The notes under the pieces: generated by a model
What the model was told of the DNA's origin: nothing
What the model saw: the letters and a program-made list of their open reading frames with translations, nothing else
The model's database searches: none
Part shown: positions 1 through 64,000 of the stretch, in pieces
How the letters are laid out: the number at the start of each line of letters is the position of its first letter
Numbering within the stretch: the stretch's first letter is position 1
Sequence record: OR352949.1
Length of the DNA: 64,000 bases
Source: Escherichia phage AV119
Reading direction: 5' to 3' (one strand)
Made by a program: the position numbers and the translations under genes

Positions 1-106
1 TTAAAATATGTTCCAACGGAAGGTTATATTTCTGGGCAAAATAAGGAAGGCCTGATTGCCAGCTTAAACATACTCCATCAATATCAGTTAAAATAGTAGG
101 CTTCAT
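1..106 (-). CDS. 3'-truncated ORF (window edge), N-terminus MKPTILTDIDGV resembles HAD-hydrolase motif I; T4 30.2-like position
   Basis: ATG at 106..104 overlaps stop of 103..567 ORF (ATGA); reading frame open to window start. Confidence 0.4.
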   Translation of the reverse strand, partial: MKPTILTDIDGVCLSWQSGLPYFAQKYNLPLEHIL

Positions 107-567
107 AGAGAGTCTCTTAATAGGTTTAACACATCAATAAATTCAGCTTCGGTTAGTATTGTATCATCCTTTGTTAGACCACTAGCCATGCTGTGCTTCA
201 AAACTTTTCCTTTCGAGGCTTGTAATGCATCGCGAAAGCCCCTATTTTGGATCGCTGCTTCAAAATATGCATTTGTGTATAATTCTTTCCACGCTGGGGA
301 GTATCTTGAAAATGGAACTCCAAGCCAGAAGAGGGTCCCACGGTCCTGAGCTCTAGCATAAGACCTTCCAGCTTGTTGGGCGGCAAGCCCAGATAACCCA
401 AATATACGACGTTGTTGTTCAACGTTTTTCACCTTGCATCCTTGGAGGAATCCTTCAAGACCTCCAAATTGAATACCATCCATAACGAAAGGCCAATGGG
501 CGAAATTACTTAATGCGCATGATGGCCATCTAAAATTGCTTCTAATCTCTAACTCAGACATTTTCAA
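103..567 (-). CDS. NADAR/YbiA-like (DUF1768) protein, T4 30.3-like
   Basis: 154-aa ORF; family assignment from remembered sequence character; positional analog upstream of rIII. Confidence 0.6.
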   Translation of the reverse strand: MKMSELEIRSNFRWPSCALSNFAHWPFVMDGIQFGGLEGFLQGCKVKNVEQQRRIFGLSGLAAQQAGRSYARAQDRGTLFWLGVPFSRYSPAWKELYTNAYFEAAIQNRGFRDALQASKGKVLKHSMASGLTKDDTILTEAEFIDVLNLLRDSL

Positions 568-760
568 TACTTATAATTTCAACATCAGCCCAATGACCAT
601 AGCAAGGAAGACGAAATTCAACTGGCCAGTTAGGGTCCTTTTCTAATATAATAGACTTAACTTGTGGTTCTTCATGTTCATCAGTATATGGATTTTTATC
701 TGTTACTTTATATGTGACCTTAATGTACTGAATTCCAAAAATCTTATTAATTATATTCAT
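554..760 (-). CDS. hypothetical protein (68 aa), T4 30.x-like
   Basis: ORF in tightly packed co-oriented array, overlaps neighbours by a few nt. Confidence 0.5.
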   Translation of the reverse strand: MNIINKIFGIQYIKVTYKVTDKNPYTDEHEEPQVKSIILEKDPNWPVEFRLPCYGHWADVEIISIENV

Positions 761-954
761 ACTAATTCCTTTAATCCGTAAATAGGAGATAATTCATCAC
801 CCATACGAAGGTCTTCATTTCCATCTACCCAGGAAACAATATAAGCCTCTTTTATTTGAACACCACTCCATTTAAATGGAGGTAGAACCTTAGAAATTAA
901 TCCAGGTATACCAACTCCCTTTAATTCAACAGTTTGACCTAAAAAGAATTTCAT
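757..954 (-). CDS. hypothetical protein (65 aa), T4 30.x-like
   Basis: co-oriented ORF, start/stop overlap with neighbours. Confidence 0.5.
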   Translation of the reverse strand: MKFFLGQTVELKGVGIPGLISKVLPPFKWSGVQIKEAYIVSWVDGNEDLRMGDELSPIYGLKELV

Positions 955-1241
955 TAGAACCTCATCTGAAAACCGTGCGATTTAACATTACCACCGCCAA
1001 TATCAGAAATGTTAATTTCACTCGCAATTGAAGGGTCAATGTCAATTTCGCGATTGAGTTTAGTGATAGCTAAAGTATCACGCCCATTTACTGTACGGAA
1101 TTCTAAAGGACAAACTACATCAACGTAATTTTTAATCGATTCACTGGTAGGTTGCAAATGAGCAGGAAGATCTTTGGGCGCCTTTGAGAAAACCACTTCA
1201 CAGAAATTTTTACGGGTATCAAAATAAGTAGTCATAAACAT
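954..1241 (-). CDS. hypothetical protein (95 aa), T4 30.x-like
   Basis: co-oriented ORF. Confidence 0.5.
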   Translation of the reverse strand: MFMTTYFDTRKNFCEVVFSKAPKDLPAHLQPTSESIKNYVDVVCPLEFRTVNGRDTLAITKLNREIDIDPSIASEINISDIGGGNVKSHGFQMRF

Positions 1242-1282
1242 GGTATTTTCCTCAGTAAGGGGCCGAAGCCCCTCATTTTATT

Positions 1283-1648
1283 TTAAATATCAAATTCATT
1301 AAGAACTACATCAAAGATTGCTTCGAGATGTTCAGGTTTAGCTCTGTTACTCAGAATATGACGAATCCAAGTTTTAACCAAAAGCTTGCGATTAACGCCA
1401 TTCCAGCAAGGATGAGTCCCTAAATCGCGTTGACGAAAATCATCATCCAGAGCGATTTTAAAGTTGGAACCTTCCATTGTGATTGAAACCGTGATGCCAT
1501 TTTCAAATCGCATATAAACGTAATTAGGAGTCATATACTGCTCAATTTCGCATACTGATCCATTTTGATGTTTCCAAAGGCAAATAGTATCAATAGAACC
1601 TGCAATACCATTAGAAACATATTTACGTTCAAAGTTGATGTAGTTCAT
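1283..1648 (-). CDS. hypothetical protein (121 aa), T4 30.7-like position
   Basis: co-oriented ORF. Confidence 0.55.
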   Translation of the reverse strand: MNYINFERKYVSNGIAGSIDTICLWKHQNGSVCEIEQYMTPNYVYMRFENGITVSITMEGSNFKIALDDDFRQRDLGTHPCWNGVNRKLLVKTWIRHILSNRAKPEHLEAIFDVVLNEFDI

Positions 1649-1716
1649 TTTTGTTCTCCGAGATGTTTAATTGCGGTACAGGTATATAATATCATATCCT
1701 GTACCAAAGTAAACAA

Positions 1717-2049
1717 TTATTTTACTACTTTCCAATGCTGCATGTCAAGTTTACCAACTTTTTTCATCTTCTCAATTAAGCGTTCGGCACGTTGGCGAGC
1801 TGTAACATAATGCCATTCGCCTAATTCATTTTGTTCAATTTTTCCAACGATTACTGTATTCAATTCATAAATCCAACCAGTAAAGAAATTATGAACTTGA
1901 ATTGTAAAGGTGAAATCTGTTCCCATACCTTCTGTTGTTTCTACTTCAATAATATCACCTTCAACTGCCATTAAGAACCACATAGTTTCATCATATTTAC
2001 CATTGAAGCATTTAGTTTTAACTGCAGCGTTCAGATTAATCGTTTTCAT
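1717..2049 (-). CDS. hypothetical protein (110 aa), T4 30.8-like position
   Basis: co-oriented ORF downstream of early promoter. Confidence 0.55.
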   Translation of the reverse strand: MKTINLNAAVKTKCFNGKYDETMWFLMAVEGDIIEVETTEGMGTDFTFTIQVHNFFTGWIYELNTVIVGKIEQNELGEWHYVTARQRAERLIEKMKKVGKLDMQHWKVVK

Positions 2050-2072
2050 TTTATTCTCCTTTGTTTGTGTAA

Positions 2073-2106
2073 GATAATACTATCACAAAGGAACCATACT
2101 GTAAAC
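2073..2106 (-). promoter_or_regulatory. early-type promoter (GTTTAC -35, TAGTATTAT -10)
   Basis: plus strand shows aagataatacta...gtaaac; minus strand reads GTTTAC-N18-TAGTATTAT upstream of ORF 1717..2049. Confidence 0.45.
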
Positions 2107-2130
2107 AACTTTGTGCAATCTTTGGAAAAT

Positions 2131-2154
2131 AAAAAAGGACTCCCGAAGGAGTCC
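2131..2154 (-). terminator. rho-independent terminator hairpin (ggactcc-cgaa-ggagtcc) with U-tract on minus strand
   Basis: perfect 7-bp stem, CGAA loop, A-run on plus = U-run on transcript; identical copy at 56103..56125. Confidence 0.55.
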
Positions 2155-2159
2155 TCAAC

Positions 2160-2336
2160 TTATGCTTTCTGCTTACCAAAACGAGAAGCATCATCTCGAA
2201 GAACCGCACGTGCTCGGCGCATGATCTTCTCAACAGTTTGATTGATACGAGAGTTCGACCCACGCTTGTAGCCAGCGCGTTTAGAATCACCAACTTTCTT
2301 TTCAACTGCTTTCTTTGCTTTAACTTGTTTTGCCAT
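2160..2336 (-). CDS. small basic protein (58 aa from MAKQVK; ORF track extends to 2378), T4 30.9-like position
   Basis: K/R-rich ORF; internal ATG at 2336 chosen as start, uncertain. Confidence 0.45.
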   Translation of the reverse strand: MAKQVKAKKAVEKKVGDSKRAGYKRGSNSRINQTVEKIMRRARAVLRDDASRFGKQKA

Positions 2337-2580
2337 TATAAATTCTCTTTTAAATGAAAATGCAGGACTTATTGGCATTGCCTGCGCAAGCCCTCAAGGG
2401 AACATAGGTTTTTGGATATTTAACGACCAGGATAACCATAAACCCGTCATCATTCACATTCAAGAGGTACACCATAAAACTGCCGGGGTCTTAAAACTAT
2501 AATGATTCGCAAATCATTAATCAGACAGTTCGATGGCTCCTCGATTTTAGCTCACACTAAGGCAGTGAATCTCCAATAAA

Positions 2581-2829
2581 TTACTTCAATGTTACCACAA
2601 AGTGACGAACTGCTTTTCGTGCAGCAGAAGCCAGAGGCTTAGCATACTTAAGTTCATCTTTTTCCTGGAGCTCAGCAGCTAATGCAGTTTGAGCAGGATT
2701 CAGATGTTTGAAATAACGCAGGATTTCAAGAGCTTCGGCTTCAACATCAATAGATGCGCCATAGTTTTCGTGACCATTATTCCATGCGTTTCGTTGCAGT
2801 TCAAGAGCGTGTTGTAATTGTTTAATCAT
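2581..2829 (-). CDS. rIII: lysis inhibition accessory protein rIII
   Basis: 82-aa ORF matching remembered T4 rIII length and sequence character; position between 30.x array and gene 31. Confidence 0.85.
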   Translation of the reverse strand: MIKQLQHALELQRNAWNNGHENYGASIDVEAEALEILRYFKHLNPAQTALAAELQEKDELKYAKPLASAARKAVRHFVVTLK

Positions 2830-2976
2830 TTAAAAATTCTCGTTAGAGATTAAAACTCGGTAGTCACGTTCTTCTGAATTTCATCTTCTTTCGACAGATC
2901 TCTCAGTTGTAGACTACCACATAGAATTGTTCGGTTAACTTATTATTCCGACACCCAATTCATATTATTATTTATA

Positions 2977-3312
2977 TCACTTATAAAGACACGGAATAGC
3001 TTTATAGTGACAGGTAACGAATTTTTGTTTAATTTCTTTTGGCTGCTTAAGACCCAGAGCTACAAAAGGATGCGGAACGTTTCGAATTTGACCAACTGGA
3101 AGAGAAGTCAAATCACCAACTTCACAAAAACCTTCAGGAACATCAGGACCGACAGAGTGAATTACACACAGTTCAGGAACTTCACCTTGGACACGTTTAC
3201 CGATAATAAGTCCTGATTCTGTAACTTCTTCATCACCGGCTTGTGCAGGTTCAGAAACTAAAATAACATATTCACCGACAGCACGAATTGGTAGCTGTTG
3301 TACTTCAGACAT
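2977..3312 (-). CDS. 31: gp31 co-chaperonin (GroES analog) for capsid folding
   Basis: 111 aa, matches T4 gp31 length and position. Confidence 0.9.
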
Positions 3313-3368
3313 CGTTTTTCCTTTTTGTTAACAGATGAATTAATAATAACAAATAATTCTTAAAGCAT

Positions 3369-3677
3369 TTATTTACCAATAAATTGAAGCAAATGCTCAA
3401 CTTTCATACCATTAACAGAAATCAATTTGTCAATAGAAAAACCTCGCCATGCGCCAAGTTCAACATCAAATATTGGAATCATGTCAGTAGATTCTTTCCG
3501 AGTAGATTCAGTCAATTTACCAGTTTGCATGGTTGGCATAAAGTCTGCATCACGCGTACCTTTCATAGTACGAATAGTACCATCAGACTTTTCAAAAACT
3601 ACGTTTGAAACACCCATGGACAGTTTAGTTTTCAAAATTTCACGAATTGCTACTTTCTGCTCAGTTGTCAGTTTCAT
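3369..3677 (-). CDS. hypothetical protein (102 aa), T4 31.1-like
   Basis: co-oriented ORF between 31 and cd. Confidence 0.55.
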   Translation of the reverse strand: MKLTTEQKVAIREILKTKLSMGVSNVVFEKSDGTIRTMKGTRDADFMPTMQTGKLTESTRKESTDMIPIFDVELGAWRGFSIDKLISVNGMKVEHLLQFIGK

Positions 3678-3914
3678 TTATTTACCTATCACAGTTTTAA
3701 TATGAGTTGTTCCACGTTCTTTAAGGGTGGAAAGTAATTTTTGGCATTTTTCTAAATCAGATTTCCAACTATATGGTCTATCAATACTAGTCCAATCAGT
3801 TTTATAATACTGTTTCCATTTAGAGAAAAAATATTTCTTATACTCTACAGCAAATGAGATGTTCTCGTTAGAATAAGAACTAATTGCTGTGAGCTTTACC
3901 AAACGAAATTTCAT
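3678..3914 (-). CDS. hypothetical protein (78 aa), T4 31.2-like
   Basis: co-oriented ORF between 31 and cd. Confidence 0.55.
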   Translation of the reverse strand: MKFRLVKLTAISSYSNENISFAVEYKKYFFSKWKQYYKTDWTSIDRPYSWKSDLEKCQKLLSTLKERGTTHIKTVIGK

Positions 3915-4495
3915 TATTCACCGCAGAATTCGTTGATATTTTCCCAGTTTAACTTATTCAAGTTTTTCTTAGGAACATTAAACACTTCAATACCTGCATT
4001 TCGCAGAATATCATCCCAACCAGGTTTATTTTTGTCGTATGTTTCACAATAAACCAGCTTTTTAATACCAGATTGAGCTATCGCTTTTGCGCAATCTGGG
4101 CAAGGAGAAAGTGTTACATACATAGTAGCACCTTCAATAGAAGAACCATTTCGTGCAGCAAACAAAATTGCATTTAGTTCAGCATGAATTTCATTTTTAG
4201 ATGACCATTCCGAGTGAGCACTACGATGTTCTTTCGCCAAAACAAAACGATCAGTTGAACCAAATGATACGCATTCAGGCTTATGACCTTGAATGATAGT
4301 ATGTTTAGGCTTATTCAACAACCAACCTTGCTCAGCAGCATAATCACAACAGTTCACACCCCCTGCGGGGGAACCATTATACCCAGTAGAAATAATACGT
4401 CCATTCTTTTCAATTACTGCTCCTACCTTCCAGGAGCAACATTTTGATTCCTGCGATACTAAATATGCAATTTGAAGTACTGTACTCGCTTTCAT
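3914..4495 (-). CDS. cd: dCMP deaminase
   Basis: 193 aa; cytidine/dCMP deaminase zinc motifs (HAE...PCxxC); T4 Cd length. Confidence 0.9.
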   Translation of the reverse strand: MKASTVLQIAYLVSQESKCCSWKVGAVIEKNGRIISTGYNGSPAGGVNCCDYAAEQGWLLNKPKHTIIQGHKPECVSFGSTDRFVLAKEHRSAHSEWSSKNEIHAELNAILFAARNGSSIEGATMYVTLSPCPDCAKAIAQSGIKKLVYCETYDKNKPGWDDILRNAGIEVFNVPKKNLNKLNWENINEFCGE

Positions 4496-4830
4496 TTCAT
4501 AATCACCAGATAAGCAGATTTAGCAGTTTCAACACGATAAATTTCGTGACGAAGTTTAGTTATACTTTTAATAACAGAACTAATTATATTCTGTCCGTCT
4601 TTAAAGCGGTTTTTCTTATCAATAAAAATTGCACCAGTCATCTTTTTGTGAAGCTCAACTGGATACTTCGTCACAATAATAGCATCATACACAGAAGGAT
4701 GAATACTATTCACCAGAGTATCATTCATTAAAGTTATTCTAATGAACTTTGCTGTTTCAGAGTCAAGCGCTCTATGATCACCAGTATCGTTTTCAAGACA
4801 ATTATCAATTATATCAGTTAAATTCATCAT
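4492..4830 (-). CDS. hypothetical protein (112 aa), cd.1-like
   Basis: co-oriented ORF, stop/start overlap. Confidence 0.55.
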   Translation of the reverse strand: MMNLTDIIDNCLENDTGDHRALDSETAKFIRITLMNDTLVNSIHPSVYDAIIVTKYPVELHKKMTGAIFIDKKNRFKDGQNIISSVIKSITKLRHEIYRVETAKSAYLVIMK

Positions 4831-5063
4831 AGTACGCCATACACCCTTTGTGCTTCAACTAATCCATCAAAATCCAATTTGAGATGTGTTATTTGGTCAC
4901 CATCACCTGGATTCACAATTACTAATACTGAACGAGGAGTTTCGGTAATAACACGAACCGATGTTTCTGGAAATCGTTCAGAAACCTTATTTACCAATTC
5001 CTGAGCAAATAGTTTAACTTTTTCTTGGAATTCTTTAACAGTAATTGGTTTTTCACTTAGCAT
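4827..5063 (-). CDS. hypothetical protein (78 aa), cd.2-like
   Basis: co-oriented ORF. Confidence 0.55.
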   Translation of the reverse strand: MLSEKPITVKEFQEKVKLFAQELVNKVSERFPETSVRVITETPRSVLVIVNPGDGDQITHLKLDFDGLVEAQRVYGVL

Positions 5064-5124
5064 TTTGTTTTCCTCATTTGTTTGGTAGAGCTATAATATC
5101 ACAACTCTACCATAAAGTAAACCA

Positions 5125-5406
5125 TTAAATTGCTTTGAATTCTGATGTCTGTGATTCAAAGCGAATATCGCCTTTGATGACTAGCTCAGCATCAAGACCG
5201 AATACGACAATGATATGCGCGGAACCCGGATACAGTTGAATAACAACAGAATCTACTTGATCAGGAAGCAAAGTGTTCAATACATGAGTCACTTGAGCAT
5301 GAATTCGAAGCTCGGCTGCGTTATCAAGCTTTTCAAACATATTATTAGCGATAATTTGACTAAACACTACTTCTACGATTTTAGAATAAGTCGGAAACAT
5401 ATTCAC
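5125..5406 (-). CDS. hypothetical protein (93 aa), cd.3-like
   Basis: co-oriented ORF. Confidence 0.55.
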   Translation of the reverse strand: MNMFPTYSKIVEVVFSQIIANNMFEKLDNAAELRIHAQVTHVLNTLLPDQVDSVVIQLYPGSAHIIVVFGLDAELVIKGDIRFESQTSEFKAI

Positions 5407-5595
5407 CCCACATAATTTTCTTCAAGCCAATTAATAACATCCAACGCATTATCAAAAGTTGAACCATCTACTATGTCTTCTGTTTCATAATCAAGAATAT
5501 CTAAGTCTATTCTTCCATCAACAATAGGCCATAAACAAAATAGATATTTCTTTTCTTTTTCAATTTTATCGCAAAGTTGATAAATCTTTTCTATG

Positions 5596-5603
<8 letters not shown>
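5403..5603 (-). CDS. hypothetical protein (66 aa), cd.4-like
   Basis: co-oriented ORF. Confidence 0.5.
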
Positions 5604-6695
<1,092 letters not shown>

Positions 6696-6923
6696 TTATT
6701 TTTTCTCAACTAATGATTGAATATAATCATGCAGATCTTTAGATGCTTTGCCCCACTTATTTTGGTATTCATTTTTAAGATTAGCACGTGATTGAGCTAA
6801 TAAAACATCATTAGTTGGAGGTAAAGATTCTAATCGCTGAATCTGGCGTCCATAAATCATTGCAGCCATCTCGGATTCATAAATCAATCCTTTGAGATGT
6901 TCAAATTGATGCCATGAAATCAT
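6696..6923 (-). CDS. hypothetical protein (75 aa), pseT.1-like
   Basis: co-oriented ORF. Confidence 0.55.
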   Translation of the reverse strand: MISWHQFEHLKGLIYESEMAAMIYGRQIQRLESLPPTNDVLLAQSRANLKNEYQNKWGKASKDLHDYIQSLVEKK

Positions 6924-7219
6924 TTACATTTATCCTCTTTTAACTCTTGACGATAATAACATATCATAGTTTTCTGGTCGTGTACATATCGTTTTACATC
7001 ATTAAGCCAAATACGAAATTCCTGAGAATCTTCAAATGGCATACCGACCCAAGCTTTACCATCAATAACTTTAACTTGCCAAGATAATTTAGCTTCGTCA
7101 TATGACTTTATTTGTACAGGCCAATTAGGATGAACTGTTTCTTTCTTTACTTCTAGAGGCTTTGTCGAACAACCAACTAGAAGACCAATAGATAATATTA
7201 CTGCTGATAGTTTAATCAT
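6920..7219 (-). CDS. putative lipoprotein (99 aa), pseT.2-like
   Basis: N-terminal signal peptide ending in LVGC lipobox. Confidence 0.55.
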   Translation of the reverse strand: MIKLSAVILSIGLLVGCSTKPLEVKKETVHPNWPVQIKSYDEAKLSWQVKVIDGKAWVGMPFEDSQEFRIWLNDVKRYVHDQKTMICYYRQELKEDKCK

Positions 7220-7569
7220 TTAGAAAGGTCCTGGATGTCTTCTGCGAACTTGTTGAAGGAGTTGTTGATTTGTTTTTCAACCAATCCTGGCTTATGAGCC
7301 ACCACATCCGCCTTCTTTGCATCTTTGCGCAGTTTTTCATTTTCACGCTCAATAGCAGCAATTGCCTCACGATTTTTATTATTCATCGCATCAATATAAT
7401 TATACTGAATTCGCAAATTATTTAATGCTAAGGCGTTTTCATTGGCCGTTTTTGTAATTTCAGTAACTGATGTTTCTAATCTTTCTACCTTATTTTTTAA
7501 AATAATAGATGTTCCGCCAAATGCTATTACAAGTAATAGCAATCCAGCTGTAAAATTACTTACATGCAT
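7216..7569 (-). CDS. membrane-anchored coiled-coil protein (117 aa), pseT.3-like
   Basis: N-terminal hydrophobic segment then charged helical region. Confidence 0.55.
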   Translation of the reverse strand: MHVSNFTAGLLLLVIAFGGTSIILKNKVERLETSVTEITKTANENALALNNLRIQYNYIDAMNNKNREAIAAIERENEKLRKDAKKADVVAHKPGLVEKQINNSFNKFAEDIQDLSK

Positions 7570-8063
7570 AAAGTTTTAATAACCTCTATAATATCGTCTT
7601 GAGAAAGACCGTTAATTAAAATATGATGTTCAGCTGGAGATTTAGAAATTTTAAAGCATGCCTCAACATCTTCTGCCATATCCGATGCACTACGATTTGG
7701 ATTACTAATTCCAAGACGATGCTTTCCAGTCAAAGGATTAACGATGATATAGCATTTACAACTATTGATATGAACATTAGGTTGAGTCTGATTAATAAAT
7801 ACATCACAATCATATTTCGCAAGCTGATTTTCTAAAAAGACTTTCATCTCTTCAACCGCATCAGGAAGCATATCACGGGCTTGCTCAAGACGACGATTTC
7901 GATATTCTTTAATGGTCGTTTTCCGCTTGACTTGCTTAGCTAAATCTTTCTTAAGATCGGTGATATATCCAACTCGACGGTTTCCTTTAAATACAGAAAT
8001 CCCATCTGTAGTATCACCGTATGCTTCAACGACCATTTCAGTAGTAATTAGCTGCAAATCCAT
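7560..8063 (-). CDS. alc: Alc, inhibitor of host transcription on cytosine-containing DNA
   Basis: 167 aa from second Met; matches remembered T4 Alc sequence. Confidence 0.85.
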   Translation of the reverse strand: MDLQLITTEMVVEAYGDTTDGISVFKGNRRVGYITDLKKDLAKQVKRKTTIKEYRNRRLEQARDMLPDAVEEMKVFLENQLAKYDCDVFINQTQPNVHINSCKCYIIVNPLTGKHRLGISNPNRSASDMAEDVEACFKISKSPAEHHILINGLSQDDIIEVIKTLCM

Positions 8064-8092
8064 CATAAAGTCCTCATGTTATGTCAGTAAGA

Positions 8093-8124
8093 CTACTATA
8101 ACACAACACGAGGGACTTGTAAAC
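8093..8124 (-). promoter_or_regulatory. early-type promoter upstream of alc
   Basis: minus strand GTTTAC (8124..8119), spacer, TATAGTAG -10. Confidence 0.4.
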
Positions 8125-8127
8125 AGC

Positions 8128-9715
<1,588 letters not shown>

Positions 9716-9723
9716 AATAAAAT

Positions 9724-9737
9724 GGGCCTTGCGGCCC
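9724..9737 (-). terminator. GC hairpin (gggcc-ttgc-ggccc) followed by U-rich tract on minus strand, between nrdB and denA
   Basis: 5-bp GC stem, tetraloop, attttat on transcript. Confidence 0.35.
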
Positions 9738-9742
9738 ACTCC

Positions 9743-12011
9743 TTAAAAATATTTTTTAAAACTCATCATAACTTTATCATCAACATCATTATCAATCTGT
9801 GCTACAAGGTAAGATGACAGTTCTACTTCTTGCGGTGCAGATTGAACATTATCAGAATTAAGATATTCACGAATCCAAGGATACGGATGTTTAACCGGAG
9901 CATCGGTAATTGGGCATGGAAGACCACATTGTTTCATACGAGATACAGTTAAGTAATCAATAAAGCTCCACATGCTATTTGTATTTAATCCAGGAACATC
10001 GCCGTCTTTAAATAAATGAACTGCCCAATCTTTTTCTTGGCGGTTAACTTCCATGAAAATATCAACTGCTTCTTGTTCACACTCTTGAGCAATTTTAACC
10101 CATTCATCGCCATCAGTACCGGATTGAAGTTGACGAATAATATATTGAGTGCCTTTAAGGTGAAGCTGCTCATCACGTGCAATGAACTTCATAATCTTGG
10201 CATTACCTTCCATGATTTCCATGTTCTTATGGAAGTTAAAGGTACCGTATGTTCGATTGAGCTCGCTAATTCTCAACCCGTTCTCTTATGAACTGCTGCA
10301 TGTTACCATGCAGTCCAGACTATATCACAATCCCGGAGGGATTCTCCCCATTTCGAGTCGCTTGACCCTACGTCCGAAGACTAGTCGTTGAACCTTGTTT
10401 TGCAATTGTCGCCGTGCCATCGTTTATATGTTGATGGTGATAAATCTTTCTTACCACAATATGGACAATTCAATTGAATTCTATTTGGATTTAATTTACA
10501 TCTGTCATTATGTTTTAGATAAAATCCAGGACCTTTACCAATGTGACCACAGAAATCACATGTGATTTCTTTTTGTGCAGGATGGGTCCCGTTCTTAACC
10601 ATTTCTAATGTTTTTGCTGATGTTCTTTTCTTATGGTCTTCTGATAAGAAATGATGTGAACCGTCATTTACCCGTTTTGATTGAGTTTCTGACTGCATTT
10701 TACCACCGCAAAATACATGAGTACCTTCTTTTATAGCTGCAATATTGCGTTCTTTAACTTTTGCAATATGCTCAGCTTGTTGAAAATTATGTATACCTAA
10801 TGCAACTCTATTTAAATTAGATTTACGCTGTATTTCACCATCTAAAAGATGAAATGTACCATTTTCTATCTTAGATTTAATAGAGGCAATATTTTTAGCT
10901 CGTACTTCAGGGATATTAAAAATCTGGATTTCTCTAGATTTTGCGGCTTTAGAAGCTAATTCAGAAATTTCTTCAGGAGAATATTTCATTCTAAGCTTTA
11001 TAGCATGACAAGCCTGATAATCTTTTTGAGCTAAATGTATATCATAATGTTCCTGTATAGAAAGGCACATCAAATTATCTAAATCATTATTTTCACGGTT
11101 ACCGTCTTTATGATGGATTTCGTATGTTCTTCCATCAGAATCTTTAGGTATAGGTCCGTTAGCATCTATCCAAATTTTTCTATAGTTCAATTGTGCATCC
11201 TCTTAAAAGTATAATCATATTTATATTATACTAATTAAAGGTGCAAGCAAAACCTTGGCTGCTAGTTTTCCTATAAAGGACTTTCCAGCAATTAAAGGAG
11301 TTTTCGATAAACGTTACCGTTTAAAGGCGCATTTTACGCAAAAGATACATAAAAACGAATAGCTTCCAATGCGTTGATTACATGGAGGCAAAGGTAAAGA
11401 GATTTCATTAAAGCACGTTTAGCTTCGGCTTCTTGTTTAATAGCTCGGTTTAAACGAAAGACGGCATCAGGAGATTCTTTAGCTAGTTCTACAAATTCTT
11501 TAGCATTTTCCCATTCACGGGTTTTAATCAGAACATCATCATAATAACGTCCAATGGATTCAGCACGTTTCATAATAGCTTCATCTAATACAATTTCATC
11601 AAATACCTTCGATGGATCAGTATAAAGATTTCGCATGATATGAGTATATGAACGACTGTGAATAGTTTCACTAAAAGTCCATGTAGCAACCCATGTATCA
11701 AGGCTTGGGTCTGAAATTAATGGCATAAGTACAGCAGACGGCGCACGACCTTGAATACTATCAAGTAATGATTGATACTTCAGATTATTAGTAAAAATAT
11801 TTTGTTGATACTGAGGAAGCTTATTAAATTGAGTAGCATCCATCATTAAGTTTACTTCTTCAGGACGCCAGAAAAATGACAACTGCTTTTCGGTTAAATC
11901 TTCAAAAACTTTATGACGTTGAATATCATAACGCGCAATACCAAGACCTGAACCAAAAAACATAGGTTCTTTTAAAACATCAACTGGATTTGTATTAAAA
12001 ACTGTGCTCAT
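9743..12011 (-). CDS. nrdB: ribonucleotide reductase small subunit NrdB, interrupted by a group I intron; exon 1 11336..12011, exon 2 9743..10245
   Basis: exon 1 ORF ends ...[10 protein letters not shown], exon 2 resumes ...TFNFHKNMEIMEGNAKIM, together matching class Ia R2 (E. coli ...[28 protein letters not shown]); predicted junction gives VSFA-C-TFNF. Confidence 0.85.
10246..11335 (-). mobile_element. group I self-splicing intron in nrdB (about 1090 nt) carrying an HNH homing endonuclease ORF
   Basis: exon 1 ends in U (11336), intron ends in G (10246), splice restores frame; RB3-type nrdB intron architecture. Confidence 0.75.
10381..11190 (-). CDS. HNH homing endonuclease, I-TevIII-like (269 aa), intron-encoded
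   Basis: HNH motif EIHHKDGNRENNDLDNLMCLSIQEHYDIH; C-terminal Cys4 zinc-finger-like CDFCGH...CPYCGK; TTG start 8 nt after AAGAGGA. Confidence 0.8.
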   Translation of the reverse strand: MNYRKIWIDANGPIPKDSDGRTYEIHHKDGNRENNDLDNLMCLSIQEHYDIHLAQKDYQACHAIKLRMKYSPEEISELASKAAKSREIQIFNIPEVRAKNIASIKSKIENGTFHLLDGEIQRKSNLNRVALGIHNFQQAEHIAKVKERNIAAIKEGTHVFCGGKMQSETQSKRVNDGSHHFLSEDHKKRTSAKTLEMVKNGTHPAQKEITCDFCGHIGKGPGFYLKHNDRCKLNPNRIQLNCPYCGKKDLSPSTYKRWHGDNCKTRFND

Positions 12012-12062
12012 AAATTTTCCGCTTAGTTAATAGTTGGTGACTCGTCCGTGAGTCAAATTATA

Positions 12063-14327
12063 TCATAATTTACAGGATGAACAATCTTCAGCTTTTGGAG
12101 TTTCTATTTCATAATCATCAGTACCAGAACCATCACGGGTATTATGATAATAGAAATTTTTTCCGCCAAAATACCAAAAATACAAAAGGTCATCAATCAT
12201 TATTGACATTGGAACCTTTCCTTTTGGAAAAATCTGCGGGTCATAATATGTATTCGCTGAAGCTGATTGACATACCCATTTCAGCATAATAGCTACCTGC
12301 GTAAGATAAGGTTTATTACCTTTCTTAGCTAATTTCCATGTATAATCATATAGGTCTATGTTATGTTCAATATTGGGCACGACTTGATTAAAGGAACCCT
12401 CTTTTGATTCTTTAACAGAGACTGGTCCACGTGGAGGCTCGATACCGTTTGTACTGTTAGAAACTTGGGAAGATGACTCACATGGCATAAGTGCTGATAG
12501 TGTGCTATTACGGATGCCAAAGAGCTTAAGGTCTTCCCGCAGCGACGACCAGTCACAAACGTATTTTGGAGCTGCGATTTGGTCAATCTTTTTATTGTAC
12601 CAGTCGATAGGTAATTCGCCTCGAGACCAACGAGTGTCTGAATAATATTCGCAAGGTCCTTTTTCTTTGGCGAGCTTAATGGATGCTTTAATGAGTCCAT
12701 ACTGTAATCTCTCAAATAGTTCATGTGTTAAATCGTTAGCATCTTCATAAGAAGCAAAGTTACTTGCCAACCAAGCTGCATAGTTAGTAACACCTACACC
12801 GAGGTTACGACGCTTTTTAGCTTTTTCTGCTTCAGGAACTGGATATCCTTGGTAATCCAAAAGATTATCAAGAGCGCGAACTTGAACTTCTGCCAATTCA
12901 TTAATTTTATCTTGGTCTTGCCAATCGAAGTTATCCAACACAAATGCAGATAACGTGCACAAGCCAATTTCCGCATCAGGACTATTCACATCATTTGTTG
13001 GAATAGCAATTTCACAGCACAAGTTACTCTGACGAATAGGTGCCTTTTCACGAATAAACGGAGTGTAGTTATTCGTATTATCAATGAACTGCACATAAAT
13101 CCTTGCTGTTCCTGAACGTTCAGTCATGAGCAATTCAAATAGTTCACGAGCTTTAATACGCTTTTTACGAATATTAGGGTCTTTTTCTGCTGCTTCGTAT
13201 AATTCACGGAAACGGTCTTGGTCTTTAAAATAAGAATAATAAAGCTCTCCACCCATTTCATGCGGACTAAACAAAGTAATGTAATCGTTCTTTCCGAATC
13301 GTTCCATCATCAAATCATTCAGCTGAACACCATAATCCATATGACGAATGCGGTTTTCTTCTACGCCTTTGTTATTTTTCAAAACGAGAAGATTTTCAAC
13401 TTCCAAATGCCAAATAGGATAATAAGCAGTAGCAGCGCCGCCACGAATTCCACCCTGTGAACATGATTTAACTGCAGTCTGAAAATGTTTCCAAAAAGGA
13501 ATAACACCAGTATGACGTACTTCACCCATGCCAATCTTAGAACCTTCGGCACGAATCATACCAACGTTAATACCAATTCCAGCACGTTTAGAGATATATT
13601 CAACAATTGAAGCGGAAGCCTTATTGATAGACTTCAGCGAATCACCTGCCTCAATAACAACACATGAACTGAACTGACGAGTCGGAGTACGACAACCAGC
13701 CATAATAGGAGTTGGCAATGAAATCTGTCGGGTTGATACTGCTTCATAAAAACGGATAACATGTTTTAATCTATCAACAGGTTCATCTTGATGCAATGCC
13801 ATTCCAATAGCCATAAATGCAAACTGTGGAGTTTCATAAATTTGACCAGTGGTTTTATCTTTAACTAGATATTTTTCTTTTAATTGCATCGCCCCGGAAT
13901 AAGTAAATTCCATATCCCGCTCGTGCTTAATTTTTGATTCTAAAAATGTAATTTCTTCTGCTGAATATTTTGACAATAATTCAGGGTCATATTTACCTGC
14001 ATTTACACAATAAGAAATATGGTCAATAAATGAACGTGGTTCATACTGCCCATAAACATGCTTACGAAGAGCGAACATTAAACAACGTGCAGCTACATAT
14101 TGATAATCAGGTTCTTCAACCGAAATAGAATTCGCAGCAGCCTTAATGACAATAGTCTGAATGTCATCAGTTGTCATTCCATCACGGAGATATGATTTAA
14201 TATTTTCATATAATTCATAAGGATCTACTGATGTTCCCTCAGCTGCCCAAGATAAAACTTTAATAATTTTTTGCGGGTCAAAGCTCTGAGAAACACCACT
14301 ACTTTTGATAACATTAATTAATTGCAT
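12063..14327 (-). CDS. nrdA: ribonucleotide reductase large subunit NrdA
   Basis: 754 aa; class Ia R1 active-site region (NLCCEI, CESS), ATP-cone N-terminus. Confidence 0.93.
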   Translation of the reverse strand: MQLINVIKSSGVSQSFDPQKIIKVLSWAAEGTSVDPYELYENIKSYLRDGMTTDDIQTIVIKAAANSISVEEPDYQYVAARCLMFALRKHVYGQYEPRSFIDHISYCVNAGKYDPELLSKYSAEEITFLESKIKHERDMEFTYSGAMQLKEKYLVKDKTTGQIYETPQFAFMAIGMALHQDEPVDRLKHVIRFYEAVSTRQISLPTPIMAGCRTPTRQFSSCVVIEAGDSLKSINKASASIVEYISKRAGIGINVGMIRAEGSKIGMGEVRHTGVIPFWKHFQTAVKSCSQGGIRGGAATAYYPIWHLEVENLLVLKNNKGVEENRIRHMDYGVQLNDLMMERFGKNDYITLFSPHEMGGELYYSYFKDQDRFRELYEAAEKDPNIRKKRIKARELFELLMTERSGTARIYVQFIDNTNNYTPFIREKAPIRQSNLCCEIAIPTNDVNSPDAEIGLCTLSAFVLDNFDWQDQDKINELAEVQVRALDNLLDYQGYPVPEAEKAKKRRNLGVGVTNYAAWLASNFASYEDANDLTHELFERLQYGLIKASIKLAKEKGPCEYYSDTRWSRGELPIDWYNKKIDQIAAPKYVCDWSSLREDLKLFGIRNSTLSALMPCESSSQVSNSTNGIEPPRGPVSVKESKEGSFNQVVPNIEHNIDLYDYTWKLAKKGNKPYLTQVAIMLKWVCQSASANTYYDPQIFPKGKVPMSIMIDDLLYFWYFGGKNFYYHNTRDGSGTDDYEIETPKAEDCSSCKL

Positions 14328-14644
14328 AAGTCCTCAACTTGAAAATCGTCTTTAAACAATCGGTTAACTATATGAGCTATTATATCACCATGACACGGCT
14401 TTGGTTTACATGTGCATCCTAGCCTCATTCCACGTAAAGGCTCTAAATGTGCTTTAGTTATTTCTCCGGATTTAATTCGACGTATAAAATCTTTTTTGAA
14501 TAATTCAATGGCAGCCTCCCGGCTGCCAGCATCTTTACCGACGTAATTTCCCCAAAATGTACCGCGGTGAATATTGACATCAAAGTCGGATTTATATTTA
14601 TTCACTACCTGGCATAGACGGCCCGCGCGGTGATAATTCGTCAT
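14318..14644 (-). CDS. hypothetical protein (108 aa) with [11 protein letters not shown] motif, nrdA.1-like
   Basis: ORF overlapping nrdA start; Cys/His cluster. Confidence 0.55.
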
Positions 14645-14873
14645 ATTGTTTTTCCGTTAAAACAGTAATATCATAGTAACAATCAGAAGAAGTTTTAACT
14701 GTAGAAATTTTATTATCAAAATACTCACGAGTCATTTTATGAGTATAATATTTTTTGCCATAAATGATAATAGGCTGATTTGGTCCTGGAACTTCTAGCT
14801 CACTTGGATTAGGAAGTGTAAAAAGAACTGCACCAGAAGTATCTTTAAATCGTAAAATCATATATCCTCGCAA
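14598..14873 (-). CDS. hypothetical protein (91 aa), nrdA.2-like
   Basis: co-oriented ORF between td and nrdA. Confidence 0.5.
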
Positions 14874-14884
14874 TTAAATTGAAA

Positions 14885-15745
14885 TTACACCGCCATCTTT
14901 CCTTTAATTGGCGGGTGAGATACATAGTTGTTAAGAACAAAATTATGCGGCTTTGCGAATTGACTCAACCAAAATACCTGTGATTCTGTACCCCATTCAT
15001 CGAATTCATCTGGAAATTTTAATTGCAATTCGCATAAATCCATAGATTCACGACGCAAAATTTCTTTACATTGTTCTACGTGATTCATATAGATATGAGT
15101 ATTACCACCAGAAAATATCAAATCTCCCGGAATAAGATTACACATCTTAGCTACAATATGAACTAACGCAGCGTATGATGCAATGTTGAATGGCAAGCCC
15201 AAGAACACGTCAACACTTCTTTGATACCACTGTAAATCCAAATAGCCATTACGCACATTAAACTGATAGAACATATGACAAGGAGGTAATGCCATTTGCT
15301 TAAGTTCTGCCGGATTCCATGCTGAAACAATTTGACGCCTATCATTTGGCAGTTTTTTAATACGATCAATAACTTCTATAATTTGGTCTACACCGCCAAA
15401 ATCACGCCATTGTTTTCCATAAATTGGACCAAGTTCACCGCTATGGTATCCTAAATCTTTTGCTTGATTTTCGTAATTTTCATCCCAGACTGTTTTGCCT
15501 TGAATTAATGAATTATGTTGAATTAATCGCAAATCATTTACGTTAGTACTTCCTGATAAGAACCACAATAACTCAGAAATACATGCATTCCAGGCGAGCT
15601 TCTTAGTTGTTACTGCAGGAAAACCTTTAGTTAAATCCCAGCGTAATTTAGTACCGAACAAAGCAATTGTTCCTGTGCCCGTTCGGTCATCAGTTTCATA
15701 GCCATTTTCAAAAATGTCTTTAATTAAATCTTGGTATTGTTTCAT
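14885..15745 (-). CDS. td: thymidylate synthase, uninterrupted (no intron)
   Basis: 286 aa continuous ORF with TS active-site region (PPCH); T4 td has a group I intron at this gene, here the reading frame is intact. Confidence 0.93.
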   Translation of the reverse strand: MKQYQDLIKDIFENGYETDDRTGTGTIALFGTKLRWDLTKGFPAVTTKKLAWNACISELLWFLSGSTNVNDLRLIQHNSLIQGKTVWDENYENQAKDLGYHSGELGPIYGKQWRDFGGVDQIIEVIDRIKKLPNDRRQIVSAWNPAELKQMALPPCHMFYQFNVRNGYLDLQWYQRSVDVFLGLPFNIASYAALVHIVAKMCNLIPGDLIFSGGNTHIYMNHVEQCKEILRRESMDLCELQLKFPDEFDEWGTESQVFWLSQFAKPHNFVLNNYVSHPPIKGKMAV

Positions 15746-15790
15746 TTAGTACCTTATATAAATTATAATACATTTTATGAAGCTAAATAA

Positions 15791-16150
15791 TCAATACGGT
15801 TTAGCATCAAATTTTCTCTCAATTTCAGGCGTGAAATATAATTCTTTACCGCGTTTGGAAAAGCGACCAATAATATGATAATTATTCTCATCAAACGTGA
15901 TATTACCAATATCCATAGCTTTCAACCAAATATCGATATTTCTATCCAGCTTTATGTCAAAATTCCAATACGGAGAACTATTACCGAAAATACTGCAAGC
16001 GGATTCAGTGAAACAACTGCTATAAATCTTGTCTTTAGGAACTACTAATTGATAGACACCTTTAATAAACTGAGGACCCTGCCACTTTGGCTGTTTCGCG
16101 TCTTCTTCTAATAGAATAGGGTAATAATTAAAATTCATATTTTCCGCCAC
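15791..16150 (-). CDS. hypothetical protein (119 aa; GTG at 16150 or ATG at 16138) inserted between frd and td
   Basis: ORF fills a 410-bp interval where I recall T4 frd and td overlapping; no recognisable motif. Confidence 0.5.
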   Translation of the reverse strand: MAENMNFNYYPILLEEDAKQPKWQGPQFIKGVYQLVVPKDKIYSSCFTESACSIFGNSSPYWNFDIKLDRNIDIWLKAMDIGNITFDENNYHIIGRFSKRGKELYFTPEIERKFDAKPY

Positions 16151-16158
16151 GTGTTATT

Positions 16159-16985
<827 letters not shown>

Positions 16986-16996
16986 ATTGCCTCCTA

Positions 16997-17329
16997 TTAA
17001 AAAGGATCAGTAACATATCCGCTAGCTTTAATCATTTTAATTAACGTTAACATTCCTTTGTTAACTGCTCGTGAGATTTCATCAAAAACTTCATCACTAA
17101 AAAGTTCTAACACGCCCTTCTGAACTTTTAATTTACAGCCAACAATTTCGTCATCTCCTATAGTAAATTCGCTTCCGCCAATTCCGCCGAAAAACTTAAT
17201 TACGCCAGTTAACTGTCTTCCACGAGAATATGGGTCGTGTGATAAAGTAATATGAGTCACCCCAGGTACAGTTTTAAATTGGCAGCGGATGTTTACTTGA
17301 GCAATTCCAGTTACATGAATGTCAGACAT
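16997..17329 (-). CDS. hypothetical protein (110 aa), frd.x-like
   Basis: co-oriented ORF. Confidence 0.5.
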   Translation of the reverse strand: MSDIHVTGIAQVNIRCQFKTVPGVTHITLSHDPYSRGRQLTGVIKFFGGIGGSEFTIGDDEIVGCKLKVQKGVLELFSDEVFDEISRAVNKGMLTLIKMIKASGYVTDPF

Positions 17330-17339
17330 ATTATTTTCC

Positions 17340-17582
17340 TCAAACAGACTTTTTCACAATTTTCCAATCAGCTTTAAACTGATCAACATCAGAATGATAA
17401 ATCCAGAATCCTGCGCTTTCTCCGTCTTCATAAAGAGGACATCCATCACATTCATCTTCCCACCCCATATCGCGTAAAAGATGTTCAGCTTTTTCAACAA
17501 GCCCAGAATCTTTACCGATGATATTAAAATACCATTTACCTTTAACTTCTGAATCTTTGATGCTCTGGCGTTGTAATCTCAT
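17340..17582 (-). CDS. hypothetical protein (80 aa), frd.x-like
   Basis: co-oriented ORF. Confidence 0.5.
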   Translation of the reverse strand: MRLQRQSIKDSEVKGKWYFNIIGKDSGLVEKAEHLLRDMGWEDECDGCPLYEDGESAGFWIYHSDVDQFKADWKIVKKSV

Positions 17583-17592
17583 TTTATTCTCC

Positions 17593-17661
17593 TTAGCAAG
17601 CTTTAATCAAAAGATATAAACAGACCAACATAACTGCTGCCATAATATAAGGTGCGAACAT
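17593..17661 (-). CDS. micro-ORF, 22-aa hydrophobic peptide (MFAPYIMAAVMLVCLYLLIKAC)
   Basis: ATG preceded by GGAGAAAAG RBS, downstream of early promoter; not in ORF track (<60 aa). Confidence 0.3.
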   Translation of the reverse strand: MFAPYIMAAVMLVCLYLLIKAC

Positions 17662-17688
17662 TTTCTTTTCTCCATTAGTTTTGATAGG

Positions 17689-17721
17689 GTAATAGTATCA
17701 CACTACTACCCTGTTGTAAAC
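17689..17721 (-). promoter_or_regulatory. early-type promoter
   Basis: minus strand GTTTAC (17721..17716) and TACTATTAC -10. Confidence 0.4.
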
Positions 17722-18086
17722 TACTTTTTGAAAGTTTTTCGCAAAAGTTCAATGATTTCATCTACATTATTTTCGTCAACAATGCAGTGAATTTTTGTTA
17801 CGCCAGAAACCTTGTCTTTAACTTCATCCTCTTCAGAAGTAGGTTCTTTATATTCGCGGAAACAATGAAATTCGTCTTCACAAACGTTAAAGTAAAAATG
17901 CTTTCCATTTGCGCATTCAATGTGTTTTATTACTCTAAATCCATCAACAAAGAAAGCTTCTTTAACTTCAAACCATCCACCATTTTCTTGAATAATTTTA
18001 ACTATTGATGAATTAGAACGTGGGCGATAATTAATAAATGTATCAATAAGTCTTGGAACAAGCTCATACTTTTTGCCAATATACAT
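17721..18086 (-). CDS. hypothetical protein (121 aa), frd.x-like
   Basis: co-oriented ORF. Confidence 0.5.
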   Translation of the reverse strand: MYIGKKYELVPRLIDTFINYRPRSNSSIVKIIQENGGWFEVKEAFFVDGFRVIKHIECANGKHFYFNVCEDEFHCFREYKEPTSEEDEVKDKVSGVTKIHCIVDENNVDEIIELLRKTFKK

Positions 18087-18131
18087 TACGTTTTCCTCAT
18101 TTTAACGGGGCTTGTAATAGCCCCTTGATAA

Positions 18132-18362
18132 TTATTGTTCAATCAATCCCATGTAAAATTCTGCGTCTTCAGAATCCATACCATCACAATATTCATTATC
18201 CATAAAGCGGGTGAGGTCTTCAAGAGGACCTTCAATGACAATAGAAAAATTGCAATAATTGGGATCATCGTGAATACTTGTGATACTAAGTTCAGGATAA
18301 CGATTACGAATAATTTCTTCGATATATTCAAAATCAACGATGTCAATATCAACTTTAGCCAT
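18132..18362 (-). CDS. hypothetical acidic protein (76 aa from MAKVDID; ORF track extends to 18488)
   Basis: internal ATG 18362 preceded by AAAGAGGAAA RBS and by promoter 18403..18435; the longer ORF would span promoter and terminator. Confidence 0.5.
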
Positions 18363-18402
18363 ATTATTTTCCTCTTTAATCATCAGCAGTATTGCCGATA
18401 GT

Positions 18403-18435
18403 TGTATAGTACCATGGAAGGACAAGGATGTAAAC
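18403..18435 (-). promoter_or_regulatory. early-type promoter (GTTTAC-N17-GGTACTATAC)
   Basis: same promoter architecture recurs at 35445, 39083. Confidence 0.45.
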
Positions 18436-18461
18436 CGTTTTGTGAAAAAAATTTTTGAAAT

Positions 18462-18485
18462 AAAAAAGGGGACCTCTAGGGTCCC
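18462..18485 (-). terminator. rho-independent terminator downstream of gene 32 (ggggacc-tcta-ggtcccc + U-tract)
   Basis: 7-bp GC stem with A6 on plus strand preceding. Confidence 0.55.
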
Positions 18486-18508
18486 CAATTAATTAGTAAT
18501 ATAATCTA

Positions 18509-19417
18509 TTAAAGGTCATTCAAAAGGTCATCTAGGTCCGTGTCATCAGCACTAGATGAACTGCCAGAGCTTGAGCTCATAAAATCATCTTCAGTTTTTG
18601 TTTTGAAGTCATCAACATTGAATGCATCCAAATCATCAGCAACTTTATCAGCTTTCTTAGCGGCAGTTGCAGCGGCACCACCCATTGCAGCAGTTCCCAT
18701 AACTTGACTGAACTTAGTGCTCAGTTCTTCAAATGATTTGAATTTATCTTTAGAAGTCATTTCAGAAAGGTCAACCATTTGTTCGAACAGTTCTTTCTGG
18801 AAAGATTCATCGTCAATGTTTGGAATCGCAGATTGATTCAGGAATTTAGATTCGTCGTAGTTACTAAAACCAGAAACTTGTTTAACTTTCAGTACAAAGT
18901 TAGCACCTTCCCACGGGCAAGTTACATCAACCGGAGTTTCACCCATTTCAACATCAACTGCAATCATTGCATTGATTTTATCCCAGATTTTCTTACCAAA
19001 ACGATATTTAAATACTTTACCTTCGTTTTCTGGAGCAGCTGGGTCTTTTACAACAAGAATGTTAGCCCAGTAAGAAGTTTTACGTTTAACAAGACTGTAC
19101 TCTTTATTGTCAGTGTTGTACAGATCATTTTTACTGATGTATTGACATACTGGGCAAGAATCGTAATCACCGTGGGTAGATGAACATGTTTCAATATACC
19201 ATTTACCATTTTTCTTGAAACCGTGATTTACAAGAATTGCGAACGGTGCTTGTTCATCATTTTTAGACGGAAGAAAACGAATTACTGCTTGACCGTTACC
19301 CGCATTGTCGAGTTTCAGTTTCCACTCGCCTTTATCTTCAGAAGAAAAACCACCTTTATTTCCAGCCAGTTTAGCCATTTGTGCAGCGAGTTCAGCAGTA
19401 GATTTACGTTTAAACAT
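18509..19417 (-). CDS. 32: gp32 single-stranded DNA-binding protein
   Basis: 302 aa; acidic S/D-rich C-terminal tail, zinc-binding CxxC; matches T4 gp32. Confidence 0.93.
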
Positions 19418-19516
19418 TTTTATTTCCTTTTTAATTTAATTAACAGTTGGTGCTATGACGATGTATGACCTCATAGCTGGTCAGTGAGATAATTATAATC
19501 TATTTATAATAAGCAA

Positions 19517-20170
19517 TTAATACTTACAAGATTTCACAGTTTCAATGAAAACATTTTTAGCTTTCTGTGAATCAATATTTAAAATTTTTCTATAAGCCTT
19601 TAACTTTATAGAATAATTATTCCAGACTAAATTATCAGTCTGTTCATCATGTTTATCAATTATATTTAAAAATGAATCAAGCAAGATAAACGTCTCAAAC
19701 GAAATTATGTTCGATTGCAGAAGTTTAAAAATATAACTTGACTGAACCTTTGAATTATATTCAAAGATTTCTTTAAAAGCAGAAACTTCAACTTTTTTAC
19801 TAAAATAATAAATGTTGCGAATATCTTCTTCAAACTTAAATTTAATTTGCTTTAAGCGTCCGATATATTCACGATAAAACACAAGTGCATCAGCGTCAGA
19901 GATGTCACCAATCCAAGCATCTTGGTTAGCAACCAAATTACTTATAAAAATTAAAGCAAGTTCCTTTAATTTATATTTTTCTGATAACTTCTGGAAAAAA
20001 TACTTATCCCTTCGCTTTTGATAAGCGGCATCAGACACCCGCATGCACCAATTATACTTAATAACATCATACTTTCCATTCATATGTTGTTTTATCATTA
20101 AGTATAATTTATAAACTGATTTACCATCAATGTATCTTTCACCACCAGCAGGCATGCGGAGTTTAATCAT
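19517..20170 (-). CDS. 59: gp59 helicase loader
   Basis: 217 aa, matches T4 gp59. Confidence 0.9.
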   Translation of the reverse strand: MIKLRMPAGGERYIDGKSVYKLYLMIKQHMNGKYDVIKYNWCMRVSDAAYQKRRDKYFFQKLSEKYKLKELALIFISNLVANQDAWIGDISDADALVFYREYIGRLKQIKFKFEEDIRNIYYFSKKVEVSAFKEIFEYNSKVQSSYIFKLLQSNIISFETFILLDSFLNIIDKHDEQTDNLVWNNYSIKLKAYRKILNIDSQKAKNVFIETVKSCKY

Positions 20171-20505
20171 AGTAGAAAATCTAATGTATTAGTTTTTTCA
20201 CAACGAACAACAGAAGGACGTAAAAGATTTTCGTCGATAGCTTCTGACTGAATTTTTTCAATTATACCAGAAGGAATAAATTTAGCAAATTGAGTTTCAG
20301 GAATAGAATTTTCTTCCAAGAATGCTGTCGTAGCTTCAAGATAACTCATTCCAAACTCTTCTACCATTTTTTCAATAATAAATCCATTTTCTTGACGATC
20401 AAGAAGCTTTGCTATTTCATCCTTTTCTTTCTTAATTGAAAGTTCTTTTTCTGAAAGACCGGTCTCATCGACCGGACGAATATCATTTAGAGAAAACTGT
20501 GTCAT
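20167..20505 (-). CDS. 33: gp33 late transcription co-activator
   Basis: 112 aa from MTQFSLND; overlaps gene 59 start. Confidence 0.85.
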   Translation of the reverse strand: MTQFSLNDIRPVDETGLSEKELSIKKEKDEIAKLLDRQENGFIIEKMVEEFGMSYLEATTAFLEENSIPETQFAKFIPSGIIEKIQSEAIDENLLRPSVVRCEKTNTLDFLL

Positions 20506-20752
20506 AAAGTTCAACTACCTCTTCAGTTTCAGCTTCAAACACATCACGATTATCTTTATGATACAAAGCTAATAGACGATTAAACATCTTACCATCAACA
20601 CCAAGTTCATCTTTGGCACGAATTCGAATATCTTTAATCAGTTCATTATAACCGGAAATTTTCAGTTTATGATCAGATGCTTCTTTAATAAATTTAGCCA
20701 AGTCTTCGCCATGGATAGCTTCATCAAATTCAACCATTTCTTTTTTAGCCAT
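20483..20752 (-). CDS. dsbA: DsbA double-stranded DNA-binding protein (late transcription enhancer)
   Basis: 89 aa, matches T4 DsbA. Confidence 0.85.
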   Translation of the reverse strand: MAKKEMVEFDEAIHGEDLAKFIKEASDHKLKISGYNELIKDIRIRAKDELGVDGKMFNRLLALYHKDNRDVFEAETEEVVELYDTVFSK

Positions 20753-20760
20753 TATTCACC

Positions 20761-21678
20761 TCAAAATTCATTAATGCTATTAGTTAATTTAGAAAGACCC
20801 GCTTTTACAAAATATGAATAAATTTTGCCACGCGGTGGTAATTTATATGAATTATAGTAATTCACAATGTTTGAAGCAATATTATCAGGAATATAATCAA
20901 AATCAATTAGAACTAAATTTTCTTTATAACGATTATATTCAGATTCTGTGAGAAGCACCTTAGCTTGCTCACGGTCATTAGCAATAGCTTCAACGATTGA
21001 AGTTTTCATTGAAGGAGTTCGTTCACCTTCAACTCTGGTAAACCAAAAGTCAGATCGTACTTTAACTGAAGCAACGTTATCCTTTTTGTCGCCTTTAAGG
21101 ATTTTAGTCATACAGTCAATTTCAGCAGAACCGCTTTTAATTTTAACCCATTTCTTATGCATCGGTGACCATTGCTTAACATTTGGGTATTTGTGAAGCT
21201 GTGTAAAGTCACCATCCGATGAAATGATTAAAATCTTGTGTCCTTCTAAAGAGAACTTTTTAACAAGAACAGCAATGTGGTCATCTGCTTCATACTTATC
21301 AATATCCATAACAATGTATGGCATATAAGCTTTCAATTCATCTATAACTTTATGACTGGATTCAAAATAACCTTCCCAGTCCCAAGTCGATTCTTCTCGT
21401 GCTTTTCCACGGTTTTTCTTATAATAATAAGCAAAATCACGGCGCCAGTATCCAGATTTCGCGTTATCAATACACAGTACAATTTTAGTGTATCCAAGCG
21501 TTTTTGCTTTTTTGACATTAAACTTAATTGAGTTCAATATCAAATGACGAACCATTGATAAATTAATTTTTTCTTTATCTGGGAAGTTTACTAAAGCAGT
21601 TGAAAGCGCAATTTGACTAAAGTCAATAAAGCAAATTCCTTCTTTGTAATCTTCATCCAGCATCATTTCTAAATCCAT
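20761..21678 (-). CDS. rnh: RNase H / 5'-3' exonuclease (FEN family)
   Basis: 305 aa from MDLEMM; matches T4 RNase H. Confidence 0.9.
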   Translation of the reverse strand: MDLEMMLDEDYKEGICFIDFSQIALSTALVNFPDKEKINLSMVRHLILNSIKFNVKKAKTLGYTKIVLCIDNAKSGYWRRDFAYYYKKNRGKAREESTWDWEGYFESSHKVIDELKAYMPYIVMDIDKYEADDHIAVLVKKFSLEGHKILIISSDGDFTQLHKYPNVKQWSPMHKKWVKIKSGSAEIDCMTKILKGDKKDNVASVKVRSDFWFTRVEGERTPSMKTSIVEAIANDREQAKVLLTESEYNRYKENLVLIDFDYIPDNIASNIVNYYNSYKLPPRGKIYSYFVKAGLSKLTNSINEF

Positions 21679-21740
21679 ATGAACCTCGTTCAATTAGTGA
21701 GATTTCTATTATATACTATCCAAATCTTAAAGTAAACAAG

Positions 21741-21748
21741 TATAAATA
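21741..21748 (+). promoter_or_regulatory. T4-type late promoter TATAAATA upstream of gene 34
   Basis: exact TATAAATA 35 nt upstream of gene 34 ATG; RBS GGAG before ATG. Confidence 0.6.
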
Positions 21749-21782
21749 CTTATTATTGAAAACACAATAGGAGCCCGGGAGA

Positions 21783-24700
21783 ATGGCCGAGATTAAAAGA
21801 AAGTTCAGAGCAGAAGACGGTCTGGACGCAGGTGGTGATAAAATAATCAACGTAGCTTTAGCTGATCGTACCGTAGGAACTGACGGTGTTAACGTTGATT
21901 ACTTAATTCAAGAAAACACAGTTCAGCAATATGATCCAACTCGTGGATATTTAAAAGATTTTGTAATCATTTATGATAACCGCTTTTGGGCTGCTATAAA
22001 TGATATTCCAAAACCAGCAGGAGCTTTTAATAGCGTACGATGGAGAGCGTTACGTACTGATGCAAACTGGACAACTGTTTCGTCAGGACCTTATCAATTA
22101 AAATCAGGCGAATCGATTTCAGTTAACACCGCAGCTGGTAATGATATTACATTTACTTTACCATCTACCCCAATTGATGGTGATACTATCGTTCTCCAAG
22201 ATATTGGAGGAAAACCTGGAGTTAATCAGGTTTTAATTACAGCTCCGGTACAAAGCATTGTAAACTTTAGAGGTCAACAAGTACGCTCAGTACTAATGAC
22301 TCATCCAAAATCACAGATAGTTTTAATTTTTAGTAATCGTCTGTGGCAAATGTATGTTGCTGATTATAGTAGAGAAGCTGTAGTTGTAACTCCTGCGAGT
22401 CTCTATCAGGCACAATCAAACGATTTTATCGTACGTAGATTTACTTCTGCTTCAGCAATTAATATTAAACTTCCAAGATTTGCCAATCATGGCGATATTA
22501 TTAATTTCGTTGATTTGGATAAATTAAATCCTCTTTATCACACAATTGTTACTACATATGATGAAACAACTTCAGTACAAGAAGTTGGAACTCATTCCAT
22601 TGAAGGCCGTACATCGATTGACGGTTTCTTGATGTTTGATGATAATGAGAAATTGTGGAGATTGTTTGACGGGGATAGTAAAGCACGTTTACGCATTATA
22701 ACAACTAATTCTAATATTCGTCCAAACGAAGAAGTCATGGTATTTGGCGCGAATAATGGAACAACCCAAACAATTGAACTTCAGCTTCCGACTGATATTT
22801 CTGTTGGTGATACTGTCAAAATTTCCATGAATTACATGAGAAAAGGACAAACGGTTAAAATCAAAGCTGCAGGTGAAGATAAAATTGCTTCTTCAGTTCA
22901 ATTGCTGCAATTCCCAAAACGCTCAGAATATCCACCTGAAGCTGAGTGGGTTACAGTTCAAGAATTAGTTTTTAACGGTGAAACTAATTATGTTCCAGTT
23001 TTAGAGCTTGCTTATATAGAAGATTCTGACGGAAAATATTGGGTTGTACAGCAAAATGTTCCAACCGTAGAAAGAGTAGATTCTTTAAATGATTCTACTA
23101 GAGCAAGATTAGGTGTAATTGCTTTAGCTACACAAGCTCAAGCTAATGCTGATTTAGAAAATTCTCCACAAAAAGAATTGGCAATTACTCCAGAAACGTT
23201 AGCTAATCGTACTGCTACAGAAACTCGTAGAGGTATTGCAAGAATAGCAACTACTGCTCAAGTGAATCAGAACACCACATTCTCTTTTGCAGATGACCTT
23301 ATCATTACTCCTAAAAAGCTGAATGAAAGAACTGCTACAGAAACTCGTAGAGGTGTCGCAGAAATTGCTACGCAGCAAGAAACTAATGCAGGAACCGATG
23401 ATACTACAATCATTACTCCTAAAAAGCTTCAAGCTCGTCAAGGTTCTGAATCATTATCTGGTATTGTAACTTTTGTATCTACTGCAGGTGCTACTCCAGC
23501 TTCTAGCCGTGAATTAAATGGTACGAATGTTTATAATAAAAACACTAATAATTTAGTTGTTTCACCTAAAGCTTTGGATCAGTATAAAGCTACTCCAACA
23601 CAACAAGGTGCGGTAATTTTAGCAGTTGAAAGTGAAGTAATTGCTGGACAAAGTCAGGAAGGATGGGCAAATGCGGTTGTAACGCCAGAAACGTTACATA
23701 AAAAGACATCAACTGATGGAAGAATTGGTTTAATTGAAATTGCTACGCAAAGTGAAGTTAATACAGGAACTGATTATACTCGTGCAGTCACTCCTAAAAC
23801 TTTAAATGACCGTAGAGCAACTGAAAGTTTAAGTGGTATAGCTGAAATTGCTACACAGGTTGAATTCGACGCAGGCGTCGACGATACTCGTATCTCTACA
23901 CCATTAAAAATTAAAACCAGATTTAATAGTACTGATCGTACTTCTGTTGTTGCTCTATCTGGATTAGTTGAATCAGGAACTCTCTGGGACCATTATACCC
24001 TTAATATTCTTGAAGCAAATGAGACACAGCGTGGTACACTTCGTGTAGCTACACAGGTTGAAGCTGCTGCAGGAACATTAGATAATGTTTTAATAACTCC
24101 TAAAAAGCTTTTAGGTACTAAATCTACCGAATCGCAAGAAGGTGTTATTAAAGTTGCAACTCAGTCTGAAACTGTGACTGGAACGTCAGCAAATACTGCT
24201 GTATCTCCAAAAAATTTAAAATGGATTGTGCAGAGTGAACCTACTTGGGCAGCGACTACTGCGATAAGAGGTTTTGTTAAAACTTCGTCTGGTTCAATTA
24301 CATTCGTTGGTAATGATACAGCTGGTTCAACACAGCCATTAGAATCATATGAGAAAAATGGTTATGCAGTATCACCATATGAATTAAATCGCGTATTAGC
24401 AAATTATTTGCCGTTAAAAGCAAAAGCCGTAGATAGTAATTTATTAGATGGTCTAGATTCGCTCCAGTTCATTCGTAGGGACATTGCACAAACAGTTAAT
24501 GGTTCACTAACCTTAACCCAACAAACGAATCTGAGTGCCCCTCTTGTATCATCTAGTACTGCTACATTCGGTGGATCAGTTTCAGCAAATAGTACATTAA
24601 CTATTTCTAATACTGGAACGGCAACTCGTCTGATTTTTGAGAAAGGACCTCAAACTGGAACTAACCCAGCACAGACGATGACTATTAGAGTTTGGGGAAA

Positions 24701-25652
24701 TCAGTTTGGCGGCGGTTCAGATACAACACGTTCTACTGTATTTGAAGTTGGTGATGAAACGTCTAATCACTTTTATTCTCAACGTAATAAAGCTGGGAAT
24801 ATAACGTTTAGTATCAATGGTACTGTAATGCCAATAAACATTAATGCTTCGGGTTCTTTAAATGCGAATGGCGTTGCAACATTTGGTAGTTCAGTTACTG
24901 CTAATGGCGAATTCATCAGCAAGTCTGCAAATGCTTTTAGAGCAATAAACGGTGATTATGGATTCTTTATTCGCAATGATGCTGCCAACACATATTTTAT
25001 GCTTACTGCATCGGGTGATCAGACTGGCGGATTTAATGGATTACGTCCTTTAGCTATTAATAATGCATCTGGCCAAGTAACGATTGGTGAAAGCTTAATC
25101 ATTGCCAAAGGTGCTACTATAAATTCAGATGGTTTGACTGTTAACTCGAGAATTCGTTCTCAGGGTACTAAAACATCTGATTTATATACCCGCGCACCAA
25201 CATCTGATACTGTAGGATTCTGGTCAATCGATATTAACGATTCAGCCACTTATAACCAGTTCCCGGGTTATTTTAAAATGGTTGAAAAAACTAATGAAGT
25301 GACTGGACTTCCATACTTAGAACGTGGCGAAGAAGTTAAATCTCCTGGTACACTGACTCAGTTTGGTAACACACTTGATTCGCTTTACCAAGATTGGATT
25401 ACTTATCCAACAACACCAGAAGCGCGTACCACTCGCTGGACACGTACATGGCAGAAAACCAAAAACTCTTGGTCAAGTTTTGTTCAGGTATTTGATGGAG
25501 GTAACCCTCCTCAGCCGTCTGATATCGGTGCTTTACCATCTGATAATGCCACAATGGGTAATCTTACTATTCGTGATTTCTTACGAATTGGTAATGTTCG
25601 CATTATTCCTGACCCAGTGAATAAAACTGTTAAATTTGAATGGGTTGAATAA
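21783..25652 (+). CDS. 34: gp34 long tail fibre proximal subunit
   Basis: 1289 aa, same length as T4 gp34; internal repeated TATETRRG-IA-IAT motifs. Confidence 0.93.
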   Translation: MAEIKRKFRAEDGLDAGGDKIINVALADRTVGTDGVNVDYLIQENTVQQYDPTRGYLKDFVIIYDNRFWAAINDIPKPAGAFNSVRWRALRTDANWTTVSSGPYQLKSGESISVNTAAGNDITFTLPSTPIDGDTIVLQDIGGKPGVNQVLITAPVQSIVNFRGQQVRSVLMTHPKSQIVLIFSNRLWQMYVADYSREAVVVTPASLYQAQSNDFIVRRFTSASAINIKLPRFANHGDIINFVDLDKLNPLYHTIVTTYDETTSVQEVGTHSIEGRTSIDGFLMFDDNEKLWRLFDGDSKARLRIITTNSNIRPNEEVMVFGANNGTTQTIELQLPTDISVGDTVKISMNYMRKGQTVKIKAAGEDKIASSVQLLQFPKRSEYPPEAEWVTVQELVFNGETNYVPVLELAYIEDSDGKYWVVQQNVPTVERVDSLNDSTRARLGVIALATQAQANADLENSPQKELAITPETLANRTATETRRGIARIATTAQVNQNTTFSFADDLIITPKKLNERTATETRRGVAEIATQQETNAGTDDTTIITPKKLQARQGSESLSGIVTFVSTAGATPASSRELNGTNVYNKNTNNLVVSPKALDQYKATPTQQGAVILAVESEVIAGQSQEGWANAVVTPETLHKKTSTDGRIGLIEIATQSEVNTGTDYTRAVTPKTLNDRRATESLSGIAEIATQVEFDAGVDDTRISTPLKIKTRFNSTDRTSVVALSGLVESGTLWDHYTLNILEANETQRGTLRVATQVEAAAGTLDNVLITPKKLLGTKSTESQEGVIKVATQSETVTGTSANTAVSPKNLKWIVQSEPTWAATTAIRGFVKTSSGSITFVGNDTAGSTQPLESYEKNGYAVSPYELNRVLANYLPLKAKAVDSNLLDGLDSLQFIRRDIAQTVNGSLTLTQQTNLSAPLVSSSTATFGGSVSANSTLTISNTGTATRLIFEKGPQTGTNPAQTMTIRVWGNQFGGGSDTTRSTVFEVGDETSNHFYSQRNKAGNITFSINGTVMPININASGSLNANGVATFGSSVTANGEFISKSANAFRAINGDYGFFIRNDAANTYFMLTASGDQTGGFNGLRPLAINNASGQVTIGESLIIAKGATINSDGLTVNSRIRSQGTKTSDLYTRAPTSDTVGFWSIDINDSATYNQFPGYFKMVEKTNEVTGLPYLERGEEVKSPGTLTQFGNTLDSLYQDWITYPTTPEARTTRWTRTWQKTKNSWSSFVQVFDGGNPPQPSDIGALPSDNATMGNLTIRDFLRIGNVRIIPDPVNKTVKFEWVE
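23211..23234 (+). repeat. 24-nt exact direct repeat (actgctacagaaactcgtagaggt), copy 1, inside gene 34
   Basis: second copy at 23331..23354; encodes repeated fibre motif TATETRRG. Confidence 0.7.
23331..23354 (+). repeat. 24-nt exact direct repeat, copy 2, inside gene 34
   Basis: identical to 23211..23234. Confidence 0.7.
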
Positions 25653-25660
25653 GAGGTATT

Positions 25661-26776
25661 ATGGAAAAATTTATGGCAGAGTTTGGACAAGGATATGTCC
25701 AAACGCCATTTTTATCGGAAAGTAATTCAGTAAGATACAAAATAAGTATAGCGGGTTCTTGCCCGCTTTCTACAGCAGGACCATACGTTAAATTTCAGGA
25801 TAATCCTATAGGAAATCAAACATTTAGCGCAGGTCTTCATTTAAGAGTTTTTGACCCTTCCACGGGAGCATTAGTTGATAGTAAGTCATATGCTTTTTCT
25901 ACTTCAAATGATACTACATCAGCTGCTTTTGTTAGTTTCATGAATTCTTTGACGAATAATAGAATTGTTGCTATATTAACTAACGGAAAGGTTAATTTTC
26001 CTCCTGAAGTAGTATCTTGGTTAAGAACAGCTGGAACGTCTGCTTTTCCATCTGATTCTATATTGTCAAGATTCGACGTATCATATGCTGCTTTTTACAC
26101 TTCTTCTAAAAGAGCTATCGCATTAGAGCATGTTAAACTGAGCAACAGAAAAAGCACGGATGATTATCAAACTATTTTAGATGTTGTATTTGACAGTTTA
26201 GAAGATGTCGGAGCTACCGGGTTTCCAAGAAGAACGTATGAAAGCGTTGAGCAATTTATGTCAGCGGTTGGTGGAACTAATAACGAAATTGCGAGATTGC
26301 CAACTTCAGCTGCTATAAGTAAATTATCTGATTATAATTTAATTCCTGGAGATGTTCTTTATCTTAAAGCCCAGTTATATGCTGATGCCGATTTACTTGC
26401 TCTTGGAACTACGAATATATCCATTCGATTTTATAATGCATCAAATGGATATATTTCCTCAACACAGGCTGAATTTACCGGGCAAGCTGGATCTTGGGAA
26501 TTAAAGGAAGATTATGTAGTTGTTCCAGAAAACGCTGTAGGATTTACGATATATGCACAAAGAACTGCACAAGCTGGTCAAGGCGGCATGAGAAATTTAA
26601 GCTTTTCTGAAGTATCAAGAAATGGCGGCATTTCAAAACCTGCTGAATTTGGCGTCAACGGTATTCGCGTTAATTATGTCTGTGAATCTGCTTCACCTCC
26701 GGATATAATGGTACTTCCTACGCAAGCATCGTCTAAAACTGGTAAAGTGTTTGGACAAGAATTTAGAGAAGTTTAA
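25661..26776 (+). CDS. 35: gp35 long tail fibre hinge connector
   Basis: 371 aa; position and length as T4 gp35. Confidence 0.9.
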   Translation: MEKFMAEFGQGYVQTPFLSESNSVRYKISIAGSCPLSTAGPYVKFQDNPIGNQTFSAGLHLRVFDPSTGALVDSKSYAFSTSNDTTSAAFVSFMNSLTNNRIVAILTNGKVNFPPEVVSWLRTAGTSAFPSDSILSRFDVSYAAFYTSSKRAIALEHVKLSNRKSTDDYQTILDVVFDSLEDVGATGFPRRTYESVEQFMSAVGGTNNEIARLPTSAAISKLSDYNLIPGDVLYLKAQLYADADLLALGTTNISIRFYNASNGYISSTQAEFTGQAGSWELKEDYVVVPENAVGFTIYAQRTAQAGQGGMRNLSFSEVSRNGGISKPAEFGVNGIRVNYVCESASPPDIMVLPTQASSKTGKVFGQEFREV

Positions 26777-26781
26777 ATTGA

Positions 26782-26808
26782 GGGAGCCTTCGGGTTCCCT
26801 TTTTCTTT
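26782..26808 (+). terminator. rho-independent terminator after gene 35 (gggagcc-ttcg-ggttccc + T-tract)
   Basis: stem-loop followed by tttttcttt on plus strand. Confidence 0.5.
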
Positions 26809-26815
26809 ATAAATA
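26808..26815 (+). promoter_or_regulatory. T4-type late promoter TATAAATA upstream of gene 36
   Basis: exact TATAAATA 24 nt upstream of gene 36 ATG. Confidence 0.6.
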
Positions 26816-26838
26816 CTATTAAAATAAAGGGGCATACA

Positions 26839-27495
26839 ATGGCTGATTTAAAAGTAGGTTCAACAACCGGAGGCTCTGTCATTTGGCATCAAGGAAATTT
26901 TCCATTGAATCCAGCCGGTGACGATGTACTCTATAAATCATTTAAAATATATTCAGAATATAATAAACCACAAGCTGCAGATAACGATTTCGTTTCTAAA
27001 GCTAATGGTGGTACTTATTTAAATAAAGTAATTTTTAATAAAGGAATGACTGTTCCTGGCGCAGGGTCAGGTGATAATGGTATTTTTGCTGGTCCTGGTG
27101 ATAGTGCCACGTATGATACTACAAATATGGATATTGTTTCGTGGTATGGTATTGGTTTTAAATCATCACAAGGAACAGCAGGTAGAACTGTAGTAATTAA
27201 CACGCGAAATGGAGATATTAGCTCAAAGGGTGTAATTGAAGCATCACAAATCCGTGTAACTTCGTTATCACCAGTAAATAATTATGACCTTACGCGGAAA
27301 GATTATGTTGATGGAGCAATAAATATTGTTACAGCAAACGCAAACTCTAGGGTATTACGCTCTGGAGACACTATGACAGGAAATTTAACTGCGCCAAACC
27401 TTTTTTCACAGAATCCTGCATCTCAACCCTCACATGTTCCACGATTTGATCAAATTGTTATTAAGGATTCTGTTCAAGATTTCGGCTATTATTAA
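26839..27495 (+). CDS. 36: gp36 long tail fibre distal connector
   Basis: 218 aa; position between 35 and 37. Confidence 0.9.
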   Translation: MADLKVGSTTGGSVIWHQGNFPLNPAGDDVLYKSFKIYSEYNKPQAADNDFVSKANGGTYLNKVIFNKGMTVPGAGSGDNGIFAGPGDSATYDTTNMDIVSWYGIGFKSSQGTAGRTVVINTRNGDISSKGVIEASQIRVTSLSPVNNYDLTRKDYVDGAINIVTANANSRVLRSGDTMTGNLTAPNLFSQNPASQPSHVPRFDQIVIKDSVQDFGYY

Positions 27496-27503
27496 GAGGA
27501 CTT

Positions 27504-30500
27504 ATGGCTACTTTAAAACAAATACAATTTAAAAGAAGCAAAACTGCAGGAGCACGTCCTGCCGCTTCAGTATTAGCCGAAGGTGAATTGGCTATAAACT
27601 TAAAAGACCGTGTACTTTTTACTAAAGATGACCAAGGAAATATTATTGATCTGGGTTTTGCTAAAGGCGGTAATATTGACGGGAATGTTATTCATACAGG
27701 CAATTATAACCAAACTGGCGATTATACTTTAAATGGCGTCTTCACTCAGACTGGTAATTTTAATTTAACTGGTATTGCTCGAGTAACTCGCGATATTATT
27801 GCCGCTGGGCAGATTATGACTGAAGGCGGAGAACTTATTACAAAAAGTTCAGGTACAGCGCATGTTAGTTTTTTCGATAACAATAGTCGCGAACGCGGAA
27901 TCATTTATGCCCCGGCTAATGATGGTTTAACTACACAAGTACTTAATATCAGGGTTCAAGACTACGCCGCTGGTAGCGAAAGCATTTATGCATTTTCAGG
28001 CAGTGGACTATTTACTTCACCTGAAGTATCAGCATGGAAATCTATTTCGTCTCCACAAATTCTAACCAACAAAGTCATTACTAATAATAAATCTACGGGT
28101 GATTATGACATCTATTCGATGGCAGACAATGTTCCATTGTCTGAAAGCACTACTGCTATTAATCATCTTCGTGTCATGCGTAATGCCGTTGGTTCTGGTA
28201 TTTTCCATGAAGTTAAAGATAATGATGGAATAACTTGGTATGCAGGTGATGGACTTGACACCTATCTTTGGTCATTTACTTGGAGCGGCGGAATTAAATC
28301 AAGTCACTCAATTTCTATTGGTTTAACACCTGGTAATAAAGATTATTCAATATTAGGACCATCTAGTATTGCTTTAGGAGATAATGATACTGGATTTAAA
28401 TGGCATCAAGATGGATATTATTTTAGCGTTAATAATGGAACAAAAACGTTTTTATTTAGTCCTAGCGAAACAACTAGCCTAAGAAAATTTGTAGCTGGAT
28501 ATTCTACTAACGGAACCGATTTAACTACTCCTCCAACTGAAAATTATGCTCTTGCTACTGTCGTGACATACCATGATAATAACGCGTTTGGGGATGGTCA
28601 GACTCTTTTAGGATATTATCAAGGCGGTAACTATCATCATTATTTCCGCGGCAAGGGCACTACAAACATTAATACTCACGGCGGTTTGTTAGTTACTCCA
28701 GGCAATATTGACGTTATTGGTGGTTCTGTTAATATCGATGGTAGAAATAATGCTTCTACAGCGCTGTTTAAAGGTAACACAACAGGTAGTAGTTCTGTGG
28801 ATAACATGACAATTTCTGTGTGGGGTAATACATTTACTAATCCTAGCGAAGGTAATCGCAAAAATGTCATGGAAATTTCCGATGCAACTAGCTGGATGAG
28901 CTATATTCAAAGACTTACAACAGGTGAAGTAGAAATGAACGTTAACGGTTCATTTGAATCATCTGGTGTTACTGCTGGAAATAGAGGAGTTCACACAACA
29001 GGCGAAATTTCATCTGGAGCAGTGAATGCGCTTCGCATTTGGAACGCAGATTATGGAGCTATTTTTAGACGTTCAGAAGGCAGTCTTCATATTATTCCAA
29101 CTGCTTACGGTGAAGGTAAACACGGCGATATCGGTCCACTTCGCCCGTTTAGTATGGCTTTAGATACTGGTAAAGTTACTATTCCAGATTTACAATCAAG
29201 TTACAATACGTTCGCTGCTAACGGTTATATTAAATTTGTTGGTCATGGCGCAGGCGCTGGCGGTTATGATATTCAATATGCTCAAGCGGCTCCTATTTTC
29301 CAGGAAATCGATGATGATGCTGTAAGCAAATATTATCCTATTGTTAAACAGAAGTTTCTAAACGGTAAATCCGTTTGGTCTTTAGGTACTGAAATTAATT
29401 CAGGTACATTCGTTATTCATCATCTGAAAGAAGATGGTTCACAAGGCCATACGTCTCGTTTTAATCAAGACGGTACTGTTAACTTCCCAGATAACGTTCA
29501 GGTCGGCGGCGGTGAAGCTACTATTGCTCGTAATGGTAATATTTTCTCAGATATTTGGAAATCGTTTACTTCTGCAGGAGACACTACAAATATTCGTGAC
29601 GCAATAGCTACTCGTGTTGCTAAAGAAGGCGATACGATGACCGGTAAGTTGATTATTAGAAGAGATTCTGACGCTATTAACTTAGCTGCGCCTTCGACAA
29701 CTGATGCAAGTTACCTTCTTTCTACGGGCGCTGGTGAAAATCTATGGTATATTGGTAAAGGCGGCGCTGATAATACTGTATCATTCTACAACTATAAAAC
29801 CAGTGGGGCTGTGCAAATTAACTCTATTGGTGAAATTGCGCTGATTCCACAAGGTGCTGCAACATTTAACTTTAACCGCGATCGTCTCCATATAAATGGG
29901 ACTCAATGGACTGCACATCAAGCTGGTGACTGGGGTAACCAATGGCGTCAAGAAGCTCCTATATTTGTGGATTTTGGTAGTGTCGGCAATGACTGCTATT
30001 ATCCTATTATTAAAGGAAAATCTGTTATTACGAATGAAGGATACGTATCTGGTGTTGATTTCGGTATGCGACGCATTACTAATAACTGGGCACAAGGTAT
30101 TATCCGTGTAGGTAATCAGGAAAACGGTTCCGACCCACAAGCTATCTTCGAATTCCACCATAATGGAAACATGTACGTTCCTGACATGGTTAAAGCTGGA
30201 GTAAGAATATCAGCTGGTGGAGGTGACCCTGTATGGACAGGCGCATGCGTTGTTATTGGTGATAATGATACCGGATTAGTTCATGGCGGTGACGGTCGTA
30301 TTAACATGGTTGCAAATGGAACGCATATTGCATCATGGGGCACGATGTATCAATCTCATCCAGGCCTTTGGGATTCAAATGGAGCTTTTTGGACAGAAGT
30401 TGGCAAAGCAATTATTTCTCATGGCCATTTAGTTCAGGCGAATGACAGTTATTCCACATATGTCCGCGATGTTTATGTCCGCTCTGATATTCGTGTTAAA

Positions 30501-30818
30501 AAGAACCTAGTTAAATTTGAAAATGCTTCTGAGAAGCTTTCAAAAATTAATGGTTACACTTATATGCAGAAGCGAGGCCTAGATGAAGAAGGTAATCAAA
30601 AATGGGAACCTAATGCCGGTTTAATTGCCCAAGAAGTTCAAGCTATTTTACCTGAATTAGTTGAAGGCGATCAGGATAGTGAAGCTTTACTTCGTTTGAA
30701 CTATAACGGTGTAATTGGTTTAAATACAGCTGCAATCAATGAGCATACTGCAGAAATTGCAGAACTTAAGTCAGAGATTGAAGAGCTTAAAAAATTAGTT
30801 AAATCATTGTTAAAATAA
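27504..30818 (+). CDS. 37: gp37 long tail fibre distal subunit with C-terminal intramolecular-chaperone-like domain
   Basis: 1104 aa; C-terminal SDIRVKKNL...coiled-coil tail resembles self-cleaving chaperone domains of fibre/spike proteins. Confidence 0.9.
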   Translation: MATLKQIQFKRSKTAGARPAASVLAEGELAINLKDRVLFTKDDQGNIIDLGFAKGGNIDGNVIHTGNYNQTGDYTLNGVFTQTGNFNLTGIARVTRDIIAAGQIMTEGGELITKSSGTAHVSFFDNNSRERGIIYAPANDGLTTQVLNIRVQDYAAGSESIYAFSGSGLFTSPEVSAWKSISSPQILTNKVITNNKSTGDYDIYSMADNVPLSESTTAINHLRVMRNAVGSGIFHEVKDNDGITWYAGDGLDTYLWSFTWSGGIKSSHSISIGLTPGNKDYSILGPSSIALGDNDTGFKWHQDGYYFSVNNGTKTFLFSPSETTSLRKFVAGYSTNGTDLTTPPTENYALATVVTYHDNNAFGDGQTLLGYYQGGNYHHYFRGKGTTNINTHGGLLVTPGNIDVIGGSVNIDGRNNASTALFKGNTTGSSSVDNMTISVWGNTFTNPSEGNRKNVMEISDATSWMSYIQRLTTGEVEMNVNGSFESSGVTAGNRGVHTTGEISSGAVNALRIWNADYGAIFRRSEGSLHIIPTAYGEGKHGDIGPLRPFSMALDTGKVTIPDLQSSYNTFAANGYIKFVGHGAGAGGYDIQYAQAAPIFQEIDDDAVSKYYPIVKQKFLNGKSVWSLGTEINSGTFVIHHLKEDGSQGHTSRFNQDGTVNFPDNVQVGGGEATIARNGNIFSDIWKSFTSAGDTTNIRDAIATRVAKEGDTMTGKLIIRRDSDAINLAAPSTTDASYLLSTGAGENLWYIGKGGADNTVSFYNYKTSGAVQINSIGEIALIPQGAATFNFNRDRLHINGTQWTAHQAGDWGNQWRQEAPIFVDFGSVGNDCYYPIIKGKSVITNEGYVSGVDFGMRRITNNWAQGIIRVGNQENGSDPQAIFEFHHNGNMYVPDMVKAGVRISAGGGDPVWTGACVVIGDNDTGLVHGGDGRINMVANGTHIASWGTMYQSHPGLWDSNGAFWTEVGKAIISHGHLVQANDSYSTYVRDVYVRSDIRVKKNLVKFENASEKLSKINGYTYMQKRGLDEEGNQKWEPNAGLIAQEVQAILPELVEGDQDSEALLRLNYNGVIGLNTAAINEHTAEIAELKSEIEELKKLVKSLLK

Positions 30819-30848
30819 TAAGAGGGGCTTCGGCCCTTGGAGGTTTAT

Positions 30849-31640
30849 ATGGCAGTTGAAGGACCGTGGGTAGGATGGTCTGCGAGGGTACAAACTGGAG
30901 ACCCTTGGATGGGTGGTGCCGCACAGAGATTGAGAATGGGAATTCCGTTTTGGATGAGTAATATGATAGGTCGATCTGTTGAAGTAATTCACACGCTTGG
31001 AGCAGACCATAACTTCAATGGTCAATGGTTCCGAGATAGATGTTTTGAGGCAGGTAATGCACCTATAGTGTTTAATATTACAGGTGATTTAGTATCATAT
31101 TCTAAAGATGTTCCTTTATTCTTCATGTACGGAGATACACCAAATGAATATGTTCAGTTAAATATTATTGGCGCTCATATGTGGGGTAGAGGTGGACAAG
31201 GTGGATGGACTCATTCCGGTGGAGATGGTAATGGACAACAAGGCGGGCATTGTATTCAAAACGACATTGGTGGACGATTAAGAATTAACAATGGTGGAGT
31301 AATCTGTGGTGGCGGAGGCGGTGGTGGCGGCATTGCTTACCGTGTTCACTCAGGGGCAAACTGGCAAGATATTGGTGGTGGCGGCGGAAGACCATTTGGC
31401 CCAGGTGGTGGCGGTGGTTACTCAGGTGGCGCAGCTTCATACGTCGCCCCAGGAGGTGGTTACCAATACGGAAATGCTCACTCTGGCCAGGGCGGCGATG
31501 CCGGAGGAAATGGACAAAATGCCTGGTCTGATGGTGGTAAAGTTCTAAAGGTTGGTGCAGGAGGAGCAGCAGGTTATGCTGTCATAGGATCTGCTCCAAC
31601 TTGGCAAAATGTTGGAGTAATATATGGTCCAAGAGTATAA
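30849..31640 (+). CDS. 38: gp38 tail fibre adhesin (T2 type, glycine-rich motifs)
   Basis: 263 aa from MAVEG (RBS GGAGG 5 nt upstream); several poly-Gly runs GGGGGGGG; size unlike the 183-aa T4 gp38 chaperone. Confidence 0.85.
31300..31440 (+). repeat. GGY/GGC glycine-codon repeat tracts inside gene 38
   Basis: ggtggcggaggcggtggtggcggc and related runs. Confidence 0.6.
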
Positions 31641-31671
31641 TTTTGAATAAATACCCCTAAAAGGAGGGTCT

Positions 31672-32328
31672 ATGGCAGCACCTAGAATATCATTTTCGCC
31701 CTCTGATATTCTATTTGGTGTTCTAGATCGCTTGTTCAAAGATAACGCTACCGGGAAAGTTCTTGCTTCCCGGGTAGCTGTCGTAATTCTTTTGTTTATG
31801 ATGGCGATTGTTTGGTATAGGGGAGATAGTTTCTTTGAGTACTATAAGCAATCAAAGTATGAAACATACAGTGAAATTATTGAAAAGGAAAGAAATGCAC
31901 GCTTTGAATCTGTCGCCCTGGAACAACTCCAGATAGTTCATATATCATCTGAGGCAGACTTTAGTGCGGTGTATTCTTTCCGCCCTAAAAACTTAAACTA
32001 TTTTGTTGATATTATAGCATATGAAGGAAAATTACCTTCAACAATAAGCGAAAAATCACTTGGAGGATATCCTGTTGATAAAACTATGGATGAATATACA
32101 GTTCATTTAAATGGACGTCATTATTATTCTGACTCAAAATTTGCTTTTTTACCAACTAAAAAGCCTACTCCCGAAATAAATTACATGTACAGTTGTCCAT
32201 ATTTCAATTTGGATAATATCTATGCTGGAACAATAACCATGTACTGGTATAGAAATGATCATATAAGTAATGACCGCCTTGAATCAATATGTTCTCAGGC
32301 GGCCAGAATATTAGGAAGGGCTAAATAA
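31672..32328 (+). CDS. t: holin T
   Basis: 218 aa, single N-terminal TMD, matches T4 holin T. Confidence 0.92.
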   Translation: MAAPRISFSPSDILFGVLDRLFKDNATGKVLASRVAVVILLFMMAIVWYRGDSFFEYYKQSKYETYSEIIEKERNARFESVALEQLQIVHISSEADFSAVYSFRPKNLNYFVDIIAYEGKLPSTISEKSLGGYPVDKTMDEYTVHLNGRHYYSDSKFAFLPTKKPTPEINYMYSCPYFNLDNIYAGTITMYWYRNDHISNDRLESICSQAARILGRAK

Positions 32329-32601
32329 TTATTTGTTTGTATACATCTCTAGATATCGATATACACCCTCAAAACCCTCGTTGAATTCGTCGATGAGGGT
32401 TTTCTTATCTTCTTGGGTTAATTCAGAAACAATTTTACGGAATGAATTCTGATTTAACTTTCTACCTTCATGCGTTACTCCAATCTCATTCAGAAATGCA
32501 ATAAAATTAGCACGATTCTCAACAATATCTTCTCTGGAAAATTTAATCAAAATAGACGCAACAGTAATAATTTCACGAACTGTATCAATGTTTTTATTCA
32601 T
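32329..32601 (-). CDS. asiA: AsiA anti-sigma70 factor
   Basis: 90 aa, matches T4 AsiA. Confidence 0.92.
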   Translation of the reverse strand: MNKNIDTVREIITVASILIKFSREDIVENRANFIAFLNEIGVTHEGRKLNQNSFRKIVSELTQEDKKTLIDEFNEGFEGVYRYLEMYTNK

Positions 32602-32630
32602 TAACTATACCACTCAATTAGTTGACTTTG

Positions 32631-32662
32631 TTATAATATCATCAGACACTTGATTTGTAAAC
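32631..32662 (-). promoter_or_regulatory. early-type promoter upstream of asiA
   Basis: minus strand GTTTAC-N16-GATATTATAA. Confidence 0.45.
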
Positions 32663-32762
32663 TGGTCTGTGTTATTTTCTTCAAAAATTTTTTCTACGAA
32701 TTCCTTGAACGACTCGCGTTCCTGAGCTACATTATGCTCGATTACCATTTCAAGATTATGAC

Positions 32763-33041
32763 TCATTCGAAATAATCTTCAATTTCGTAATCATGGACAT
32801 AAATCATTATAGTTTTTAATACATCATCAATACTTTTTCCTGGAGCTGGAATTACGTAAAAATATCCTGCTTTTGAGAGGTCTTTATAAGTTCCAACCAA
32901 GAAATCATTATTCTCGAGATGTAATTCTTCAACTAATTCATTAACAATTGAATGGTATAAATTTGGTAGAAACTTATATAGCTTTTCTAGAATATCAATT
33001 TTGATTGTATATTGAACCACAGATTGAGAATCAATAATCAT
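32763..33041 (-). CDS. arn: Arn anti-restriction nuclease (McrBC inhibitor)
   Basis: 92 aa, acidic; matches T4 Arn length and position. Confidence 0.85.
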   Translation of the reverse strand: MIIDSQSVVQYTIKIDILEKLYKFLPNLYHSIVNELVEELHLENNDFLVGTYKDLSKAGYFYVIPAPGKSIDDVLKTIMIYVHDYEIEDYFE

Positions 33042-33124
33042 AGACCTTCCCCTTATGTTTCTGTTTGCGATTAGATTCTTTAAACGCTTTCTTCTTATCT
33101 TTATGAACAGAAGCTTTATTAAAA

Positions 33125-33343
33125 TTATGCTTTGCGACTAAATTGTTCATAGTGCTGAATTACCTCTCTCAAACATTTGCATGTGAATGAAAACTTTTTA
33201 GCTACACCACATTCAAATATATGTTCTCTTAAATCGCGTGTATCCGTATATCCCATCTCAACAATAAAATGTCGTATTAGATTTTTATCTTTATCATTGA
33301 GAGAATTAAAATAATCGGATTTTGAATTAATTTCCCTGGCCAA
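33125..33343 (-). CDS. hypothetical protein (72 aa), arn.1-like
   Basis: co-oriented ORF. Confidence 0.5.
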   Translation of the reverse strand: MAREINSKSDYFNSLNDKDKNLIRHFIVEMGYTDTRDLREHIFECGVAKKFSFTCKCLREVIQHYEQFSRKA

Positions 33344-33623
33344 ATTGAATCACCTTCAGTTGACGTTTTAGTTCTTTTATCATTTCTTCATTCATCGCAA
33401 TATAAAGATCGCGTAAAGCGGGTTTTAACATTCCATTTACTGGAGAACTAAATGGACATACATAATCTTTTCCTACAAGCTTTTTAGTAAATTCCATATC
33501 ACAGAACTTAAATCCCGGCTCATTGGTATAAATTCCCCAATTAGTTGACATCATTTTATTGGCATATTCTAGTGCCTGGATTTGATTCATAATTCCATCA
33601 ATTTGAAACTTTTTAATATTCAT
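33327..33623 (-). CDS. hypothetical protein (98 aa), arn.2-like
   Basis: co-oriented ORF. Confidence 0.5.
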   Translation of the reverse strand: MNIKKFQIDGIMNQIQALEYANKMMSTNWGIYTNEPGFKFCDMEFTKKLVGKDYVCPFSSPVNGMLKPALRDLYIAMNEEMIKELKRQLKVIQFGQGN

Positions 33624-34084
33624 TAGTAAAGGTCCTCAGAGTAAAGTTCTTTTTCACTACCACCACGTTCAATACGTACTTGTCCAGCGTAAGTTGCAAT
33701 AATCATTGCTTCTTCACGTGTCCAATAATTACTGTATTGGTCAATAAACCCTTGGTCATCATCACAAACTTGTTGAGTAACTAATTGAGGTTTAACTACA
33801 TCTAAAACTTCTGCCATATCTTTAGAATAATGACGAGCACCTGGAATAATAAGAGTTCGTCCATCTTTTAATTTAAAACGGTTGGCTGCACAGACAATTC
33901 GTCGTTGATACTTTTGGTTTTCATCCCAATACGCAGTCTGCCAACAGATTTCAGGAACTTCTTTCAGAATATCTTCTTCTGTGCATTTATAACCATGCGC
34001 TTTAAATTTTTCAGCAAGACTTTCTGGAGTTTCACGAGATAAAGGAACATTCAGCATTTTTAAACGATTGATAAATGGGTTCAT
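33623..34084 (-). CDS. hypothetical protein (153 aa), arn.3-like
   Basis: co-oriented ORF. Confidence 0.55.
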
Positions 34085-34410
34085 TTAAACCATCCTTTAA
34101 TACGTTGCCACAAAGTTTTCTGCTGAGCTTTGTTAACACCAATTGAACGAATAACCGGTTGAGATTCCTGGAATTCTTTATAATCGGCAAGGTAAATTTC
34201 GTAAGCTGCATCCGTAAATGAACTTATCGCTGCCATAAAATTATTGCGAATACCTACTGGAGCATCTTTACTTTCACGAATAATCATGTATTTACCAGTC
34301 TTAATCTTTACGATAGTTCCAAGATAAGCTCCATGGTACCAGATGTCCCAACCCTCTTGAGTAGGTTCTACACAACGACGAAGTTCATTGACAATTTCTA
34401 ACTTGTTCAT
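34081..34410 (-). CDS. hypothetical protein (109 aa), arn.4-like
   Basis: co-oriented ORF. Confidence 0.55.
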
Positions 34411-34420
34411 TATTTATTCC

Positions 34421-35056
34421 TCACAGTTCAGATGCTACAGTGATTACAGCTTCAATGTTTTCTGCCGAGCGTTTAATGTCAAGATACACATTACCGTTTT
34501 TAGCGATTTTACATGACATTCCGATATCAGTAAATTTCTGAATATGATGTTCCATCATTTTGTATCCAAAAATTCGCATATTTCCATTATTGTTAATTTC
34601 AAAATTACGAATTCCGTGAGTGCGTTTTTCTAAAATGGCAAGATAATTACTACGATAAGTTTCAACCTTTTTAAGAACAAATCCATTTTCATCTAAAAGT
34701 TTTAACATGAGGTCTTTATCTTCTTCCATATCAGAAGTAATCTCACGAGCTTTACGAGTTGCTCGTTTTTTCAGTAGTTCCGGAGCATTTTCCTGCGCGT
34801 ATAAAGTTGCTGCGTTTGAAATAATATCTTGAGCTTCACCTGTAATGATTAATCCATCACCAGATTTCTCCACCAGGCCTTTTTTAATCAATACCCCAAT
34901 ATTACTATTAACTACTGCGTTACCTAAATCTGGATGCACCTCACGAACTTCTGCGGCTGTAATGAAATCTTTCTTAGCAATAGTAATTAAAATCGCAGCA
35001 GTTTTTTCATTCAGAACATCGTTAGAAGCTTTGATGATGTAAGTCACTTTAGACAT
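34421..35056 (-). CDS. motA: MotA middle-transcription activator
   Basis: 211 aa, matches T4 MotA. Confidence 0.92.
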   Translation of the reverse strand: MSKVTYIIKASNDVLNEKTAAILITIAKKDFITAAEVREVHPDLGNAVVNSNIGVLIKKGLVEKSGDGLIITGEAQDIISNAATLYAQENAPELLKKRATRKAREITSDMEEDKDLMLKLLDENGFVLKKVETYRSNYLAILEKRTHGIRNFEINNNGNMRIFGYKMMEHHIQKFTDIGMSCKIAKNGNVYLDIKRSAENIEAVITVASEL

Positions 35057-35160
35057 TTTAATCTCCGTTTCAGTTCATTTATTTGATAGGTCTATAGTAT
35101 CATGTTTAAAGCAGAAGTAAACACTTTTTGCACTCTTTTTCAAGAGCTCTAATAAAGTAC

Positions 35161-35388
35161 TTACTTAATGTTCAGATTACGAACTTCGATTTCGTCTTCA
35201 TGGGCAAAATCAAACTGTTTGAATTCTGTGTCACCTTTAAATTTAAAAATCATTGTGAAGAAAGTCAGAACACCAGGTTTTTCTTCACGAACTCCACAGA
35301 TATCATATTCAATACCATCTACAACCAGTTTGTTAGCAGTCAGAGCATTTTTAGCTTTAACGATTTCGTTTTCGATTTTAAATTTCAT
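35161..35388 (-). CDS. hypothetical protein (75 aa), motA.1-like
   Basis: co-oriented ORF downstream of promoter 35445..35467. Confidence 0.55.
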   Translation of the reverse strand: MKFKIENEIVKAKNALTANKLVVDGIEYDICGVREEKPGVLTFFTMIFKFKGDTEFKQFDFAHEDEIEVRNLNIK

Positions 35389-35444
35389 TTTTTGTATCTC
35401 CGGGTTGTTTGTTTCAGTTCATTTATTTGATAGTTGTATAGTAC

Positions 35445-35467
35445 CACAGTATGCTTTGGTTGTAAAC
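35445..35467 (-). promoter_or_regulatory. early-type promoter (GTTTAC-N17-GGTACTATAC)
   Basis: near-identical to promoter at 18403..18435. Confidence 0.45.
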
Positions 35468-35492
35468 CGTTTTGTGAAAAAATTTTTGAAAT

Positions 35493-35518
35493 AAAAAAGG
35501 GAGAGCCGAGGCTCTCCC
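35493..35518 (-). terminator. rho-independent terminator (gggagagcc-gag-ggctctccc + U-tract)
   Basis: 9-bp stem preceded by A6 on plus strand. Confidence 0.55.
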
Positions 35519-35523
35519 TAAAA

Positions 35524-35673
35524 TTACTGCATGACTGTGATAACTGTCATGATAACACGTTGAATTCCGAACGCAAGAAGACCTCCTGCTACGGCAGGAA
35601 CAACACCTAAACCCGCCAGTAAAATGCCACCAGATACTAATGCAGCGCTTGTGATACCAATGAATGGACTCAT
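35524..35673 (-). CDS. small hydrophobic membrane protein (49 aa), translationally coupled to gene 52
   Basis: ATG overlaps gene 52 stop (ATGA); Gly/Ala-rich TM helix; not in ORF track. Confidence 0.45.
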   Translation of the reverse strand: MSPFIGITSAALVSGGILLAGLGVVPAVAGGLLAFGIQRVIMTVITVMQ

Positions 35674-36998
35674 TTGATTTCCTCTAAATCTTTGGTGTAT
35701 TCTGTAACTACATCAGTAGTTTTCCAATATTCGTTTTCTTCTTTTTTGGCTTTAGCTTCTTCAGCAAGTTTCTTTGCTTCGTCGGAAGTCATATGAAAAA
35801 TGTTCATTCCAACTAGTTTATCAACATAAGAAGAATACACATCAATTTTAGAAAGTTCTTCGGTCAGTTCTTTGCGAGTTTTACCTTGTACAACAATTTC
35901 ACCTGAAATTACTTTCTTAATGAAATGTGCCTTGGCAAAAGCTAAACGAAATGCTGATTCAGTTTCTTTGATTTTGTTATCAATTCGTTTTTGGACATAA
36001 GTTTTACGAACTTCAACGAAGTCTTTGATTAAATCAACTACATTATCGTAAACTTGCAGCTTTCCTTTCTCATTAATGACGGTAATATTCTGGGAACGAC
36101 GCTCAATCAACCCGAAGTCTTTCATAATTTTTGCATGGCGTTCTTCTTCATTATCGCTCAAAGAGTATTCTTTTCGGAATTTAACTTTGAAGCCAAAGCC
36201 ATGCTCACCACAAGCATCATCCCATGTAATGAAGCCTTTATCTTCAAGCGGGTCTAAGATTTTACTCACATAAGTTTCACGATCATACTTATATGGAATC
36301 TCAGTGATATGCATTTGAGTTCGTGAAGTAAACTTATATGTTCCACGAATTTCATATTGCCCATCAATTTCAACGACTTCACCACGAAATTCTGGGAATT
36401 CTACCTTCGGTTTAGTTACTTTCTTTCCTTGAAGAGCTTGCAGTACAGCTTTCTTGACAGAAGAAACACTATGAGGAAGAATGTAAGTTGCATAACCAGT
36501 TGCAATACCGGAAACGCCATTAAGAAGAACAGTAGGAATAATAGGCAAATAGAAAGCAGGCGGAATGTGTTCTTTATCTTGATGTACTGGAGCATATTCA
36601 GTATCTTTATATACGTTATAGAAATTTTTACTTACACGAGCAAAAATATAACGACTTGCTGCTGCCTTTTGGACAGTACGAGAACCAAAGTTTCCTTGAC
36701 CGTCTAACAGAGGAAAGTTATTATTCCAAGTGTTAGCCATCAAAGCACCTGCGTCTTGCGCAGAGTTTTCACCATGATGATATCCAAGGTCAGCTACACC
36801 GCCTGCGATAGAAGCGAGTTTGTGAAACTTATCTTTATTTCCTCGTGCCAAATCAAGAGCTCGAGCAATAACAAATCGTTGAACTGGCTTAAATCCGTCA
36901 ATCATATTTGGAATGGCACGATTTTCAACCGTGTACATAGCATAAGCCAATGCTTCATTATCAATGATACTTTTTAAATCACGATTATTCAGTTGCAT
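35670..36998 (-). CDS. 52: DNA topoisomerase II medium subunit (GyrA-like)
   Basis: 442 aa, same length as T4 gp52. Confidence 0.92.
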   Translation of the reverse strand: MQLNNRDLKSIIDNEALAYAMYTVENRAIPNMIDGFKPVQRFVIARALDLARGNKDKFHKLASIAGGVADLGYHHGENSAQDAGALMANTWNNNFPLLDGQGNFGSRTVQKAAASRYIFARVSKNFYNVYKDTEYAPVHQDKEHIPPAFYLPIIPTVLLNGVSGIATGYATYILPHSVSSVKKAVLQALQGKKVTKPKVEFPEFRGEVVEIDGQYEIRGTYKFTSRTQMHITEIPYKYDRETYVSKILDPLEDKGFITWDDACGEHGFGFKVKFRKEYSLSDNEEERHAKIMKDFGLIERRSQNITVINEKGKLQVYDNVVDLIKDFVEVRKTYVQKRIDNKIKETESAFRLAFAKAHFIKKVISGEIVVQGKTRKELTEELSKIDVYSSYVDKLVGMNIFHMTSDEAKKLAEEAKAKKEENEYWKTTDVVTEYTKDLEEIK

Positions 36999-37002
36999 AA
37001 AT

Positions 37003-37143
37003 TTACCATACTAGTGAATGTAGTGCCATAATAACATCAGAAATGAAAAGCACGACTTGAATTAATCCGAACATTATTCCGTAATATAATGCTATCAATA
37101 AAATAGCAAGGGCTAATGAATAGCCCAAGATTTTCTTAATCAT
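37003..37143 (-). CDS. small hydrophobic protein (46 aa), 52.1-like
   Basis: ATG overlaps ac stop (ATGATTAA); hydrophobic; not in ORF track. Confidence 0.4.
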   Translation of the reverse strand: MIKKILGYSLALAILLIALYYGIMFGLIQVVLFISDVIMALHSLVW

Positions 37144-37294
37144 TAGTAGATAACAACACAAATGTTAAATATGCACACATACCCTGAGCTAAAGCTTGCG
37201 AAAACACACTGCTGGCATCAATACAGATAGTTAAAACACATGCTACTATCCAACAAATAAATGAAATAACTCCTAATAATTTTGCGATATTCAT
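37136..37294 (-). CDS. ac: Ac-like small membrane protein (52 aa)
   Basis: size and position between stp and 52 match T4 ac; hydrophobic. Confidence 0.5.
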   Translation of the reverse strand: MNIAKLLGVISFICWIVACVLTICIDASSVFSQALAQGMCAYLTFVLLSTND

Positions 37295-37301
37295 ATTTTC
37301 C

Positions 37302-37382
37302 TCACTGGCGTCCGAAGACGCCTTTAGTTTTAAGATTATTACGATAGAACTGCATCACGTGTTCGTTGTGGAAATTACTCAT
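37302..37382 (-). CDS. stp: Stp peptide (26 aa), activator of host PrrC anticodon nuclease
   Basis: translates to [26 protein letters not shown]; ATG overlaps ndd stop (TAATG). Confidence 0.7.
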
Positions 37383-37840
37383 TAATATGCCTGCAAAACG
37401 AATTTAAAATTATCAGCCAACATACGGTTCATTTCTTCAAGTGTTTGATACTCAGAATGATGATTACGAGTAAACGCTAAAGCTAACTGTCCTTTTCCAA
37501 ATCCCGTCGTCAGAGGTTTCATCTTAGAAGCAGGCAGATAAAATACTGTGTATACCATATTGTTATTTGCAATAGTACGTGCAAGCTGAGACCGACGTTG
37601 ACGAATATGACTTAGAACTGCACTGAATCCTTGCTTAGAACGCTGATTACCTACATAAAATCGTGCAGACACACATGGATTACTAAATGGACGACCATCT
37701 AATTTACTTACTAAAAAATAAAATCCAGGTTTAGATAAAATATCTTTATGCGGAGTTCCCAAAAACCACTCACCACCCTTGATTGTACCAATAACAGTAG
37801 CGCCTGCATTATTCAGATCAGTAACAGTCATGTATTTCAT
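37382..37840 (-). CDS. ndd: Ndd nucleoid disruption protein
   Basis: 151 aa from MKYMTV (ORF track extends to 37888); matches T4 Ndd. Confidence 0.85.
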
Positions 37841-37900
37841 ATTAATTTCCTCTAAATTATTTTCTACTCCAAGGCCGCATGAATACACGCGGCCATTAAA

Positions 37901-38116
37901 TTAATCGTCGCAGTCGACGCTCAATTCCCAAAACTCTTCTACGGTATAAGTTTCAGTATCATTTTCAATACAGAAACGTTCATTACTGTTATTTGCTAAA
38001 GTAGCATTAACTGTCATTTTTTCGCTAGTGCTCTTAAGAGGTGAAATACGAATTAACTGATCACCGTTATCTAAACAAAAAATTTCACCAACTTTTACAT
38101 CTTTAAAACTTTTCAT
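37901..38116 (-). CDS. hypothetical protein (71 aa), ndd.x-like
   Basis: co-oriented ORF. Confidence 0.5.
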   Translation of the reverse strand: MKSFKDVKVGEIFCLDNGDQLIRISPLKSTSEKMTVNATLANNSNERFCIENDTETYTVEEFWELSVDCDD

Positions 38117-38231
38117 AATTCACCTCAAGGAGTATAAAATCCAAACGCAGTTGTTGACCATCCCATCCAATATGGAAAATTTGCACCAATGTAAAACATA
38201 AGAATATAAAACCAACCGCTCAGCAAATTCA

Positions 38232-38429
38232 TCATTTTACACCATTCCAAATTGTTTCAACCACGGATTTTAAACCATTTTGATGAATATCCATTCCGAC
38301 TACTGCCATCAAATAGATTCCAACTACAACTGAACCTAAGGCAAAAATCAGCATGAAAATGAATAAAGCCGGAAAAATATTATCGAAAAACCATTCAATA
38401 AATGTAAAAGCACTGCGTTTACGCTTCAT
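38232..38429 (-). CDS. small membrane protein (65 aa from MKRKRS)
   Basis: RBS GAGGAAAAT before ATG 38429; TM segment. Confidence 0.45.
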   Translation of the reverse strand: MKRKRSAFTFIEWFFDNIFPALFIFMLIFALGSVVVGIYLMAVVGMDIHQNGLKSVVETIWNGVK

Positions 38430-38436
38430 ATTTTCC

Positions 38437-38550
38437 TCACATAAATCCAAAGTAAACGTTTAATACATCAATCATTAAAACGATTGGGAATATACTCAAA
38501 ACTATTAGTATTATAACTACATTCCATATAGCTTTAACAATCTTTTTCAT
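38437..38550 (-). CDS. small membrane protein (37 aa from MKKIVK)
   Basis: RBS GGAGG before ATG 38550, immediately downstream of promoter 38575..38608. Confidence 0.45.
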   Translation of the reverse strand: MKKIVKAIWNVVIILIVLSIFPIVLMIDVLNVYFGFM

Positions 38551-38574
38551 TTTCTGTTCCTCCGTAGTTGATAG

Positions 38575-38608
38575 GGTAATAGTACCACGGAAGAACAGTC
38601 TTGTAAAC
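38575..38608 (-). promoter_or_regulatory. early-type promoter
   Basis: minus strand GTTTAC (38608..38603) and GGTACTATTACC. Confidence 0.45.
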
Positions 38609-38793
38609 AACTTTTTTAAAAATATTCGTAATAAATGTGAATACCAATCACTACTGCCGAAACTTGTGCAACCCACCATGCACACGCAATAAGTACAGAA
38701 TTCAAAATTTTCATAATAACCTCATCACAAAAGTAAATGTTAAACAAATTACTGGAATACTAATTAACCAAACAAAACACCAACATAATGAAC

Positions 38794-39057
38794 TCATAGT
38801 TCAATCTCAACGATTTCCAAGTGTTTTTGTTTTATTGCCTTTTTAACACAATCATGGACTAAATATGACCATGAATCATTATATTCTCCATTAACTAATC
38901 GTTGGAGATCTTCACGTGATGATAAGTAAGGTTGATCTGATTCCCATTTTGATAAAAATACTGCAGTAAAAATATCTCCTTCATCTGTAGTTGAAGTCGT
39001 AAATGCAATAAATTCACCGGTAATTTTATGTTTAGCGTAATAAAATTTAAATTTCAT
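38794..39057 (-). CDS. hypothetical protein (87 aa from MKFKFYY), ndd.x-like
   Basis: RBS GGAGG before ATG 39057; promoter 39083..39114 upstream. Confidence 0.5.
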   Translation of the reverse strand: MKFKFYYAKHKITGEFIAFTTSTTDEGDIFTAVFLSKWESDQPYLSSREDLQRLVNGEYNDSWSYLVHDCVKKAIKQKHLEIVEIEL

Positions 39058-39082
39058 TTTTACTCCTCCGTAGCTGATAGTT

Positions 39083-39114
39083 GTATAGTACCACGGTCCT
39101 TGTGGTATGTAAAC
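39083..39114 (-). promoter_or_regulatory. early-type promoter (GTTTAC-N16-GGTACTATAC)
   Basis: between denB stop and next ORF. Confidence 0.45.
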
Positions 39115-39131
39115 TGTTTTGTGAAAATTTT

Positions 39132-39689
39132 TTAAATGGAAAGATACCATCCATTGTAGTTGCTTTTTCTTACAACCTTACGAAGGTCTTCTCTGTCACC
39201 GATGAACTTCGGAGTGTACTGGATGACACCTGGATGAATTTCTTTAGTGTTGAATATAATTATACAGTCAGCGACTTGATGATTTAGAATGGGCCCTAGA
39301 TTTATTCCAGAACCGTATGGATACTCTCCGCTGCATCCTGTTGTTACAGAAATCCAACGTGAGCCAGTTTGATGTGTCTTAACTTCTACACGAAGCCCAC
39401 AGTATTTTGGATGTGCTAAAACATCCCACGCGTATGTATATGGATCATCGACATCTTCTTGACCTTTATTAACATACCCGCTTAGCCAATCTGCTACAAA
39501 AAACTCTGCGTATACAGCAATACGACATCTTTCAATAACTTCTGCTTTATCCTGGTTCGGGTTTTGTTTTAAAGAGTATCTTGCAGTATCAGCAATTTTG
39601 ACCTTCATTTCACTAGTCAAGTCACTGTTCGATAGGGTAAATGTCGGAATCTGAAATAGTCTCTGTAAACCCGGATTCGTTTTCTGCAT
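39132..39689 (-). CDS. denB: endonuclease IV (dC-specific)
   Basis: 185 aa, matches T4 DenB. Confidence 0.88.
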   Translation of the reverse strand: MQKTNPGLQRLFQIPTFTLSNSDLTSEMKVKIADTARYSLKQNPNQDKAEVIERCRIAVYAEFFVADWLSGYVNKGQEDVDDPYTYAWDVLAHPKYCGLRVEVKTHQTGSRWISVTTGCSGEYPYGSGINLGPILNHQVADCIIIFNTKEIHPGVIQYTPKFIGDREDLRKVVRKSNYNGWYLSI

Positions 39690-39951
39690 TTAGACTTTCC
39701 TTTTTACCACTGAGATAAGCGTTATATACTTTAAGAGTGCCGTAATAAATTCGGTCATTTTCATCTAAAGACTCGCGGTCAAGTTCATCGAGCTCCTTTT
39801 TATCCATGACTATAACATCATTACAGTAAAGAAACCCAAGTTTTTCGTGACCAAACTCAAATTTATTACAGTACACAATATTAGCGTGATGATTTCCGTG
39901 CAGTTTAATCTCTTTTATGTCGGAATCACCGATATTCATACAATAAATCAT
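39622..39951 (-). CDS. hypothetical acidic protein (109 aa), overlaps denB start
   Basis: RBS AAGGAAAAA before ATG 39951. Confidence 0.5.
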   Translation of the reverse strand: MIYCMNIGDSDIKEIKLHGNHHANIVYCNKFEFGHEKLGFLYCNDVIVMDKKELDELDRESLDENDRIYYGTLKVYNAYLSGKKESLNAENESGFTETISDSDIYPIEQ

Positions 39952-39966
39952 AATTTTTCCTTAAAA

Positions 39967-39990
39967 CAAAAGGGCCGAAGCCCTTTTGTT
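39967..39990 (-). terminator. hairpin (gggc-cgaa-gccc) flanked by A-run and T-run, potentially bidirectional
   Basis: aaaagggccgaagcccttttgtttt. Confidence 0.45.
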
Positions 39991-40185
39991 TTACTTGAAT
40001 TGTGCAATTCTTTTCTCTAGACATTCAGCATAAGATTTCATTGAGATGAACTGTGAAAGTAGCAGTTCTTGCTCAACTACACTAACTGTTAGAAACTTTG
40101 CGCTTTCTAAAAATTTACTCAGTGCATTAATTTTGAGCATTAATTGATCGTATTCTTCTTTTACTCGTGCTTGATAACCTAACAT
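39991..40185 (-). CDS. hypothetical protein (64 aa)
   Basis: co-oriented ORF between rIIB and denB. Confidence 0.45.
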   Translation of the reverse strand: MLGYQARVKEEYDQLMLKINALSKFLESAKFLTVSVVEQELLLSQFISMKSYAECLEKRIAQFK

Positions 40186-40213
40186 AATTTTCCTTAGTTA
40201 AGGGCCGAAGCCC

Positions 40214-41152
40214 TTATTTAAATTGTTCAGTAACGTCTTCAACTACTTCGTATTGGCAGGTACGCATTTTAGCGTCGTTGTAATCAATCGGAATTGATAC
40301 CACATCGCGAGGATGCACTTTAACTTTTACGACTCGGCTGGTTGAACTGCCAAAGTGACGAATATAAGATTTAGAACACACATGCAGACCACGAGAACAA
40401 GTTTGTGTATCATCGTCATTCACACGAGTACGTGGCATTTTAACTACTTTACCCGGACTGTTATCAAAGGTATTTGAGTGACAGTCAAAGTAATTGCTGC
40501 GAACTACTTTCCAAGCATAGAAGTAGCCATCTTCTGTAATTTCAATATCGTTTGCTACCAAGAAATCAAAGAGTCGAGATACCGCTTTTTGGCTTGGGTT
40601 TTCCAGCAGATTTTCCAAGAACGGAAAATAAAATTCAAAGTTTTCGCCTTTTTCCATCGAGTCAAGAATACGATCAACCAAACCAGACCGCAATTCAATA
40701 TTTTGATAGAACAAGCTTCCACCTTCAATTCGAACATCGCCGGAAATATATTTTTCAACAGCGCGACGAACATTAATTTTTTGTGCTGCTTCTTCCAGCT
40801 TATCCGCTACAAGCAGATTAAGAATTTCCTGGAAGTTTGAATGAGTATTAGGAGTTGCGTTATAAGTTACACCGTCAACAGTAATTGAAATGAATTTTTT
40901 AGATGCATTCCAAATAATGTCAGATTTAGCAACTGGAGCAATAACTGCATCGCTATTAACTTTAACTGTAATATCACCACTAATAGTAACTTTAGGGCGT
41001 TTAGCTTCTTCGGCATTTTTCAAAACACGACGGATTGTATCAACCGATACACCTTGCCAATCAGCCAATTCCTGTTGGGTGTAATTACCACTTGAATACA
41101 GTTTAACAATTTCAGCTTGTTCGTTTTTGGTCAGGCATTTAATATTGTACAT
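40214..41152 (-). CDS. rIIB: rIIB
   Basis: 312 aa, matches T4 rIIB. Confidence 0.92.
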   Translation of the reverse strand: MYNIKCLTKNEQAEIVKLYSSGNYTQQELADWQGVSVDTIRRVLKNAEEAKRPKVTISGDITVKVNSDAVIAPVAKSDIIWNASKKFISITVDGVTYNATPNTHSNFQEILNLLVADKLEEAAQKINVRRAVEKYISGDVRIEGGSLFYQNIELRSGLVDRILDSMEKGENFEFYFPFLENLLENPSQKAVSRLFDFLVANDIEITEDGYFYAWKVVRSNYFDCHSNTFDNSPGKVVKMPRTRVNDDDTQTCSRGLHVCSKSYIRHFGSSTSRVVKVKVHPRDVVSIPIDYNDAKMRTCQYEVVEDVTEQFK

Positions 41153-41163
41153 AATTTTCCTTA

Positions 41164-43341
41164 TTAGGCCGCAAGGGCCTTCATAGTTTTAGCGATTTGA
41201 GAAACTTCATCATCACTTAAAGAGTTGCGATAACCGATGAAGTCGGAAACAATGCGGAATTTCTTGGTAAACTCAGCAACCATTTTATCACTGTTTTTTG
41301 AAGCATTATTTGATAATACATCAAAAAGATTAGTTACTGTCCAGATGTCATGACCGATGGTATCTTTTCCACCATTAAAATATACACCGCGCAATGAACT
41401 AACTATATTAGCGAGTCGTGTATATTCTTCAGAAACTTCATCTGTACTGAAGTACTTCATCATAAAATCTAACTCAGGATACTTGATAATTTTATCAATA
41501 TATCGTTGAGCTGAACTTGAATAACCTACGTACTTATCATAATCTACATCATCAAAAGCATCTACATATAAATCACGCAGAGTTTCAAAAATACATTGGC
41601 ACTGACCGAGTTCTTTTACCTTTTTCTGTAAAAGCGGACGAATAACATAAAATTCATTAATGCCAATAAGATTAGCCATACGAATCAAAATATTCATAGA
41701 TGGATGACAAAGAGATGTAGTACCATCCATAGAGAAAATATCAGAACGATGCATATACGCTACATACCCAGTAATTTCATCTGCTTCTGATGTGAGCGTA
41801 AATAATTCCTCTTTTTCCCAGCGCCCGTCTTTAATTTCAAACTTAAATGCTGTAGCAGCTTTAGGACGAGGAGCTTTACTTTTAACTACCTTTGGAATAT
41901 AGCTTTTAACTAAAGCTTCAATTTCTGACAAATAATGAATGTTAACTTCATCACTTTCAAACATCGCCATAATATCAGGAAGTAAATCAATCTGCGATTC
42001 TACTTCTGGATTAATAAACAGAAGACGCTCATTATGATGAATATTCAAAGTGTTATTAAATTCACTATCATCTAACGCATGTGCTAATCCACGAACAATA
42101 TTAACACGATTTTTAATATTATCAATAACGATATTAATTTTTGTTGTATTAATACCAAACAGACGATAACTTGATGCAACGGCTGAAGTTTCATGACTTT
42201 GCTTAATGCGTTTCAGTCGAGGGTCAAGATTTACTTCATACACAACTCCTGCATTACATAACTTATTGTCAGGTTCAAACATGCTCTGCATCTTTTTATA
42301 TGACAGATTTTTAGTCGTGAATTTGACTGAATTACTAATCATATAATCTCGAGCAGAATATCCCATCTTCATCAATTCACGATATGTGTGACGAGGAGAT
42401 GTAGATTCTTTAAATCGTTTTACATCTTCATTAAATGCTTTCTCACTGAGTTCTTTAACTCGTTCAATAATATTTTTACGAGTACGATCATCTAGTGAAA
42501 GAGCTTCGCGTGATGGAGCAATATCAAGCGAACCCATTGGAAACTTAATGTAATTCACTTCATTACGAATGCTTAGCCAGTTACGGTCTTTAATAACACC
42601 ATCGATAGGATAAACAATACCGCCATAGATAGCATATAATCCACCACGATCAGGCCAGTATCTTTCTGGATTTATGCCGTAATAATCATCAAAATCCGGA
42701 AAATAATCAATTTCGCGGTCAAGACCATTAATGATAGCCAAATCTTTGAATGGTCGCATGATATAAGAAACTTCATAAGCAAAGTTTCTAAAGTCTTTTT
42801 CTTCAACTGGAACTACGATTTCAATACCAGTTTTATCATCTGGACCCATTTCTTTTACGAATGTAGGTTTAATCTGTGGACCATCACCATCCATGTAAGC
42901 TACATAACCACGAATTTCACCTTTATGATACGAAGTAATACTAAATGTATCAGTATAACTAAACGGAGATTTAGAACCTAAACCAAACCCGCCAATAAAG
43001 TCATTAGATTCAGCCTTAGATGAACTGAAGTATGAATTATATAACCCAGGAGAATTATCATCACCCTGAATATCAAAATCACTCATACCCGGACCAAAAT
43101 CTCGACAAACAAATCGCGGATCTAATCGTCCTGGAACTTGTATGATAAATTTTTCAGGATTTCCATTAAGTGCATGGGCATCAATCATATTAGTAATTAA
43201 TTCACGGACTACTGCACGAATCTTGTTTGTATACAAATCAGATGACAGAATTTTAAATACTTTAGGAGATGCTGTGATGCTAAATGCTTTTGATTTAGAA
43301 CCATTGCCAAGAATTGTTTCTTTTTCAGTGGTGATAATCAT
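41164..43341 (-). CDS. rIIA: rIIA
   Basis: 725 aa, matches T4 rIIA. Confidence 0.92.
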
Positions 43342-43351
43342 AATTTCCTCA

Positions 43352-43555
43352 TTAATTCATATTACGCTTAATAACTTCAGCAACTTCTAGTAATTCATCT
43401 TTAGTTGCAGTGTCGGATTGAATTTTATCTCTAATATCTTTAAAGCGGTTTTTAAATTCTTCGGCTTCTCCCATATCGAAAAAGCGTTGAATGATTCTAT
43501 ATTCTCGATGAACTGCTTTATCAAAAAGTTCTAAATTTACTTTATATGATTTCAT
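43352..43555 (-). CDS. hypothetical protein (67 aa), rIIA.1-like
   Basis: co-oriented ORF downstream of promoter 43581..43610. Confidence 0.55.
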
Positions 43556-43580
43556 TTCAATATCCTCATTTGCCCAATTA

Positions 43581-43610
43581 ATTATACCACATCCTTGTGG
43601 TAAAGTAAAC
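43581..43610 (-). promoter_or_regulatory. early-type promoter (GTTTAC-N16-GGTATAAT)
   Basis: near-consensus -10 with extended TG. Confidence 0.5.
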
Positions 43611-45427
43611 TACTGGCTCATCCATTCTTTACGAAGGTCAGCATTATCTCCCATGAGCATTTCAAAAAGCTCTTTCCAGTTCTCAGGAAGTTTAACAACA
43701 TCATATACTGGGTTTTGAATCATCTCACGATATTCAGATTTTTCCAAAGAGCCAAGTCCTTTAATATAACGGATGCTATGTTTAGGTAGAGCATCTTTGG
43801 CACTCTCATATTCAGCGACTGTATAAAACCATTCTTGTTTTTTACCAATCTGAGCGATGATTACAGGAGTTTTGACAAAACGAATTCGTCCTTGCTCAAA
43901 CAATTCTGGCCAATTACTAAAAAATCCAAGCAGAGAAGGATAAATGCTTCCTAGACCATCATGGTCAGCATCAGTCATAATAGCAATATTATGATAATTC
44001 AAGTTTTCAGCTTTTTCACCGAGAACTAATCCAGTGATTGCGCAAATATCAAATAGTTCTTTGTTTTTAAGCATATCTGCATAAGACATACCCCAACTGT
44101 TGAGAACTTTACCGCGCAATGGATAACCACCGTGAAGTTCTTTATCACGAACATCAATAAGATATCCGATAGCCGAATCACCCTCAGTCAAGAAAAGAGT
44201 AGTGTCAGCATCTTTACCACAAAGATTCGCTTTGATATGTTTATGAACCTTAGCTTTAGAAGCCTTTTTAGCTGCTTTAGTTTCTGCTGCTTTTTCTGCC
44301 GCCAATTTACGAGCCAAAGCAGCTTCAATAATCGGCATTAGAATTGCTTCATTATTTAGAATAGCACGTGAAATCTTTTTAGCATCAAGCTGAATATGAC
44401 TACGAATTTCGCCAAATGGAGAAGTCAAACGCTCTTTAGTTTGAGAATCAAATCGCATGTTTTTCATATCACGAACAAACATAACGATAGTCAAACATTC
44501 TTTAACACGCGCTTTAGTTACATCAATTTTGAACTTACGTTTGATTTGTGGAATAAGGTCTTCACAAATATCATCCATAACACAGTCAATGTGATGGCCA
44601 CCATTCTTAGTGTGAATGTTATTGACGTATGTTAATTGACGAAAACCATCCGGTGAACGACCAACCGCAATAGAACAATTTTCTTGTTCTTGAACAATAG
44701 CATGCTCATCATATTGGCGTGCATATTTCTTAAAATTGCCCTGAACCTTTTTACCATTAAAGGTAAATTGAATATCAGGATAAACAACAGCAAGTGTCTG
44801 GAGACGATCTAATGTAATGTCAAGATAAACTTGAGATAATTCATTAGTTTCAAATGACATAAAATCTGGAATGAAAGTAACACGAGTTCCTTTCCATTTT
44901 CCAGGAATAGTTTCCCATGATTTATTTTCCATGCCATTTGAACAACGAACTACAATATTATTTTGACCATCGCCAGTTTCACCGACAAACATCACAGAAA
45001 AAATGTTAGTTAAACTAGAACCAACACCATTCATACCACCGGTGACGCGTTCTTTATCATCACCAAAGTTACCACCTGCTTTTGGAATAGTCCACGCAGC
45101 AACTGGACCAGGAATTTCTTCACCGGTAGGTGTTTTGACCATCGCTTGTGGAATACCACGACCGTTATCTTCAACTGTTACTTGATTGTTTTTAATAGTA
45201 ACATTAATTTTATTTGCGAATTTAAACTTAGTACGAATACCTTCATCTACTGAGTTATCGATAATTTCATCAATAAGCTTAACAAGACCAGGTACATACT
45301 GAACACTTTCCCATTTACCAAACAGAAAGCGCTCATGCATTTCATTAGCGGAAGAGCCAATGTACATGCCGCTACGCTTTTTGATATGTTCAATATCGCT
45401 CAGAATTTTAATTTCATTCTTAATCAT
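43610..45427 (-). CDS. 39: DNA topoisomerase II large subunit (GyrB-like ATPase), uninterrupted (39+60 fused)
   Basis: 605/606-aa continuous ORF; GHKL ATPase N-terminus and TOPRIM C-terminus in one frame. Confidence 0.92.
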   Translation of the reverse strand: MIKNEIKILSDIEHIKKRSGMYIGSSANEMHERFLFGKWESVQYVPGLVKLIDEIIDNSVDEGIRTKFKFANKINVTIKNNQVTVEDNGRGIPQAMVKTPTGEEIPGPVAAWTIPKAGGNFGDDKERVTGGMNGVGSSLTNIFSVMFVGETGDGQNNIVVRCSNGMENKSWETIPGKWKGTRVTFIPDFMSFETNELSQVYLDITLDRLQTLAVVYPDIQFTFNGKKVQGNFKKYARQYDEHAIVQEQENCSIAVGRSPDGFRQLTYVNNIHTKNGGHHIDCVMDDICEDLIPQIKRKFKIDVTKARVKECLTIVMFVRDMKNMRFDSQTKERLTSPFGEIRSHIQLDAKKISRAILNNEAILMPIIEAALARKLAAEKAAETKAAKKASKAKVHKHIKANLCGKDADTTLFLTEGDSAIGYLIDVRDKELHGGYPLRGKVLNSWGMSYADMLKNKELFDICAITGLVLGEKAENLNYHNIAIMTDADHDGLGSIYPSLLGFFSNWPELFEQGRIRFVKTPVIIAQIGKKQEWFYTVAEYESAKDALPKHSIRYIKGLGSLEKSEYREMIQNPVYDVVKLPENWKELFEMLMGDNADLRKEWMSQ

Positions 45428-45496
45428 CACTTATCCTCGTTTGGTTTCGGGAATATTATACTCCGGTAATCATAAAGCTAAAGGCCCGAAGGCCTT

Positions 45497-45766
45497 TTAT
45501 TTAAAACGAATAGTCGAATCCTTGAAGAATAGTCCAGAACATACTGTTCCTTCTACTTTCTGCCCAGTAGGTCCAATAGCACGAAATCCAGTATGTTGGA
45601 AATCATTTTCAGAACAACCGAACCAGTTATATCCAGTGATTTCAATATTAGTAAAACCGCTTGAAGACAAAACTTTGGTTGCATTATCAGCATCAGTACA
45701 TCCTACTAAAGACACTGCTAATACTAATGCCGCGATAGAACGATTAATATATTTCATAATTTTCAC
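45497..45766 (-). CDS. putative lipoprotein (89 aa), 39.1-like
   Basis: signal peptide with LVGC lipobox. Confidence 0.55.
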   Translation of the reverse strand: MKIMKYINRSIAALVLAVSLVGCTDADNATKVLSSSGFTNIEITGYNWFGCSENDFQHTGFRAIGPTGQKVEGTVCSGLFFKDSTIRFK

Positions 45767-46134
45767 TTAAATTTAATGGCTTGAAGAAGACTAATAATTC
45801 TCAAGCGACTTCCTTCATCTTTAACTGTAAAAGAAAGAGGGTCACCAGATTTCATAGTGATAGTGCATTCAAAAGCAAAACCTTCGGGAACTTCTTCGAA
45901 GAAGTCAAATTCTTCATCATAAATTAGAACATTACTCTGAAAACTGTGAAGAATTTTTCCGTCATTTCCAGATGCTGTACTAATCATTGTAACATTATTA
46001 CCTTTCATATCTTCAACGATAAATTCGCTTGTAGATATTACAGCATTAATAGAACCATTCCTATAAATAGCAGAAAATAGATATTTCTTTTCTTCACCTT
46101 CGCGAATGCGATATTTCTTACCGATTTTAAACAT
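45763..46134 (-). CDS. hypothetical protein (123 aa), 39.2-like
   Basis: co-oriented ORF. Confidence 0.55.
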   Translation of the reverse strand: MFKIGKKYRIREGEEKKYLFSAIYRNGSINAVISTSEFIVEDMKGNNVTMISTASGNDGKILHSFQSNVLIYDEEFDFFEEVPEGFAFECTITMKSGDPLSFTVKDEGSRLRIISLLQAIKFK

Positions 46135-46136
46135 AA

Positions 46137-46313
46137 TTACCCTTTAAGTAAGTCGTAAAATCCGCCATTCACATGCTTAGGGGCAGAGACTAACCGAATA
46201 GCAATCCGATGACAATCAGGACATACATCAGTATCTCTTTCAGAAATTTTCTTGATTTTTTCGTATTCTTTTGCGCAGTCTTTTGATTGACATTTATAAT
46301 CATAAAGCGGCAT
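46137..46313 (-). CDS. zinc-ribbon protein (58 aa, FmdB-like CxxC...CxxC)
   Basis: MPLYDYKCQSKDC...CPDCH; ATG 46313; not in ORF track. Confidence 0.5.
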   Translation of the reverse strand: MPLYDYKCQSKDCAKEYEKIKKISERDTDVCPDCHRIAIRLVSAPKHVNGGFYDLLKG

Positions 46314-46315
46314 AA

Positions 46316-46729
46316 TTATTCCTTAAAGTGAGCTTTCAACATCTGATACAAGGACCATGCCTGTTCATCATTTTCAATAGTAACTTTCATTACAGGGAAT
46401 TTAGATTGATCAGTTATCGGTGCAGATTCTTCCTGCTCTTCAGCTGCCTGGTATGGATTTTCAACTTCATTAAAGAATTCAGCTTCATTCGATGAAAGCC
46501 AAATAAAATCTTCATCCAAAATATCTTTACCAGAAGATAGTACTAAATTTCCAGCAAATGACATAATTTTAATAGGACGCCCAAGAGCATCCACATCTAA
46601 AATTTTAAAAGGATGCATACCTAAACGGCGTGCATAGATTCCGTTATCAGTATGGTCTTTAATAAAATTTTCTTGAGCTTGTTTATTTTTAAATTGATAC
46701 CATTTATTAACTTCAAATTTAATAGCCAT
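46316..46729 (-). CDS. hypothetical protein (137 aa), goF-like position
   Basis: position immediately downstream of cef as T4 goF; identity not verified. Confidence 0.5.
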
Positions 46730-46944
46730 TAATAAATTTCCTTCCAGTAAGTTGTACCATCTTCAGTGATTTCACGAAATACACCGTAAATTGGTTGTTT
46801 ATCCCCAACCTTTTCATACACATAAACCGAAGTCAAGTGAGTAAACTTAGCAGTGTGTTCCTTTTGAACTACTACCAAATCTGGATCGAATAACACATCT
46901 TCAAATTCGTCATTAGTGCAGTTCTGAACAATTTTACGTTTCAT
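46729..46944 (-). CDS. cef: Cef-like protein (71 aa)
   Basis: length and position match T4 cef. Confidence 0.6.
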
Positions 46945-47116
46945 TACAATTTCCTCGTTAATTGAACATTGGAGCGATGCGTTTCAGAAGAGTAGCAGCA
47001 CCTTTGGCAAATTTTCCATTTTATTCTCCAAATTATTTTCTATATCAGTAGTTGATATTGATATAGTACCATAATCAACTACTGATGTATATAGTTTTAT
47101 GAAAAAATTTTAAACT

Positions 47117-47608
47117 TTATGCATAACGAGCTTTGCTGTAGTGTTTAATCCAACTTTCAGGAATGACTTTGTATGTTCCTAAAAATACCGCGTTGTATAA
47201 CTTAACGCCATCTTCTACCCATTGATCAGTAATGTATGCACACATAGCGCGAGTACGCCGAGGAAGTGGTTGTCCACCTTCGATAAATTCAAACTCATAA
47301 GGAGCAATGAACTTAATAGCTTGACCGAGTTTCCACTTAAAGTCTACACCTACATGCGAAGTATCAATCGTTTCAATTCCTTTAGCGGGAACAGCTTTCA
47401 AAAACGCAGATTCAAGAAATTTCGCGCGAACATAACCAAACTGAGGTTTAGACTTTCCATCTTTAGGAATGATACGCACTTTTACTTCAGAATCTTCATC
47501 TTTAACGCCGTGTTTAAGCTGAATGCTTACAATTTCGACCAATTTTCCTGCTGCTTTAGAACGGGATTTATCAGATACACGAGCAATTTCACCAATATTA
47601 ATAATCAT
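47117..47608 (-). CDS. motB: MotB
   Basis: 163 aa; position and size as T4 MotB. Confidence 0.75.
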   Translation of the reverse strand: MIINIGEIARVSDKSRSKAAGKLVEIVSIQLKHGVKDEDSEVKVRIIPKDGKSKPQFGYVRAKFLESAFLKAVPAKGIETIDTSHVGVDFKWKLGQAIKFIAPYEFEFIEGGQPLPRRTRAMCAYITDQWVEDGVKLYNAVFLGTYKVIPESWIKHYSKARYA

Positions 47609-47651
47609 AGTTATCTCTCACTTGTTAAAAAGATTTTATACTCCACAGGAC

Positions 47652-47682
47652 CATTATACTCTGGTCCCAAGAGTTTGTAAAC
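47652..47682 (-). promoter_or_regulatory. early-type promoter upstream of motB
   Basis: minus strand GTTTAC (47682..47677) and AGTATAATGG. Confidence 0.45.
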
Positions 47683-47684
47683 TA

Positions 47685-48230
47685 TTAATTCAAAATAGCT
47701 ACCACCGCACTACGAGGTACTACACTAAAATCTCCTGCATGGACAACGTTCAGAAGCTCAACACCATCTTCAATCCACTGGTCTGTTACCCAACCACAGA
47801 TAGGATTATCAAAAGGACGACGGATAGACACAGCAGCACACAATAGGTCTGTAGGGTCTTGTTCCTCAACTTCTTGGAACAGGATGAACTCATCTTCATA
47901 AACCAGGTTTTTCTTTATTTTGTTATTATCTAACCGGCGACCGTGGATGACGTAAGATTTGTCAAACCACTCACTTTTGGCAAATTCTTCAACAATAAAT
48001 TCGCCTTCGCCAAAAACATCAGTCAGAGTTTTATGACCAGAAATCAAGGCATTAGTTTTAATTTTAGGTTCAACCAGTTTGTAGGTTTTGCCGATTTCAA
48101 TAGCGGTAGTCATAGTAGGTTCCTTAATTTCCAGTGGTTTAACAGGGCATACATAAGTGCTTACAACATCAAAATCAATCAGTTTAGCTACCGGATTTGG
48201 TATGTATTCAGGATTATAATTAAATTTCAT
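47685..48230 (-). CDS. MotB paralog (181 aa), motB.1-like
   Basis: C-terminal region shares motif with MotB (TDQW(V/I)EDGV(K/E)L). Confidence 0.6.
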   Translation of the reverse strand: MKFNYNPEYIPNPVAKLIDFDVVSTYVCPVKPLEIKEPTMTTAIEIGKTYKLVEPKIKTNALISGHKTLTDVFGEGEFIVEEFAKSEWFDKSYVIHGRRLDNNKIKKNLVYEDEFILFQEVEEQDPTDLLCAAVSIRRPFDNPICGWVTDQWIEDGVELLNVVHAGDFSVVPRSAVVAILN

Positions 48231-48232
48231 AA

Positions 48233-48733
48233 TTATCTCATTTCAATAAAATCTACGAGTTCAGCATGCGATTTGCGGAACATTACTTGGTGCCCACCAA
48301 TGATAACTTCATCTTCAGGAACTTCGTATACAGCGAGATAAAATCCTTTAGAAGATAATTCTTCCCGCTCTTCTCGTGTGAACCATCTCATCATATCATA
48401 CTCACTAGCGAAAGCAAAATGATAAAGAGCTATAAACCATCCTGGAATATGATATTCTACTCCAACATAATCTTTCTTGAACTTAGTATTAATTACTATA
48501 TTAGCGTTTTTAACTAATAGTTTATCTTCGTGTGGTAAAGGAATTCTTTTATTATTATCGCTATGATGCATAAAATTAGGTCTGTCATAACCTACGTGTA
48601 ATAGCCACTCTTCGCTCCATGGATCTATTATACTCCTGTACGGCGTTATTTGAACACAAAGATTTCGACGTATTGTTATAGCATCTTCATAATCAAGAAT
48701 ACTAAACGATGATTCAACACGATAAATTTTCAT
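48233..48733 (-). CDS. hypothetical protein (166 aa from MKIYRV; ORF track TTG start at 48772), motB.2-like
   Basis: RBS GAGGATAAT before ATG 48733, downstream of promoter 48761..48790. Confidence 0.55.
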   Translation of the reverse strand: MKIYRVESSFSILDYEDAITIRRNLCVQITPYRSIIDPWSEEWLLHVGYDRPNFMHHSDNNKRIPLPHEDKLLVKNANIVINTKFKKDYVGVEYHIPGWFIALYHFAFASEYDMMRWFTREEREELSSKGFYLAVYEVPEDEVIIGGHQVMFRKSHAELVDFIEMR

Positions 48734-48760
48734 TTTATTATCCTCAGTAGCTATGGTGTT

Positions 48761-48790
48761 ATAATACCACAACTAACCGAGGAAGTAAAC
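48761..48790 (-). promoter_or_regulatory. early-type promoter (GTTTAC-N16-GGTATTATAA)
   Basis: directly upstream of ATG 48733. Confidence 0.45.
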
Positions 48791-48796
48791 AACTTT

Positions 48797-49480
48797 TTAT
48801 CGTTTTGTTGGAAGAGATAGAGGATCGCAATCTTCCTCTGATGGAGCATCTTCAAGACCCATAGCATATCGCAAAGCGTACTTCATCATCAGGATGTCTT
48901 TCGCACAGTCATGAATAGAATCATGCGCAACGAATCCATCTAAAGTTCCTTTTGGAAGAGGACACGTGGTCATATCACGAACAAGCAGAAGTGCTTCAAT
49001 TCTGGTACGAATATCACGCTGATTCCAGAATTTACATGGTTCTAACTTAAATGTGTCAAGTTCATTCTCAGAAACACCATTAAGACGTTGAATATCACGA
49101 ATGAGATCGACTAAAATTGGAAAATCAAACGACATTCCACGGCACCAGCCTTGAGATTTCCAAGGATCGATATTATGTGCATTGATGTAATCATTAAATT
49201 TCGCAATACCGTCGATAGTGCTTACATCTTCATCGGACGGTGCAATATTTTTTCGAGCTTCAGGAGACTGATTTTTCCACCATTCGATAGTGCTTTTAGT
49301 AAAAAGACGATGTCCTTTTTGGCTTTTTAAATCAAATTTGATTTTAATGCCGCGTGAAACTAATTCATCAAATGTTTCAACTACTTCTGGGTTAGGGTCA
49401 AAAGCAATTACAGCTAAATCAATAACAGCTGCTTTTTCACCACTTCCCATTGTTTCAAAATCTATAATAAAATCAAACAT
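48797..49480 (-). CDS. dexA: exonuclease A (DEDD 3'-5' exonuclease)
   Basis: 227 aa; N-terminal DxE exonuclease motif; T4 DexA length. Confidence 0.88.
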   Translation of the reverse strand: MFDFIIDFETMGSGEKAAVIDLAVIAFDPNPEVVETFDELVSRGIKIKFDLKSQKGHRLFTKSTIEWWKNQSPEARKNIAPSDEDVSTIDGIAKFNDYINAHNIDPWKSQGWCRGMSFDFPILVDLIRDIQRLNGVSENELDTFKLEPCKFWNQRDIRTRIEALLLVRDMTTCPLPKGTLDGFVAHDSIHDCAKDILMMKYALRYAMGLEDAPSEEDCDPLSLPTKR

Positions 49481-49755
49481 TAAATTTTCCTCGCTAAATC
49501 GCGAATTTGGCCTACAGTATAGTCTTGAATATAAACTTTATTAATAGGTTCATCAATAAATTTTGCCATAGATTCAATATCTTTTTGCATCTCTTCAAGA
49601 CTGTATATTATCTTTAAAGCTTTTTCGCGAATAGTAATATTTTCAGGACCAGAATTTTTCTCAATGACAGCTTTAACATTTGTCATAAGAGATTTAAACT
49701 GACACCAACTTAATTCAATCATTAATAATCGCCTTATAAAGATAGCTAATTTCAC
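49480..49755 (-). CDS. hypothetical protein (91 aa), dexA.1-like
   Basis: co-oriented ORF. Confidence 0.5.
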   Translation of the reverse strand: MKLAIFIRRLLMIELSWCQFKSLMTNVKAVIEKNSGPENITIREKALKIIYSLEEMQKDIESMAKFIDEPINKVYIQDYTVGQIRDLARKI

Positions 49756-49975
49756 CTAAAACATAATCACTGATTGTGACAGTTTTCACTTCACCACAAA
49801 AGAATTCTAACGCAATTAAATCTCGTTCAATTTCTTCTAATTGAAGCATCAACTTACTAGATTCAATTTTTACAGTTTCACGATTTTTACTATAAGCTAT
49901 TTCATAAATTTCGCTCACTTTATCTTGAAGCAGATAAAACTGGTCTTTAGTTATTTCCACGAATAGCTTCCTCAA
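49715..49975 (-). CDS. hypothetical protein (86 aa), dexA.2-like
   Basis: co-oriented ORF. Confidence 0.5.
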   Translation of the reverse strand: MRKLFVEITKDQFYLLQDKVSEIYEIAYSKNRETVKIESSKLMLQLEEIERDLIALEFFCGEVKTVTISDYVLGEISYLYKAIIND

Positions 49976-50207
49976 ATTTAATTAGTAATTTACAGACACT
50001 TTCATCTAGTGTAATTACCGTATCTGTATTACTGTGATATGATTGTTTTTCAATTCGTTTAATTGCTAATATAGTATCACTTATAAGATAAAGCTTATGA
50101 AGGAGCTCAGCTCCTGTTACCATAACATCGAGATTATCTTGCTTATTAGTATGCTTCCTTATACCATCTATTAGACGATTTAAATATTTTGAATTGATGT
50201 TAATCAT
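49947..50207 (-). CDS. hypothetical protein (86 aa)
   Basis: co-oriented ORF. Confidence 0.5.
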   Translation of the reverse strand: MININSKYLNRLIDGIRKHTNKQDNLDVMVTGAELLHKLYLISDTILAIKRIEKQSYHSNTDTVITLDESVCKLLIKFEEAIRGNN

Positions 50208-50213
50208 ATATCC

Positions 50214-51533
50214 TCACACATAAAATACGTCATAACGACCACGGGTAACACCAACATAAAGAAGTTGTTGAGCCAATTCAGCATCTGCATAATGAATACA
50301 AGGTGTATAGATGAAAGCACGGTCTACAGACATACCCTGCGCTTTATGGAATGTTGATGCAGGAAGTGCTTTCACTTTACTAAACTGTGATTTAGCATCC
50401 CAAAAATCACTCCATGGAGCTTTTCCACCCTTATTCCAGTTTTTATAAGTTTCTGCTGTTTTACCTAAAAATAGGTTAAACTTATATAGCTCTTCATCAG
50501 ATGAAATTATTTTAATCTTTTCACGATAATATTCATCATCGCCGTAAGTTTCTACTGTTAAATCCCAATGACGAATTAAGTATTCTCCAGAAACACCACG
50601 AGCTTTAACAAATGTTGATGTATACTCTGCTTCTATAATACGAACTAATTGTCCGTTATTAAAAATAATTTCTGACACAGGCTTTCCATCAATTTTATAT
50701 GTTTTAATTAATGGTTCCTGCATTACAATAATTTCACCGACAATAAAATCTTTATCAGTTTCAAAAATCTTTTTACGAATAATGCTATTTAACTTGTCAA
50801 CAGATTTATTCGTAAATGCCATTACGCGATTTTCAAACAAATCATCTAGAGATTTGACGATTGAAAAATAATTTACCATAAAATCGCGTAAAGCGGTATC
50901 ACCAGTAAATCCACGTACTCCATGCCCGTCAACAACTTTATCATAAATCCACTTACCGTTACGAACGTCAGTAGCTACATCAATAATAGGAGCATTACTG
51001 CGTTTAACTTCAGTGAGTTCACACTGATAAAAATCTTTATGTGTAAAGAATGGACTGATATAAGCAGTATTTTCTCCTGGATCAACAGGTCTAATTTGCT
51101 TATTATCACCTATTCCAATTATAGTACACCAAGGTGGAATAGTTGAAAGCAGAATTTTAAATAGCTTTCTATCATACATTGACACTTCGTCGCAGATTAA
51201 TACCCTGCATTTAGCTAAATCTGGTACTTCCTTCTGTTCAAAAAGAACGTTTTCTTCATACGTAACTGGGTTAATTTTAAGAATACTGTGAATAGTACTC
51301 GCTTCTTTCCCCGACAGTTTTGAAAGAATCTTTTTAGCTGCATGTGTAGGAGCTGCTAAAATAATACCAGTTTCACCCGTAGATATTAAAGCTTCAATGA
51401 TGAACTTAGTAAGAGTAGTCTTACCAGTACCAGCAGGTCCATTAATAGTTACATGATGTTTCTTTTCTTTAATAGCCCTCATAACGATGTTAAAGGCATT
51501 TTTCTGGCCTTCTGTCAAATCATCAAATGTCAT
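50214..51533 (-). CDS. dda: Dda DNA helicase (SF1B)
   Basis: 439 aa; Walker A GPAGTGKTT; T4 Dda length. Confidence 0.93.
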   Translation of the reverse strand: MTFDDLTEGQKNAFNIVMRAIKEKKHHVTINGPAGTGKTTLTKFIIEALISTGETGIILAAPTHAAKKILSKLSGKEASTIHSILKINPVTYEENVLFEQKEVPDLAKCRVLICDEVSMYDRKLFKILLSTIPPWCTIIGIGDNKQIRPVDPGENTAYISPFFTHKDFYQCELTEVKRSNAPIIDVATDVRNGKWIYDKVVDGHGVRGFTGDTALRDFMVNYFSIVKSLDDLFENRVMAFTNKSVDKLNSIIRKKIFETDKDFIVGEIIVMQEPLIKTYKIDGKPVSEIIFNNGQLVRIIEAEYTSTFVKARGVSGEYLIRHWDLTVETYGDDEYYREKIKIISSDEELYKFNLFLGKTAETYKNWNKGGKAPWSDFWDAKSQFSKVKALPASTFHKAQGMSVDRAFIYTPCIHYADAELAQQLLYVGVTRGRYDVFYV

Positions 51534-51841
51534 CGGAAAGTCCCTGCAATTGGAATACTAACAATACGCCCAGTATCTAGAATTCGTTGATATAATCTTT
51601 GTGTATCTACATCAGGCTTAACATGTTTAACTTCTATTTTATTAAACCAAAACTTGCGTGGAGTCTCAACTAGTCTTGGAATTCCCATACCTAAAGCTAG
51701 TTTATATTGGTCTTTGAGAGTAGTAAAAACTCTATCAGCAATCTCTCTTTCAAAAAACACAGCAGGACGATGTTCATCAAGTGGAACTGGCGCCGTAAAT
51801 CCGTCTTTGTCTCGGTAAACTATCGCATATACATAAACCAT
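51530..51841 (-). CDS. hypothetical protein (103 aa), dda.1-like
   Basis: co-oriented ORF overlapping dda start. Confidence 0.55.
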   Translation of the reverse strand: MVYVYAIVYRDKDGFTAPVPLDEHRPAVFFEREIADRVFTTLKDQYKLALGMGIPRLVETPRKFWFNKIEVKHVKPDVDTQRLYQRILDTGRIVSIPIAGTFR

Positions 51842-51842
51842 A

Positions 51843-52589
51843 TTATCCTCGGATAAGTTTAAAAATTGAACAATTTAGCGGGTATCCTCTTTTCAGTTTA
51901 AGTTTATCAATAAAAGACAAATTTTGATACCGCTCTACACCTTGAATAATTTTATCACACATATCATATTGCATTTCTGCTTCTGACAGCTTTTTCACAA
52001 TTTTCCAATCCGAGCCTTTAAGAAGAACGTTCAATTTAACAACTTCAGCGCCTTCTGCTATGCGAGAACCATCAATACGTGCTTTAAGTGCTATAATCCT
52101 TAGCTTAATGTCAGAGGTCTGTTTTGATTTAGAAAGCTGAGAAATGTGTTCAATTCGGTTTTCACGTTTTTTCTGTATAGCTTTAATTTGATTATAAGTC
52201 TTTTTGATTTTAGCCCATTTCTTTTCATCTAAATTTAGTTTATGAACTTTTTTCGCAGATGAACGACCAATTCGCAAAGCAAATAAATCACGCTTTTCAA
52301 TCAACTCTTCTAAAGTATAATCAGAACGAAATGTATTATACTTTTTCTTTACTGCAATAACATTCCCTTTAATGTATCCAACGTTATTATCAAAACGTTC
52401 TAATGATAATTTCTCTCCTTCAATACGATTATCAAAAGGTTCTCCCGAGTAAGCACAAACTTTTTGATCTAAAATGTTCTTAATGTAATTGAAGTCTAAG
52501 TTAAAATCTTTAGAACGTCTTTTTGCAGATGCCTGAGTATGCTCTAGACGACGTTTAATTTTACGAATTTGGTTATTAGACAGCTTCAT
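51843..52589 (-). CDS. srd: Srd (sigma-factor-like regulator)
   Basis: 248 aa, position between dda.1 and modA. Confidence 0.7.
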   Translation of the reverse strand: MKLSNNQIRKIKRRLEHTQASAKRRSKDFNLDFNYIKNILDQKVCAYSGEPFDNRIEGEKLSLERFDNNVGYIKGNVIAVKKKYNTFRSDYTLEELIEKRDLFALRIGRSSAKKVHKLNLDEKKWAKIKKTYNQIKAIQKKRENRIEHISQLSKSKQTSDIKLRIIALKARIDGSRIAEGAEVVKLNVLLKGSDWKIVKKLSEAEMQYDMCDKIIQGVERYQNLSFIDKLKLKRGYPLNCSIFKLIRG

Positions 52590-52621
52590 ATTTTTCTCAC
52601 ATCTTACGGACGGTTAACTAC

Positions 52622-52655
52622 TTATACTATAACATTTTTACCTTAACTTGTAAAC
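52622..52655 (-). promoter_or_regulatory. early-type promoter upstream of srd
   Basis: minus strand GTTTAC (52655..52650) and TAGTATAAG. Confidence 0.45.
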
Positions 52656-52711
52656 AACTTTATGAAAAATGCTTTAAAACTTTCATGGTATAATGAATCT
52701 AAGTCCTTCCA

Positions 52712-53314
52712 TTATAGATTAAATCCTTCAAAATCAAGAGTATAGATAGTGTATGTTGAATACTTTTTATACTCGTATCTATCCGCAATTCTAAATACAC
52801 TTCCAGCTGGTATCATTACTTCTTGTTCATCTGAAACTAATTCCATATTACGATAGCGATGGCTATCCGGAAACTTAAAACTCGGACTATATTCTTTACA
52901 ACGTAAAGCTTTTATAGCATACTCCTGGAAATTAAACACCATAGGAGCTTTGAATTCAAAAATAACTTGTGTGTTGTATTCTAATCCAGAAGCAAAATGT
53001 AGAGCTATATTTTTATCATATGAAGCTGATACTACTTTATCAAATGTAATAATATCAATTCCTTGATTTAACACCTGTTTAGTCTCAACTGAAACACCTC
53101 TCCAAAGAGGTTTATCGTTTGGAACCAAACGAGATTTGACTATTTCATTTAACCAAGAATGATCGTCTGGTTTATTAGTAATACAATGAATTAAAAGTTC
53201 AATTTCAGATAAATTAAATCCTTCAGAAAGTAATTCTTCACGAATAGAAGCACGCACCGATGCATCCATTGATTTGATTTTAAAATCTTTTAATTGCATT
53301 GCTGAATATTTCAT
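52712..53314 (-). CDS. modA: ModA ADP-ribosyltransferase
   Basis: 200 aa, matches T4 ModA length/position. Confidence 0.8.
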   Translation of the reverse strand: MKYSAMQLKDFKIKSMDASVRASIREELLSEGFNLSEIELLIHCITNKPDDHSWLNEIVKSRLVPNDKPLWRGVSVETKQVLNQGIDIITFDKVVSASYDKNIALHFASGLEYNTQVIFEFKAPMVFNFQEYAIKALRCKEYSPSFKFPDSHRYRNMELVSDEQEVMIPAGSVFRIADRYEYKKYSTYTIYTLDFEGFNL

Positions 53315-53934
53315 TCAACTACCTCAATATCATACACTTTAAATGTTCCAAATGAATCGTGTAATTTTTCTTTTGAAATAGAAGTTATTTTATACTTTCC
53401 AATTGGAATCATCCATTCTTGTTCACGTACAATCATCATTAAGTTATCAGTACGTTCTGAATCTAATCCATCAGTATCTTCATATGTATACTTAAATTCA
53501 GTATTAGGAGAAGAAAGTATAATATCGCTGATATGGTCAGAATAATTAAAAGCTTTATCAGTTTTTAAGCGAAATATTATTTCAGTGAAATACTCAACAT
53601 AAGAAAAACCACATGCTGTGTGCAAACTAGTAGTAAATGAATCTACTCTGTTCGTTGAAAACACTTCTCCGACTTGTAAATCTTTAATGAGTTCTTTTGT
53701 CGATTTTGATATACCACGATATAGCTGATAAGGCGATTTAGTTAAATGCTTTTTAACGATTTTATTCAACTGCCGATGAAGAGCTTCATTCTTTTTGGCT
53801 TCCATACACTGCCAAAGAACTGACTGTTCAAAGTCAGTAAATTTTTCACAGACCTTTTTATACATATCATATTGAAAATCAACGCTTTCAGCTTTTATAG
53901 ATAACTGTTCAACATCTGCAAGATTAATAATCAT
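53311..53934 (-). CDS. modB: ModB ADP-ribosyltransferase
   Basis: 207 aa, paralog of ModA, overlapping stop/start. Confidence 0.8.
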   Translation of the reverse strand: MIINLADVEQLSIKAESVDFQYDMYKKVCEKFTDFEQSVLWQCMEAKKNEALHRQLNKIVKKHLTKSPYQLYRGISKSTKELIKDLQVGEVFSTNRVDSFTTSLHTACGFSYVEYFTEIIFRLKTDKAFNYSDHISDIILSSPNTEFKYTYEDTDGLDSERTDNLMMIVREQEWMIPIGKYKITSISKEKLHDSFGTFKVYDIEVVE

Positions 53935-53960
53935 GATAGCCTCCGTATACTTCAGAAGCT

Positions 53961-53990
53961 ATCATATCATCGTTAGGAAGGAAAGTAAAC
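53961..53990 (-). promoter_or_regulatory. early-type promoter upstream of modB
   Basis: minus strand GTTTAC (53990..53985) and ATGATATGAT. Confidence 0.4.
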
Positions 53991-54001
53991 AACTTTTTGA
54001 A

Positions 54002-54184
54002 TTATTTTGCCCAGGGAGCCCAGGGCGGAGGGTCAAGATGGTATGAAGCTAGTTCTTCTAGAAGAGCATCTGGGGCTTCAATTCCATAATTCTGTAATAC
54101 TATACGGTACTCTTTCTTATAATCACTAGAATCATTCTGGATATTCGTAGAATGATTATCTTCTAACATCTCAAATAAATCCAT
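54002..54184 (-). CDS. hypothetical acidic protein (60 aa)
   Basis: co-oriented ORF. Confidence 0.45.
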   Translation of the reverse strand: MDLFEMLEDNHSTNIQNDSSDYKKEYRIVLQNYGIEAPDALLEELASYHLDPPPWAPWAK

Positions 54185-54192
54185 ATTAATTC

Positions 54193-54663
54193 CTAGCGAT
54201 AAAAACCAAAATAACGATTAGCTTCAATAATCTTTCTTTCTTCTTCGGACATTCTCCAGCGTAGTCCAACATCAAAATGAGCCCAGACCATCTTAACAAA
54301 TGCATTTATATCTTTAATATCTTCAATAATGAATGATTTACTTTTAGAAGGTTGACTCGCTAATTTAACTTTATCGTCTTCAAACAGGTCAAAAAGACCA
54401 TATTCATGGGCTCTTTTATAGCCTTTAATAGTTAAAGCTTCAGAAGAAGAAAAAGGTGAATCAGTATTCTGCAAAATATCTTCAGTATGCTTTATAATTA
54501 GAATAACATTTTCTGGATATTTTCTTTCTTTTATATCTTTAATTAAAATATCCGGATTTTCTGCTAAAGGAATAATTAATGAGCATTTTTTACCAAGAGT
54601 ATTTACTGATTTACCTTCTTTAGACATAAATTCTATTGAATAATGTTTTGCTACTTCAATCAT
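54193..54663 (-). CDS. hypothetical protein (156 aa)
   Basis: co-oriented ORF. Confidence 0.55.
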
Positions 54664-54816
54664 GCGATTTCCTTTTGCCTACTAATGGACCGTCAGGAAT
54701 TTTGTTTTCCTGGATATATTTCTCATTTTCTTCCATCATTTTACTACCGATTTTAAGAAGCAAATCCATTGCTTCATTTGCTTTAGCTTTAGCCTCTTCT
54801 AATATCATATCTCTGT

Positions 54817-55020
54817 TCACGATTTATCCCCATAGATGTCTCTCATTAATTTAAGCGCTGAGCGTTCTAATTTCTTTTCTTTCTCAGCACTAATCATTGA
54901 TTTCATCCATTCTTCCGATTCGTTCTGCATTTCTTTATTTGCTTGTTCAACCCAACCATCATCAATATACATCGAGTTTGGTCTATTGAACCATTCAAGC
55001 ATCTTCTTCAGAGCTTTCAT
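54817..55020 (-). CDS. hypothetical protein (67 aa)
   Basis: co-oriented ORF. Confidence 0.45.
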
Positions 55021-55480
55021 TTGTTTTACCTAAAACAACAATAGGAGCATCATCAAATTCATGAATTTTGAGCAAATTTGGATGTAAACTATTCCATACA
55101 GAAGAAATAAAGTATGATAAAGCATCTTCACTCGCAATTATAAATTTATTTCCTTTATCTATTTTCCAACTATATACTGAATCGTACGAATAAAAAGATA
55201 AAGGTTTATTATTATATTGTTCTGCGCTAACATTAATGTATTCTGATTTAGTAAATGCTTCAATTGCTCTAAACGGAATATTTGGTACAGTTTCAATAAT
55301 ACCAATCTTTTTAAGTTTTATTTCAGCATCTTCTGGAACTGGCATTGAAACGAAATTTTCTACGAGATACATTGGGTCACAATAACCCTTATCAATCATT
55401 ACTGCTACGGTAATTGGAACGTCTTTAGCAAACGACATACTATTACTGCTAATATACATTTCAAACAAAATCGCTTCCAT
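54995..55480 (-). CDS. mrh: Mrh-like protein (161 aa from MEAILF)
   Basis: size and position as T4 mrh; identity by position only. Confidence 0.5.
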
Positions 55481-55488
55481 AATTTTCC

Positions 55489-55830
55489 TCAATCACAAGA
55501 TGTAGATGAACAACTAGAATCACAAGAACTTCCACATGAATCGCCTTCCCATACATGAACAGGAACATTAGTATCATATGAATCAGAACTAGACTGTGTA
55601 TTCTGCGTATTAGATGATGTAGTAGGTGTTGACCAGCGCCAAGGATTTTTATAATATTCTTGGGCTTCTTCATAAGTCATAGTAACTGCTTCTACTGTTC
55701 CATCTCCCATATAAACATACTCAACTACAGTTAAAGGAAGGTAGTCATTTGAAATAGGAACTACACCTTCCCCAGGAGTCGTAGAGAAAAAATCCGTAAA
55801 GAAACTTTTAAACCAATTAAAGATAAACAT
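55489..55830 (-). CDS. hypothetical protein (113 aa) with S/T-rich linker and Cys/Ser-rich C-terminus
   Basis: C-terminus ...[18 protein letters not shown]. Confidence 0.5.
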
Positions 55831-56036
55831 TACAAAAAGCCTCTCTTGAATTCGACATGCTTTTCACCATAATCATATCGAATCTCTGCATTAAATTCGA
55901 CAGAACCATCTGCGTACATCATAAATGAATGCACAACAACTTCTGTAGACCATGGCTGTAGTTCATATTTCTTCATTACATGCCGTGAAATGATAATATC
56001 TAAATCTTCATTTGGTTTAATCCAACGATTTAACAT
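55830..56036 (-). CDS. hypothetical protein (68 aa)
   Basis: co-oriented ORF downstream of promoter 56061..56092. Confidence 0.5.
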   Translation of the reverse strand: MLNRWIKPNEDLDIIISRHVMKKYELQPWSTEVVVHSFMMYADGSVEFNAEIRYDYGEKHVEFKRGFL

Positions 56037-56060
56037 AGTGCTCTCCTCTATAAGATAATT

Positions 56061-56092
56061 CTATTATACCATACTCATTTTGGAAAGTAAAC
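56061..56092 (-). promoter_or_regulatory. early-type promoter (GTTTAC-N17-GGTATAATAG)
   Basis: near-consensus -10. Confidence 0.45.
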
Positions 56093-56102
56093 CAGTAAAA
56101 TG

Positions 56103-56125
56103 AAAAAGGACTCCCGAAGGAGTCC
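56103..56125 (-). terminator. rho-independent terminator downstream of soc (ggactcc-cgaa-ggagtcc + U-tract)
   Basis: identical to terminator at 2131..2154. Confidence 0.55.
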
Positions 56126-56131
56126 TTGAAT

Positions 56132-56377
56132 TTATTCACCAGTTACTTTCCACAAATCTTCATTTGCAGCAATCCATTCAGTACGTTGATTTTCTTCATA
56201 TACTGTAGAATATGCTGCTTTTTCTGAAGGGAATGTCTGGTAATGAGCACCAGAAATTTTGTGAACGTCAGAATAAAGAGGGAAAGCTACGGAAATTTCC
56301 TTTCCTTCAATTTTCTTATTTCCATCTAATTTCTGCTCAAATGTTTTAATATTAACATAACCGCGAGTACTAGCCAT
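56132..56377 (-). CDS. soc: Soc small outer capsid protein
   Basis: 81 aa, matches T4 Soc. Confidence 0.92.
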   Translation of the reverse strand: MASTRGYVNIKTFEQKLDGNKKIEGKEISVAFPLYSDVHKISGAHYQTFPSEKAAYSTVYEENQRTEWIAANEDLWKVTGE

Positions 56378-56393
56378 GTAATTCTCCTTTTAT

Positions 56394-56603
56394 TTAAATT
56401 ACATGATTATTTATAATAAATTCTCGCGGAACGTTAAAATACCCGATTTTAGTTAATATAACAACATCGCCGTTAATAATTACCGGAGAATAATCTTCTG
56501 GAGCATTAAATTTCCAATGGGCTCTAATATTATATCCATCAGAACCAAATGCTCGAGTAGCTGGTCTCCCAGCTTTTTGCCATGCGTAGAAATCAAATTT
56601 CAT
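56394..56603 (-). CDS. hypothetical protein (69 aa), soc.1-like
   Basis: co-oriented ORF. Confidence 0.5.
   Translation of the reverse strand: MKFDFYAWQKAGRPATRAFGSDGYNIRAHWKFNAPEDYSPVIINGDVVILTKIGYFNVPREFIINNHVI
56398..56405 (-). promoter_or_regulatory. T4-type late promoter TATAAATA upstream of soc
   Basis: minus-strand TATAAATA about 21 nt upstream of soc ATG. Confidence 0.5.
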
Positions 56604-56794
56604 TTTGAATGCTCTATAATTAATTTTAAAGCTTCTTCACTGACAAAAATTTCGTCAGGACCTTCTATAACTTCAACCATACGAAGTTGATTAGTTAAGA
56701 GCTCACATACGAGCTCCTTGTTATAATCTTTAAATAGCTGGTCAATACGTTTCTTATGGGCTTTCTTGAGCTGACGTTTATTTAAACGAGCCAT
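56600..56794 (-). CDS. hypothetical protein (64 aa), soc.2-like
   Basis: co-oriented ORF. Confidence 0.5.
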   Translation of the reverse strand: MARLNKRQLKKAHKKRIDQLFKDYNKELVCELLTNQLRMVEVIEGPDEIFVSEEALKLIIEHSK

Positions 56795-57312
56795 TAATAG
56801 CCTCGGTCTTGACGAGCGAAGTTTTCAGCATTTTTCAGATAATAAAGTTTAAAGATTTCCTCAGCTGACATTCCAAGAGCAATGAATTTATTCATGAAAA
56901 AGTGAAATTGATCAATCAGTTCAAATTTAATTTCAAGTTGATCTTCAGGAGATAAATCTTGAATTTTCTTGGATTGCATTTCAGAATAACGTTTCTTCCA
57001 AGGTTTCCATACAGCAGAAGCTTCTTTTTCGCCATTACTCATACCGCCAAGAGAAGTATATAACTCGCGGGTTTCATCTGCGATATAATCGTCTTGGTTT
57101 CGCAACCAAGCAAGAACTTCTCCTGCAGTTTCAAGTGAATCAGGATGACGATTTGTTTCTGGTTTATCATTAGCCAAACGAATCTGTAAATGCCGCTGCA
57201 TGTCAAGCATAACCTGCAGTGGGTCAATATTGTGCATAATATTCTCAGCATATGCACGATTTGCTTTATCAACACCTTCAATCAAATGAGCACATTCATT
57301 AAAGTGAGCCAT
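56794..57312 (-). CDS. 56: dCTPase/dUTPase (MazG-like), gp56
   Basis: 172 aa from MAHFNE; RBS GAAAGGAAAAA before ATG 57312. Confidence 0.85.
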   Translation of the reverse strand: MAHFNECAHLIEGVDKANRAYAENIMHNIDPLQVMLDMQRHLQIRLANDKPETNRHPDSLETAGEVLAWLRNQDDYIADETRELYTSLGGMSNGEKEASAVWKPWKKRYSEMQSKKIQDLSPEDQLEIKFELIDQFHFFMNKFIALGMSAEEIFKLYYLKNAENFARQDRGY

Positions 57313-57372
57313 TATTTTTCCTTTCAATTCATTAATAAGTTAAATAATTATATCATTTGAATATGTAAGCAA

Positions 57373-58712
<1,340 letters not shown>

Positions 58713-58734
58713 TATATCATCCTCAGCAATTTAT

Positions 58735-58767
58735 TTTATAATACCATAACAAGCTGAGAAAGTAAAC
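58735..58767 (-). promoter_or_regulatory. early-type promoter (GTTTAC-N17-GGTATTATAA) upstream of the 186-aa ORF
   Basis: plus strand ttataataccat...gtaaac. Confidence 0.45.
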
Positions 58768-58811
58768 AAATTTATGAAATTTGTGATAAATATTAATTTA
58801 AAGGAGGACAT

Positions 58812-59012
58812 ATGGCACAAAAATTAATGGCACTTGTTAATGCCATCAAAGGTAATAAGAAACGTATAGCTTTTACTATTTCTGCTATGGTAGGAATTTT
58901 ACTCTGGAACTTTATTTTATCACCAATTGCAATTGCGCATGGTGTTAATATTCCAGTAGTTACTCTTGATACATTCGTAGATCTAGCATTTGCTTTAGTT
59001 GGGTTAATTTAA
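58812..59012 (+). CDS. small hydrophobic membrane protein (66 aa) on the opposite strand, convergent with gene 61
   Basis: strong RBS AAAGGAGGA 6 nt before ATG; two predicted TM segments; 3' end overlaps gene 61 stop. Confidence 0.45.
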   Translation: MAQKLMALVNAIKGNKKRIAFTISAMVGILLWNFILSPIAIAHGVNIPVVTLDTFVDLAFALVGLI

Positions 59013-60037
59013 ATCTTGGCATATTTAGATAACCGCATTTTAGCCATTAACCCCTGGGCAATATTATTTTTCATATATTCCATAATTTGTTCAGGGGTTG
59101 CACCTTCCTTTCTAATCATATCATTAACATCTTTTGATTTCCAGGGAGATTTATCCCAAAACATAACCCTTTCTCCTGCATCAACTAATTTAGTCATTCG
59201 CTTGATAGTGTCAGGGTGACGAGGTTCATTATCTAAAACCCACACTCGTCTATCTTTAAATGGAACAACTTCTAGGTCTAATTGACCACCCGTAATAGCT
59301 ATACCATTTTCAATAAAAAGCGAATCTATAGGTCCTTCTAGAACATATACATCACCATCTTTAACTCGTTCGACTCCATAGATTTTTGTTGCCTCAGGAT
59401 AAGCTTTGATGGTGATATATTTTTGAGGAGCATCTTTCTTTAATGCGCGTCCTTGAAAAGACTCAGCTTTTCCATTAGCATTATAAATTGGAATAACAAG
59501 ACGAGGCTCAGGTATTTCCTTTTTATATGTTCCTGGTGCTATACTATTAACTAATTTAGGCCATTCAGTTGTAAACCAAAGATATTTCCATTTATCCTTT
59601 GGAATACAACGAGCTTTTACGTATTTTATAATTGGATGGTCTTCCGCCAGTTTATCTAATCTAACACATGACGGAAGAGATTTAATTATTTTCTTCTCAG
59701 GTTGTTTAGGAAGTTCTTTAGGTTTTTCTACTGGACGACTTTTACCTTTTTCTTTTCTTATTTCAAAGATATACTCACGATATAAATCAGGTTCAAACTC
59801 CTTTAAATATATTCCTATTGGTGCATGATAGTTACAGTTATAACAATGAATATTTCCTTCATTATTATCACCATAATACCATCCACGGGCTTTATTTTGG
59901 TCGGTTTTTGAATCTCCACAAACTGGGCATCTAAACCGTAATTTAAAAGTTGAACTATTATTTACTTGTGTGAATTTAGGTAAATGAGCTAATGCACGGT
60001 ATGCAAACTCATTATCAATCCAAGGTATTGATGACAT
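59009..60037 (-). CDS. 61: DNA primase gp61
   Basis: 342 aa; N-terminal zinc-binding CPVC...CYNC; matches T4 gp61. Confidence 0.93.
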   Translation of the reverse strand: MSSIPWIDNEFAYRALAHLPKFTQVNNSSTFKLRFRCPVCGDSKTDQNKARGWYYGDNNEGNIHCYNCNYHAPIGIYLKEFEPDLYREYIFEIRKEKGKSRPVEKPKELPKQPEKKIIKSLPSCVRLDKLAEDHPIIKYVKARCIPKDKWKYLWFTTEWPKLVNSIAPGTYKKEIPEPRLVIPIYNANGKAESFQGRALKKDAPQKYITIKAYPEATKIYGVERVKDGDVYVLEGPIDSLFIENGIAITGGQLDLEVVPFKDRRVWVLDNEPRHPDTIKRMTKLVDAGERVMFWDKSPWKSKDVNDMIRKEGATPEQIMEYMKNNIAQGLMAKMRLSKYAKI

Positions 60038-60039
60038 TT

Positions 60040-60204
60040 TTACTCTTCTTTTTCTTTAGATTCCTCTTTTTTCTTTTTAGGAATCTGTTCAGGACCTTTA
60101 TTTACTACAGCACCTGACGTTGTTCCAGTAGAGATATTTTCAGGATTACCACCTGAATCTCCAGCGACCATATCTTCTTTAATAAATTCTTTATATGTTT
60201 TCAT
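60040..60204 (-). CDS. small acidic/lysine-rich low-complexity protein (54 aa)
   Basis: ATG at 60204 two nt after upstream stop; stop TAA 2 nt before gene 61 ATG; not in ORF track. Confidence 0.4.
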   Translation of the reverse strand: MKTYKEFIKEDMVAGDSGGNPENISTGTTSGAVVNKGPEQIPKKKKEESKEKEE

Positions 60205-60250
60205 ATTAACCTCTATTCATAAAAGCATTAAAAATTTGGTCATCAATAGA
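60202..60250 (-). repeat. 49-nt direct repeat copy A spanning stop-start junction
   Basis: near-identical (3 mismatches) to 60560..60608. Confidence 0.7.
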
Positions 60251-60562
60251 TGGCGCAGTAATATTTTCTGCATCATTTAGCAAATCATTAATTTCATCAG
60301 ATAGCATAACACATGTACCTTTATTTCCTGTAATTGTTACTGCGCAATTACGAACGTTTTCTTTATTAAATTTTAGGTTAATATTTTCGTAATGAAAATC
60401 CTTTAATGCTGAATATATTTTTAAAATAAAATTATCTTTTACTACAATAAACCCAACCTCACTATTAAAACGCGGTTCATGGAAACTGTAATAAACCTTT
60501 TCATCTATAAAATCGTATGAAATTTTTTCCATTTTTAAATATGAAAATTCAGAACTATACAT
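60206..60562 (-). CDS. hypothetical protein (118 aa), 61.1-like; paralog of adjacent 210-aa ORF
   Basis: shares C-terminus IDDQIFNAFMN(R/K)G with 60564..61196. Confidence 0.55.
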   Translation of the reverse strand: MYSSEFSYLKMEKISYDFIDEKVYYSFHEPRFNSEVGFIVVKDNFILKIYSALKDFHYENINLKFNKENVRNCAVTITGNKGTCVMLSDEINDLLNDAENITAPSIDDQIFNAFMNRG

Positions 60563-60608
60563 ATTAACCTTTATTCATAAAAGCATTAAAAATTTGATCG
60601 TCAATAGA
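60560..60608 (-). repeat. 49-nt direct repeat copy B spanning stop-start junction
   Basis: near-identical to 60202..60250. Confidence 0.7.
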
Positions 60609-61196
60609 AACTTTTACTTTAGGCTGTTCTTCAAACGGTAATTCATATCCACATATTACAATTTTGTGATCGATACCAAAATACACAGAAGCAATATTAT
60701 TAATATTATTTTCAGTGAAATCTAAATCAACATCAATATCTTTTTGACTAACGCTCAAAGGATAATTAATACGAATAATTCGATTATCTTTAACAAAGAT
60801 TCCACCGACATACTCTGTGCTGCGTTTAAAGTTTACACGTTTCCTAAATGAAAAATATTCAGGTTCTTTATGGGCTCGACTCATAGGGCTTAAAGTGTAT
60901 TCCGAATATGAAATATCAAATCCTACACCTTCAATATGAGCCAAAGTGTCATGATTAAACCAATTATAATCGTATGCCAAATCCATTAAATTGTAATATG
61001 TGAAAGGCACCGGATTAACATCATATATTGTACCTTTAAAATCTGCCCAAGCAACGATTTCGTTATCTTTAACAATTACAAAAATTGTGCCAATAAGATA
61101 TCCACGGTTATTTTCATCAGGCGTTATATTATAACATTGTGCATCAGGAAATTTACCGTATTTAAACGGTGGATTTTTGTGCATATAATAAATCAT
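60564..61196 (-). CDS. hypothetical protein (210 aa), 61.2-like
   Basis: co-oriented ORF; paralogous C-terminal half. Confidence 0.55.
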   Translation of the reverse strand: MIYYMHKNPPFKYGKFPDAQCYNITPDENNRGYLIGTIFVIVKDNEIVAWADFKGTIYDVNPVPFTYYNLMDLAYDYNWFNHDTLAHIEGVGFDISYSEYTLSPMSRAHKEPEYFSFRKRVNFKRSTEYVGGIFVKDNRIIRINYPLSVSQKDIDVDLDFTENNINNIASVYFGIDHKIVICGYELPFEEQPKVKVSIDDQIFNAFMNKG

Positions 61197-61197
61197 A

Positions 61198-61491
61198 TTA
61201 TTCGCCTGTGATTTCGGTTACGATATTTTTGTTATTAAAGTTTTTATCGCAATACAGAACATAATTATACTGCATTACACCACCAGACTTAAGTTGTTTT
61301 TGCACTTCAGCTTTCATTTCAGGACGATCGCGCTCAACGATATTCATAATATCCGCTTCAATTTGAGTTTCAACTTCAGTCTGATCTGCAGTCATAGACC
61401 ATTCACACAAATCTTTATCATATCCTGCCATAGCAGGCTGAGCAGCACAAGAAGCCAAAGTAAAAATTGTAGCAAAAATAAATTTTTTCAT
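61198..61491 (-). CDS. putative lipoprotein (97 aa), 61.3-like
   Basis: signal peptide with LASC lipobox. Confidence 0.55.
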   Translation of the reverse strand: MKKFIFATIFTLASCAAQPAMAGYDKDLCEWSMTADQTEVETQIEADIMNIVERDRPEMKAEVQKQLKSGGVMQYNYVLYCDKNFNNKNIVTEITGE

Positions 61492-61518
61492 GATAATCTC
61501 CTCAGTAGTTTATATTTA

Positions 61519-61549
61519 TATAGTATCTCAATTTCCAACAAAAGTAAAC
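61519..61549 (-). promoter_or_regulatory. early-type promoter
   Basis: minus strand GTTTAC (61549..61544) and GATACTATA. Confidence 0.4.
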
Positions 61550-61551
61550 AG

Positions 61552-61809
61552 CTATTTTAAAACTTCTGCGTAATCACATGTTACAAACTGTTTCTCTAGC
61601 TTAACGATTTTACGAAAATACCTTTTATACTGACGAATCTGTCGCTTCGTAGGACGTACAGCAAACTTAATAAATTCCACTCGACCAAATGGAGGACTTT
61701 CTTCTGCTGGAATATCTAACACCAATTCCCACGTATCTGCAATAAGTGCTTTGAATTGAGTATTTTTCCTGACGTTATACGGAGTAGGTTTAAATAAAAC
61801 AATATGCAT
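61552..61809 (-). CDS. hypothetical protein (85 aa from MHIVLF; ORF track extends to 61851), 61.4-like
   Basis: RBS GAGGA before ATG 61809; avoids overlap with dmd. Confidence 0.5.
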   Translation of the reverse strand: MHIVLFKPTPYNVRKNTQFKALIADTWELVLDIPAEESPPFGRVEFIKFAVRPTKRQIRQYKRYFRKIVKLEKQFVTCDYAEVLK

Positions 61810-61810
61810 A

Positions 61811-61993
61811 TTATCCTCGGCAATCCACTTCGCACACTTTCTTGTCATCAATGAAAGCTTTAACTAATGCTTTATTAACTTCAGCATATTGAGTAGTAGC
61901 CCATTGAACGTCATCTTTCATCATTGTGATTTCTTTAGTAAACATGCTTTCATTCTTAAACCACCCCATAAAAACTACCTTTACCAATTCCAT
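61811..61993 (-). CDS. dmd: Dmd-like antitoxin (60 aa), inhibitor of host RnlA/LsoA toxins
   Basis: 60-aa ORF directly downstream of gene 41, matching size and position of T4 dmd (61.5). Confidence 0.6.
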   Translation of the reverse strand: MELVKVVFMGWFKNESMFTKEITMMKDDVQWATTQYAEVNKALVKAFIDDKKVCEVDCRG

Positions 61994-62020
61994 AACAATC
62001 TCCTCATTTAACCAACAAGA

Positions 62021-62052
62021 CTACTATACCATAGTCTTGTCAGCTTGTAAAC
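62021..62052 (-). promoter_or_regulatory. early-type promoter upstream of dmd
   Basis: minus strand GTTTAC (62052..62047) and GGTATAGTAG. Confidence 0.45.
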
Positions 62053-63479
62053 TAAAATTTTAATTCATTTGCCAAAGCATCTAACTGAGCTCGAGCTGAT
62101 TCGTTTCTTTGATAGCGATTCTGTTCAGCCTGAATCTGTTGTGAACCTGCTACTTCACTCACTTCGGTTGGAGTAGAATCTTGTTCAATTTCTACCCATT
62201 TTTGATTTCCTTTTTGAACACCCATCAAAAACTTATTCCACTTATTCTTATCACCATATCGTGATTTGATTTGCTTAATAAGTTGTTGTTCAGCAGCTGC
62301 TAGCTCCTCAGTTTCAATGACCGCAAGCATAAAATCAGCTGTTGCTGGAAGACCAGCAGATTCTGCAATATCGCTCATGTTAACATCGGAAGAGTCCCAA
62401 GCTTGTTTACCGACCTGTGCTGCAGTCCAAAGAACAGTTTCGGTTTCAACAGCCAGAGCACGCAATTCCTCTGCGATAGCTTTAACAGTTGTGTAACTAT
62501 TTTCTGAATAAACTCGGATGCGACAAGATTTACAAATACCCAGATAGTCGACAATAATGATTGTTGGAACAAAATTCTTCTTGAGCTTTAATTCATTTAA
62601 AAGTGATCGAAATGTATTAGCGTCTGCTCCACCAGTAGGATATTGCTTAACGATTAAACGACCAAGGGTAGATTTCTCACGCCATTTTTCCATTTTTCCT
62701 TTATATTCAGCGTAAGAAATATGCCCATCATCAATGTCATCAAGAGAAACATCAAGCATATTAGCATCAATACGCTTAGCACAGACTTCTTCTGCCATTT
62801 CCATGGAAATATAAAGAACATTATGTCCGAGCTGTAAATAATCTGCCGCTAATGAACACAATCCTAATGATTTACCAACGTTAACGCCAGCCATTAAAAC
62901 GTTCAGTGTTCCAGTCTCAGCTCCGCCTTTAGTAATTTTGTTTAGAATTCTGAGTTTAAATGGAACCTTACGAGCTTTATTCATATAAGATAGCCAACGC
63001 GCTTCATAGTCATCCATCCAATCATGACCAACGTAGCTATCAAATGAAATTGATAATGCTTGGCGCATGATGTCAGGAATAGCACCTACATCTGGCATTT
63101 TCTTATTTCGTTTTTCCGGAGGAAGCTCAGCATTAGTTTGAATTTCGATTATTTTAGACGTAGCATTAAACATCGCCCTTTGCTGAACATATTTTTCTGT
63201 TTCTTTTATTAACCAACTGTGGTCTTCTGGAGAATCAGCTAGTTTTGAAATAAGTGTTTTTACACCAGAATATTCTGTTTCAGTAAATGAACTATTTTCT
63301 AATGCAACATTTAACGCATTAATAGATGGAACGCTATGATACTCATTGACATGAGATTTAATTAATTTGAATGTATTTTTAGCTGGACCACTTTCAAAAT
63401 ATTCTGAATCCATATATGGCCAAACTTTTGAAAAATAAGCTTGATCAAATATGAGATGAGAAAGAATAATTTCTACCAC
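62052..63479 (-). CDS. 41: replicative DNA helicase gp41 (DnaB-like)
   Basis: 475 aa; Walker A GVNVGKS; matches T4 gp41. Confidence 0.95.
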   Translation of the reverse strand: MVEIILSHLIFDQAYFSKVWPYMDSEYFESGPAKNTFKLIKSHVNEYHSVPSINALNVALENSSFTETEYSGVKTLISKLADSPEDHSWLIKETEKYVQQRAMFNATSKIIEIQTNAELPPEKRNKKMPDVGAIPDIMRQALSISFDSYVGHDWMDDYEARWLSYMNKARKVPFKLRILNKITKGGAETGTLNVLMAGVNVGKSLGLCSLAADYLQLGHNVLYISMEMAEEVCAKRIDANMLDVSLDDIDDGHISYAEYKGKMEKWREKSTLGRLIVKQYPTGGADANTFRSLLNELKLKKNFVPTIIIVDYLGICKSCRIRVYSENSYTTVKAIAEELRALAVETETVLWTAAQVGKQAWDSSDVNMSDIAESAGLPATADFMLAVIETEELAAAEQQLIKQIKSRYGDKNKWNKFLMGVQKGNQKWVEIEQDSTPTEVSEVAGSQQIQAEQNRYQRNESARAQLDALANELKF

Positions 63480-63488
63480 ACTTACTCC

Positions 63489-63833
63489 TTAAAAGAATTT
63501 AAATTTTTTCTTTGACCTTTTATTAAATGCATCTTGTAGTTGCATTGTAATACATTTTTCTACATGAGGAGCTAACTCAGCTTTTCTTTCTTGGTCAAGA
63601 ACAGCAAAGTCCATTACAACCTTTCCATCAACCCAATCCAGTTTAGTTACATACACTATATGTGTAGAACCATCTTCTAGTTTAATGACAATCTCCTGGA
63701 TAACATTTTCCATAGCAGATTTAATTATCTTAAGAGACTCATTAAAAAGACGTTCTTTTCTTTCTTCTTCCCCCTCCGAAGAGGGGGATTCATCGATAAT
63801 TTCTAGATCTAAATCTAAATCATCTTTATTCAT
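63489..63833 (-). CDS. 40: gp40 head vertex assembly chaperone
   Basis: 114 aa from ATG 63833 (ORF track GTG at 63851); position between uvsX and 41. Confidence 0.75.
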   Translation of the reverse strand: MNKDDLDLDLEIIDESPSSEGEEERKERLFNESLKIIKSAMENVIQEIVIKLEDGSTHIVYVTKLDWVDGKVVMDFAVLDQERKAELAPHVEKCITMQLQDAFNKRSKKKFKFF

Positions 63834-64000
63834 TAAATTCTTCCATATCACTTAACTGTTCGAGGTCAGTTTCTAAATCAGCAGCTGATTTACTTTTACT
63901 TTCTGGAGATTTAAATTTTTCAACCTTTGAGTTAATCAATTCATCAACTTCAGCTTCAACAATTTCATTGCTATCAATAGCACCTAACTGATAAGCACGT
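63826..64000 (-). CDS. uvsX: UvsX recombinase, C-terminal fragment (5' end beyond window)
   Basis: open frame from window edge ending ...LSDMEEFNE stop at 63826; overlaps gene 40 start. Confidence 0.7.
   Translation of the reverse strand, partial: RAYQLGAIDSNEIVEAEVDELINSKVEKFKSPESKSKSAADLETDLEQLSDMEEFNE

Follow-up and report, generated by a model that had tools for sequence, protein, structure and literature searches.

Introduction

The gp38 adhesins most closely related to the protein treated here have been described in several T-even-like phages. In the crystal structure of the S16 gp37-gp38 tip complex (6F45; Dunne et al. 2018), the gp38 homologue sits at the tip of the fibre, where it docks onto gp37 by means of three tryptophans, and its central polyglycine-II (PGII) helix 3 has been described from the same structure (PMC6851490). 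The cleavage site of S16 gp37 is likewise documented (PMC7917993). A further structure, 9V85, covers the receptor-binding domain of PP01 gp38. S16 binds OmpC and PP01 binds OmpC of E. coli O157; the receptor of T6 is Tsx and that of T2 is FadL. Amber mutants in gene 38 of T6 yield particles that look normal and cannot adsorb (PMC3157838). RB32 requires OmpA and is LPS-sensitive, and RB5xRB32 chimeras that carry the block of hypervariable segments (HVS) move OmpA/LPS recognition to RB5 (PMC3157838); the literature leaves both a direct and an indirect role of LPS possible (PMC3157838). An exchange of gp38 in T6-like phages changed the receptor from Tsx to OmpA, and even single loop substitutions can switch the receptor, as Q206L turned RB51/RB68 from OmpF to OmpW (bioRxiv 10.64898/2026.04.02.716166).

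Lutz et al. 2025 group the gp38 proteins of AV119 and FL08 as 'type 1' OmpA adhesins. Neither phage plates on MG1655 once ompA is deleted, and both infect strains with all eight OmpA variants tested; the modelled OmpA contacts of their adhesins are R165, V166, H167, S168, G169, A170, R181, D217 and R262 (PMC12032242). AV120, of which AV119 is the sister isolate, is a published Tequatrovirus from pig waste in Denmark, with an ESBL E. coli strain as isolation host. Its authors assign gp38 to the adhesins of the T2/T6 type and, from the similarity to AV111, predicted that the receptor is OmpA (PMC10844046), and in GenBank the protein is labelled 'tail fibers protein'. Here, we analysed gene 38 within a stretch of 64,000 nt, referred to as the window, and all coordinates are positions in it. 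The window is 100% identical to AV120, and the DNA of gene 38 corresponds without a mismatch to positions 62849-63640 of the AV120 record (OR352950.1, CDS WPK36575.1).

Gene 38 and its genomic context

The open reading frame of gene 38 extends from an ATG at 30849 to the end of the stop codon at 31640 (30849..31640, + strand). It encodes 263 aa plus stop and was assigned to the T2-type receptor-recognising adhesins based on the reading frame and on Pfam and PDB matches. The program-made list of reading frames lets it begin further upstream, with an in-frame TTG (30837). The true start is the ATG at 30849, because the homologues all begin with MAV or MAI and a ribosome-binding site, GGAGG, is present in the sequence at 30839-30843 (+ strand). 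The earlier note had described a 263-aa protein with several poly-glycine stretches at this place, and reading frame, length and architecture are all as described there.

Upstream lie gp35 (25661-26776) and gp36 (26839-27495). They are followed by gene 37 (27504..30818, + strand), recognised by its matches to T4 gp37 and 6F45_A, which encodes the distal long-tail-fibre subunit of 1104 aa and carrier of gp38. The conserved 3' neighbour of gene 38 is the holin gene t (31672..32328, + strand; Pfam Phage_holin_T, 1.8e-117), beyond which asiA, arn and motA lie on the other strand. The order 36-37-38-t is the classical T-even arrangement. Folding of the region between genes 37 and 38 revealed a hairpin, AGGGGC-UUCG-GCCCUU (30823..30838, + strand), just 5' of the GGAGG. 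It has a predicted energy of -9.7 kcal/mol and is kept, with variation, in the relatives; its stability is no better than that of shuffled sequence (z = -0.58). A T4 late-promoter consensus, TATAAATA, was not detected directly 5' of gene 38, the nearest one being located at 26808, ahead of gene 36. Scans for sigma-70 promoters and terminators around gene 38 gave scores without excess over shuffles.

Family membership, domain organisation and fold

Residues 45-263 of gp38 match the Pfam family GP38 (PF05268; 2e-66, 224.3 bits with a cut-off of 25), and residues 1-40 match Gp38_N (PF21721; 1.4e-19, 70.3 bits with a cut-off of 25). Among the PDB entries, the protein matches 9V85 with 1e-73 and the S16 gp38 chain 6F45_D with 2e-51 over residues 1-260, and a gapless-core alignment to these two structures covers every Gly-rich motif. 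No similarity was found to T4 gp38 (NP_049864), for which the best BLASTP alignment comprised 6/20 identities with an E-value of 0.81. On every feature that could be tested, gp38 is a T2-type adhesin, which bears out the preference of the earlier note for this class over the T4-type chaperone. The gp37 partner described below, with an S16-type tip and an intramolecular chaperone where T4 has a needle, adds to this evidence.

To compare the regions of the protein we used an alignment of 26 distinct gp38 sequences, including T2, T6, RB32, wV7, FL08, AV111, PYPS2T, PP01, S16 and IMG/VR contigs. Two IMG/VR scans returned only about 20 full-length relatives, a number that suits analyses of entropy and block linkage and is too small for a formal recombination test. 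The N-terminal attachment domain (aa 1-44; 30849..30980, + strand), delimited by Gp38_N and the alignment, is predicted to dock on the gp37 trimer tip. It contains W7, W20 and W35, which are the invariant tryptophans among eight diverse gp38 proteins and align with the S16 tryptophans in 6F45_D. The first part of the conserved beta-helix domain follows (aa 45-116; 30981..31196, + strand; alignment with 9V85 and 6F45) and shows the lowest mean entropy of the gp38 regions (0.74 bits). The highest mean entropy, 1.18 bits, was found in the Gly-rich receptor-binding region (aa 117-246; 31197..31586, + strand), of which 36% is glycine. Alignment with the PGII sandwiches of 6F45 and 9V85 suggests that its Gly-rich motifs form such a sandwich, interleaved with hypervariable loops. 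A conserved C-terminal strand (aa 247-263; 31587..31637, + strand), which includes R262, closes the beta-helix according to the alignment.

The positions of the loops were derived from PP01, whose loop A-E residue numbers were checked against the 9V85 sequence. The coordinates given here comprise the whole variable segment, and loops B to E consequently reach slightly past the mapped residues. Predicted loop A, equivalent to HVS1 (aa 119-127, GWTHSGGDG; 31203..31229, + strand), corresponds to PP01 loop-A W119-I124. A run of eight glycines (G8, aa 154-161; 31308..31331, + strand) is the equivalent of the central PGII helix 3 of S16 (151-GGGGGGGG-158) and precedes predicted loop B, or HVS2 (aa 162-175; 31332..31373, + strand), in which PP01 loop-B maps to residues 164-174. 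Next are a run of five glycines (aa 176-180; 31374..31388, + strand), the DNA of which repeats the 12-mer GGTGGTGGCGGC of position 31320, and an invariant RPFG. A second G5 run (aa 186-190) overlaps predicted loop C (aa 188-192; both within 31404..31424, + strand), as judged from composition and alignment; here, PP01 loop C maps to residues 188-191 and the variable segment spans 31410-31424. Predicted loop D, or HVS3 (aa 205-212, YQYGNAHS; 31461..31484, + strand), has its mapped residues at 206-210 and is derived from PP01 loop-D N204-Y209, and predicted loop E, or HVS4 (aa 223-236; 31515..31556, + strand), has them at 226-234 and is derived from PP01 loop-E N225-S231.

Across the C-domain of the 26 sequences, columns with Gly have a mean entropy of 0.56 bits and those without it 1.44 bits, which places the variation in the segments between the Gly runs, as the earlier note had described. 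Eight diverse gp38 proteins share the glycines G155-159, G176-180, G184, G187, G193, G202, G204, G213, G215/216, G219, G222, G230, G239 and G242, as well as R181 and P182 behind the run G176-180. A single-sequence AlphaFold2 model of gp38 reached a pLDDT of 30.8 and a pTM of 0.15, too low for use; the fold, presumably a polyglycine-II sandwich, was assigned via sequence homology to the crystal structures.

The known family members differ from this protein to varying degrees. S16 gp38 follows the same plan, with a three-Trp attachment domain, a beta-helix and a PGII sandwich with a G8 helix, but it is 46% identical overall and its loops are different. The beta-helix of PP01 gp38 is 89% identical, the Gly-rich scaffold is the same and loops A-E map one to one, whereas identity over aa 117-246 is 44%. 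T6 and T2 gp38 share the family, the gene position and the GRM/HVS plan, yet all of their HVS types differ and the attachment domain of T6 belongs to another type. What links it to T4 gp38 is no more than the name of the gene and its location between genes 37 and t; the T4 protein has 183 aa, is unrelated in sequence and is not a component of the virion.

Glycine content and repeats

Glycine accounts for 69 of the 263 residues of gp38 (26.2%); its share rises from 13-15% in the first 116 residues to 36% in residues 117-263. Among the 73 reading frames in the window that reach 100 aa, none is richer in glycine; their mean content is 5.5% (sd 3.4%), and gp37 ranks a distant second with 12%. The glycines form the runs G8 (154-161), G5 (176-180), G5 (186-190) and G3 (202-204) and another twelve GG pairs. 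When the residues of the C-domain were shuffled, a run of eight glycines was reached in 467/20000 shuffles and three runs of at least five in 191/20000, so that the clustering exceeds the expectation from composition only modestly.

At the DNA level, glycine is encoded by 30 GGT, 14 GGC, 23 GGA and 2 GGG codons. GGY codons thus make up 44/69 (64%) of the total and 16/18 inside the three long runs. The Gly codons also raise the local G+C content, which is 60% at 31300-31499 and 35% window-wide. Tandem Repeats Finder detected no DNA repeat array inside gene 38; the 'repetitive tracts' are therefore short GGN runs and not an array of DNA repeats. Of the exact repeats within the gene, none is longer than the 12-mer GGTGGTGGCGGC, which occurs at 31320 and 31374 and flanks HVS2. 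Since at least one repeated 12-mer was also present in 212/2000 codon shuffles (10.6%), this repeat does not exceed what chance would yield with these codons. Of the repetitive GGY tracts that the earlier note had seen in the gene, the predominance of GGY among the Gly codons holds, whereas the 23 GGA codons and the missing tandem array do not fit.

The gp37 partner

The gp37 encoded next to gp38 resembles T4 gp37 only in part. Residues 1 to ~640 are 35% identical, and the T4 alignment is limited to that part. Residues 913-1104 match the S16 gp37 tip and intramolecular chaperone (6F45_A, 1.8e-43), and Pfam Peptidase_S74 was detected at residues 994-1053. The intramolecular chaperone (IMC) is accordingly placed at aa 994-1104 (30483..30818, + strand) on the basis of Peptidase_S74 and the S16 alignment. 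The sequence DVYVR|SDIRVKK aligns with the S16 cleavage site DLNVS|SDRRIKK, so that S16 gp37 shares both the IMC and the context of the cleavage site. We predict that gp37 is cut between R993 and S994, because the site aligns with that of S16 and Peptidase_S74 starts at residue 994; the cut would then expose the face on which gp38 docks. A receptor site in the gp37 tip was also considered and rejected, as the gp37 C-terminus consists of an S74 chaperone and an S16-type docking tip and not of the T4 receptor-binding needle.

These features also bear on the possibility that gp38 is an assembly chaperone of the T4 type, which folds gp37 and is then released, leaving receptor recognition to the gp37 tip. 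In T4, too, a gene called 38 lies between gene 37 and t, and several GenBank records of homologues carry the description 'distal long tail fiber assembly catalyst'. Set against these labels are the sequence of T4 gp38, which is dissimilar, and a gp37 that is T4-like over its first ~640 residues and then ends in the S74 chaperone and docking tip. Neither the position of the S16 homologue, bound at the fibre tip in the crystal (PMC6851490), nor the normal-looking, non-adsorbing particles of the T6 gene 38 ambers (PMC3157838) would be expected of a chaperone that leaves the fibre. We therefore attribute a practically negligible probability to a chaperone function and treat gp38 as an adhesin in the following.

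Receptor assignment

Over aa 117-246, gp38 is 100% identical to PYPS2T, and over the longer stretch aa 117-263 its sequence recurs unchanged in PYPS2T, JK08 and ECML-123-2. In the phage collection, 23 records are at least 99% identical over aa 117-263 and 62 are at least 95% identical. Comparison of aa 117-246 with further phages yielded 99.2% identity to FL08, with Q173K as the sole difference, and 94.6% each to RB32 and wV7. The corresponding values are 48% for T6 (Tsx), 46% for S16 (OmpC), 44% for PP01 (OmpC) and 41% for T2 (FadL). HVS1-HVS4 all cluster with the OmpA group represented by FL08 and RB32, and at every HVS the sequence is unlike T6, T2, PP01 and S16. T6-like Tsx specificity was considered as a candidate and rejected in view of the 48% identity in aa 117-246. 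Moreover, all nine modelled OmpA-contact residues occur in the translated reading frame at identical numbering; R165-A170 are located inside loop B and D217 just upstream of loop E.

The loop set of gp38 can thus be classified as a 'type 1' OmpA allele by its sequence. Since the receptor-binding part is near-identical to that of OmpA-dependent FL08 and close to that of RB32, the extracellular loops of OmpA are most likely the receptor, with an infection that would also be sensitive to the LPS core. FL08 gp38 is 96% identical overall and has the same contacts (R165-A170, R181, D217, R262); its attachment domain carries six substitutions, however, and it is paired with a gp37 of 1109 aa, compared to 1104 aa here. 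The gp38 of RB32/RB33 (OmpA and LPS; Trojet et al. 2011) is of the same type at the four HVS and has an identical C-terminus. It differs in its T6-type attachment domain (52% identity, aa 1-44), in a different gp37 of 1027 aa and in seven substitutions in the receptor region, namely V166P, N171K, V199D, A200G, Q206N, G220A and S227H. That the variable segments are host-range determinants, as the earlier note had assumed, has support from published work with alleles that are nearly identical, namely the chimeras, the ompA deletion and the gp38 swap.

It may be argued that the adhesin uses a receptor other than OmpA, such as Tsx, OmpC, OmpF, FadL, OmpW or LPS alone. The AV120 paper calls gp38 most similar to that of T6, a Tsx phage (PMC10844046), and the best PDB match, 9V85, originates from an OmpC binder. 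The score of this match, however, stems from the conserved beta-helix and not from the loops, and in the region that contains the loops identity to T6, T2, PP01 and S16 is only 41-48%, with all four HVS of a different type. One residue change is in principle sufficient for a receptor switch, and the identical receptor-binding part is also found in a Yersinia phage, PYPS2T, while in JK08 it belongs to a phage isolated on Shigella. Nevertheless, OmpA-dependent FL08 differs by one residue in aa 117-246, and we regard a different receptor as very unlikely and OmpA as the candidate to be retained.

Mosaic structure of gene 38

The relationship to PYPS2T changes abruptly within the gene. Compared to this phage, gp37 shows 30-60% identity per 100 nt and is essentially unrelated, and gene 38 diverges as well in its first 138 nt. 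The last mismatch is located at 30986 and is followed by 954 identical bases (30987-31940). The pattern is reversed in comparison to wV7/AV111, with 97-100% identity at the C-terminal end of gp37 and at the beginning of gene 38, and wV7 mismatches become frequent from 30995. At the protein level, aa 1-44 are 98-100% identical to wV7/AV111 and 50% identical to PYPS2T. Judged by these mismatch patterns, gene 38 is a natural chimera, in which a wV7/AV111-like gp37 tip and attachment domain were joined to a PYPS2T-like receptor-binding part. The junction covers codons 46-49 (30986..30995, no strand assigned) and lies at the boundary between attachment domain and beta-helix, in conserved non-Gly sequence and outside the Gly tracts. 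Within each of the 26 gp38 sequences, HVS1-HVS4 are always of the same type and behave as one linked block, against which the types of the attachment domain and of the C-terminus reassort. The chimeras that Trojet et al. obtained are consistent with this pattern (PMC3157838).

The earlier note had regarded the GGT/GGC tracts as substrates for recombinational shuffling, and Gly-codon tracts could accordingly be the main recombination sites behind this allele, at which individual hypervariable segments are shuffled. Such shuffling is a published hypothesis (Tetart 1998, as cited in PMC3157838). The one piece of direct evidence that we found for Gly tracts as recombination substrates comes from a T6-like IMG/VR genome (L014), in which HVS2 occurs as a mismatch-free tandem duplication of 51 bp that is bounded by identical GGY tracts of 14 nt, GGCGGTGGCGGCGG. 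In addition, an engineered swap exchanged only HVS2 onward (bioRxiv 10.64898/2026.04.02.716166), and the 12-mer on both sides of HVS2 would offer homology, although codon shuffles produce a repeated 12-mer at the rate given above. The position of the junction outside the Gly tracts and the linkage of the four HVS in all 26 sequences, with reassorting N- and C-terminal types, speak against shuffling of single segments, as do the 14 selected chimeras of Trojet et al., none of which (0/14) had a crossover between GRM1 and GRM5 (PMC3157838). Gly tracts therefore remain plausible substrates, for which the duplication is weak support, but shuffling between them does not explain the mosaic of gene 38, and we consider it unlikely that they were the main recombination sites. 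A junction at codons 46-49 between a wV7/AV111-like and a PYPS2T-like part is the reading that we retain.

Discussion

Taken together, we have high confidence in a joint reading according to which gp38 caps the long tail fibre as a T2-type adhesin, likely binds OmpA and is encoded by a chimeric gene. Following the homologues in which this has been shown, gp37 would trimerise with the aid of its C-terminal intramolecular chaperone, which would then be cut off after R993 at DVYVR|SDIRVKK. A single gp38 could dock on the exposed tip of the trimer via aa 1-44, with Trp7, Trp20 and Trp35 inserting into three equivalent hydrophobic pockets of the gp37 tip. The remainder of gp38 is expected to form a beta-helix, from which the Gly-rich motifs would project as a three-layer lattice of polyglycine-II helices. 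Five hypervariable loops (approximately aa 119-127, 162-175, 188-192, 205-212 and 223-236) would be located at the far end of this lattice and may make the first, reversible contact with the host.

The literature already covers the family and its fold, what the loops do and which receptor AV120 probably uses, and our analysis does not change the current understanding. The practical gain over the label 'tail fibers protein' is the identification of an OmpA-type gp38 adhesin with mapped loops, a gp37 cleavage site and a mosaic junction. As host range in T2/T6-like phages is determined mainly by gp38, its typing helps to predict the strains that a therapeutic or biocontrol phage such as AV120 infects, and it flags the likely resistance mutation, here the loss or alteration of OmpA.

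In AV120, a gp37 tip and a gp38 attachment domain of the wV7/AV111 type are joined to a receptor-binding part that the Yersinia phage PYPS2T and the Shigella phage JK08 share unchanged, and in comparison to RB32 this part carries the loop variants V166, N171, V199/A200, Q206, G220 and S227. It may be speculated, with clear reservation, that this particular chimera has effects on host range beyond what could be predicted from RB32 or FL08. If this was true, the chimera could recognise OmpA across E. coli, Shigella and Yersinia. Another possible effect is that it recognises more OmpA loop variants, which could account for the broad range of ESBL E. coli hosts that has been reported for AV119 and AV120.

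Mosaic structure of gene 38 and the adjoining gp37 tip

Comparison with relatives revealed a sharp mosaic junction at window positions 30986-30995, which correspond to codons 46-49 of gene 38 (30849-31640, + strand) and lie just downstream of the part encoding the gp38 attachment domain (residues 1-44). On the 5' side of this junction, identity to phage wV7 and the Mosigvirus AV111 amounts to 97-100% in the C-terminus of gp37, the distal long-tail-fibre subunit (gene 37, 27504-30818, + strand), and in the attachment domain of gp38. On the 3' side, a stretch of 954 bases matches PYPS2T-like phages without a single difference; the gp37 of those phages is otherwise unrelated to that of the window. 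The attachment domain is thus inherited together with the gp37 tip and not with the receptor loops (within residues 117-246).

The intramolecular chaperone of gp37 is predicted to cleave itself off at 30480-30485 (R993|S994, DVYVR|SDIRVKK), which would remove the final 111 residues; GenBank gives this protein no more specific name than ‘tail fibers protein’. A UUCG-tetraloop hairpin (AGGGGC-UUCG-GCCCUU, 30823-30838), the folding of which is no better than that of shuffled sequence, separates the stop codon of gene 37 from the ribosome-binding site of gene 38. Its 3' arm is one C shorter in AV120 (OR352950, 100% identical to the window) than in wV7, AV111 and FL08. PYPS2T and RB32 carry a different hairpin, GGGGC-TTT-GCCCC.

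Public records label gp38 homologues as ‘tail protein and peptidase’, ‘distal long tail fiber assembly catalyst’, ‘flap endonuclease’, ‘hypothetical protein’ or ‘tail fibers protein’. Many of these labels transfer the name of the T4 chaperone to an unrelated adhesin.

Transcription, base composition and neighbouring genes

The T4 late-promoter consensus TATAAATA is present at 26808-26815 between genes 35 and 36 and absent directly upstream of gene 38, a pattern suggestive of a common transcript for genes 36, 37 and 38. Over the whole window, the count of this motif was not above chance. At 31300-31499, the G+C content rises to 60% with a strong positive GC skew, compared to 35% G+C in the genome. 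The glycine (GGN) codons of gp38 explain the peak entirely, and it is no indication of a foreign origin.

The hinge protein gp35 (25661-26776) matches the Pfam family ILEI (PF15711, E 6e-9, residues 58-127), ‘interleukin-like EMT inducer’, a surprising domain name for a tail-fibre connector. Downstream of gene 38, the holin gene t of wV7 (L020, around 5588-5638) diverges sharply from that of AV120 (32300-32328) at its 3' end, with 40% identity in the final 100-nt bin. In the wV7 record, this divergent end overlaps the annotated asiA.

Duplication of a receptor loop in a T6-like gp38

The IMG/VR contig L014 (IMGVR_UViG_2974787500_000001) encodes a T6-like gp38 (4001-4834) in which loop HVS2, the second hypervariable segment, has been duplicated in tandem as a perfect 51-bp repeat at residues about 155-188. 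The duplicated unit, GGGGG-YYSPFSQMRLTF, is present twice, and the duplication is flanked by identical GGCGGTGGCGGCGG tracts. It represents a natural case of unequal exchange between glycine-codon tracts.

Follow-up and report, generated by a model that had tools for sequence, protein, structure and literature searches.

The window analysed here, 64,000 nucleotides of Escherichia phage AV119 (OR352949.1), is a Tequatrovirus sequence with a 100% nucleotide match to Escherichia phage AV120. On the minus strand, which carries every gene of the cluster region, we found four micro-ORFs where the original prediction had placed them (35524..35673, 37003..37143, 38437..38550 and 38616..38714). They are the AV119 copies of T4 motA.1, 52.1, ndd.4 and ndd.5, respectively (T4p263, T4p265, T4p273 and T4p274 in NC_000866), and each was matched to its own PHROG family. 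Over the shared length they are 94–98% identical to T4 at the amino acid level, and the gene order and the overlaps between neighbours are the same; AV119 differs from T4 in having two additional ORFs at the cluster's edges, one of 75 aa and one of 87 aa. In T4 this cluster is known as a group of tiny genes for predicted membrane proteins between denB and motA, and it also includes ndd.2, ndd.2a/3, ndd.6 and ac. The ORFs had been described as unannotated. This is true of the AV120 record for 52.1 and ndd.4, which are left out together with stp and ndd.6 while the other two micro-ORFs are annotated, but it does not hold generally, since T4 NC_000866 and phage WilhelmHis annotate all four. Because these are real, conserved and already catalogued T4 genes, the finding is largely ordinary: the ORFs are genuine early T-even genes for hydrophobic helical peptides, as proposed, but they are not new.

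The hydrophobic 28-aa peptide Ndd.6 (38711..38797, minus strand; phrog_8851) is encoded by a gene whose start overlaps the stop of the 87-aa ORF; it was absent from the original list and has weak homologues in other genera. The ndd.6 stop overlaps the start of ndd.5 (38616..38714, minus strand) in an ATGA, with a GAGG upstream. Located between ndd.6 and ndd.4, ndd.5 encodes a hydrophobic peptide in which 31 of 32 residues are identical to T4 Ndd.5 (phrog_5011, E 3.9e-26). Directly upstream of ndd.4 lies a match to T4 early-type promoters (TTTACA-17-TACTAT with an upstream TG; 38579..38607, minus strand), and a leader and Shine-Dalgarno cassette, CCTCCGTAGYTGATAG, is common to this promoter site and the region upstream of the 87-aa ORF. 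Preceded by GGAGG, ndd.4 (38437..38550, minus strand; phrog_3098, E 2.9e-21) encodes a predicted single-helix peptide of 37 aa with a basic N-terminus (MKKIVK) and sits between ndd.5 and ndd.2a/3, as in T4. It is identical to T4 Ndd.4 at 36 of the 37 shared residues, the sole change being I/V; the T4 protein is annotated five residues longer, from a start codon that reads ACG in AV119. Next to it is a membrane-protein ORF of 65 aa (38232..38429, minus strand; DUF7248) that corresponds to T4 ndd.3 plus ndd.2a, into which the T4 reference is split through a 1-nt deletion. The neighbouring ndd.2 (38125..38235, minus strand) encodes an aromatic/hydrophobic peptide of 36 aa (or 35 aa).

The remaining genes of the cluster include stp (37302..37382, minus strand), whose 26-aa product is identical to T4 Stp and not hydrophobic, and ac (37136..37294, minus strand), which encodes the acridine-sensitivity peptide of 52 aa. 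The end of ac is overlapped by 8 nt by 52.1 (37003..37143, minus strand), a gene for a hydrophobic 46-aa peptide with 43 residues identical to T4 gp52.1. It matched phrog_3595 (E 8e-25) and, over its full length (1–46 of 46), the Pfam family DUF7396 (PF24129; 78.3 bits against a cut-off of 27). The 52.1 stop lies 4 nt ahead of the ATG of gene 52 (35670..36998, minus strand), which encodes the 442-aa medium subunit of DNA topoisomerase II and is placed between 52.1 and motA.1. The gene 52 stop in turn shares an ATGA overlap with the start of motA.1 (35524..35673, minus strand), and a GAGG is found 8–11 nt upstream of this start. MotA.1 is a Gly/Ala-rich hydrophobic peptide with 48 of 49 residues identical to T4 MotA.1 (phrog_3487, E 7e-31); precomputed annotation places PF26886 on all MotA.1 homologues. 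Directly 3' of motA.1, an intrinsic-terminator-like hairpin (35498..35519, minus strand) with a 9-bp stem containing 6 G-C pairs, followed by the T-run TTTTTATTTC, closes the transcription unit.

These signals agree with the proposal that the micro-ORFs follow early promoters or are translationally coupled, given the promoter match before ndd.4, the ATGA overlaps of motA.1 and ndd.5 and the overlap of 52.1 with ac. The good ribosome-binding sites claimed for all of them are present at motA.1, ndd.4 and ndd.5 but not at 52.1, which has no recognisable Shine-Dalgarno sequence and for which coupling across the overlap with ac is therefore the only visible signal. All four peptides are hydrophobic, with GRAVY values of 1.61 (MotA.1), 1.80 (52.1), 1.87 (Ndd.4) and 1.26 (Ndd.5) and best 19-residue Kyte-Doolittle windows of 2.26, 2.50, 3.06 and 2.18, respectively. 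AlphaFold2 predicted one helix each for 52.1 (pLDDT 96.8) and MotA.1 (pLDDT 90.2), although monomer models of tiny hydrophobic peptides nearly always come out as one helix and do not separate a single span from a hairpin.

According to the T4 literature, early promoters drive transcription of these genes within minutes of infection, and their transcripts were classed as early in a T4 survey (PMC9697503, Table S2). None of the four peptides was detected by proteomics in the same study, whose authors singled out Ndd.4 as a peptide that LC-MS would probably miss because of its small size (PMC9697503). We found no ribosome-profiling data for T4 in a literature search. In HIDEN-SEQ transposon mutagenesis of T4, all TA sites across the four genes were disrupted (11/11, 16/16, 18/18 and 10/10), and in CRISPRi-ART the genes scored 'Not Fit'. 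According to these screens the micro-ORF genes are non-essential on laboratory E. coli. The complete genome of a T4 mutant without ndd.4 and part of ndd.5 is also on deposit.

Poor conservation of the frames in related phages had been named as the observation that would speak against real genes; the frames proved to be conserved. In-frame stops were absent from the Tequatrovirus loci with ungapped copies (12 or 13 of the 13 compared per gene), and full-length copies occur in 421 phage records for motA.1 and in 493, nearly all at ≥90% identity, for ndd.5. Segregating sites were concentrated at third codon positions, with counts by position of 5/2/14 in motA.1 (12 Tequatrovirus loci with an ungapped full-length copy) and 1/2/9 in ndd.5 (Tequatrovirus loci compared). 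The dN/dS ratio of the micro-ORFs was 0.04–0.2 in informative comparisons. For 52.1 against Dhakavirus it was 0.11–0.14 (pS 0.43, pN 0.08), and ndd.4 gave 0.12–0.19 (pS 0.67 and pN 0.23 against Dhakavirus); the pS and pN values of both genes in this comparison are similar to those of motA and denB. Since synonymous sites are free in the conserved C-terminal half of 52.1 while pN is low (pS 0.44–0.57, pN 0.04–0.09 against Mosigvirus and Dhakavirus), it is the protein that is constrained there and not the DNA.

Conservation extended across genera for three of the genes. Homologues of 52.1 are kept in seven genera, those of ndd.4, which retain the KAIWN, IFP and MID motifs, occur in Dhakavirus, Kanagawavirus and further lineages, and a homologue of motA.1 with about 40% identity occupies the same position in Kanagawavirus. 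These comparisons of sequences show the four micro-ORFs to be protein-coding genes. The narrow distribution of ndd.5 and motA.1 would also fit recent, weakly selected genes.

Hydrophobic frames can also arise by chance from AT-rich DNA. Among the small ATG-ORFs on the coding strand of the window, 21 were comparably hydrophobic, and 12 of these are chance products that run in another frame of a larger ORF on that strand, as 36416–36595 does within gene 52. If the micro-ORFs were such non-genic open frames, the failure of T4 proteomics to detect their products would be expected. However, six of the nine hydrophobic ORFs outside larger ORFs fall between 35.5 and 38.8 kb, with ndd.4 as a seventh that escaped the filter because its frame stays open upstream. 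The micro-ORFs tile intergenic gaps without overlapping the genes, stay open in hundreds of genomes and show coding-type substitutions as well as amino acid conservation across genera. A chance origin is thus effectively refuted by the comparative data, and we consider it extremely improbable.

The position of two of the micro-ORFs around gene 52 is itself conserved. A DUF7396 homologue stops 4–6 nt ahead of the gene 52 ATG in at least seven genera (Tequatrovirus, Mosigvirus, Dhakavirus, Kanagawavirus, Karamvirus, Jiaodavirus and Moonvirus). The junction takes the form of a TGG-stop, 4–6 nt and the ATG, and gene 52 has no canonical Shine-Dalgarno sequence there, whereas lineages without an abutting 52.1 carry GAGG or GGAG ahead of gene 52. 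At the other end, a small hydrophobic ORF of 22 to 77 aa lies over the gene 52 stop in most lineages. These downstream ORFs belong to at least three unrelated PHROG families, some copies being in no family, and their variation is third-position-biased within the Dhakavirus (4/0/10) and Kanagawavirus (14/7/33) groups. As a control, we compared gp52 with the other ORFs of ≥120 aa in the same loci. A downstream overlapping ORF accompanied gp52 in 25/37 cases, an upstream abutting ORF in 28/37 and both in 24/37, against 19/252, 3/252 and 0/252 for the other ORFs; these counts overstate independence because the compared loci are phylogenetically related.

An abutting 52.1 combined with an unrelated hydrophobic ORF on the gene 52 stop suggests, from gene arrangement, a module linked to gene 52. 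It is possible, but not probable, that translational coupling keeps the output of 52.1 and MotA.1 in fixed proportion to gp52 and that the two peptides act on this subunit, for instance by holding T4 topoisomerase II at the inner membrane or regulating it there. Fractionation studies of the 1970s reportedly placed gp52 and gp39 in the membrane fraction. Against such a role, HIDEN-SEQ insertions were tolerated throughout 52.1 and motA.1 although gene 52 scored as essential, so topoisomerase function on K-12 requires neither peptide; knocking down 52.1 by CRISPRi likewise scored 'Not Fit'. Moreover, Karamvirus and a more distant group (gp52 about 61–64% identical) have no downstream ORF. Near the other topoisomerase genes within the window, we found no small hydrophobic ORFs. 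We regard as unlikely the broader proposal that T4-like enterobacterial phages share a conserved three-part coupled module that tethers or tunes the topoisomerase at the inner membrane, and whose downstream slot different genera would have filled anew with unrelated hydrophobic peptides. If it were true, the peptides would also tune early origin-dependent replication.

The same junctions could be read as translated spacers that hand ribosomes to the next gene and whose peptide sequences have no function. ATGA overlaps, 4-nt gaps, the lack of Shine-Dalgarno sequences at 52.1 and gene 52, and the way unrelated sequences replace one another directly after gene 52 would all be compatible with this. 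Yet 52.1 and ndd.4 have low dN/dS and residues that are invariant across genera, and the positional analogues are all strongly hydrophobic, which a pure spacer need not be. In addition, motA.1 is followed by the terminator and not by a gene; as the last gene ahead of it, motA.1 relays ribosomes to nothing. A relay function without a functional peptide therefore seems very unlikely.

The original prediction favoured superinfection exclusion, lysis timing or modulation of host defence. The neighbourhood is suggestive in this respect, as stp (PrrC/EcoprrI), ac, ndd, denB and rIIB are host-interaction genes, and genes for such functions tend to be expressed early, to be non-essential and to vary between phages, which is also true of these four. 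The known exclusion and lysis-inhibition proteins of T4 are small membrane proteins too. Nevertheless, a Pfam scan with E up to 0.1 linked none of the four ORFs to Imm, Sp, holins or antiholins: 52.1 hit DUF7396 and the other three had no match. In HIDEN-SEQ, none of the four was among the genes reported as conditionally essential against RexAB, RnlAB, CBASS, DarTG1 or DarTG2 or in minimal medium, with q = 1.0 in the sampled rows for these genes in the defence comparisons (five systems, one host). In T4, the genetics of exclusion and lysis inhibition is already explained by imm/sp and t/rI/rIII, all of which lie elsewhere in the genome, and the literature we searched held no report of an exclusion or lysis-timing phenotype for the four genes. 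Imm, Sp, T, RI and RIII are also small membrane or periplasmic phage proteins, and Imm and Sp are made early, but at 82–218 aa these proteins are larger than the micro-ORF peptides and have no detectable sequence relation to them; t, unlike the four genes, is essential in HIDEN-SEQ. We consider such a role doubtful.

The explanation that best fits the cluster as a whole, to which we assign a probability of roughly 55%, is that these known T4 genes encode helical peptides of the inner membrane that alter membrane targets. Each peptide would form one long hydrophobic helix, insert into the inner membrane of the host shortly after infection, and there bind and alter a specific membrane-located target. 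We propose target binding because polar residues are conserved within the helices of 52.1, where Q29, D36 and S43 all lie on one face, and of Ndd.4, which holds a conserved Pro and Asp. The sa-delta-9 deletion, which removes 11 genes from 52.1 to denB, is viable but loses the stimulation of phosphatidylglycerol (PMC6071114). T4-induced stimulation of phosphatidylglycerol synthesis, lost with the whole 11-gene deletion, is thus a plausible collective phenotype.

Several known systems share features with these peptides. Type I toxins of the Hok, TisB, Ldr and Ibs families are likewise tiny hydrophobic helical peptides; for the micro-ORFs, we found neither a Pfam match to indicate such a relation nor an antisense RNA (Rfam). 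The neighbour ac stands apart as the one hydrophobic micro-gene here for which a phenotype is known. T4 Ac (51 aa) belongs to the same operon and size class as the four peptides, is a hydrophobic helical peptide like them, and is also early and non-essential, whereas its PHROG family differs, it has no sequence similarity to them, and the genetic phenotype and the proposed target are its own. Ac has been proposed in a preprint to lie in the membrane and block AcrAB-TolC (10.1101/2025.06.30.662393). By analogy with Ac, the four micro-ORFs most likely act as early inner-membrane peptides on membrane targets, as far as can be inferred. A bacterial parallel is provided by AcrZ, KdpF, CydX and MgtS, single-helix regulators of 30–50 aa that bind a larger membrane complex; we took this mode of action as a working model. 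The micro-ORF peptides resemble them in size and in having one hydrophobic helix, as judged by hydropathy and, for 52.1 and MotA.1, by AlphaFold2; with no homology between the two groups, the likeness would be a functional analogy only.

The four hydrophobic micro-ORFs predicted between 35524 and 38800 are present at 35524-35673, 37003-37143, 38437-38550 and 38616-38714 of the minus strand, and computed hydropathy shows their products to be strongly hydrophobic. With gene order and names assigned against the annotated T4 reference NC_000866, they correspond to motA.1 (48/49 residues identical to T4), 52.1 (43/46), ndd.4 (36/37 across the shared residues) and ndd.5 (31/32). The four fall into separate PHROG families; 52.1 also belongs to Pfam DUF7396, and the Pfam copy used contains no family for the other three. 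They had been described as unannotated, which is wrong for T4 and its carefully annotated relatives, where the genes are listed. The observation is real, but it describes T4 genes that are already known. As stated it contains nothing new: T4 annotation has listed the genes for decades, and their cluster is among the recognised T4 clusters of predicted membrane proteins.

The surrounding region (35400-38900) shows 100% identity to Escherichia phage AV120, a Tequatrovirus, and 95-99% identity to several hundred further T4-like phages, and all its genes lie on the minus strand. Upstream of ndd.5 are ndd.6 (38711-38797), an 87-aa ORF without a T4 counterpart (38794-39057, phrog_2390) and denB (39132-39689). 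Between ndd.4 and 52.1 we find a 65-aa ORF equivalent to T4 ndd.3 plus ndd.2a (38232-38429), ndd.2 (38125-38235), ndd.1 (37901-38116), ndd (37382-37840), stp (37302-37382) and ac (37136-37294). Gene 52 (35670-36998), which encodes the topoisomerase subunit gp52, separates 52.1 from motA.1; a terminator-like hairpin (35498-35519), a second ORF without a T4 counterpart (75 aa, 35161-35388, phrog_10955) and motA (34421-35056) follow.

Peptides of this kind escape standard proteomics, and gene callers often omit them. The AV120 record lacks 52.1, stp, ndd.4 and ndd.6, and the omission of these conserved genes shows automatic annotation dropping micro-genes. The motA.1 product, a 49-aa hydrophobic peptide, is unrelated to a transcriptional regulator or to flagellar MotA. 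It is nevertheless widely mislabelled 'transcriptional regulator' or 'flagellar motor protein MotA' (in AV120, RB51, PYPS2T and a Shigella flexneri protein record), labels that apparently spread from the gene name.

Start sites also differ between records. The T4-annotated start of Ndd.4 (42 aa, MEEQK) reads ACG in the window (38437-38565) and falls inside the GGAGG ribosome-binding site; the start kept in all relatives is a downstream ATG that yields 37 aa. Several Tequatrovirus loci have ATA in place of the first ATG of ndd.2 (38230-38235); translation therefore probably begins at the second Met codon, for a 35-aa product, the length annotated in RB51. In the T4 reference (fetched locus L003, 4926-5140), codon 2 of the 65-aa ORF carries a 1-nt deletion, ATGAAGCGT becoming ATGAA-CGT. 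T4 lists separate ndd.3 and ndd.2a genes because this deletion splits the ORF, which is intact in the window, in T6 and in the remaining Tequatrovirus loci examined.

The predicted expression signals hold for three of the four genes. The start codons of motA.1 and ndd.5 lie in ATGA overlaps, the former with the gene 52 stop and the latter with ndd.6, and each gene has GAGG upstream. A GGAGG precedes ndd.4, which adjoins the 3' side of a T4-early-type promoter match (TTTACA-17-TACTAT with TG). In contrast, 52.1 lacks a Shine-Dalgarno sequence, and its first 8 nt are shared with the end of ac. Near-identical promoter matches occur at 39113-39085, 38607-38579 and 35466-35438, and also precede the 87-aa and 75-aa ORFs, each of which sits at a cluster edge directly behind its match. 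The 87-aa ORF and ndd.4 have in common a cassette of promoter, leader and Shine-Dalgarno sequence, CCTCCGTAGYTGATAG, repeated at 38559-38574 and 39065-39080; it resembles the mobile early-promoter cassettes of T4-type phages.

Hydrophobic ORFs of this size arise by chance in this AT-rich DNA; 12 same-strand examples lie within larger genes, in another reading frame. Nine others are clear of any larger ORF, and six of these lie in the 3.3-kb stretch, with ndd.4, missed by the filter, as a seventh. We compared 41 gene-52 loci from IMG/VR (gp52 47-100% identical) and further Tequatrovirus records. Since a filter masks the N-terminal hydrophobic stretch of 52.1, tblastn often aligned residues 24-46 alone, and the comparison was therefore based on fetched loci. 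Conservation of the reading frames bears out the original prediction: they are open in the relatives, with no in-frame stop in the 13 Tequatrovirus loci compared, and ungapped copies exist in 13/13 (52.1, ndd.4, ndd.5) or 12/13 loci (motA.1, ndd.6). Among these ungapped copies, segregating sites at codon positions 1/2/3 number 5/2/14 for motA.1, 1/2/9 for ndd.5, 3/0/5 for ndd.6, 6/2/4 for 52.1 and 3/1/0 for ndd.4, the changes in the last two being few and conservative.

Beyond the genus, 52.1 homologues are present in the fetched loci with a gp52 identity of about 67% or more, and have an invariant core, YYG..(F/Y)G......LFISDVI....S.IW. Homologues of ndd.4 (MKK.LKAIWN...VL.IFP.V.MID) occur in Dhakavirus, Kanagawavirus and other lineages, and Kanagawavirus carries a homologue of motA.1 (~40% identical) at the same position. 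Conservation of ndd.6 across genera is weak; ndd.5 is confined to Tequatrovirus, where 493 records have it at full length. By the Nei-Gojobori method, 52.1 and ndd.4 gave pS 0.43 and pN 0.08, and pS 0.67 and pN 0.23, against Dhakavirus, and motA.1 and ndd.5 showed five and six synonymous changes, with one non-synonymous change each, against a diverged Tequatrovirus; these values lie within the range of motA and denB. On these substitution patterns we rejected the reading as chance ORFs. An RNA-gene explanation was dropped after an Rfam scan of 35000-39500 returned sub-threshold chance matches only. We conclude from the comparative sequence evidence that motA.1, 52.1, ndd.4, ndd.5 and ndd.6 are all protein-coding.

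In the compared loci, hydrophobic micro-ORFs border gene 52 far more regularly than they do other genes. In seven genera (Tequatrovirus, Mosigvirus, Dhakavirus, Kanagawavirus, Karamvirus, Jiaodavirus and Moonvirus), a DUF7396 homologue of 44-46 aa ends 4-6 nt 5' of the gene 52 ATG. The junction is always TGG-stop, 4-6 nt and ATG, with no canonical Shine-Dalgarno sequence; lineages without an abutting 52.1 have GAGG or GGAG ahead of gene 52. The terminal Trp codon and stop of 52.1 (TGGTAA, TGGTAG or TGGTGA) are invariant 7-10 nt before the gene 52 ATG (36996-37012; fetched loci L007-L040), and may double as a weak GGT(G/A) ribosome-binding element for gene 52. We considered the gene 52 ribosome-binding site as the cause of the conserved 52.1 C-terminus and rejected it: in this half pS is 0.44-0.57 and pN 0.04-0.09 against Mosigvirus and Dhakavirus, and because synonymous sites vary freely, the constraint acts on the protein.

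The slot at the gene 52 stop is filled by at least three unrelated families: motA.1 (49 aa) in Tequatrovirus and Kanagawavirus, 26 aa with a TTG start in Mosigvirus, 34 aa (phrog_16377) in Dhakavirus, 23 aa in Jiaodavirus, 45-46 aa (phrog_13762) in Moonvirus and a related lineage, 26 aa in one Tegunavirus, and 22 and 77 aa in two unplaced lineages. No such ORF was found in Karamvirus or in the group with gp52 61-64% identical; in that group a terminator lies directly 3' of gene 52. Variation in the downstream ORFs is third-position biased within the Dhakavirus and Kanagawavirus groups. The ORFs of Klebsiella phage JD18 (Jiaodavirus, L052; 23 aa) and Mosigvirus ChristianSchoenbein (L053; 26 aa, TTG start) and the 52.1 homologue of Kosakonia phage 305 (L051) are unannotated in their own records. 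A downstream ORF accompanies 25/37 gp52 genes, an upstream one 28/37 and both 24/37, as against 19/252, 3/252 and 0/252 for other ORFs of at least 120 aa in the same loci, although these counts overstate independence because the loci are related.

This pattern suggests a gene-52-linked module, and T4 topoisomerase is reportedly membrane-associated; our literature search on that association gave nothing relevant. Transposon sequencing of T4 found insertions at every TA site of motA.1 (11/11), 52.1 (16/16), ndd.4 (18/18), ndd.5 (10/10) and ndd.6 (11/11), all classed as non-essential, and classed gene 52 as essential (10.1101/2025.11.20.689424 and its supplements). Since insertions in 52.1 and motA.1 are tolerated, the module is dispensable for topoisomerase function on K-12. 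For 52.1 and motA.1, we regard a link to gene 52 as a secondary, more novel possibility; the consistent coupled micro-ORFs turn it into a specific hypothesis, testable at little cost.

In T4, motA.1, 52.1, ac, stp and ndd.2-ndd.6 have transcripts of the early class, and LC-MS detected none of the proteins, Ndd.4 (5 kDa) being named by the authors as probably too small (PMC9697503). A T4 structural-genomics paper left out peptides below 50 aa and membrane proteins. Our literature search found no T4 ribosome-profiling study; combined gene names gave no match, and a looser search gave the Kutter 2018 review as the lone relevant one. Among 5.8 billion proteins, motA.1 and 52.1 matched close phage relatives alone, with no bacterial homologue and no informative name.

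Further T4 data agree on dispensability. CRISPRi-ART scored the four genes 'Not Fit' (PMC11879866 supplement). T4 clone T4_583L (MZ375356; 151.8 kb) has a ~340-bp deletion from inside ndd.5 to inside ndd.2a (junction 3364-3373 of fetched locus L046), which removes ndd.4 and ndd.3 together with the ndd.5 end and the ndd.2a start. Deletion sa-delta-9, which extends from 52.1 through denB, leaves T4 viable with the yield roughly halved, and as a whole abolishes the T4-induced stimulation of phosphatidylglycerol synthesis (PMC6071114). With single deletions, this lipid-synthesis phenotype could serve as a second assay for assigning function. The original prediction proposed superinfection exclusion, lysis timing or defence modulation as roles; the data speak neither for nor against them, and we rate them as less probable than an Ac-like action. 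The transposon study reported other genes as conditionally essential against RexAB, RnlAB, CBASS, DarTG1, DarTG2 or in minimal medium, and none of the four (10.1101/2025.11.20.689424).

AlphaFold2 monomer models of 52.1 (pLDDT 96.8) and motA.1 (90.2) are single uninterrupted helices, which is weak evidence on membrane topology. Beyond MIKK, the N-terminal half of 52.1 is variable, with a generic hydrophobic character, and residues 20-46 are almost invariant; polar Q29, D36 and S43, spaced by seven residues, would share one face of the helix. The N-terminus of Ndd.4 is basic, and its hydrophobic stretch contains a Pro and an Asp that are conserved. Such conserved polar positions suggest specific helix-helix contacts and not a mere membrane anchor. 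Ndd.5 shows a lipobox-like LIAC (residues 8-11, 38682-38693) after a short basic, hydrophobic N-terminus; it is not strictly kept (R at -3 in one variant), and may explain the old T4 label 'outer membrane protein'.

Within the first minutes of infection T4 is predicted to produce about ten tiny membrane peptides, and a phenotype is known for the acridine-sensitivity peptide Ac alone. A 2025 preprint (10.1101/2025.06.30.662393) counts three T4 clusters of genes for predicted membrane proteins, places ac in one of them, and proposes that Ac inserts into the membrane and blocks AcrAB-TolC. For motA.1, 52.1, ndd.4 and ndd.5 we infer translation, localisation, partners and phenotypes; the best explanation is that they are early, dispensable, inner-membrane helical peptides, which would each act, in the manner proposed for Ac, on a specific target located in the membrane.

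Follow-up and report, generated by a model that had tools for sequence, protein, structure and literature searches.

A CUUCGG hairpin within the final stp codons at the stp-ac boundary of a T4-like phage, and its possible role as mRNA punctuation

The DNA analysed here, which we call the window, is a 64-kb stretch of a Tequatrovirus genome that is about 96% identical to T4. Collinearity with T4 begins at about T4 position 128,205 and continues from there onward, with per-segment identities of roughly 88-97% and a value of about 96% at ndd-stp-ac-52.1. A megablast search with positions 36950-37900 returned 549 phage records, several of which were 100% identical and nearly all of which were Tequatrovirus. 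The first-pass annotation had placed four consecutive genes on the minus strand at 37003-37840, which is borne out by the ORF list, the profile searches and the gene order of T4; it had also reported pseT and rnlA elsewhere in the window, and both were recovered by tblastn and Pfam. The genes are as follows.

37382..37840, minus strand: ndd, nucleoid disruption protein, 152 aa (ORF list; Pfam PF06591, 1.6e-94; phrog_1102; T4 collinearity)
37302..37382, minus strand: stp, 26 aa (ORF list; Pfam PF08133, 2e-21; phrog_6763; 100% identity to T4 Stp)
37136..37294, minus strand: ac, a 52-aa small membrane protein for acridine resistance (ORF list; phrog_2501, 3.7e-25; T4 annotation)
37003..37143, minus strand: 52.1, predicted membrane protein, 46 aa (Pfam DUF7396, 4.8e-22; T4 annotation)
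about 5793..6695, minus strand: pseT, polynucleotide kinase/phosphatase (tblastn with T4 PseT, 91% identity over the full length; Pfam HAD_PNKP, 7.5e-61, and AAA_33)
about 8128..9252, minus strand: rnlA, RNA ligase 1 (tblastn with T4 Rnl1, 99% identity over the full length; Pfam T4_Rnl1_C and RNA_lig_T4_1)

The order ndd-stp-ac-52.1 agrees with the T4 annotation, and transcription of the minus strand meets ndd, stp, ac, 52.1 and then gene 52, which starts at 36998. The four genes, which would be transcribed leftward within a polycistronic mRNA, are a textbook T4 early or delayed-early cluster and as such already known. Their description as four genes packed by overlaps applies to two of the junctions. 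The TAA stop of ndd (37384-37382) and the ATG of stp have one base in common (TAATG), and ac overlaps 52.1, whose ATG lies at 37143-37141, by 8 nt (ATGATTAA); both are stop/start overlaps of the type found in coupled genes. It does not apply to stp and ac, where the UGA stop of stp (37304-37302) is followed by a spacer of 7 nt, and a gap of 4 nt likewise separates 52.1 from gene 52.

Stp gives the phage some help with type Ic restriction, yet it becomes a drawback on prr+ hosts because it triggers PrrC; PseT and Rnl1 are the tRNA-repair countermeasures to PrrC, and the conflict among Stp, PrrC, PseT and Rnl1 is textbook T4 biology. That Stp activates the PrrC anticodon nuclease, as stated in the first-pass annotation, is established knowledge, and inhibition of EcoprrI is described as well (reviewed in PMC3014915). 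The peptide encoded here, identical to T4 Stp throughout, has the properties of the family, namely a length of about 26 aa, the 18 conserved N-terminal residues and a PF08133 match that spans residues 1-26. According to a review of T4 post-transcriptional control, Stp function resides in the N-terminal 18 residues, suppressor mutations are concentrated at residues 4-14, loss of the eight C-terminal codons lowers both activities only moderately, and relatives of T4 vary in the C-terminal part (PMC3014915). It is in this permissive C-terminal tail that we find the following structure.

37307..37322, minus strand: RNA hairpin GGCGUC-UUCG-GACGCC, 6-bp stem with a C(UUCG)G tetraloop (sequence, hairpin scan, fold energy)

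The hairpin, which corresponds to T4 positions of about 165,510-165,525, takes up codons 21-25 of stp, which encode GVFGR, together with one base of the Q codon at position 26; there the mRNA reads GGC GUC UUC GGA CGC C. A hairpin with a perfect 6-bp stem inside stp had been proposed, and it exists, but its position was given as 37309-37324, which is 2 nt off. Nor is it simply a GC hairpin, since the stem consists of five G-C pairs and one U-A pair, all of them Watson-Crick. The loop had been quoted as CGAA, which is its form on the plus strand; the genes lie on the minus strand, and the 4-nt loop of the mRNA is UUCG closed by C-G. The tetraloop had thus gone unnoticed, and with it the connection to a hairpin class described in 1988. 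From the end of the hairpin it is 2 nt to the stp stop codon, 3 nt to the ac Shine-Dalgarno sequence and 12 nt to the ac AUG. Because the C-terminal tail of Stp is largely dispensable (PMC3014915), an overlap between the hairpin and the reading frame should be tolerable. A local fold of 40 nt has a nearest-neighbour predicted energy of -11.5 kcal/mol (z = -3.25). By comparison, a 131-nt fold around stp showed no larger structure (z = -0.29), and it is the local hairpin alone that stands out. An Rfam search of 36500-38500 gave no credible family, the sole match being TarB with 20 bits against a threshold of 80 bits (E = 0.92), and the T4 reference records carry no regulatory feature at this site.

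The hairpin is real and not a product of chance. When 100 dinucleotide-preserving shuffles of the window were used as the null, hairpins with a stem of 6 Watson-Crick pairs, a 4-nt loop and at least five G-C pairs were observed 5 times in the whole window against 0.07 expected, and hairpins of the same type with a TTCG/CGAA loop 8 times against 0.2 expected; strong hairpins of these types are about 40-70-fold enriched. In addition, the hexamer CTTCGG occurs 28 times in the window, compared with 12.8 expected. The choice of codons is also non-random. With the 13,875 codons of the window as the reference for codon usage, the usage-weighted probability that the peptide GVFGRQ is encoded with a 6-bp Watson-Crick stem is 5.4e-4, and the native encoding has the lowest energy among 1536 synonymous ones (-11.5 versus a mean of -3.7 kcal/mol). 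The codons concerned are rare in this phage (GGC 15%, GUC 8.5%, UUC 24% and CGC 13%). If G·U pairs are allowed, 8.6% of the usage-weighted encodings of GVFGRQ pair at all six positions.

To see how the hairpin behaves in other phages, stp loci were collected from GenBank phages, IMG/VR and metagenomes by a degenerate pattern for the stp N-terminus, a query that is blind to the hairpin and that was more productive than an IMG/VR search by Ndd, which found only 5 close loci. The hairpin is conserved: pairing is 100% in the 10 distinct variants of the region, which come from Tequatrovirus, Dhakavirus, Gaprivervirus and uncultured or metagenomic sources. Three stem positions vary, and they do so only by way of G·U pairs (GGC becomes GGU, GGA becomes GGG, and U replaces the C at the 3' end). 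Because the loop of Gaprivervirus is UUUG and not UUCG, the special tetraloop is not strictly maintained. No double-sided covariation was seen among the 10 distinct variants, for which a shuffle control was uninformative, and the changes in the stem are consistent with selection without proving it, because every one is a transition, the kind of change that is in any case most frequent at synonymous sites. In 460 phage records the 46-nt block that comprises the hairpin and the initiation region matches at 99% identity or more, an agreement that is weak evidence because most of these phages are very close relatives. In the comparison with Gaprivervirus, 1 of the 16 nt of the hairpin differs, as against about 22% in stp codons 1-20 (P of about 0.1, by a hand count).

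Two comparisons, with Kagunavirus and with Mosigvirus, tell us more. Kagunavirus siphophages carry an unannotated stp homologue in which GVFG is kept, as GGR GUG UUU GGR, without a hairpin, and therefore the peptide does not force the structure. Judging from these sequences, synonymous sites drift where the structure is absent, and the recurrence of a G-hydrophobic-hydrophobic-G motif in hairpin-less Stp homologues suggests that there is some constraint on the peptide too. Together with the rare codons and the minimal energy of the native encoding, the Kagunavirus homologues support the first-pass proposal that the 3' codons of stp double as RNA structure. Mosigvirus phages lack stp, yet where ndd gives way to an ac-like gene they too have a hairpin, of the ordinary intercistronic kind. 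In the Tequatrovirus phages SHFML-11 and LF73P3 the stp tail is recombinant and the hairpin has been lost, with ac still present, and in Gelderlandvirus the boundary has neither stp nor hairpin. The hairpin is thus dispensable, because SHFML-11, LF73P3 and Gelderlandvirus do without it. It might be argued from these lineages that the hairpin has no function at all, and is a by-product of the amino-acid sequence, of local composition and of shared ancestry among close phages; the lack of compensatory covariation, the near-identity of most genomes that supply the database copies and the 8.6% of encodings that pair throughout once G·U is counted all point the same way. This view is very improbable, since it must account for a Watson-Crick stem built from rare codons, for the excess of both G+C-rich and UUCG-looped hairpins over the shuffles, for a position and strand that fit the rest of the CUUCGG class described below, and for a Kagunavirus peptide that has drifted to non-pairing codons. 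We infer that there is selection on the hairpin, which is probably a selected feature.

The stp hairpin does not stand alone. If G·U pairs are counted, the window holds 10 CUUCGG hairpins whose stem has 6 bp or more, and all 10 lie on the locally transcribed strand. Besides the one in stp, they include the following.

2135-2156, 56106-56127 and 26780-26801: terminator-like CUUCGG hairpins with a U-run after the stem
1256-1275, 39962-39993, 40199-40216 and 30823-30838: CUUCGG hairpins between a stop codon and a Shine-Dalgarno sequence with AUG
45480-45497: CUUCGG hairpin that adjoins a stop codon, no Shine-Dalgarno sequence and start being found directly after it
63769-63788: CUUCGG hairpin inside gene 40

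Most of the ten directly follow or overlap the upstream stop codon and precede a Shine-Dalgarno sequence by 0-4 nt, and in the hairpins at 39962 and 40199 the stem includes the stop codon. The arrangement at stp, in which the hairpin is followed by 3 nt, GAGG, 5 nt and AUG, is that of the stop/Shine-Dalgarno group. Eight of the other nine strong hairpins are intercistronic and one lies in gene 40, and the stp hairpin sits at the boundary between stp and ac but within the stp ORF. Its place inside stp sets it apart in degree but not in kind, because a terminating ribosome also covers a hairpin that starts at the stop codon.

The class of C(UUCG)G tetraloops was defined in T4 by Tuerk et al. (1988, PNAS 85:1364), as recounted in PMC4371310 and PMC8948821. 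CUUCGG hairpins are unusually stable to heat, are mostly intergenic and stop reverse transcriptase, and one at the 5' end stabilises gene 32 mRNA (PMC8948821); UUCG is frequent in T4 intergenic stem-loops (PMC1702504). The stp hairpin has the loop and stem of the class, a UUCG loop closed by C-G on the transcribed strand with complementary flanks of 2-8 nt (6 pairs here). It also shares with the T4 hairpins a short G+C-rich stem, a place at a cistron boundary just before a Shine-Dalgarno sequence and membership of an over-represented set. It differs from the typical case, which is found in an untranslated spacer, in that it lies within an ORF, for which the gene 40 hairpin is the only other strong example in the window. 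On sequence grounds, then, the stp hairpin is an ordinary member of the long-known T4 CUUCGG class.

Some database records suggest another role. NC_054920 labels the site "putative transcriptional terminator, -10.30", and other GenBank records flag a terminator too. With its G+C-rich hairpin and its automated label, the site does resemble intrinsic terminators, and a Rho-independent terminator for the sense (minus-strand) transcript has to be considered. However, the mRNA continues after the stem as AGUGAGGAAAAUAUGAAU, without a U-run (the sense-strand 3' flank is AGUGAGGAAAAUAUG), and a terminator scan of the minus strand made no call here, whereas the terminator-like CUUCGG hairpins of the window have tails of UUUUAUUUU, UUUCAUUUU or UUUCUUU. 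Furthermore, ac, 52.1 and gene 52 of the same unit lie directly downstream, and no promoter lies between stp and ac; a promoter scan of stp-ac found none, its only match being a loose MotA box inside 52.1. A sense-strand intrinsic terminator, contradicted as it is by the missing 3' U-run, is most improbable. The terminator label in several GenBank records is not supported by the sequence, and its correction would tidy the record.

On the plus strand the same DNA reads GGCGUC-CGAA-GACGCC followed by UUUAGUUUUA, and here a pattern scan does call a terminator-like site, which could be taken as a terminator of antisense transcription. There are no plus-strand genes nearby, however, and the late-promoter consensus TATAAATA is absent from the plus strand over 26808-46062. 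The U-rich tail corresponds to the stp codons for K-T-K and is lost in Gaprivervirus (AGUUAAUUUC) and in other variants (GGUAAUUUUA), in all of which the stem is kept, and the special tetraloop exists on the minus strand only. Without an upstream plus-strand late promoter and with a U-tail that is not conserved, the antisense terminator is unconvincing, and we hold it to be extremely unlikely.

A role in translation is suggested by what lies immediately downstream.

37292..37304, minus strand: translation initiation region of ac, UGAGGAAAAUAUG, with the stp stop UGA, GAGG at 37303-37300, a 5-nt spacer and AUG at 37294-37292

The UGA that ends stp forms part of the ac Shine-Dalgarno sequence, UGAGG. 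This region is invariant in almost all stp-bearing Tevenvirinae, irrespective of which gene comes next; in the window it occurs exactly twice (the second copy is at 38427-38439), and about 10 times with at most 2 mismatches. It is conceivable that the hairpin, 3 nt 5' of the Shine-Dalgarno sequence, is an initiation or coupling device for ac, which would either block long-range pairing or hinder the free entry of 30S subunits. In the coupling version, ac would be read mainly by ribosomes coming from stp, which would have opened the hairpin on their way and ended translation 7 nt short of the AUG. In support of such a device, the stp stop codon lies within the ac Shine-Dalgarno sequence and 7 nt from the AUG, the succession of hairpin, Shine-Dalgarno sequence and AUG recurs at 1256-1275, 39962-39993, 40199-40216 and 30823-30838 (with the stop codon in the stem at two of them), and the spacing of the three elements is constant in every hairpin-bearing variant. 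However, opening ac from -12 to +3 costs the native sequence 3.3 kcal/mol, against a usage-weighted mean of 3.45 kcal/mol for 768 synonymous recodings, 33% of which are as accessible or better, and in phages that lack the hairpin ac still follows a Shine-Dalgarno sequence of the ordinary kind. We therefore rejected the idea of an insulator that keeps the ac initiation region open, its modelled accessibility being no better than that of the synonymous recodings. The device as a whole strikes us as rather unlikely; a coupling role, with ac translated by ribosomes that have just left stp, is possible.

Another reading concerns recombination rather than RNA. The conserved block can be written GGCGUCUUYGGRCGCY-NN-UGAGGAAAAUAUG. 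Similarity ends at its AUG, after which small hydrophobic ORFs with no fewer than six different N-termini begin (MNIAKLL, MKFVHG, MIILVF, MTSVFS, MQTVFT and MNILQG). In Aplg8-type phages a further paralogue of ac has been inserted at precisely this point, and the recombinant stp tail of SHFML-11 matches the 3' end of this Aplg8-type paralogue. Such a pattern, in which the block is kept while unrelated ORFs follow its AUG, could mark a homology patch for swapping the gene after stp, and it recalls, in reduced form, the PeSL (promoter-early stem-loop) cassettes described in PMC2839356 and PMC4122927. Like these cassettes, the stp block combines a stem-loop, a Shine-Dalgarno sequence and a start codon beside a variable gene slot; unlike them, it has no sigma-70-like early promoter between stem-loop and Shine-Dalgarno sequence, which is the defining part of a PeSL, and leaves only 12 nt between hairpin and AUG. 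Moreover, UGAGGAAAAUAUG is merely a strong and common T4 initiation region, and the conservation of the hairpin could equally reflect a role of the RNA, with recombination being incidental. That the junction is conserved as a homology patch is accordingly quite unlikely in our judgement.

By analogy with known systems, we regard it as the likeliest reading, at about even odds, that the hairpin is a nuclease-resistant punctuation mark in the mRNA, acting as a stability or processing boundary much as the first-pass annotation had suggested. The rare, G+C-rich codons at the end of stp, five and a third in number, fold on the mRNA into a 6-bp hairpin capped by C(UUCG)G, an exceptionally stable tetraloop of a class that T4 sets at cistron boundaries. 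The short stp frame runs through the hairpin instead of stopping before it, so that the sequence carries two kinds of information. The boundary might work in either of two directions. In one version, the initiation region of ac, which is A/U-rich, would be cut, and the hairpin would then stop exonucleases working 3'-to-5', leaving ndd-stp protected. In the other, processing upstream would leave the hairpin close to the 5' end of the ac-52.1-52 segment, which it would shield in the way reported for the leader of T4 gene 32. Our literature search found neither a 3'-end or 5'-end map nor half-life data for T4 transcripts at the stp hairpin.

For the first version, a parallel is offered by the REP hairpins of malE-malF, which are intercistronic barriers to 3' exonucleases in polycistronic mRNA. 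The stp hairpin resembles them as a stem-loop without a U-run between cistrons that could give the segments on its two sides different stability; it differs in being a single small tetraloop hairpin within coding sequence, with a putative function. For the second version, the 5' stem-loop of ompA is one example of a stabilising leader hairpin. The other is the stem-loop of the T4 gene 32 leader, which stabilises its mRNA according to the account of Gorski et al. (1985) and Loayza et al. (1991) given in PMC8948821. As at stp, the T4 message there is polycistronic and processed, and a stable hairpin stands a few nt ahead of where translation starts; the gene 32 mechanism would apply to the stp hairpin if RNase E cuts just 5' of it.

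A bolder reading, which we offer tentatively and think doubtful, is that the hairpin is a selected element with a double coding role, by which the amount or the timing of Stp is adjusted relative to the downstream genes; related to it is the idea that the block of hairpin and Shine-Dalgarno sequence is a recombination joint for cassettes of ac-like membrane proteins. On the dosage reading, the hairpin could define a protected 3' end of the ndd-stp message or make the translation of ac depend on that of stp, and both the work of the peptide and the folding of the RNA would have moulded the GVFGRQ tail. The significance of the finding is small, given that the gene cluster is textbook material and that such hairpins were recognised between T4 cistrons as early as 1988. 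Still, the C-terminal codons of stp offer a clean, small case of synonymous sites fixed by RNA structure, with Kagunavirus as a hairpin-less natural control, and the stp homologues that Kagunavirus seems to carry without annotation may interest those who work on anti-restriction peptides and PrrC-type defences.

A 25-aa homologue of the Stp peptide, ~96% identical to T4 Stp, is present in Kagunavirus siphophages, a group with no relation to T4, which suggests that the anti-type-Ic-restriction peptide has been horizontally transferred. The loci concerned, with L-numbers denoting our collected phage and metagenome loci and coordinates running within each locus, are:

L010 1498-1572, minus strand: stp homologue, Raoultella phage RP180
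L011 about 1498-1572, minus strand: stp homologue, Escherichia phage ZCEC5
L029, L031, L032, L034, L036, L041, L044, L045, L048, L057: further Kagunavirus stp loci

No annotated CDS covers the homologue in the two records fetched (RP180 and ZCEC5), and in RP180 it lies between an endolysin gene on one side and a block of small ORFs on the other. The hairpin of the last stp codons is absent from the Kagunavirus copies.

Variation in stp and its hairpin is also seen among T4-like phages, with the following features:

L019 670-825, minus strand: extra ac paralogue, phage Aplg8
L014, L015: loci with a hairpin-less stp tail, phages SHFML-11 and LF73P3
L016 about 527-601 and 822-896, minus strand: two stp copies, Escherichia phage EcWhh-1 (Dhakavirus)

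In some Tequatroviruses an extra ac paralogue (MKFVHG...GSKNS) sits between stp and ac. The stp tail of SHFML-11, which reads ...GSKNS* and is followed by UGAGGAGAAUAUUAUG, is identical to the 3' end of this paralogue, suggesting that the hairpin was lost through deletion or recombination. The stp frame of LF73P3 and L042 lacks a stop at the GSKNS position and continues across the ac start. EcWhh-1 carries stp twice in the same genome; its downstream copy has CGG where ATG is expected, and may therefore be a pseudogene or use a different start, and the hairpin is nonetheless kept. More distant stp-like ORFs, found in L040 (metagenome JACCDR010039986.1), L043 and L059, have a 12-residue N-terminus in common and differ in their tails, one type being 26 aa long and ending in EQMLSRKE, the other 31 aa long and ending in WKFSE. 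A classical terminator (GCCCGC-ACAT-CGCGGGC-UUUUUU) follows the L040 ORF.

Two relatives lack stp. In Mosigvirus (S143_2), ndd and the ac-like gene are separated by an intercistronic region with a hairpin, AGGCCC...GGGCCU, and a U-run after it; Gelderlandvirus Melville (L063) has no hairpin at this position.

L062 about 840-891, minus strand: intercistronic hairpin region, S143_2

Other CUUCGG hairpins occur in the window. A second strong one within coding sequence, UCCCCCUC-UUCG-GAGGGGGA (8 bp; 63769-63788, minus strand), extends over roughly codons 16-22 of gene 40, whose product matches Pfam Phage_head_chap. Four further sites share a layout in which a stop codon is succeeded by a CUUCGG hairpin and, after 0-4 nt, by a Shine-Dalgarno and an AUG; the stems at 39962 and 40199 include the upstream gene's TAA stop:

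1256-1275, minus strand
39962-39993, minus strand
40199-40216, minus strand
30823-30838, plus strand

Two additional hairpins lie in the ndd-stp-ac-52.1 cluster:

37873-37894, minus strand: GGCCGC-N10-GCGGCC, between ndd.1 and ndd
37110-37126, both strands: GGGCUAUUCAUUAGCCC, inside 52.1

The former is immediately upstream of the ndd initiation region, while the latter was scored terminator-like by the scan because U-rich sequence follows on either strand. A loose MotA-box middle-promoter match (TGCTT-N14-TATTAT; about 37028-37052, minus strand) also falls in 52.1, upstream of gene 52. Finally, the 13-mer UGAGGAAAAUAUG, comprising a Shine-Dalgarno and AUG, has an exact second copy at 38427-38439 (minus strand), some 1.1 kb upstream, where a small ORF resembling ndd.2a begins.

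Follow-up and report, generated by a model that had tools for sequence, protein, structure and literature searches.

Two paralogous genes of the AdfA family stand side by side in Escherichia phage AV119 and end in the same C-terminal tail, whose DNA overlaps the mapped middle promoter P61. Related phages are polymorphic for the two genes, and the indel breakpoints fall at the tail repeat. We give a probability of about 0.78 to the reading that the genes are two ancient paralogs, that their tail DNA is P61 and forms a near-invariant repeat, and that recombination produces from it a polymorphism of three states.

The window, that is, the whole stretch of 64,000 nucleotides that was analysed (sequence record OR352949.1), belongs to a Tequatrovirus. 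Its segment matches Escherichia phage AV120 with 100% identity, and many Tequatrovirus genomes are 97-99% identical to it. In T4 the same interval consists of sp, 61.2, 61.1 and 61, and the order of the island in the window is 41 - dmd - tifA (61.4) - sp - adfA (61.2) - (118-aa gene) - 61.1 - 61, with the following features:

62052-63479, minus strand: gene 41
61811-61993, minus strand: dmd
within 61552-61851, minus strand: 61.4 / tifA
61198-61491, minus strand: sp (spackle, 97 aa), upstream neighbour of adfA
60564-61196, minus strand: adfA (T4 gene 61.2), 210 aa, assigned by PF23813 and by synteny with T4 between sp and 61.1
60560-60608, minus strand: upstream repeat copy, with the adfA tail codons SIDDQIFNAFMNKG, the stop and the ATG of the 118-aa gene
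60206-60562, minus strand: single-domain AdfA paralog, 118 aa, assigned by BLASTP and the C-terminal half of PF23813
60202-60250, minus strand: downstream repeat copy, with the tail codons SIDDQIFNAFMNRG, the TAA stop, the GAGG ribosome-binding site and the ATG of 61.1
60040-60204, minus strand: gene 61.1, 54 aa, 96-100% identical to T4 and T2 gp61.1
59009-60037, minus strand: primase gene 61

The 210-aa protein matched the Pfam family PF23813 (AdfA) over its full length (positions 1-211, 458.7 bits) and has the complete two-domain architecture of AdfA, of about 210 aa. Its gene lies between sp and 61.1 in the dmd-tifA-sp island and is labelled 'anti-DarT factor A' in PV857777. Judged from sequence and position, it is T4 61.2, the two-domain adfA (anti-DarT factor A), and a full-length member of the family in the same genomic position as T4 gp61.2 and the RB69 ortholog. 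AdfA has been reported to bind and thereby neutralise the DarT1 ADP-ribosyltransferase (Johannesman et al., PMC11257639 / PMC11825919; Srikant et al., PMC9391042), a His at position 164 of RB69 AdfA being required for this neutralisation (PMC11257639 / PMC11825919), and adfA together with dmd and tifA has been proposed to form an anti-toxin-antitoxin island (PMC11257639 / PMC11825919; PMC9391042). At the equivalent of RB69 position 164 (codon 167, 60696-60698, minus strand) the AdfA of the window carries neither the DarT1-neutralising His nor the inactive Arg but an Asn; of 15 distinct AdfA sequences, 10 had H at this site, 4 had N and one had R. Since Asn is found instead of the required His both in the window AdfA and at the aligned position of the 118-aa protein, DarT1 neutralisation should not be assumed for either.

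The adfA gene was the most variable part of the region, with pi up to 0.35 among the seven phages with both genes. It occurs as two strongly diverged alleles: with T4-type DNA the window gene aligned in its 3' 416 nt only (88%), whereas RB69-like adfA genes aligned with it over the whole length (85%), so that the window allele has the appearance of a mosaic whose N-terminal part (61025-61196, the 5' third) is RB69-like.

The preliminary description had taken the two ORFs for paralogs with internal similarity, and BLASTP confirmed this, the 118-aa protein being 37% identical to residues 111-210 of the 210-aa protein over 106 aa (E=5e-11). PF23813 matched the 118-aa protein at 32.2 bits (cut-off 27) and at profile positions 113-211 only, which leaves the two-domain architecture of about 210 aa represented by its C-terminal half alone. 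The 118-aa protein shares with AdfA the tail and the helix that bears the specificity residue (RB69 164), but it is without the whole N-terminal domain and only about 35% identical. AlphaFold (AF2) modelled it as a confident single domain (pLDDT 81) of five strands followed by helices, in which the tail is the final helix, at low confidence; the AdfA model (pLDDT 69) consists of two strand-then-helix units. Comparison of both models with the PDB gave no informative match, and scans of NCBIfam and Rfam returned nothing. After removal of the tails, hhalign aligned the body of the short protein with either half of AdfA (E=1.2e-4 for the C-half and 1.1e-4 for the N-half), and the direct hhalign of the N-half with the C-half gave no significance. 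Tentatively, an internal duplication is suggested as the origin of AdfA.

The 118-aa gene corresponds to phrog_4122, HY01_0032 and RB32ORF033c. Most of the differences among its orthologs in ten phages are synonymous, with a dN/dS of 0.02-0.3 (a range that excludes the divergent L005 allele), so that by this pattern the ORF counts as a real gene under purifying selection. An artefact of assembly, which the preliminary description had named as the outcome that would overturn it, or of annotation (a collapsed or duplicated read pile-up, or a spurious ORF) can practically be dismissed. It has nothing in its favour beyond the general possibility that attends any repeat, and it is contradicted by the purifying selection, by the same architecture in 157 independently sequenced phages and by the short gene standing alone in 141 further records.

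The short gene is absent from T4 and is the sole AdfA-family gene in T2. Contrary to the published statement that T2 'naturally lacks' an adfA homolog (PMC11825919), this phage does carry the short AdfA paralog, which is annotated from an internal Met as a product of 108 aa and named '61.2'. In the same stretch of T2 (locus L035, NC_054931, 2194-2530), sp has a 1-nt insertion near its 3' end that gives a Spackle of 92 aa instead of 97 aa. The short gene of the Shigella phage ESh36 (locus L044, an UNVERIFIED record, 1019-1363) has lost 1 nt close to its 3' end, so that the ORF is annotated with a shortened length of 345 nt (114 aa); either an error of sequencing or a genuine pseudogenisation could account for this.

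Outside the tail, the bodies of the two window genes are 45% identical in nucleotides and 33% in amino acids (codon alignment), and identical residues use the same codon in 9 of 26 cases, against 13.6 expected from codon usage. High identity does not extend along the whole duplicated unit but is confined to its last 49 nt (94%). These values are hard to reconcile with the recent tandem duplication that had been proposed at first, under which the repeat would be that end of a young duplicate which has not yet diverged. The genes are indeed adjacent, co-oriented and homologous, and their junction is 94% identical; however, besides the divergence of the bodies and the same-codon sharing below expectation, the two genes belong to separate PHROG families, the short gene has one domain and AdfA two, and in another genus, Gaprivervirus, a short-gene ortholog of 45% identity stands in tandem with another tail-bearing gene. 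We regard a recent duplication as highly improbable and the two genes as what appear to be ancient paralogs, AdfA and a single-domain relative of its C-terminal half.

The junctions behind the two genes form a 49-nt direct repeat (60202-60250 and 60560-60608) with 94% identity, three mismatches and a spacing of 358 nt, which was the sole family returned by the repeat search and whose copies flank the 118-aa ORF. Its 37-nt core matched exactly two sites in the 64-kb window (at up to 3 mismatches), and two core matches were obtained in 0 of 100 dinucleotide-preserving shuffles of the window. The repeat search and the shuffles agree with the preliminary description, which had reported a 49-nt block in two copies with three mismatches, and the block does extend from the C-terminal codons across the stop to the next start codon. 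The shared ends, given there as 12 residues, are a true common tail that is slightly longer than claimed: 13 of 14 aligned tail residues are identical, and both ORFs end in SIDDQIFNAFMN(R/K)G. The start codon of gene 61.1 lies inside the downstream copy, which is identical to the T4 junction. In the promoter spacer described below, the upstream copy differs from it by one base (AAA for AGA).

The tail of the AdfA family reads DDQIFNAFM(N/K)(R/K)(G/D). A profile search of 1.84 billion representative proteins returned only 7 AdfA-family clusters, and the tail was present in all four clusters whose sequences were read (P0022-P0025), two of which are single-domain relatives of 120-125 aa; a pattern scan of IMG/VR added 5 Tequatrovirus loci only. 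The family is small, old and phage-only. The Gaprivervirus phages VR25 (L019), VR7 and VR20 carry a short-gene ortholog of 119 aa (45% identity) in tandem behind a gene of ~145 aa with a third body type (phrog_8539). This gene has only the tail in common with the family, and outside the tail a profile comparison with the short gene did not reach significance (E=0.011). Dhakavirus phages have the third body type only, and RB69-like phages AdfA only. Since the peptide is kept across genera while the synonymous sites of the tail vary (GCT/GCC/GCA, TTT/TTC, CAA/CAG, AGA/CGA), the tail peptide itself is, as far as these alignments tell, under strong selection.

The DNA of the tail also contains a promoter. 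The preliminary description had recognised neither this promoter nor the longer gene as adfA. The MotA box has the consensus (a/t)(a/t)(a/t)TGCTTtA and lies 12 +/- 1 bp from the -10 element TAtaaT (Hinton review, PMC2988021), and the start site of the T4 MotA-dependent middle promoter P61 was mapped at T4 coordinate 19122 (PMC2988021 Table 1). We located this position at the A 7 nt after TAATAT in AATGCTTTTATGAATAGAGGTTAATATGAAAACA, and in T4 the MotA box TAATGCTTTT stands exactly 12 nt upstream of TAATAT. Both repeat copies of the window contain TAATGCTTTT, which fits the MotA consensus at 9 of 10 positions, followed by the 12-nt spacer ATGAATA[G/A]AGGT and by TAATAT. The codons AAT-GCT-TTT (Asn-Ala-Phe) are at the same time the MotA box, the stop codon with the next ATG makes up the -10 TAATAT, and the next gene has its ribosome-binding site, GAGG, in AGA-GGT (Arg-Gly). 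The downstream copy is base-for-base the T4 P61 region, and the upstream copy retains the MotA box, the 12-nt spacing and the -10 element; the window differs from T4 in that the motif occurs twice, 358 nt apart, the second (putative) one preceding a gene that is missing from T4. The positions of the two motifs are the following:

MotA box 60221-60230, -10 TAATAT 60203-60208, predicted +1 at 60196: downstream P61 ortholog (motif match 60203-60227)
MotA box 60579-60588, -10 60561-60566, predicted +1 near 60554: upstream P61-like motif (motif match)

P61 starts within gene 61.1, 8 nt past the ATG, and P61 transcripts therefore serve the primase gene. Transcripts from the upstream copy would start within the 118-aa ORF, after its ATG, and we infer that this copy is an active promoter; the record of phage Lutter (MT682714) annotates both copies as promoters. 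In phages that have both genes, the primase gene is probably preceded by two copies of P61. Shuffling predicts 4.4 sites with the pattern TGCTT-N13-15-TAWWWT in the window, and 17 were found. Of these, thirteen lie on the minus strand, which is the early/middle-transcription strand (e.g. 57347-57371, 54738-54762 and 23992-24017), and the sites other than those in the repeat are probably further middle promoters of this genome segment.

In Tequatrovirus, the tail-coding DNA doubles as the MotA-dependent middle promoter P61, and its simultaneous constraint as protein, promoter and translation signal is probably what holds the block near-identical behind both genes, P61 providing a selective reason for conservation at the nucleotide level. 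Among the seven phages with both genes, the downstream block had a pi of 0.006 and ranked 15 among 1069 windows of 49 nt. An alternative is that protein-level constraint on the C-terminal peptide alone, for example as a shared binding helix, accounts for the block, with promoter overlap and breakpoints being incidental. The tail is kept across genera and behind three body types despite many synonymous differences, and it is also kept where the MotA box (TGCATTT in RB69-like phages) or the -10 element (TGATAT in Dhakavirus) has been lost, so that protein constraint alone could explain most of the conservation. We nevertheless consider this alternative unlikely, as it leaves aside the near-invariance of the Tequatrovirus block at synonymous sites, seen in the pi of its downstream copy, the base-for-base coincidence with the mapped P61 and the indel breakpoints located exactly at the repeat in two genera.

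Gene conversion had also been suggested for the two junctions, and it is possible but weakly indicated. As the main cause of the near-identity, ongoing between the 3' ends and with selection on promoter and tail in a secondary place, it seems to us doubtful, though less so than protein constraint alone. The last 14 codons of the two genes are 93% identical, with an excess of shared codons (10/12 vs 6.9 expected, P=0.049). The repeat copies of ESh36 are identical at 43 of 43 positions, those of its relative Kha5h differing at one base. In the metagenomic phage L005 the Asp codons GAC-GAT and GAT-GAC are swapped between the copies relative to the window, its downstream copy having the GAC-GAT typical of the window-type upstream copy, and in Gaprivervirus the tails of L021 share CAG/TTC variants that differ in L019. 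However, the informative sites are few, four window-type phages keep the K/R difference between the copies, and the invariant stretch is made of the MotA box, spacer, -10 element, ribosome-binding site and ATG, all of which selection alone would fix. Because of the few informative sites and of the promoter selection that explains the invariant core, gene conversion would play at most a supporting role beside the triple constraint on the block.

The distribution of the two genes in nature was determined by searches of 50,697 phage records, 481 of which match the region. The short gene is present in 298 records; in 157 of them it is accompanied by adfA, with the adfA-to-short junction intact, and the other 141 (298 minus 157) have the short gene only, with the sp-to-short junction intact, as in T2. 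The remainder of the 481, about 180 records, have adfA only, as in T4.

Breakpoints between close relatives coincide with the repeat. T4, FJ1 and L008 have both flanks identical to those of Kha5h and ESh36, minus exactly 358 bp, which is one repeat period. The Gaprivervirus phage VR26 (L020) is without the short gene that VR25 and VR7 have, and its single tail joins upstream-type tail codons to a downstream-type flank, which places the breakpoint inside the repeat. The repeat is in this way tied to copy-number change in natural phages, as the preliminary description had anticipated. Where the two copies of the window differ, at 3 sites, the T4 junction has all three downstream-copy variants; T4 is for this reason not the simple crossover product of a window-like genome and would descend from a Kha5h/ESh36-like arrangement instead. 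In T2, ESh24 and N2 we found one common breakpoint, at which 14 nt left over from the repeat, TAGAGGTTAATATG, come after the sp stop. The stop region of sp is the left breakpoint of the adfA deletion in T2-type phages. The common breakpoint and the same sp-to-short junction, kept in all 141 short-only records, suggest that adfA was deleted once, in an ancestor with both genes. The search for a three-copy form (short-J-short) relied on a synthetic junction query in a search that joins non-colinear pieces, and no amplified form was seen.

These breakpoints suggest that recombination at the repeat caused the indels. The near-identical blocks constitute a direct repeat of 43-49 nt that places homology on each side of the short gene, and as T4 recombination acts on homologies far below 49 nt (PMC9391042), the repeat can be read as a substrate for loss and regain of the cassette. 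Recombination between the copies would remove a 358-bp cassette consisting of the short gene and one promoter copy, and in mixed infection homologous recombination could restore it. Together with the separate, single deletion of adfA in the T2 lineage, this loss and regain would give the three states, adfA, short gene or both.

The repeat was also compared with the cassettes described for modular shuffling (PeSL; PMC2839356; PMC4122927). It resembles them in being a short conserved regulatory repeat around a non-essential ORF, whose copies lie on either side of variable ORFs and at the points where close relatives differ by indels. It differs in being a MotA-type middle promoter inside a coding tail, not an intergenic cassette. 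Promoter and terminator searches gave no sigma-70 -35/-10 match at the repeats and no terminator-like site in 59900-62100, and we rejected its classification as a PeSL, given that it is without sigma-70 -35 and terminator stem-loop and lies within coding sequence. A second comparison is offered by the amplification of dmd-tifA under toxIN selection in the same T4 island (Srikant et al. 2022, PMC9391042). The neighbourhood is the same, and in both cases the copy number of an anti-defence gene shifts by recombination at short repeats; that amplification, however, was selected in the laboratory and used homologies of 2-10 bp, whereas here a natural repeat of 43-49 nt accompanies a standing polymorphism.

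The T-even island to which the locus belongs already encodes Dmd, TifA and AdfA, all three of them proven anti-toxin factors. The half-size AdfA paralog, unnamed and present in about 300 sequenced phages, is a candidate for a missing counter-defence, e.g. against DarTG2 or other DarT variants, because it is widespread and is the sole family member in T2, a phage described as being without an adfA homolog. We infer that the 118-aa protein is an anti-defence factor with a specificity unlike that of AdfA. The locus also gives a concrete example of a promoter embedded in a coding tail that serves as homology for gain and loss of accessory genes. Among its components, adfA, P61 and recombination at regulatory repeats are known; the half-size paralog, the duplicated tail/P61 module and the three-state cassette polymorphism appear to be new. 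The current understanding is refined, not overturned.

A broader and rather speculative view, to which we assign a low likelihood, is that the AdfA family consists of plug-in anti-defence cassettes. The variable body domain would set the toxin or defence target, and the invariant C-terminal helix would be the common functional element. As the helix is encoded by the middle promoter, each cassette would carry its own promoter and homology arm, and co-infecting T-even phages could add, drop or swap inhibitors at one site. The 118-aa gene, the only member of the family in T2, would then be an inhibitor of a DarT-like or other toxin.

Other genes of the island vary as well. Gaprivervirus and Dhakavirus phages (L019, L021, L023-L027, L034) have two TifA-like genes in the island, with 33-47% identity to TifA; in L019 they lie at 2026-2235 and 3448-3612, one of them directly after the last AdfA-family tail. 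From this the anti-toxin genes of the island seem to have been repeatedly duplicated and reshuffled. An ORF of 63-65 aa (M[ST][TA][AM][IC]CTGSKISVF...GDKAIFV[IV]), absent from the window, is located directly 3' of adfA in RB69-like phages (L006, 2483-2680) and between the tifA-like gene and 61.1 in Gaprivervirus and Dhakavirus (L019/L023, 3593-3784). Finally, the dam-to-61 interval of the window contains a 186-aa ORF (58152-58712, minus strand, abutting dam) and a 66-aa ORF (58812-59012, plus strand); in T4 this interval is an unannotated gap of ~310 nt, and T2 has a related gene of 181 aa there.
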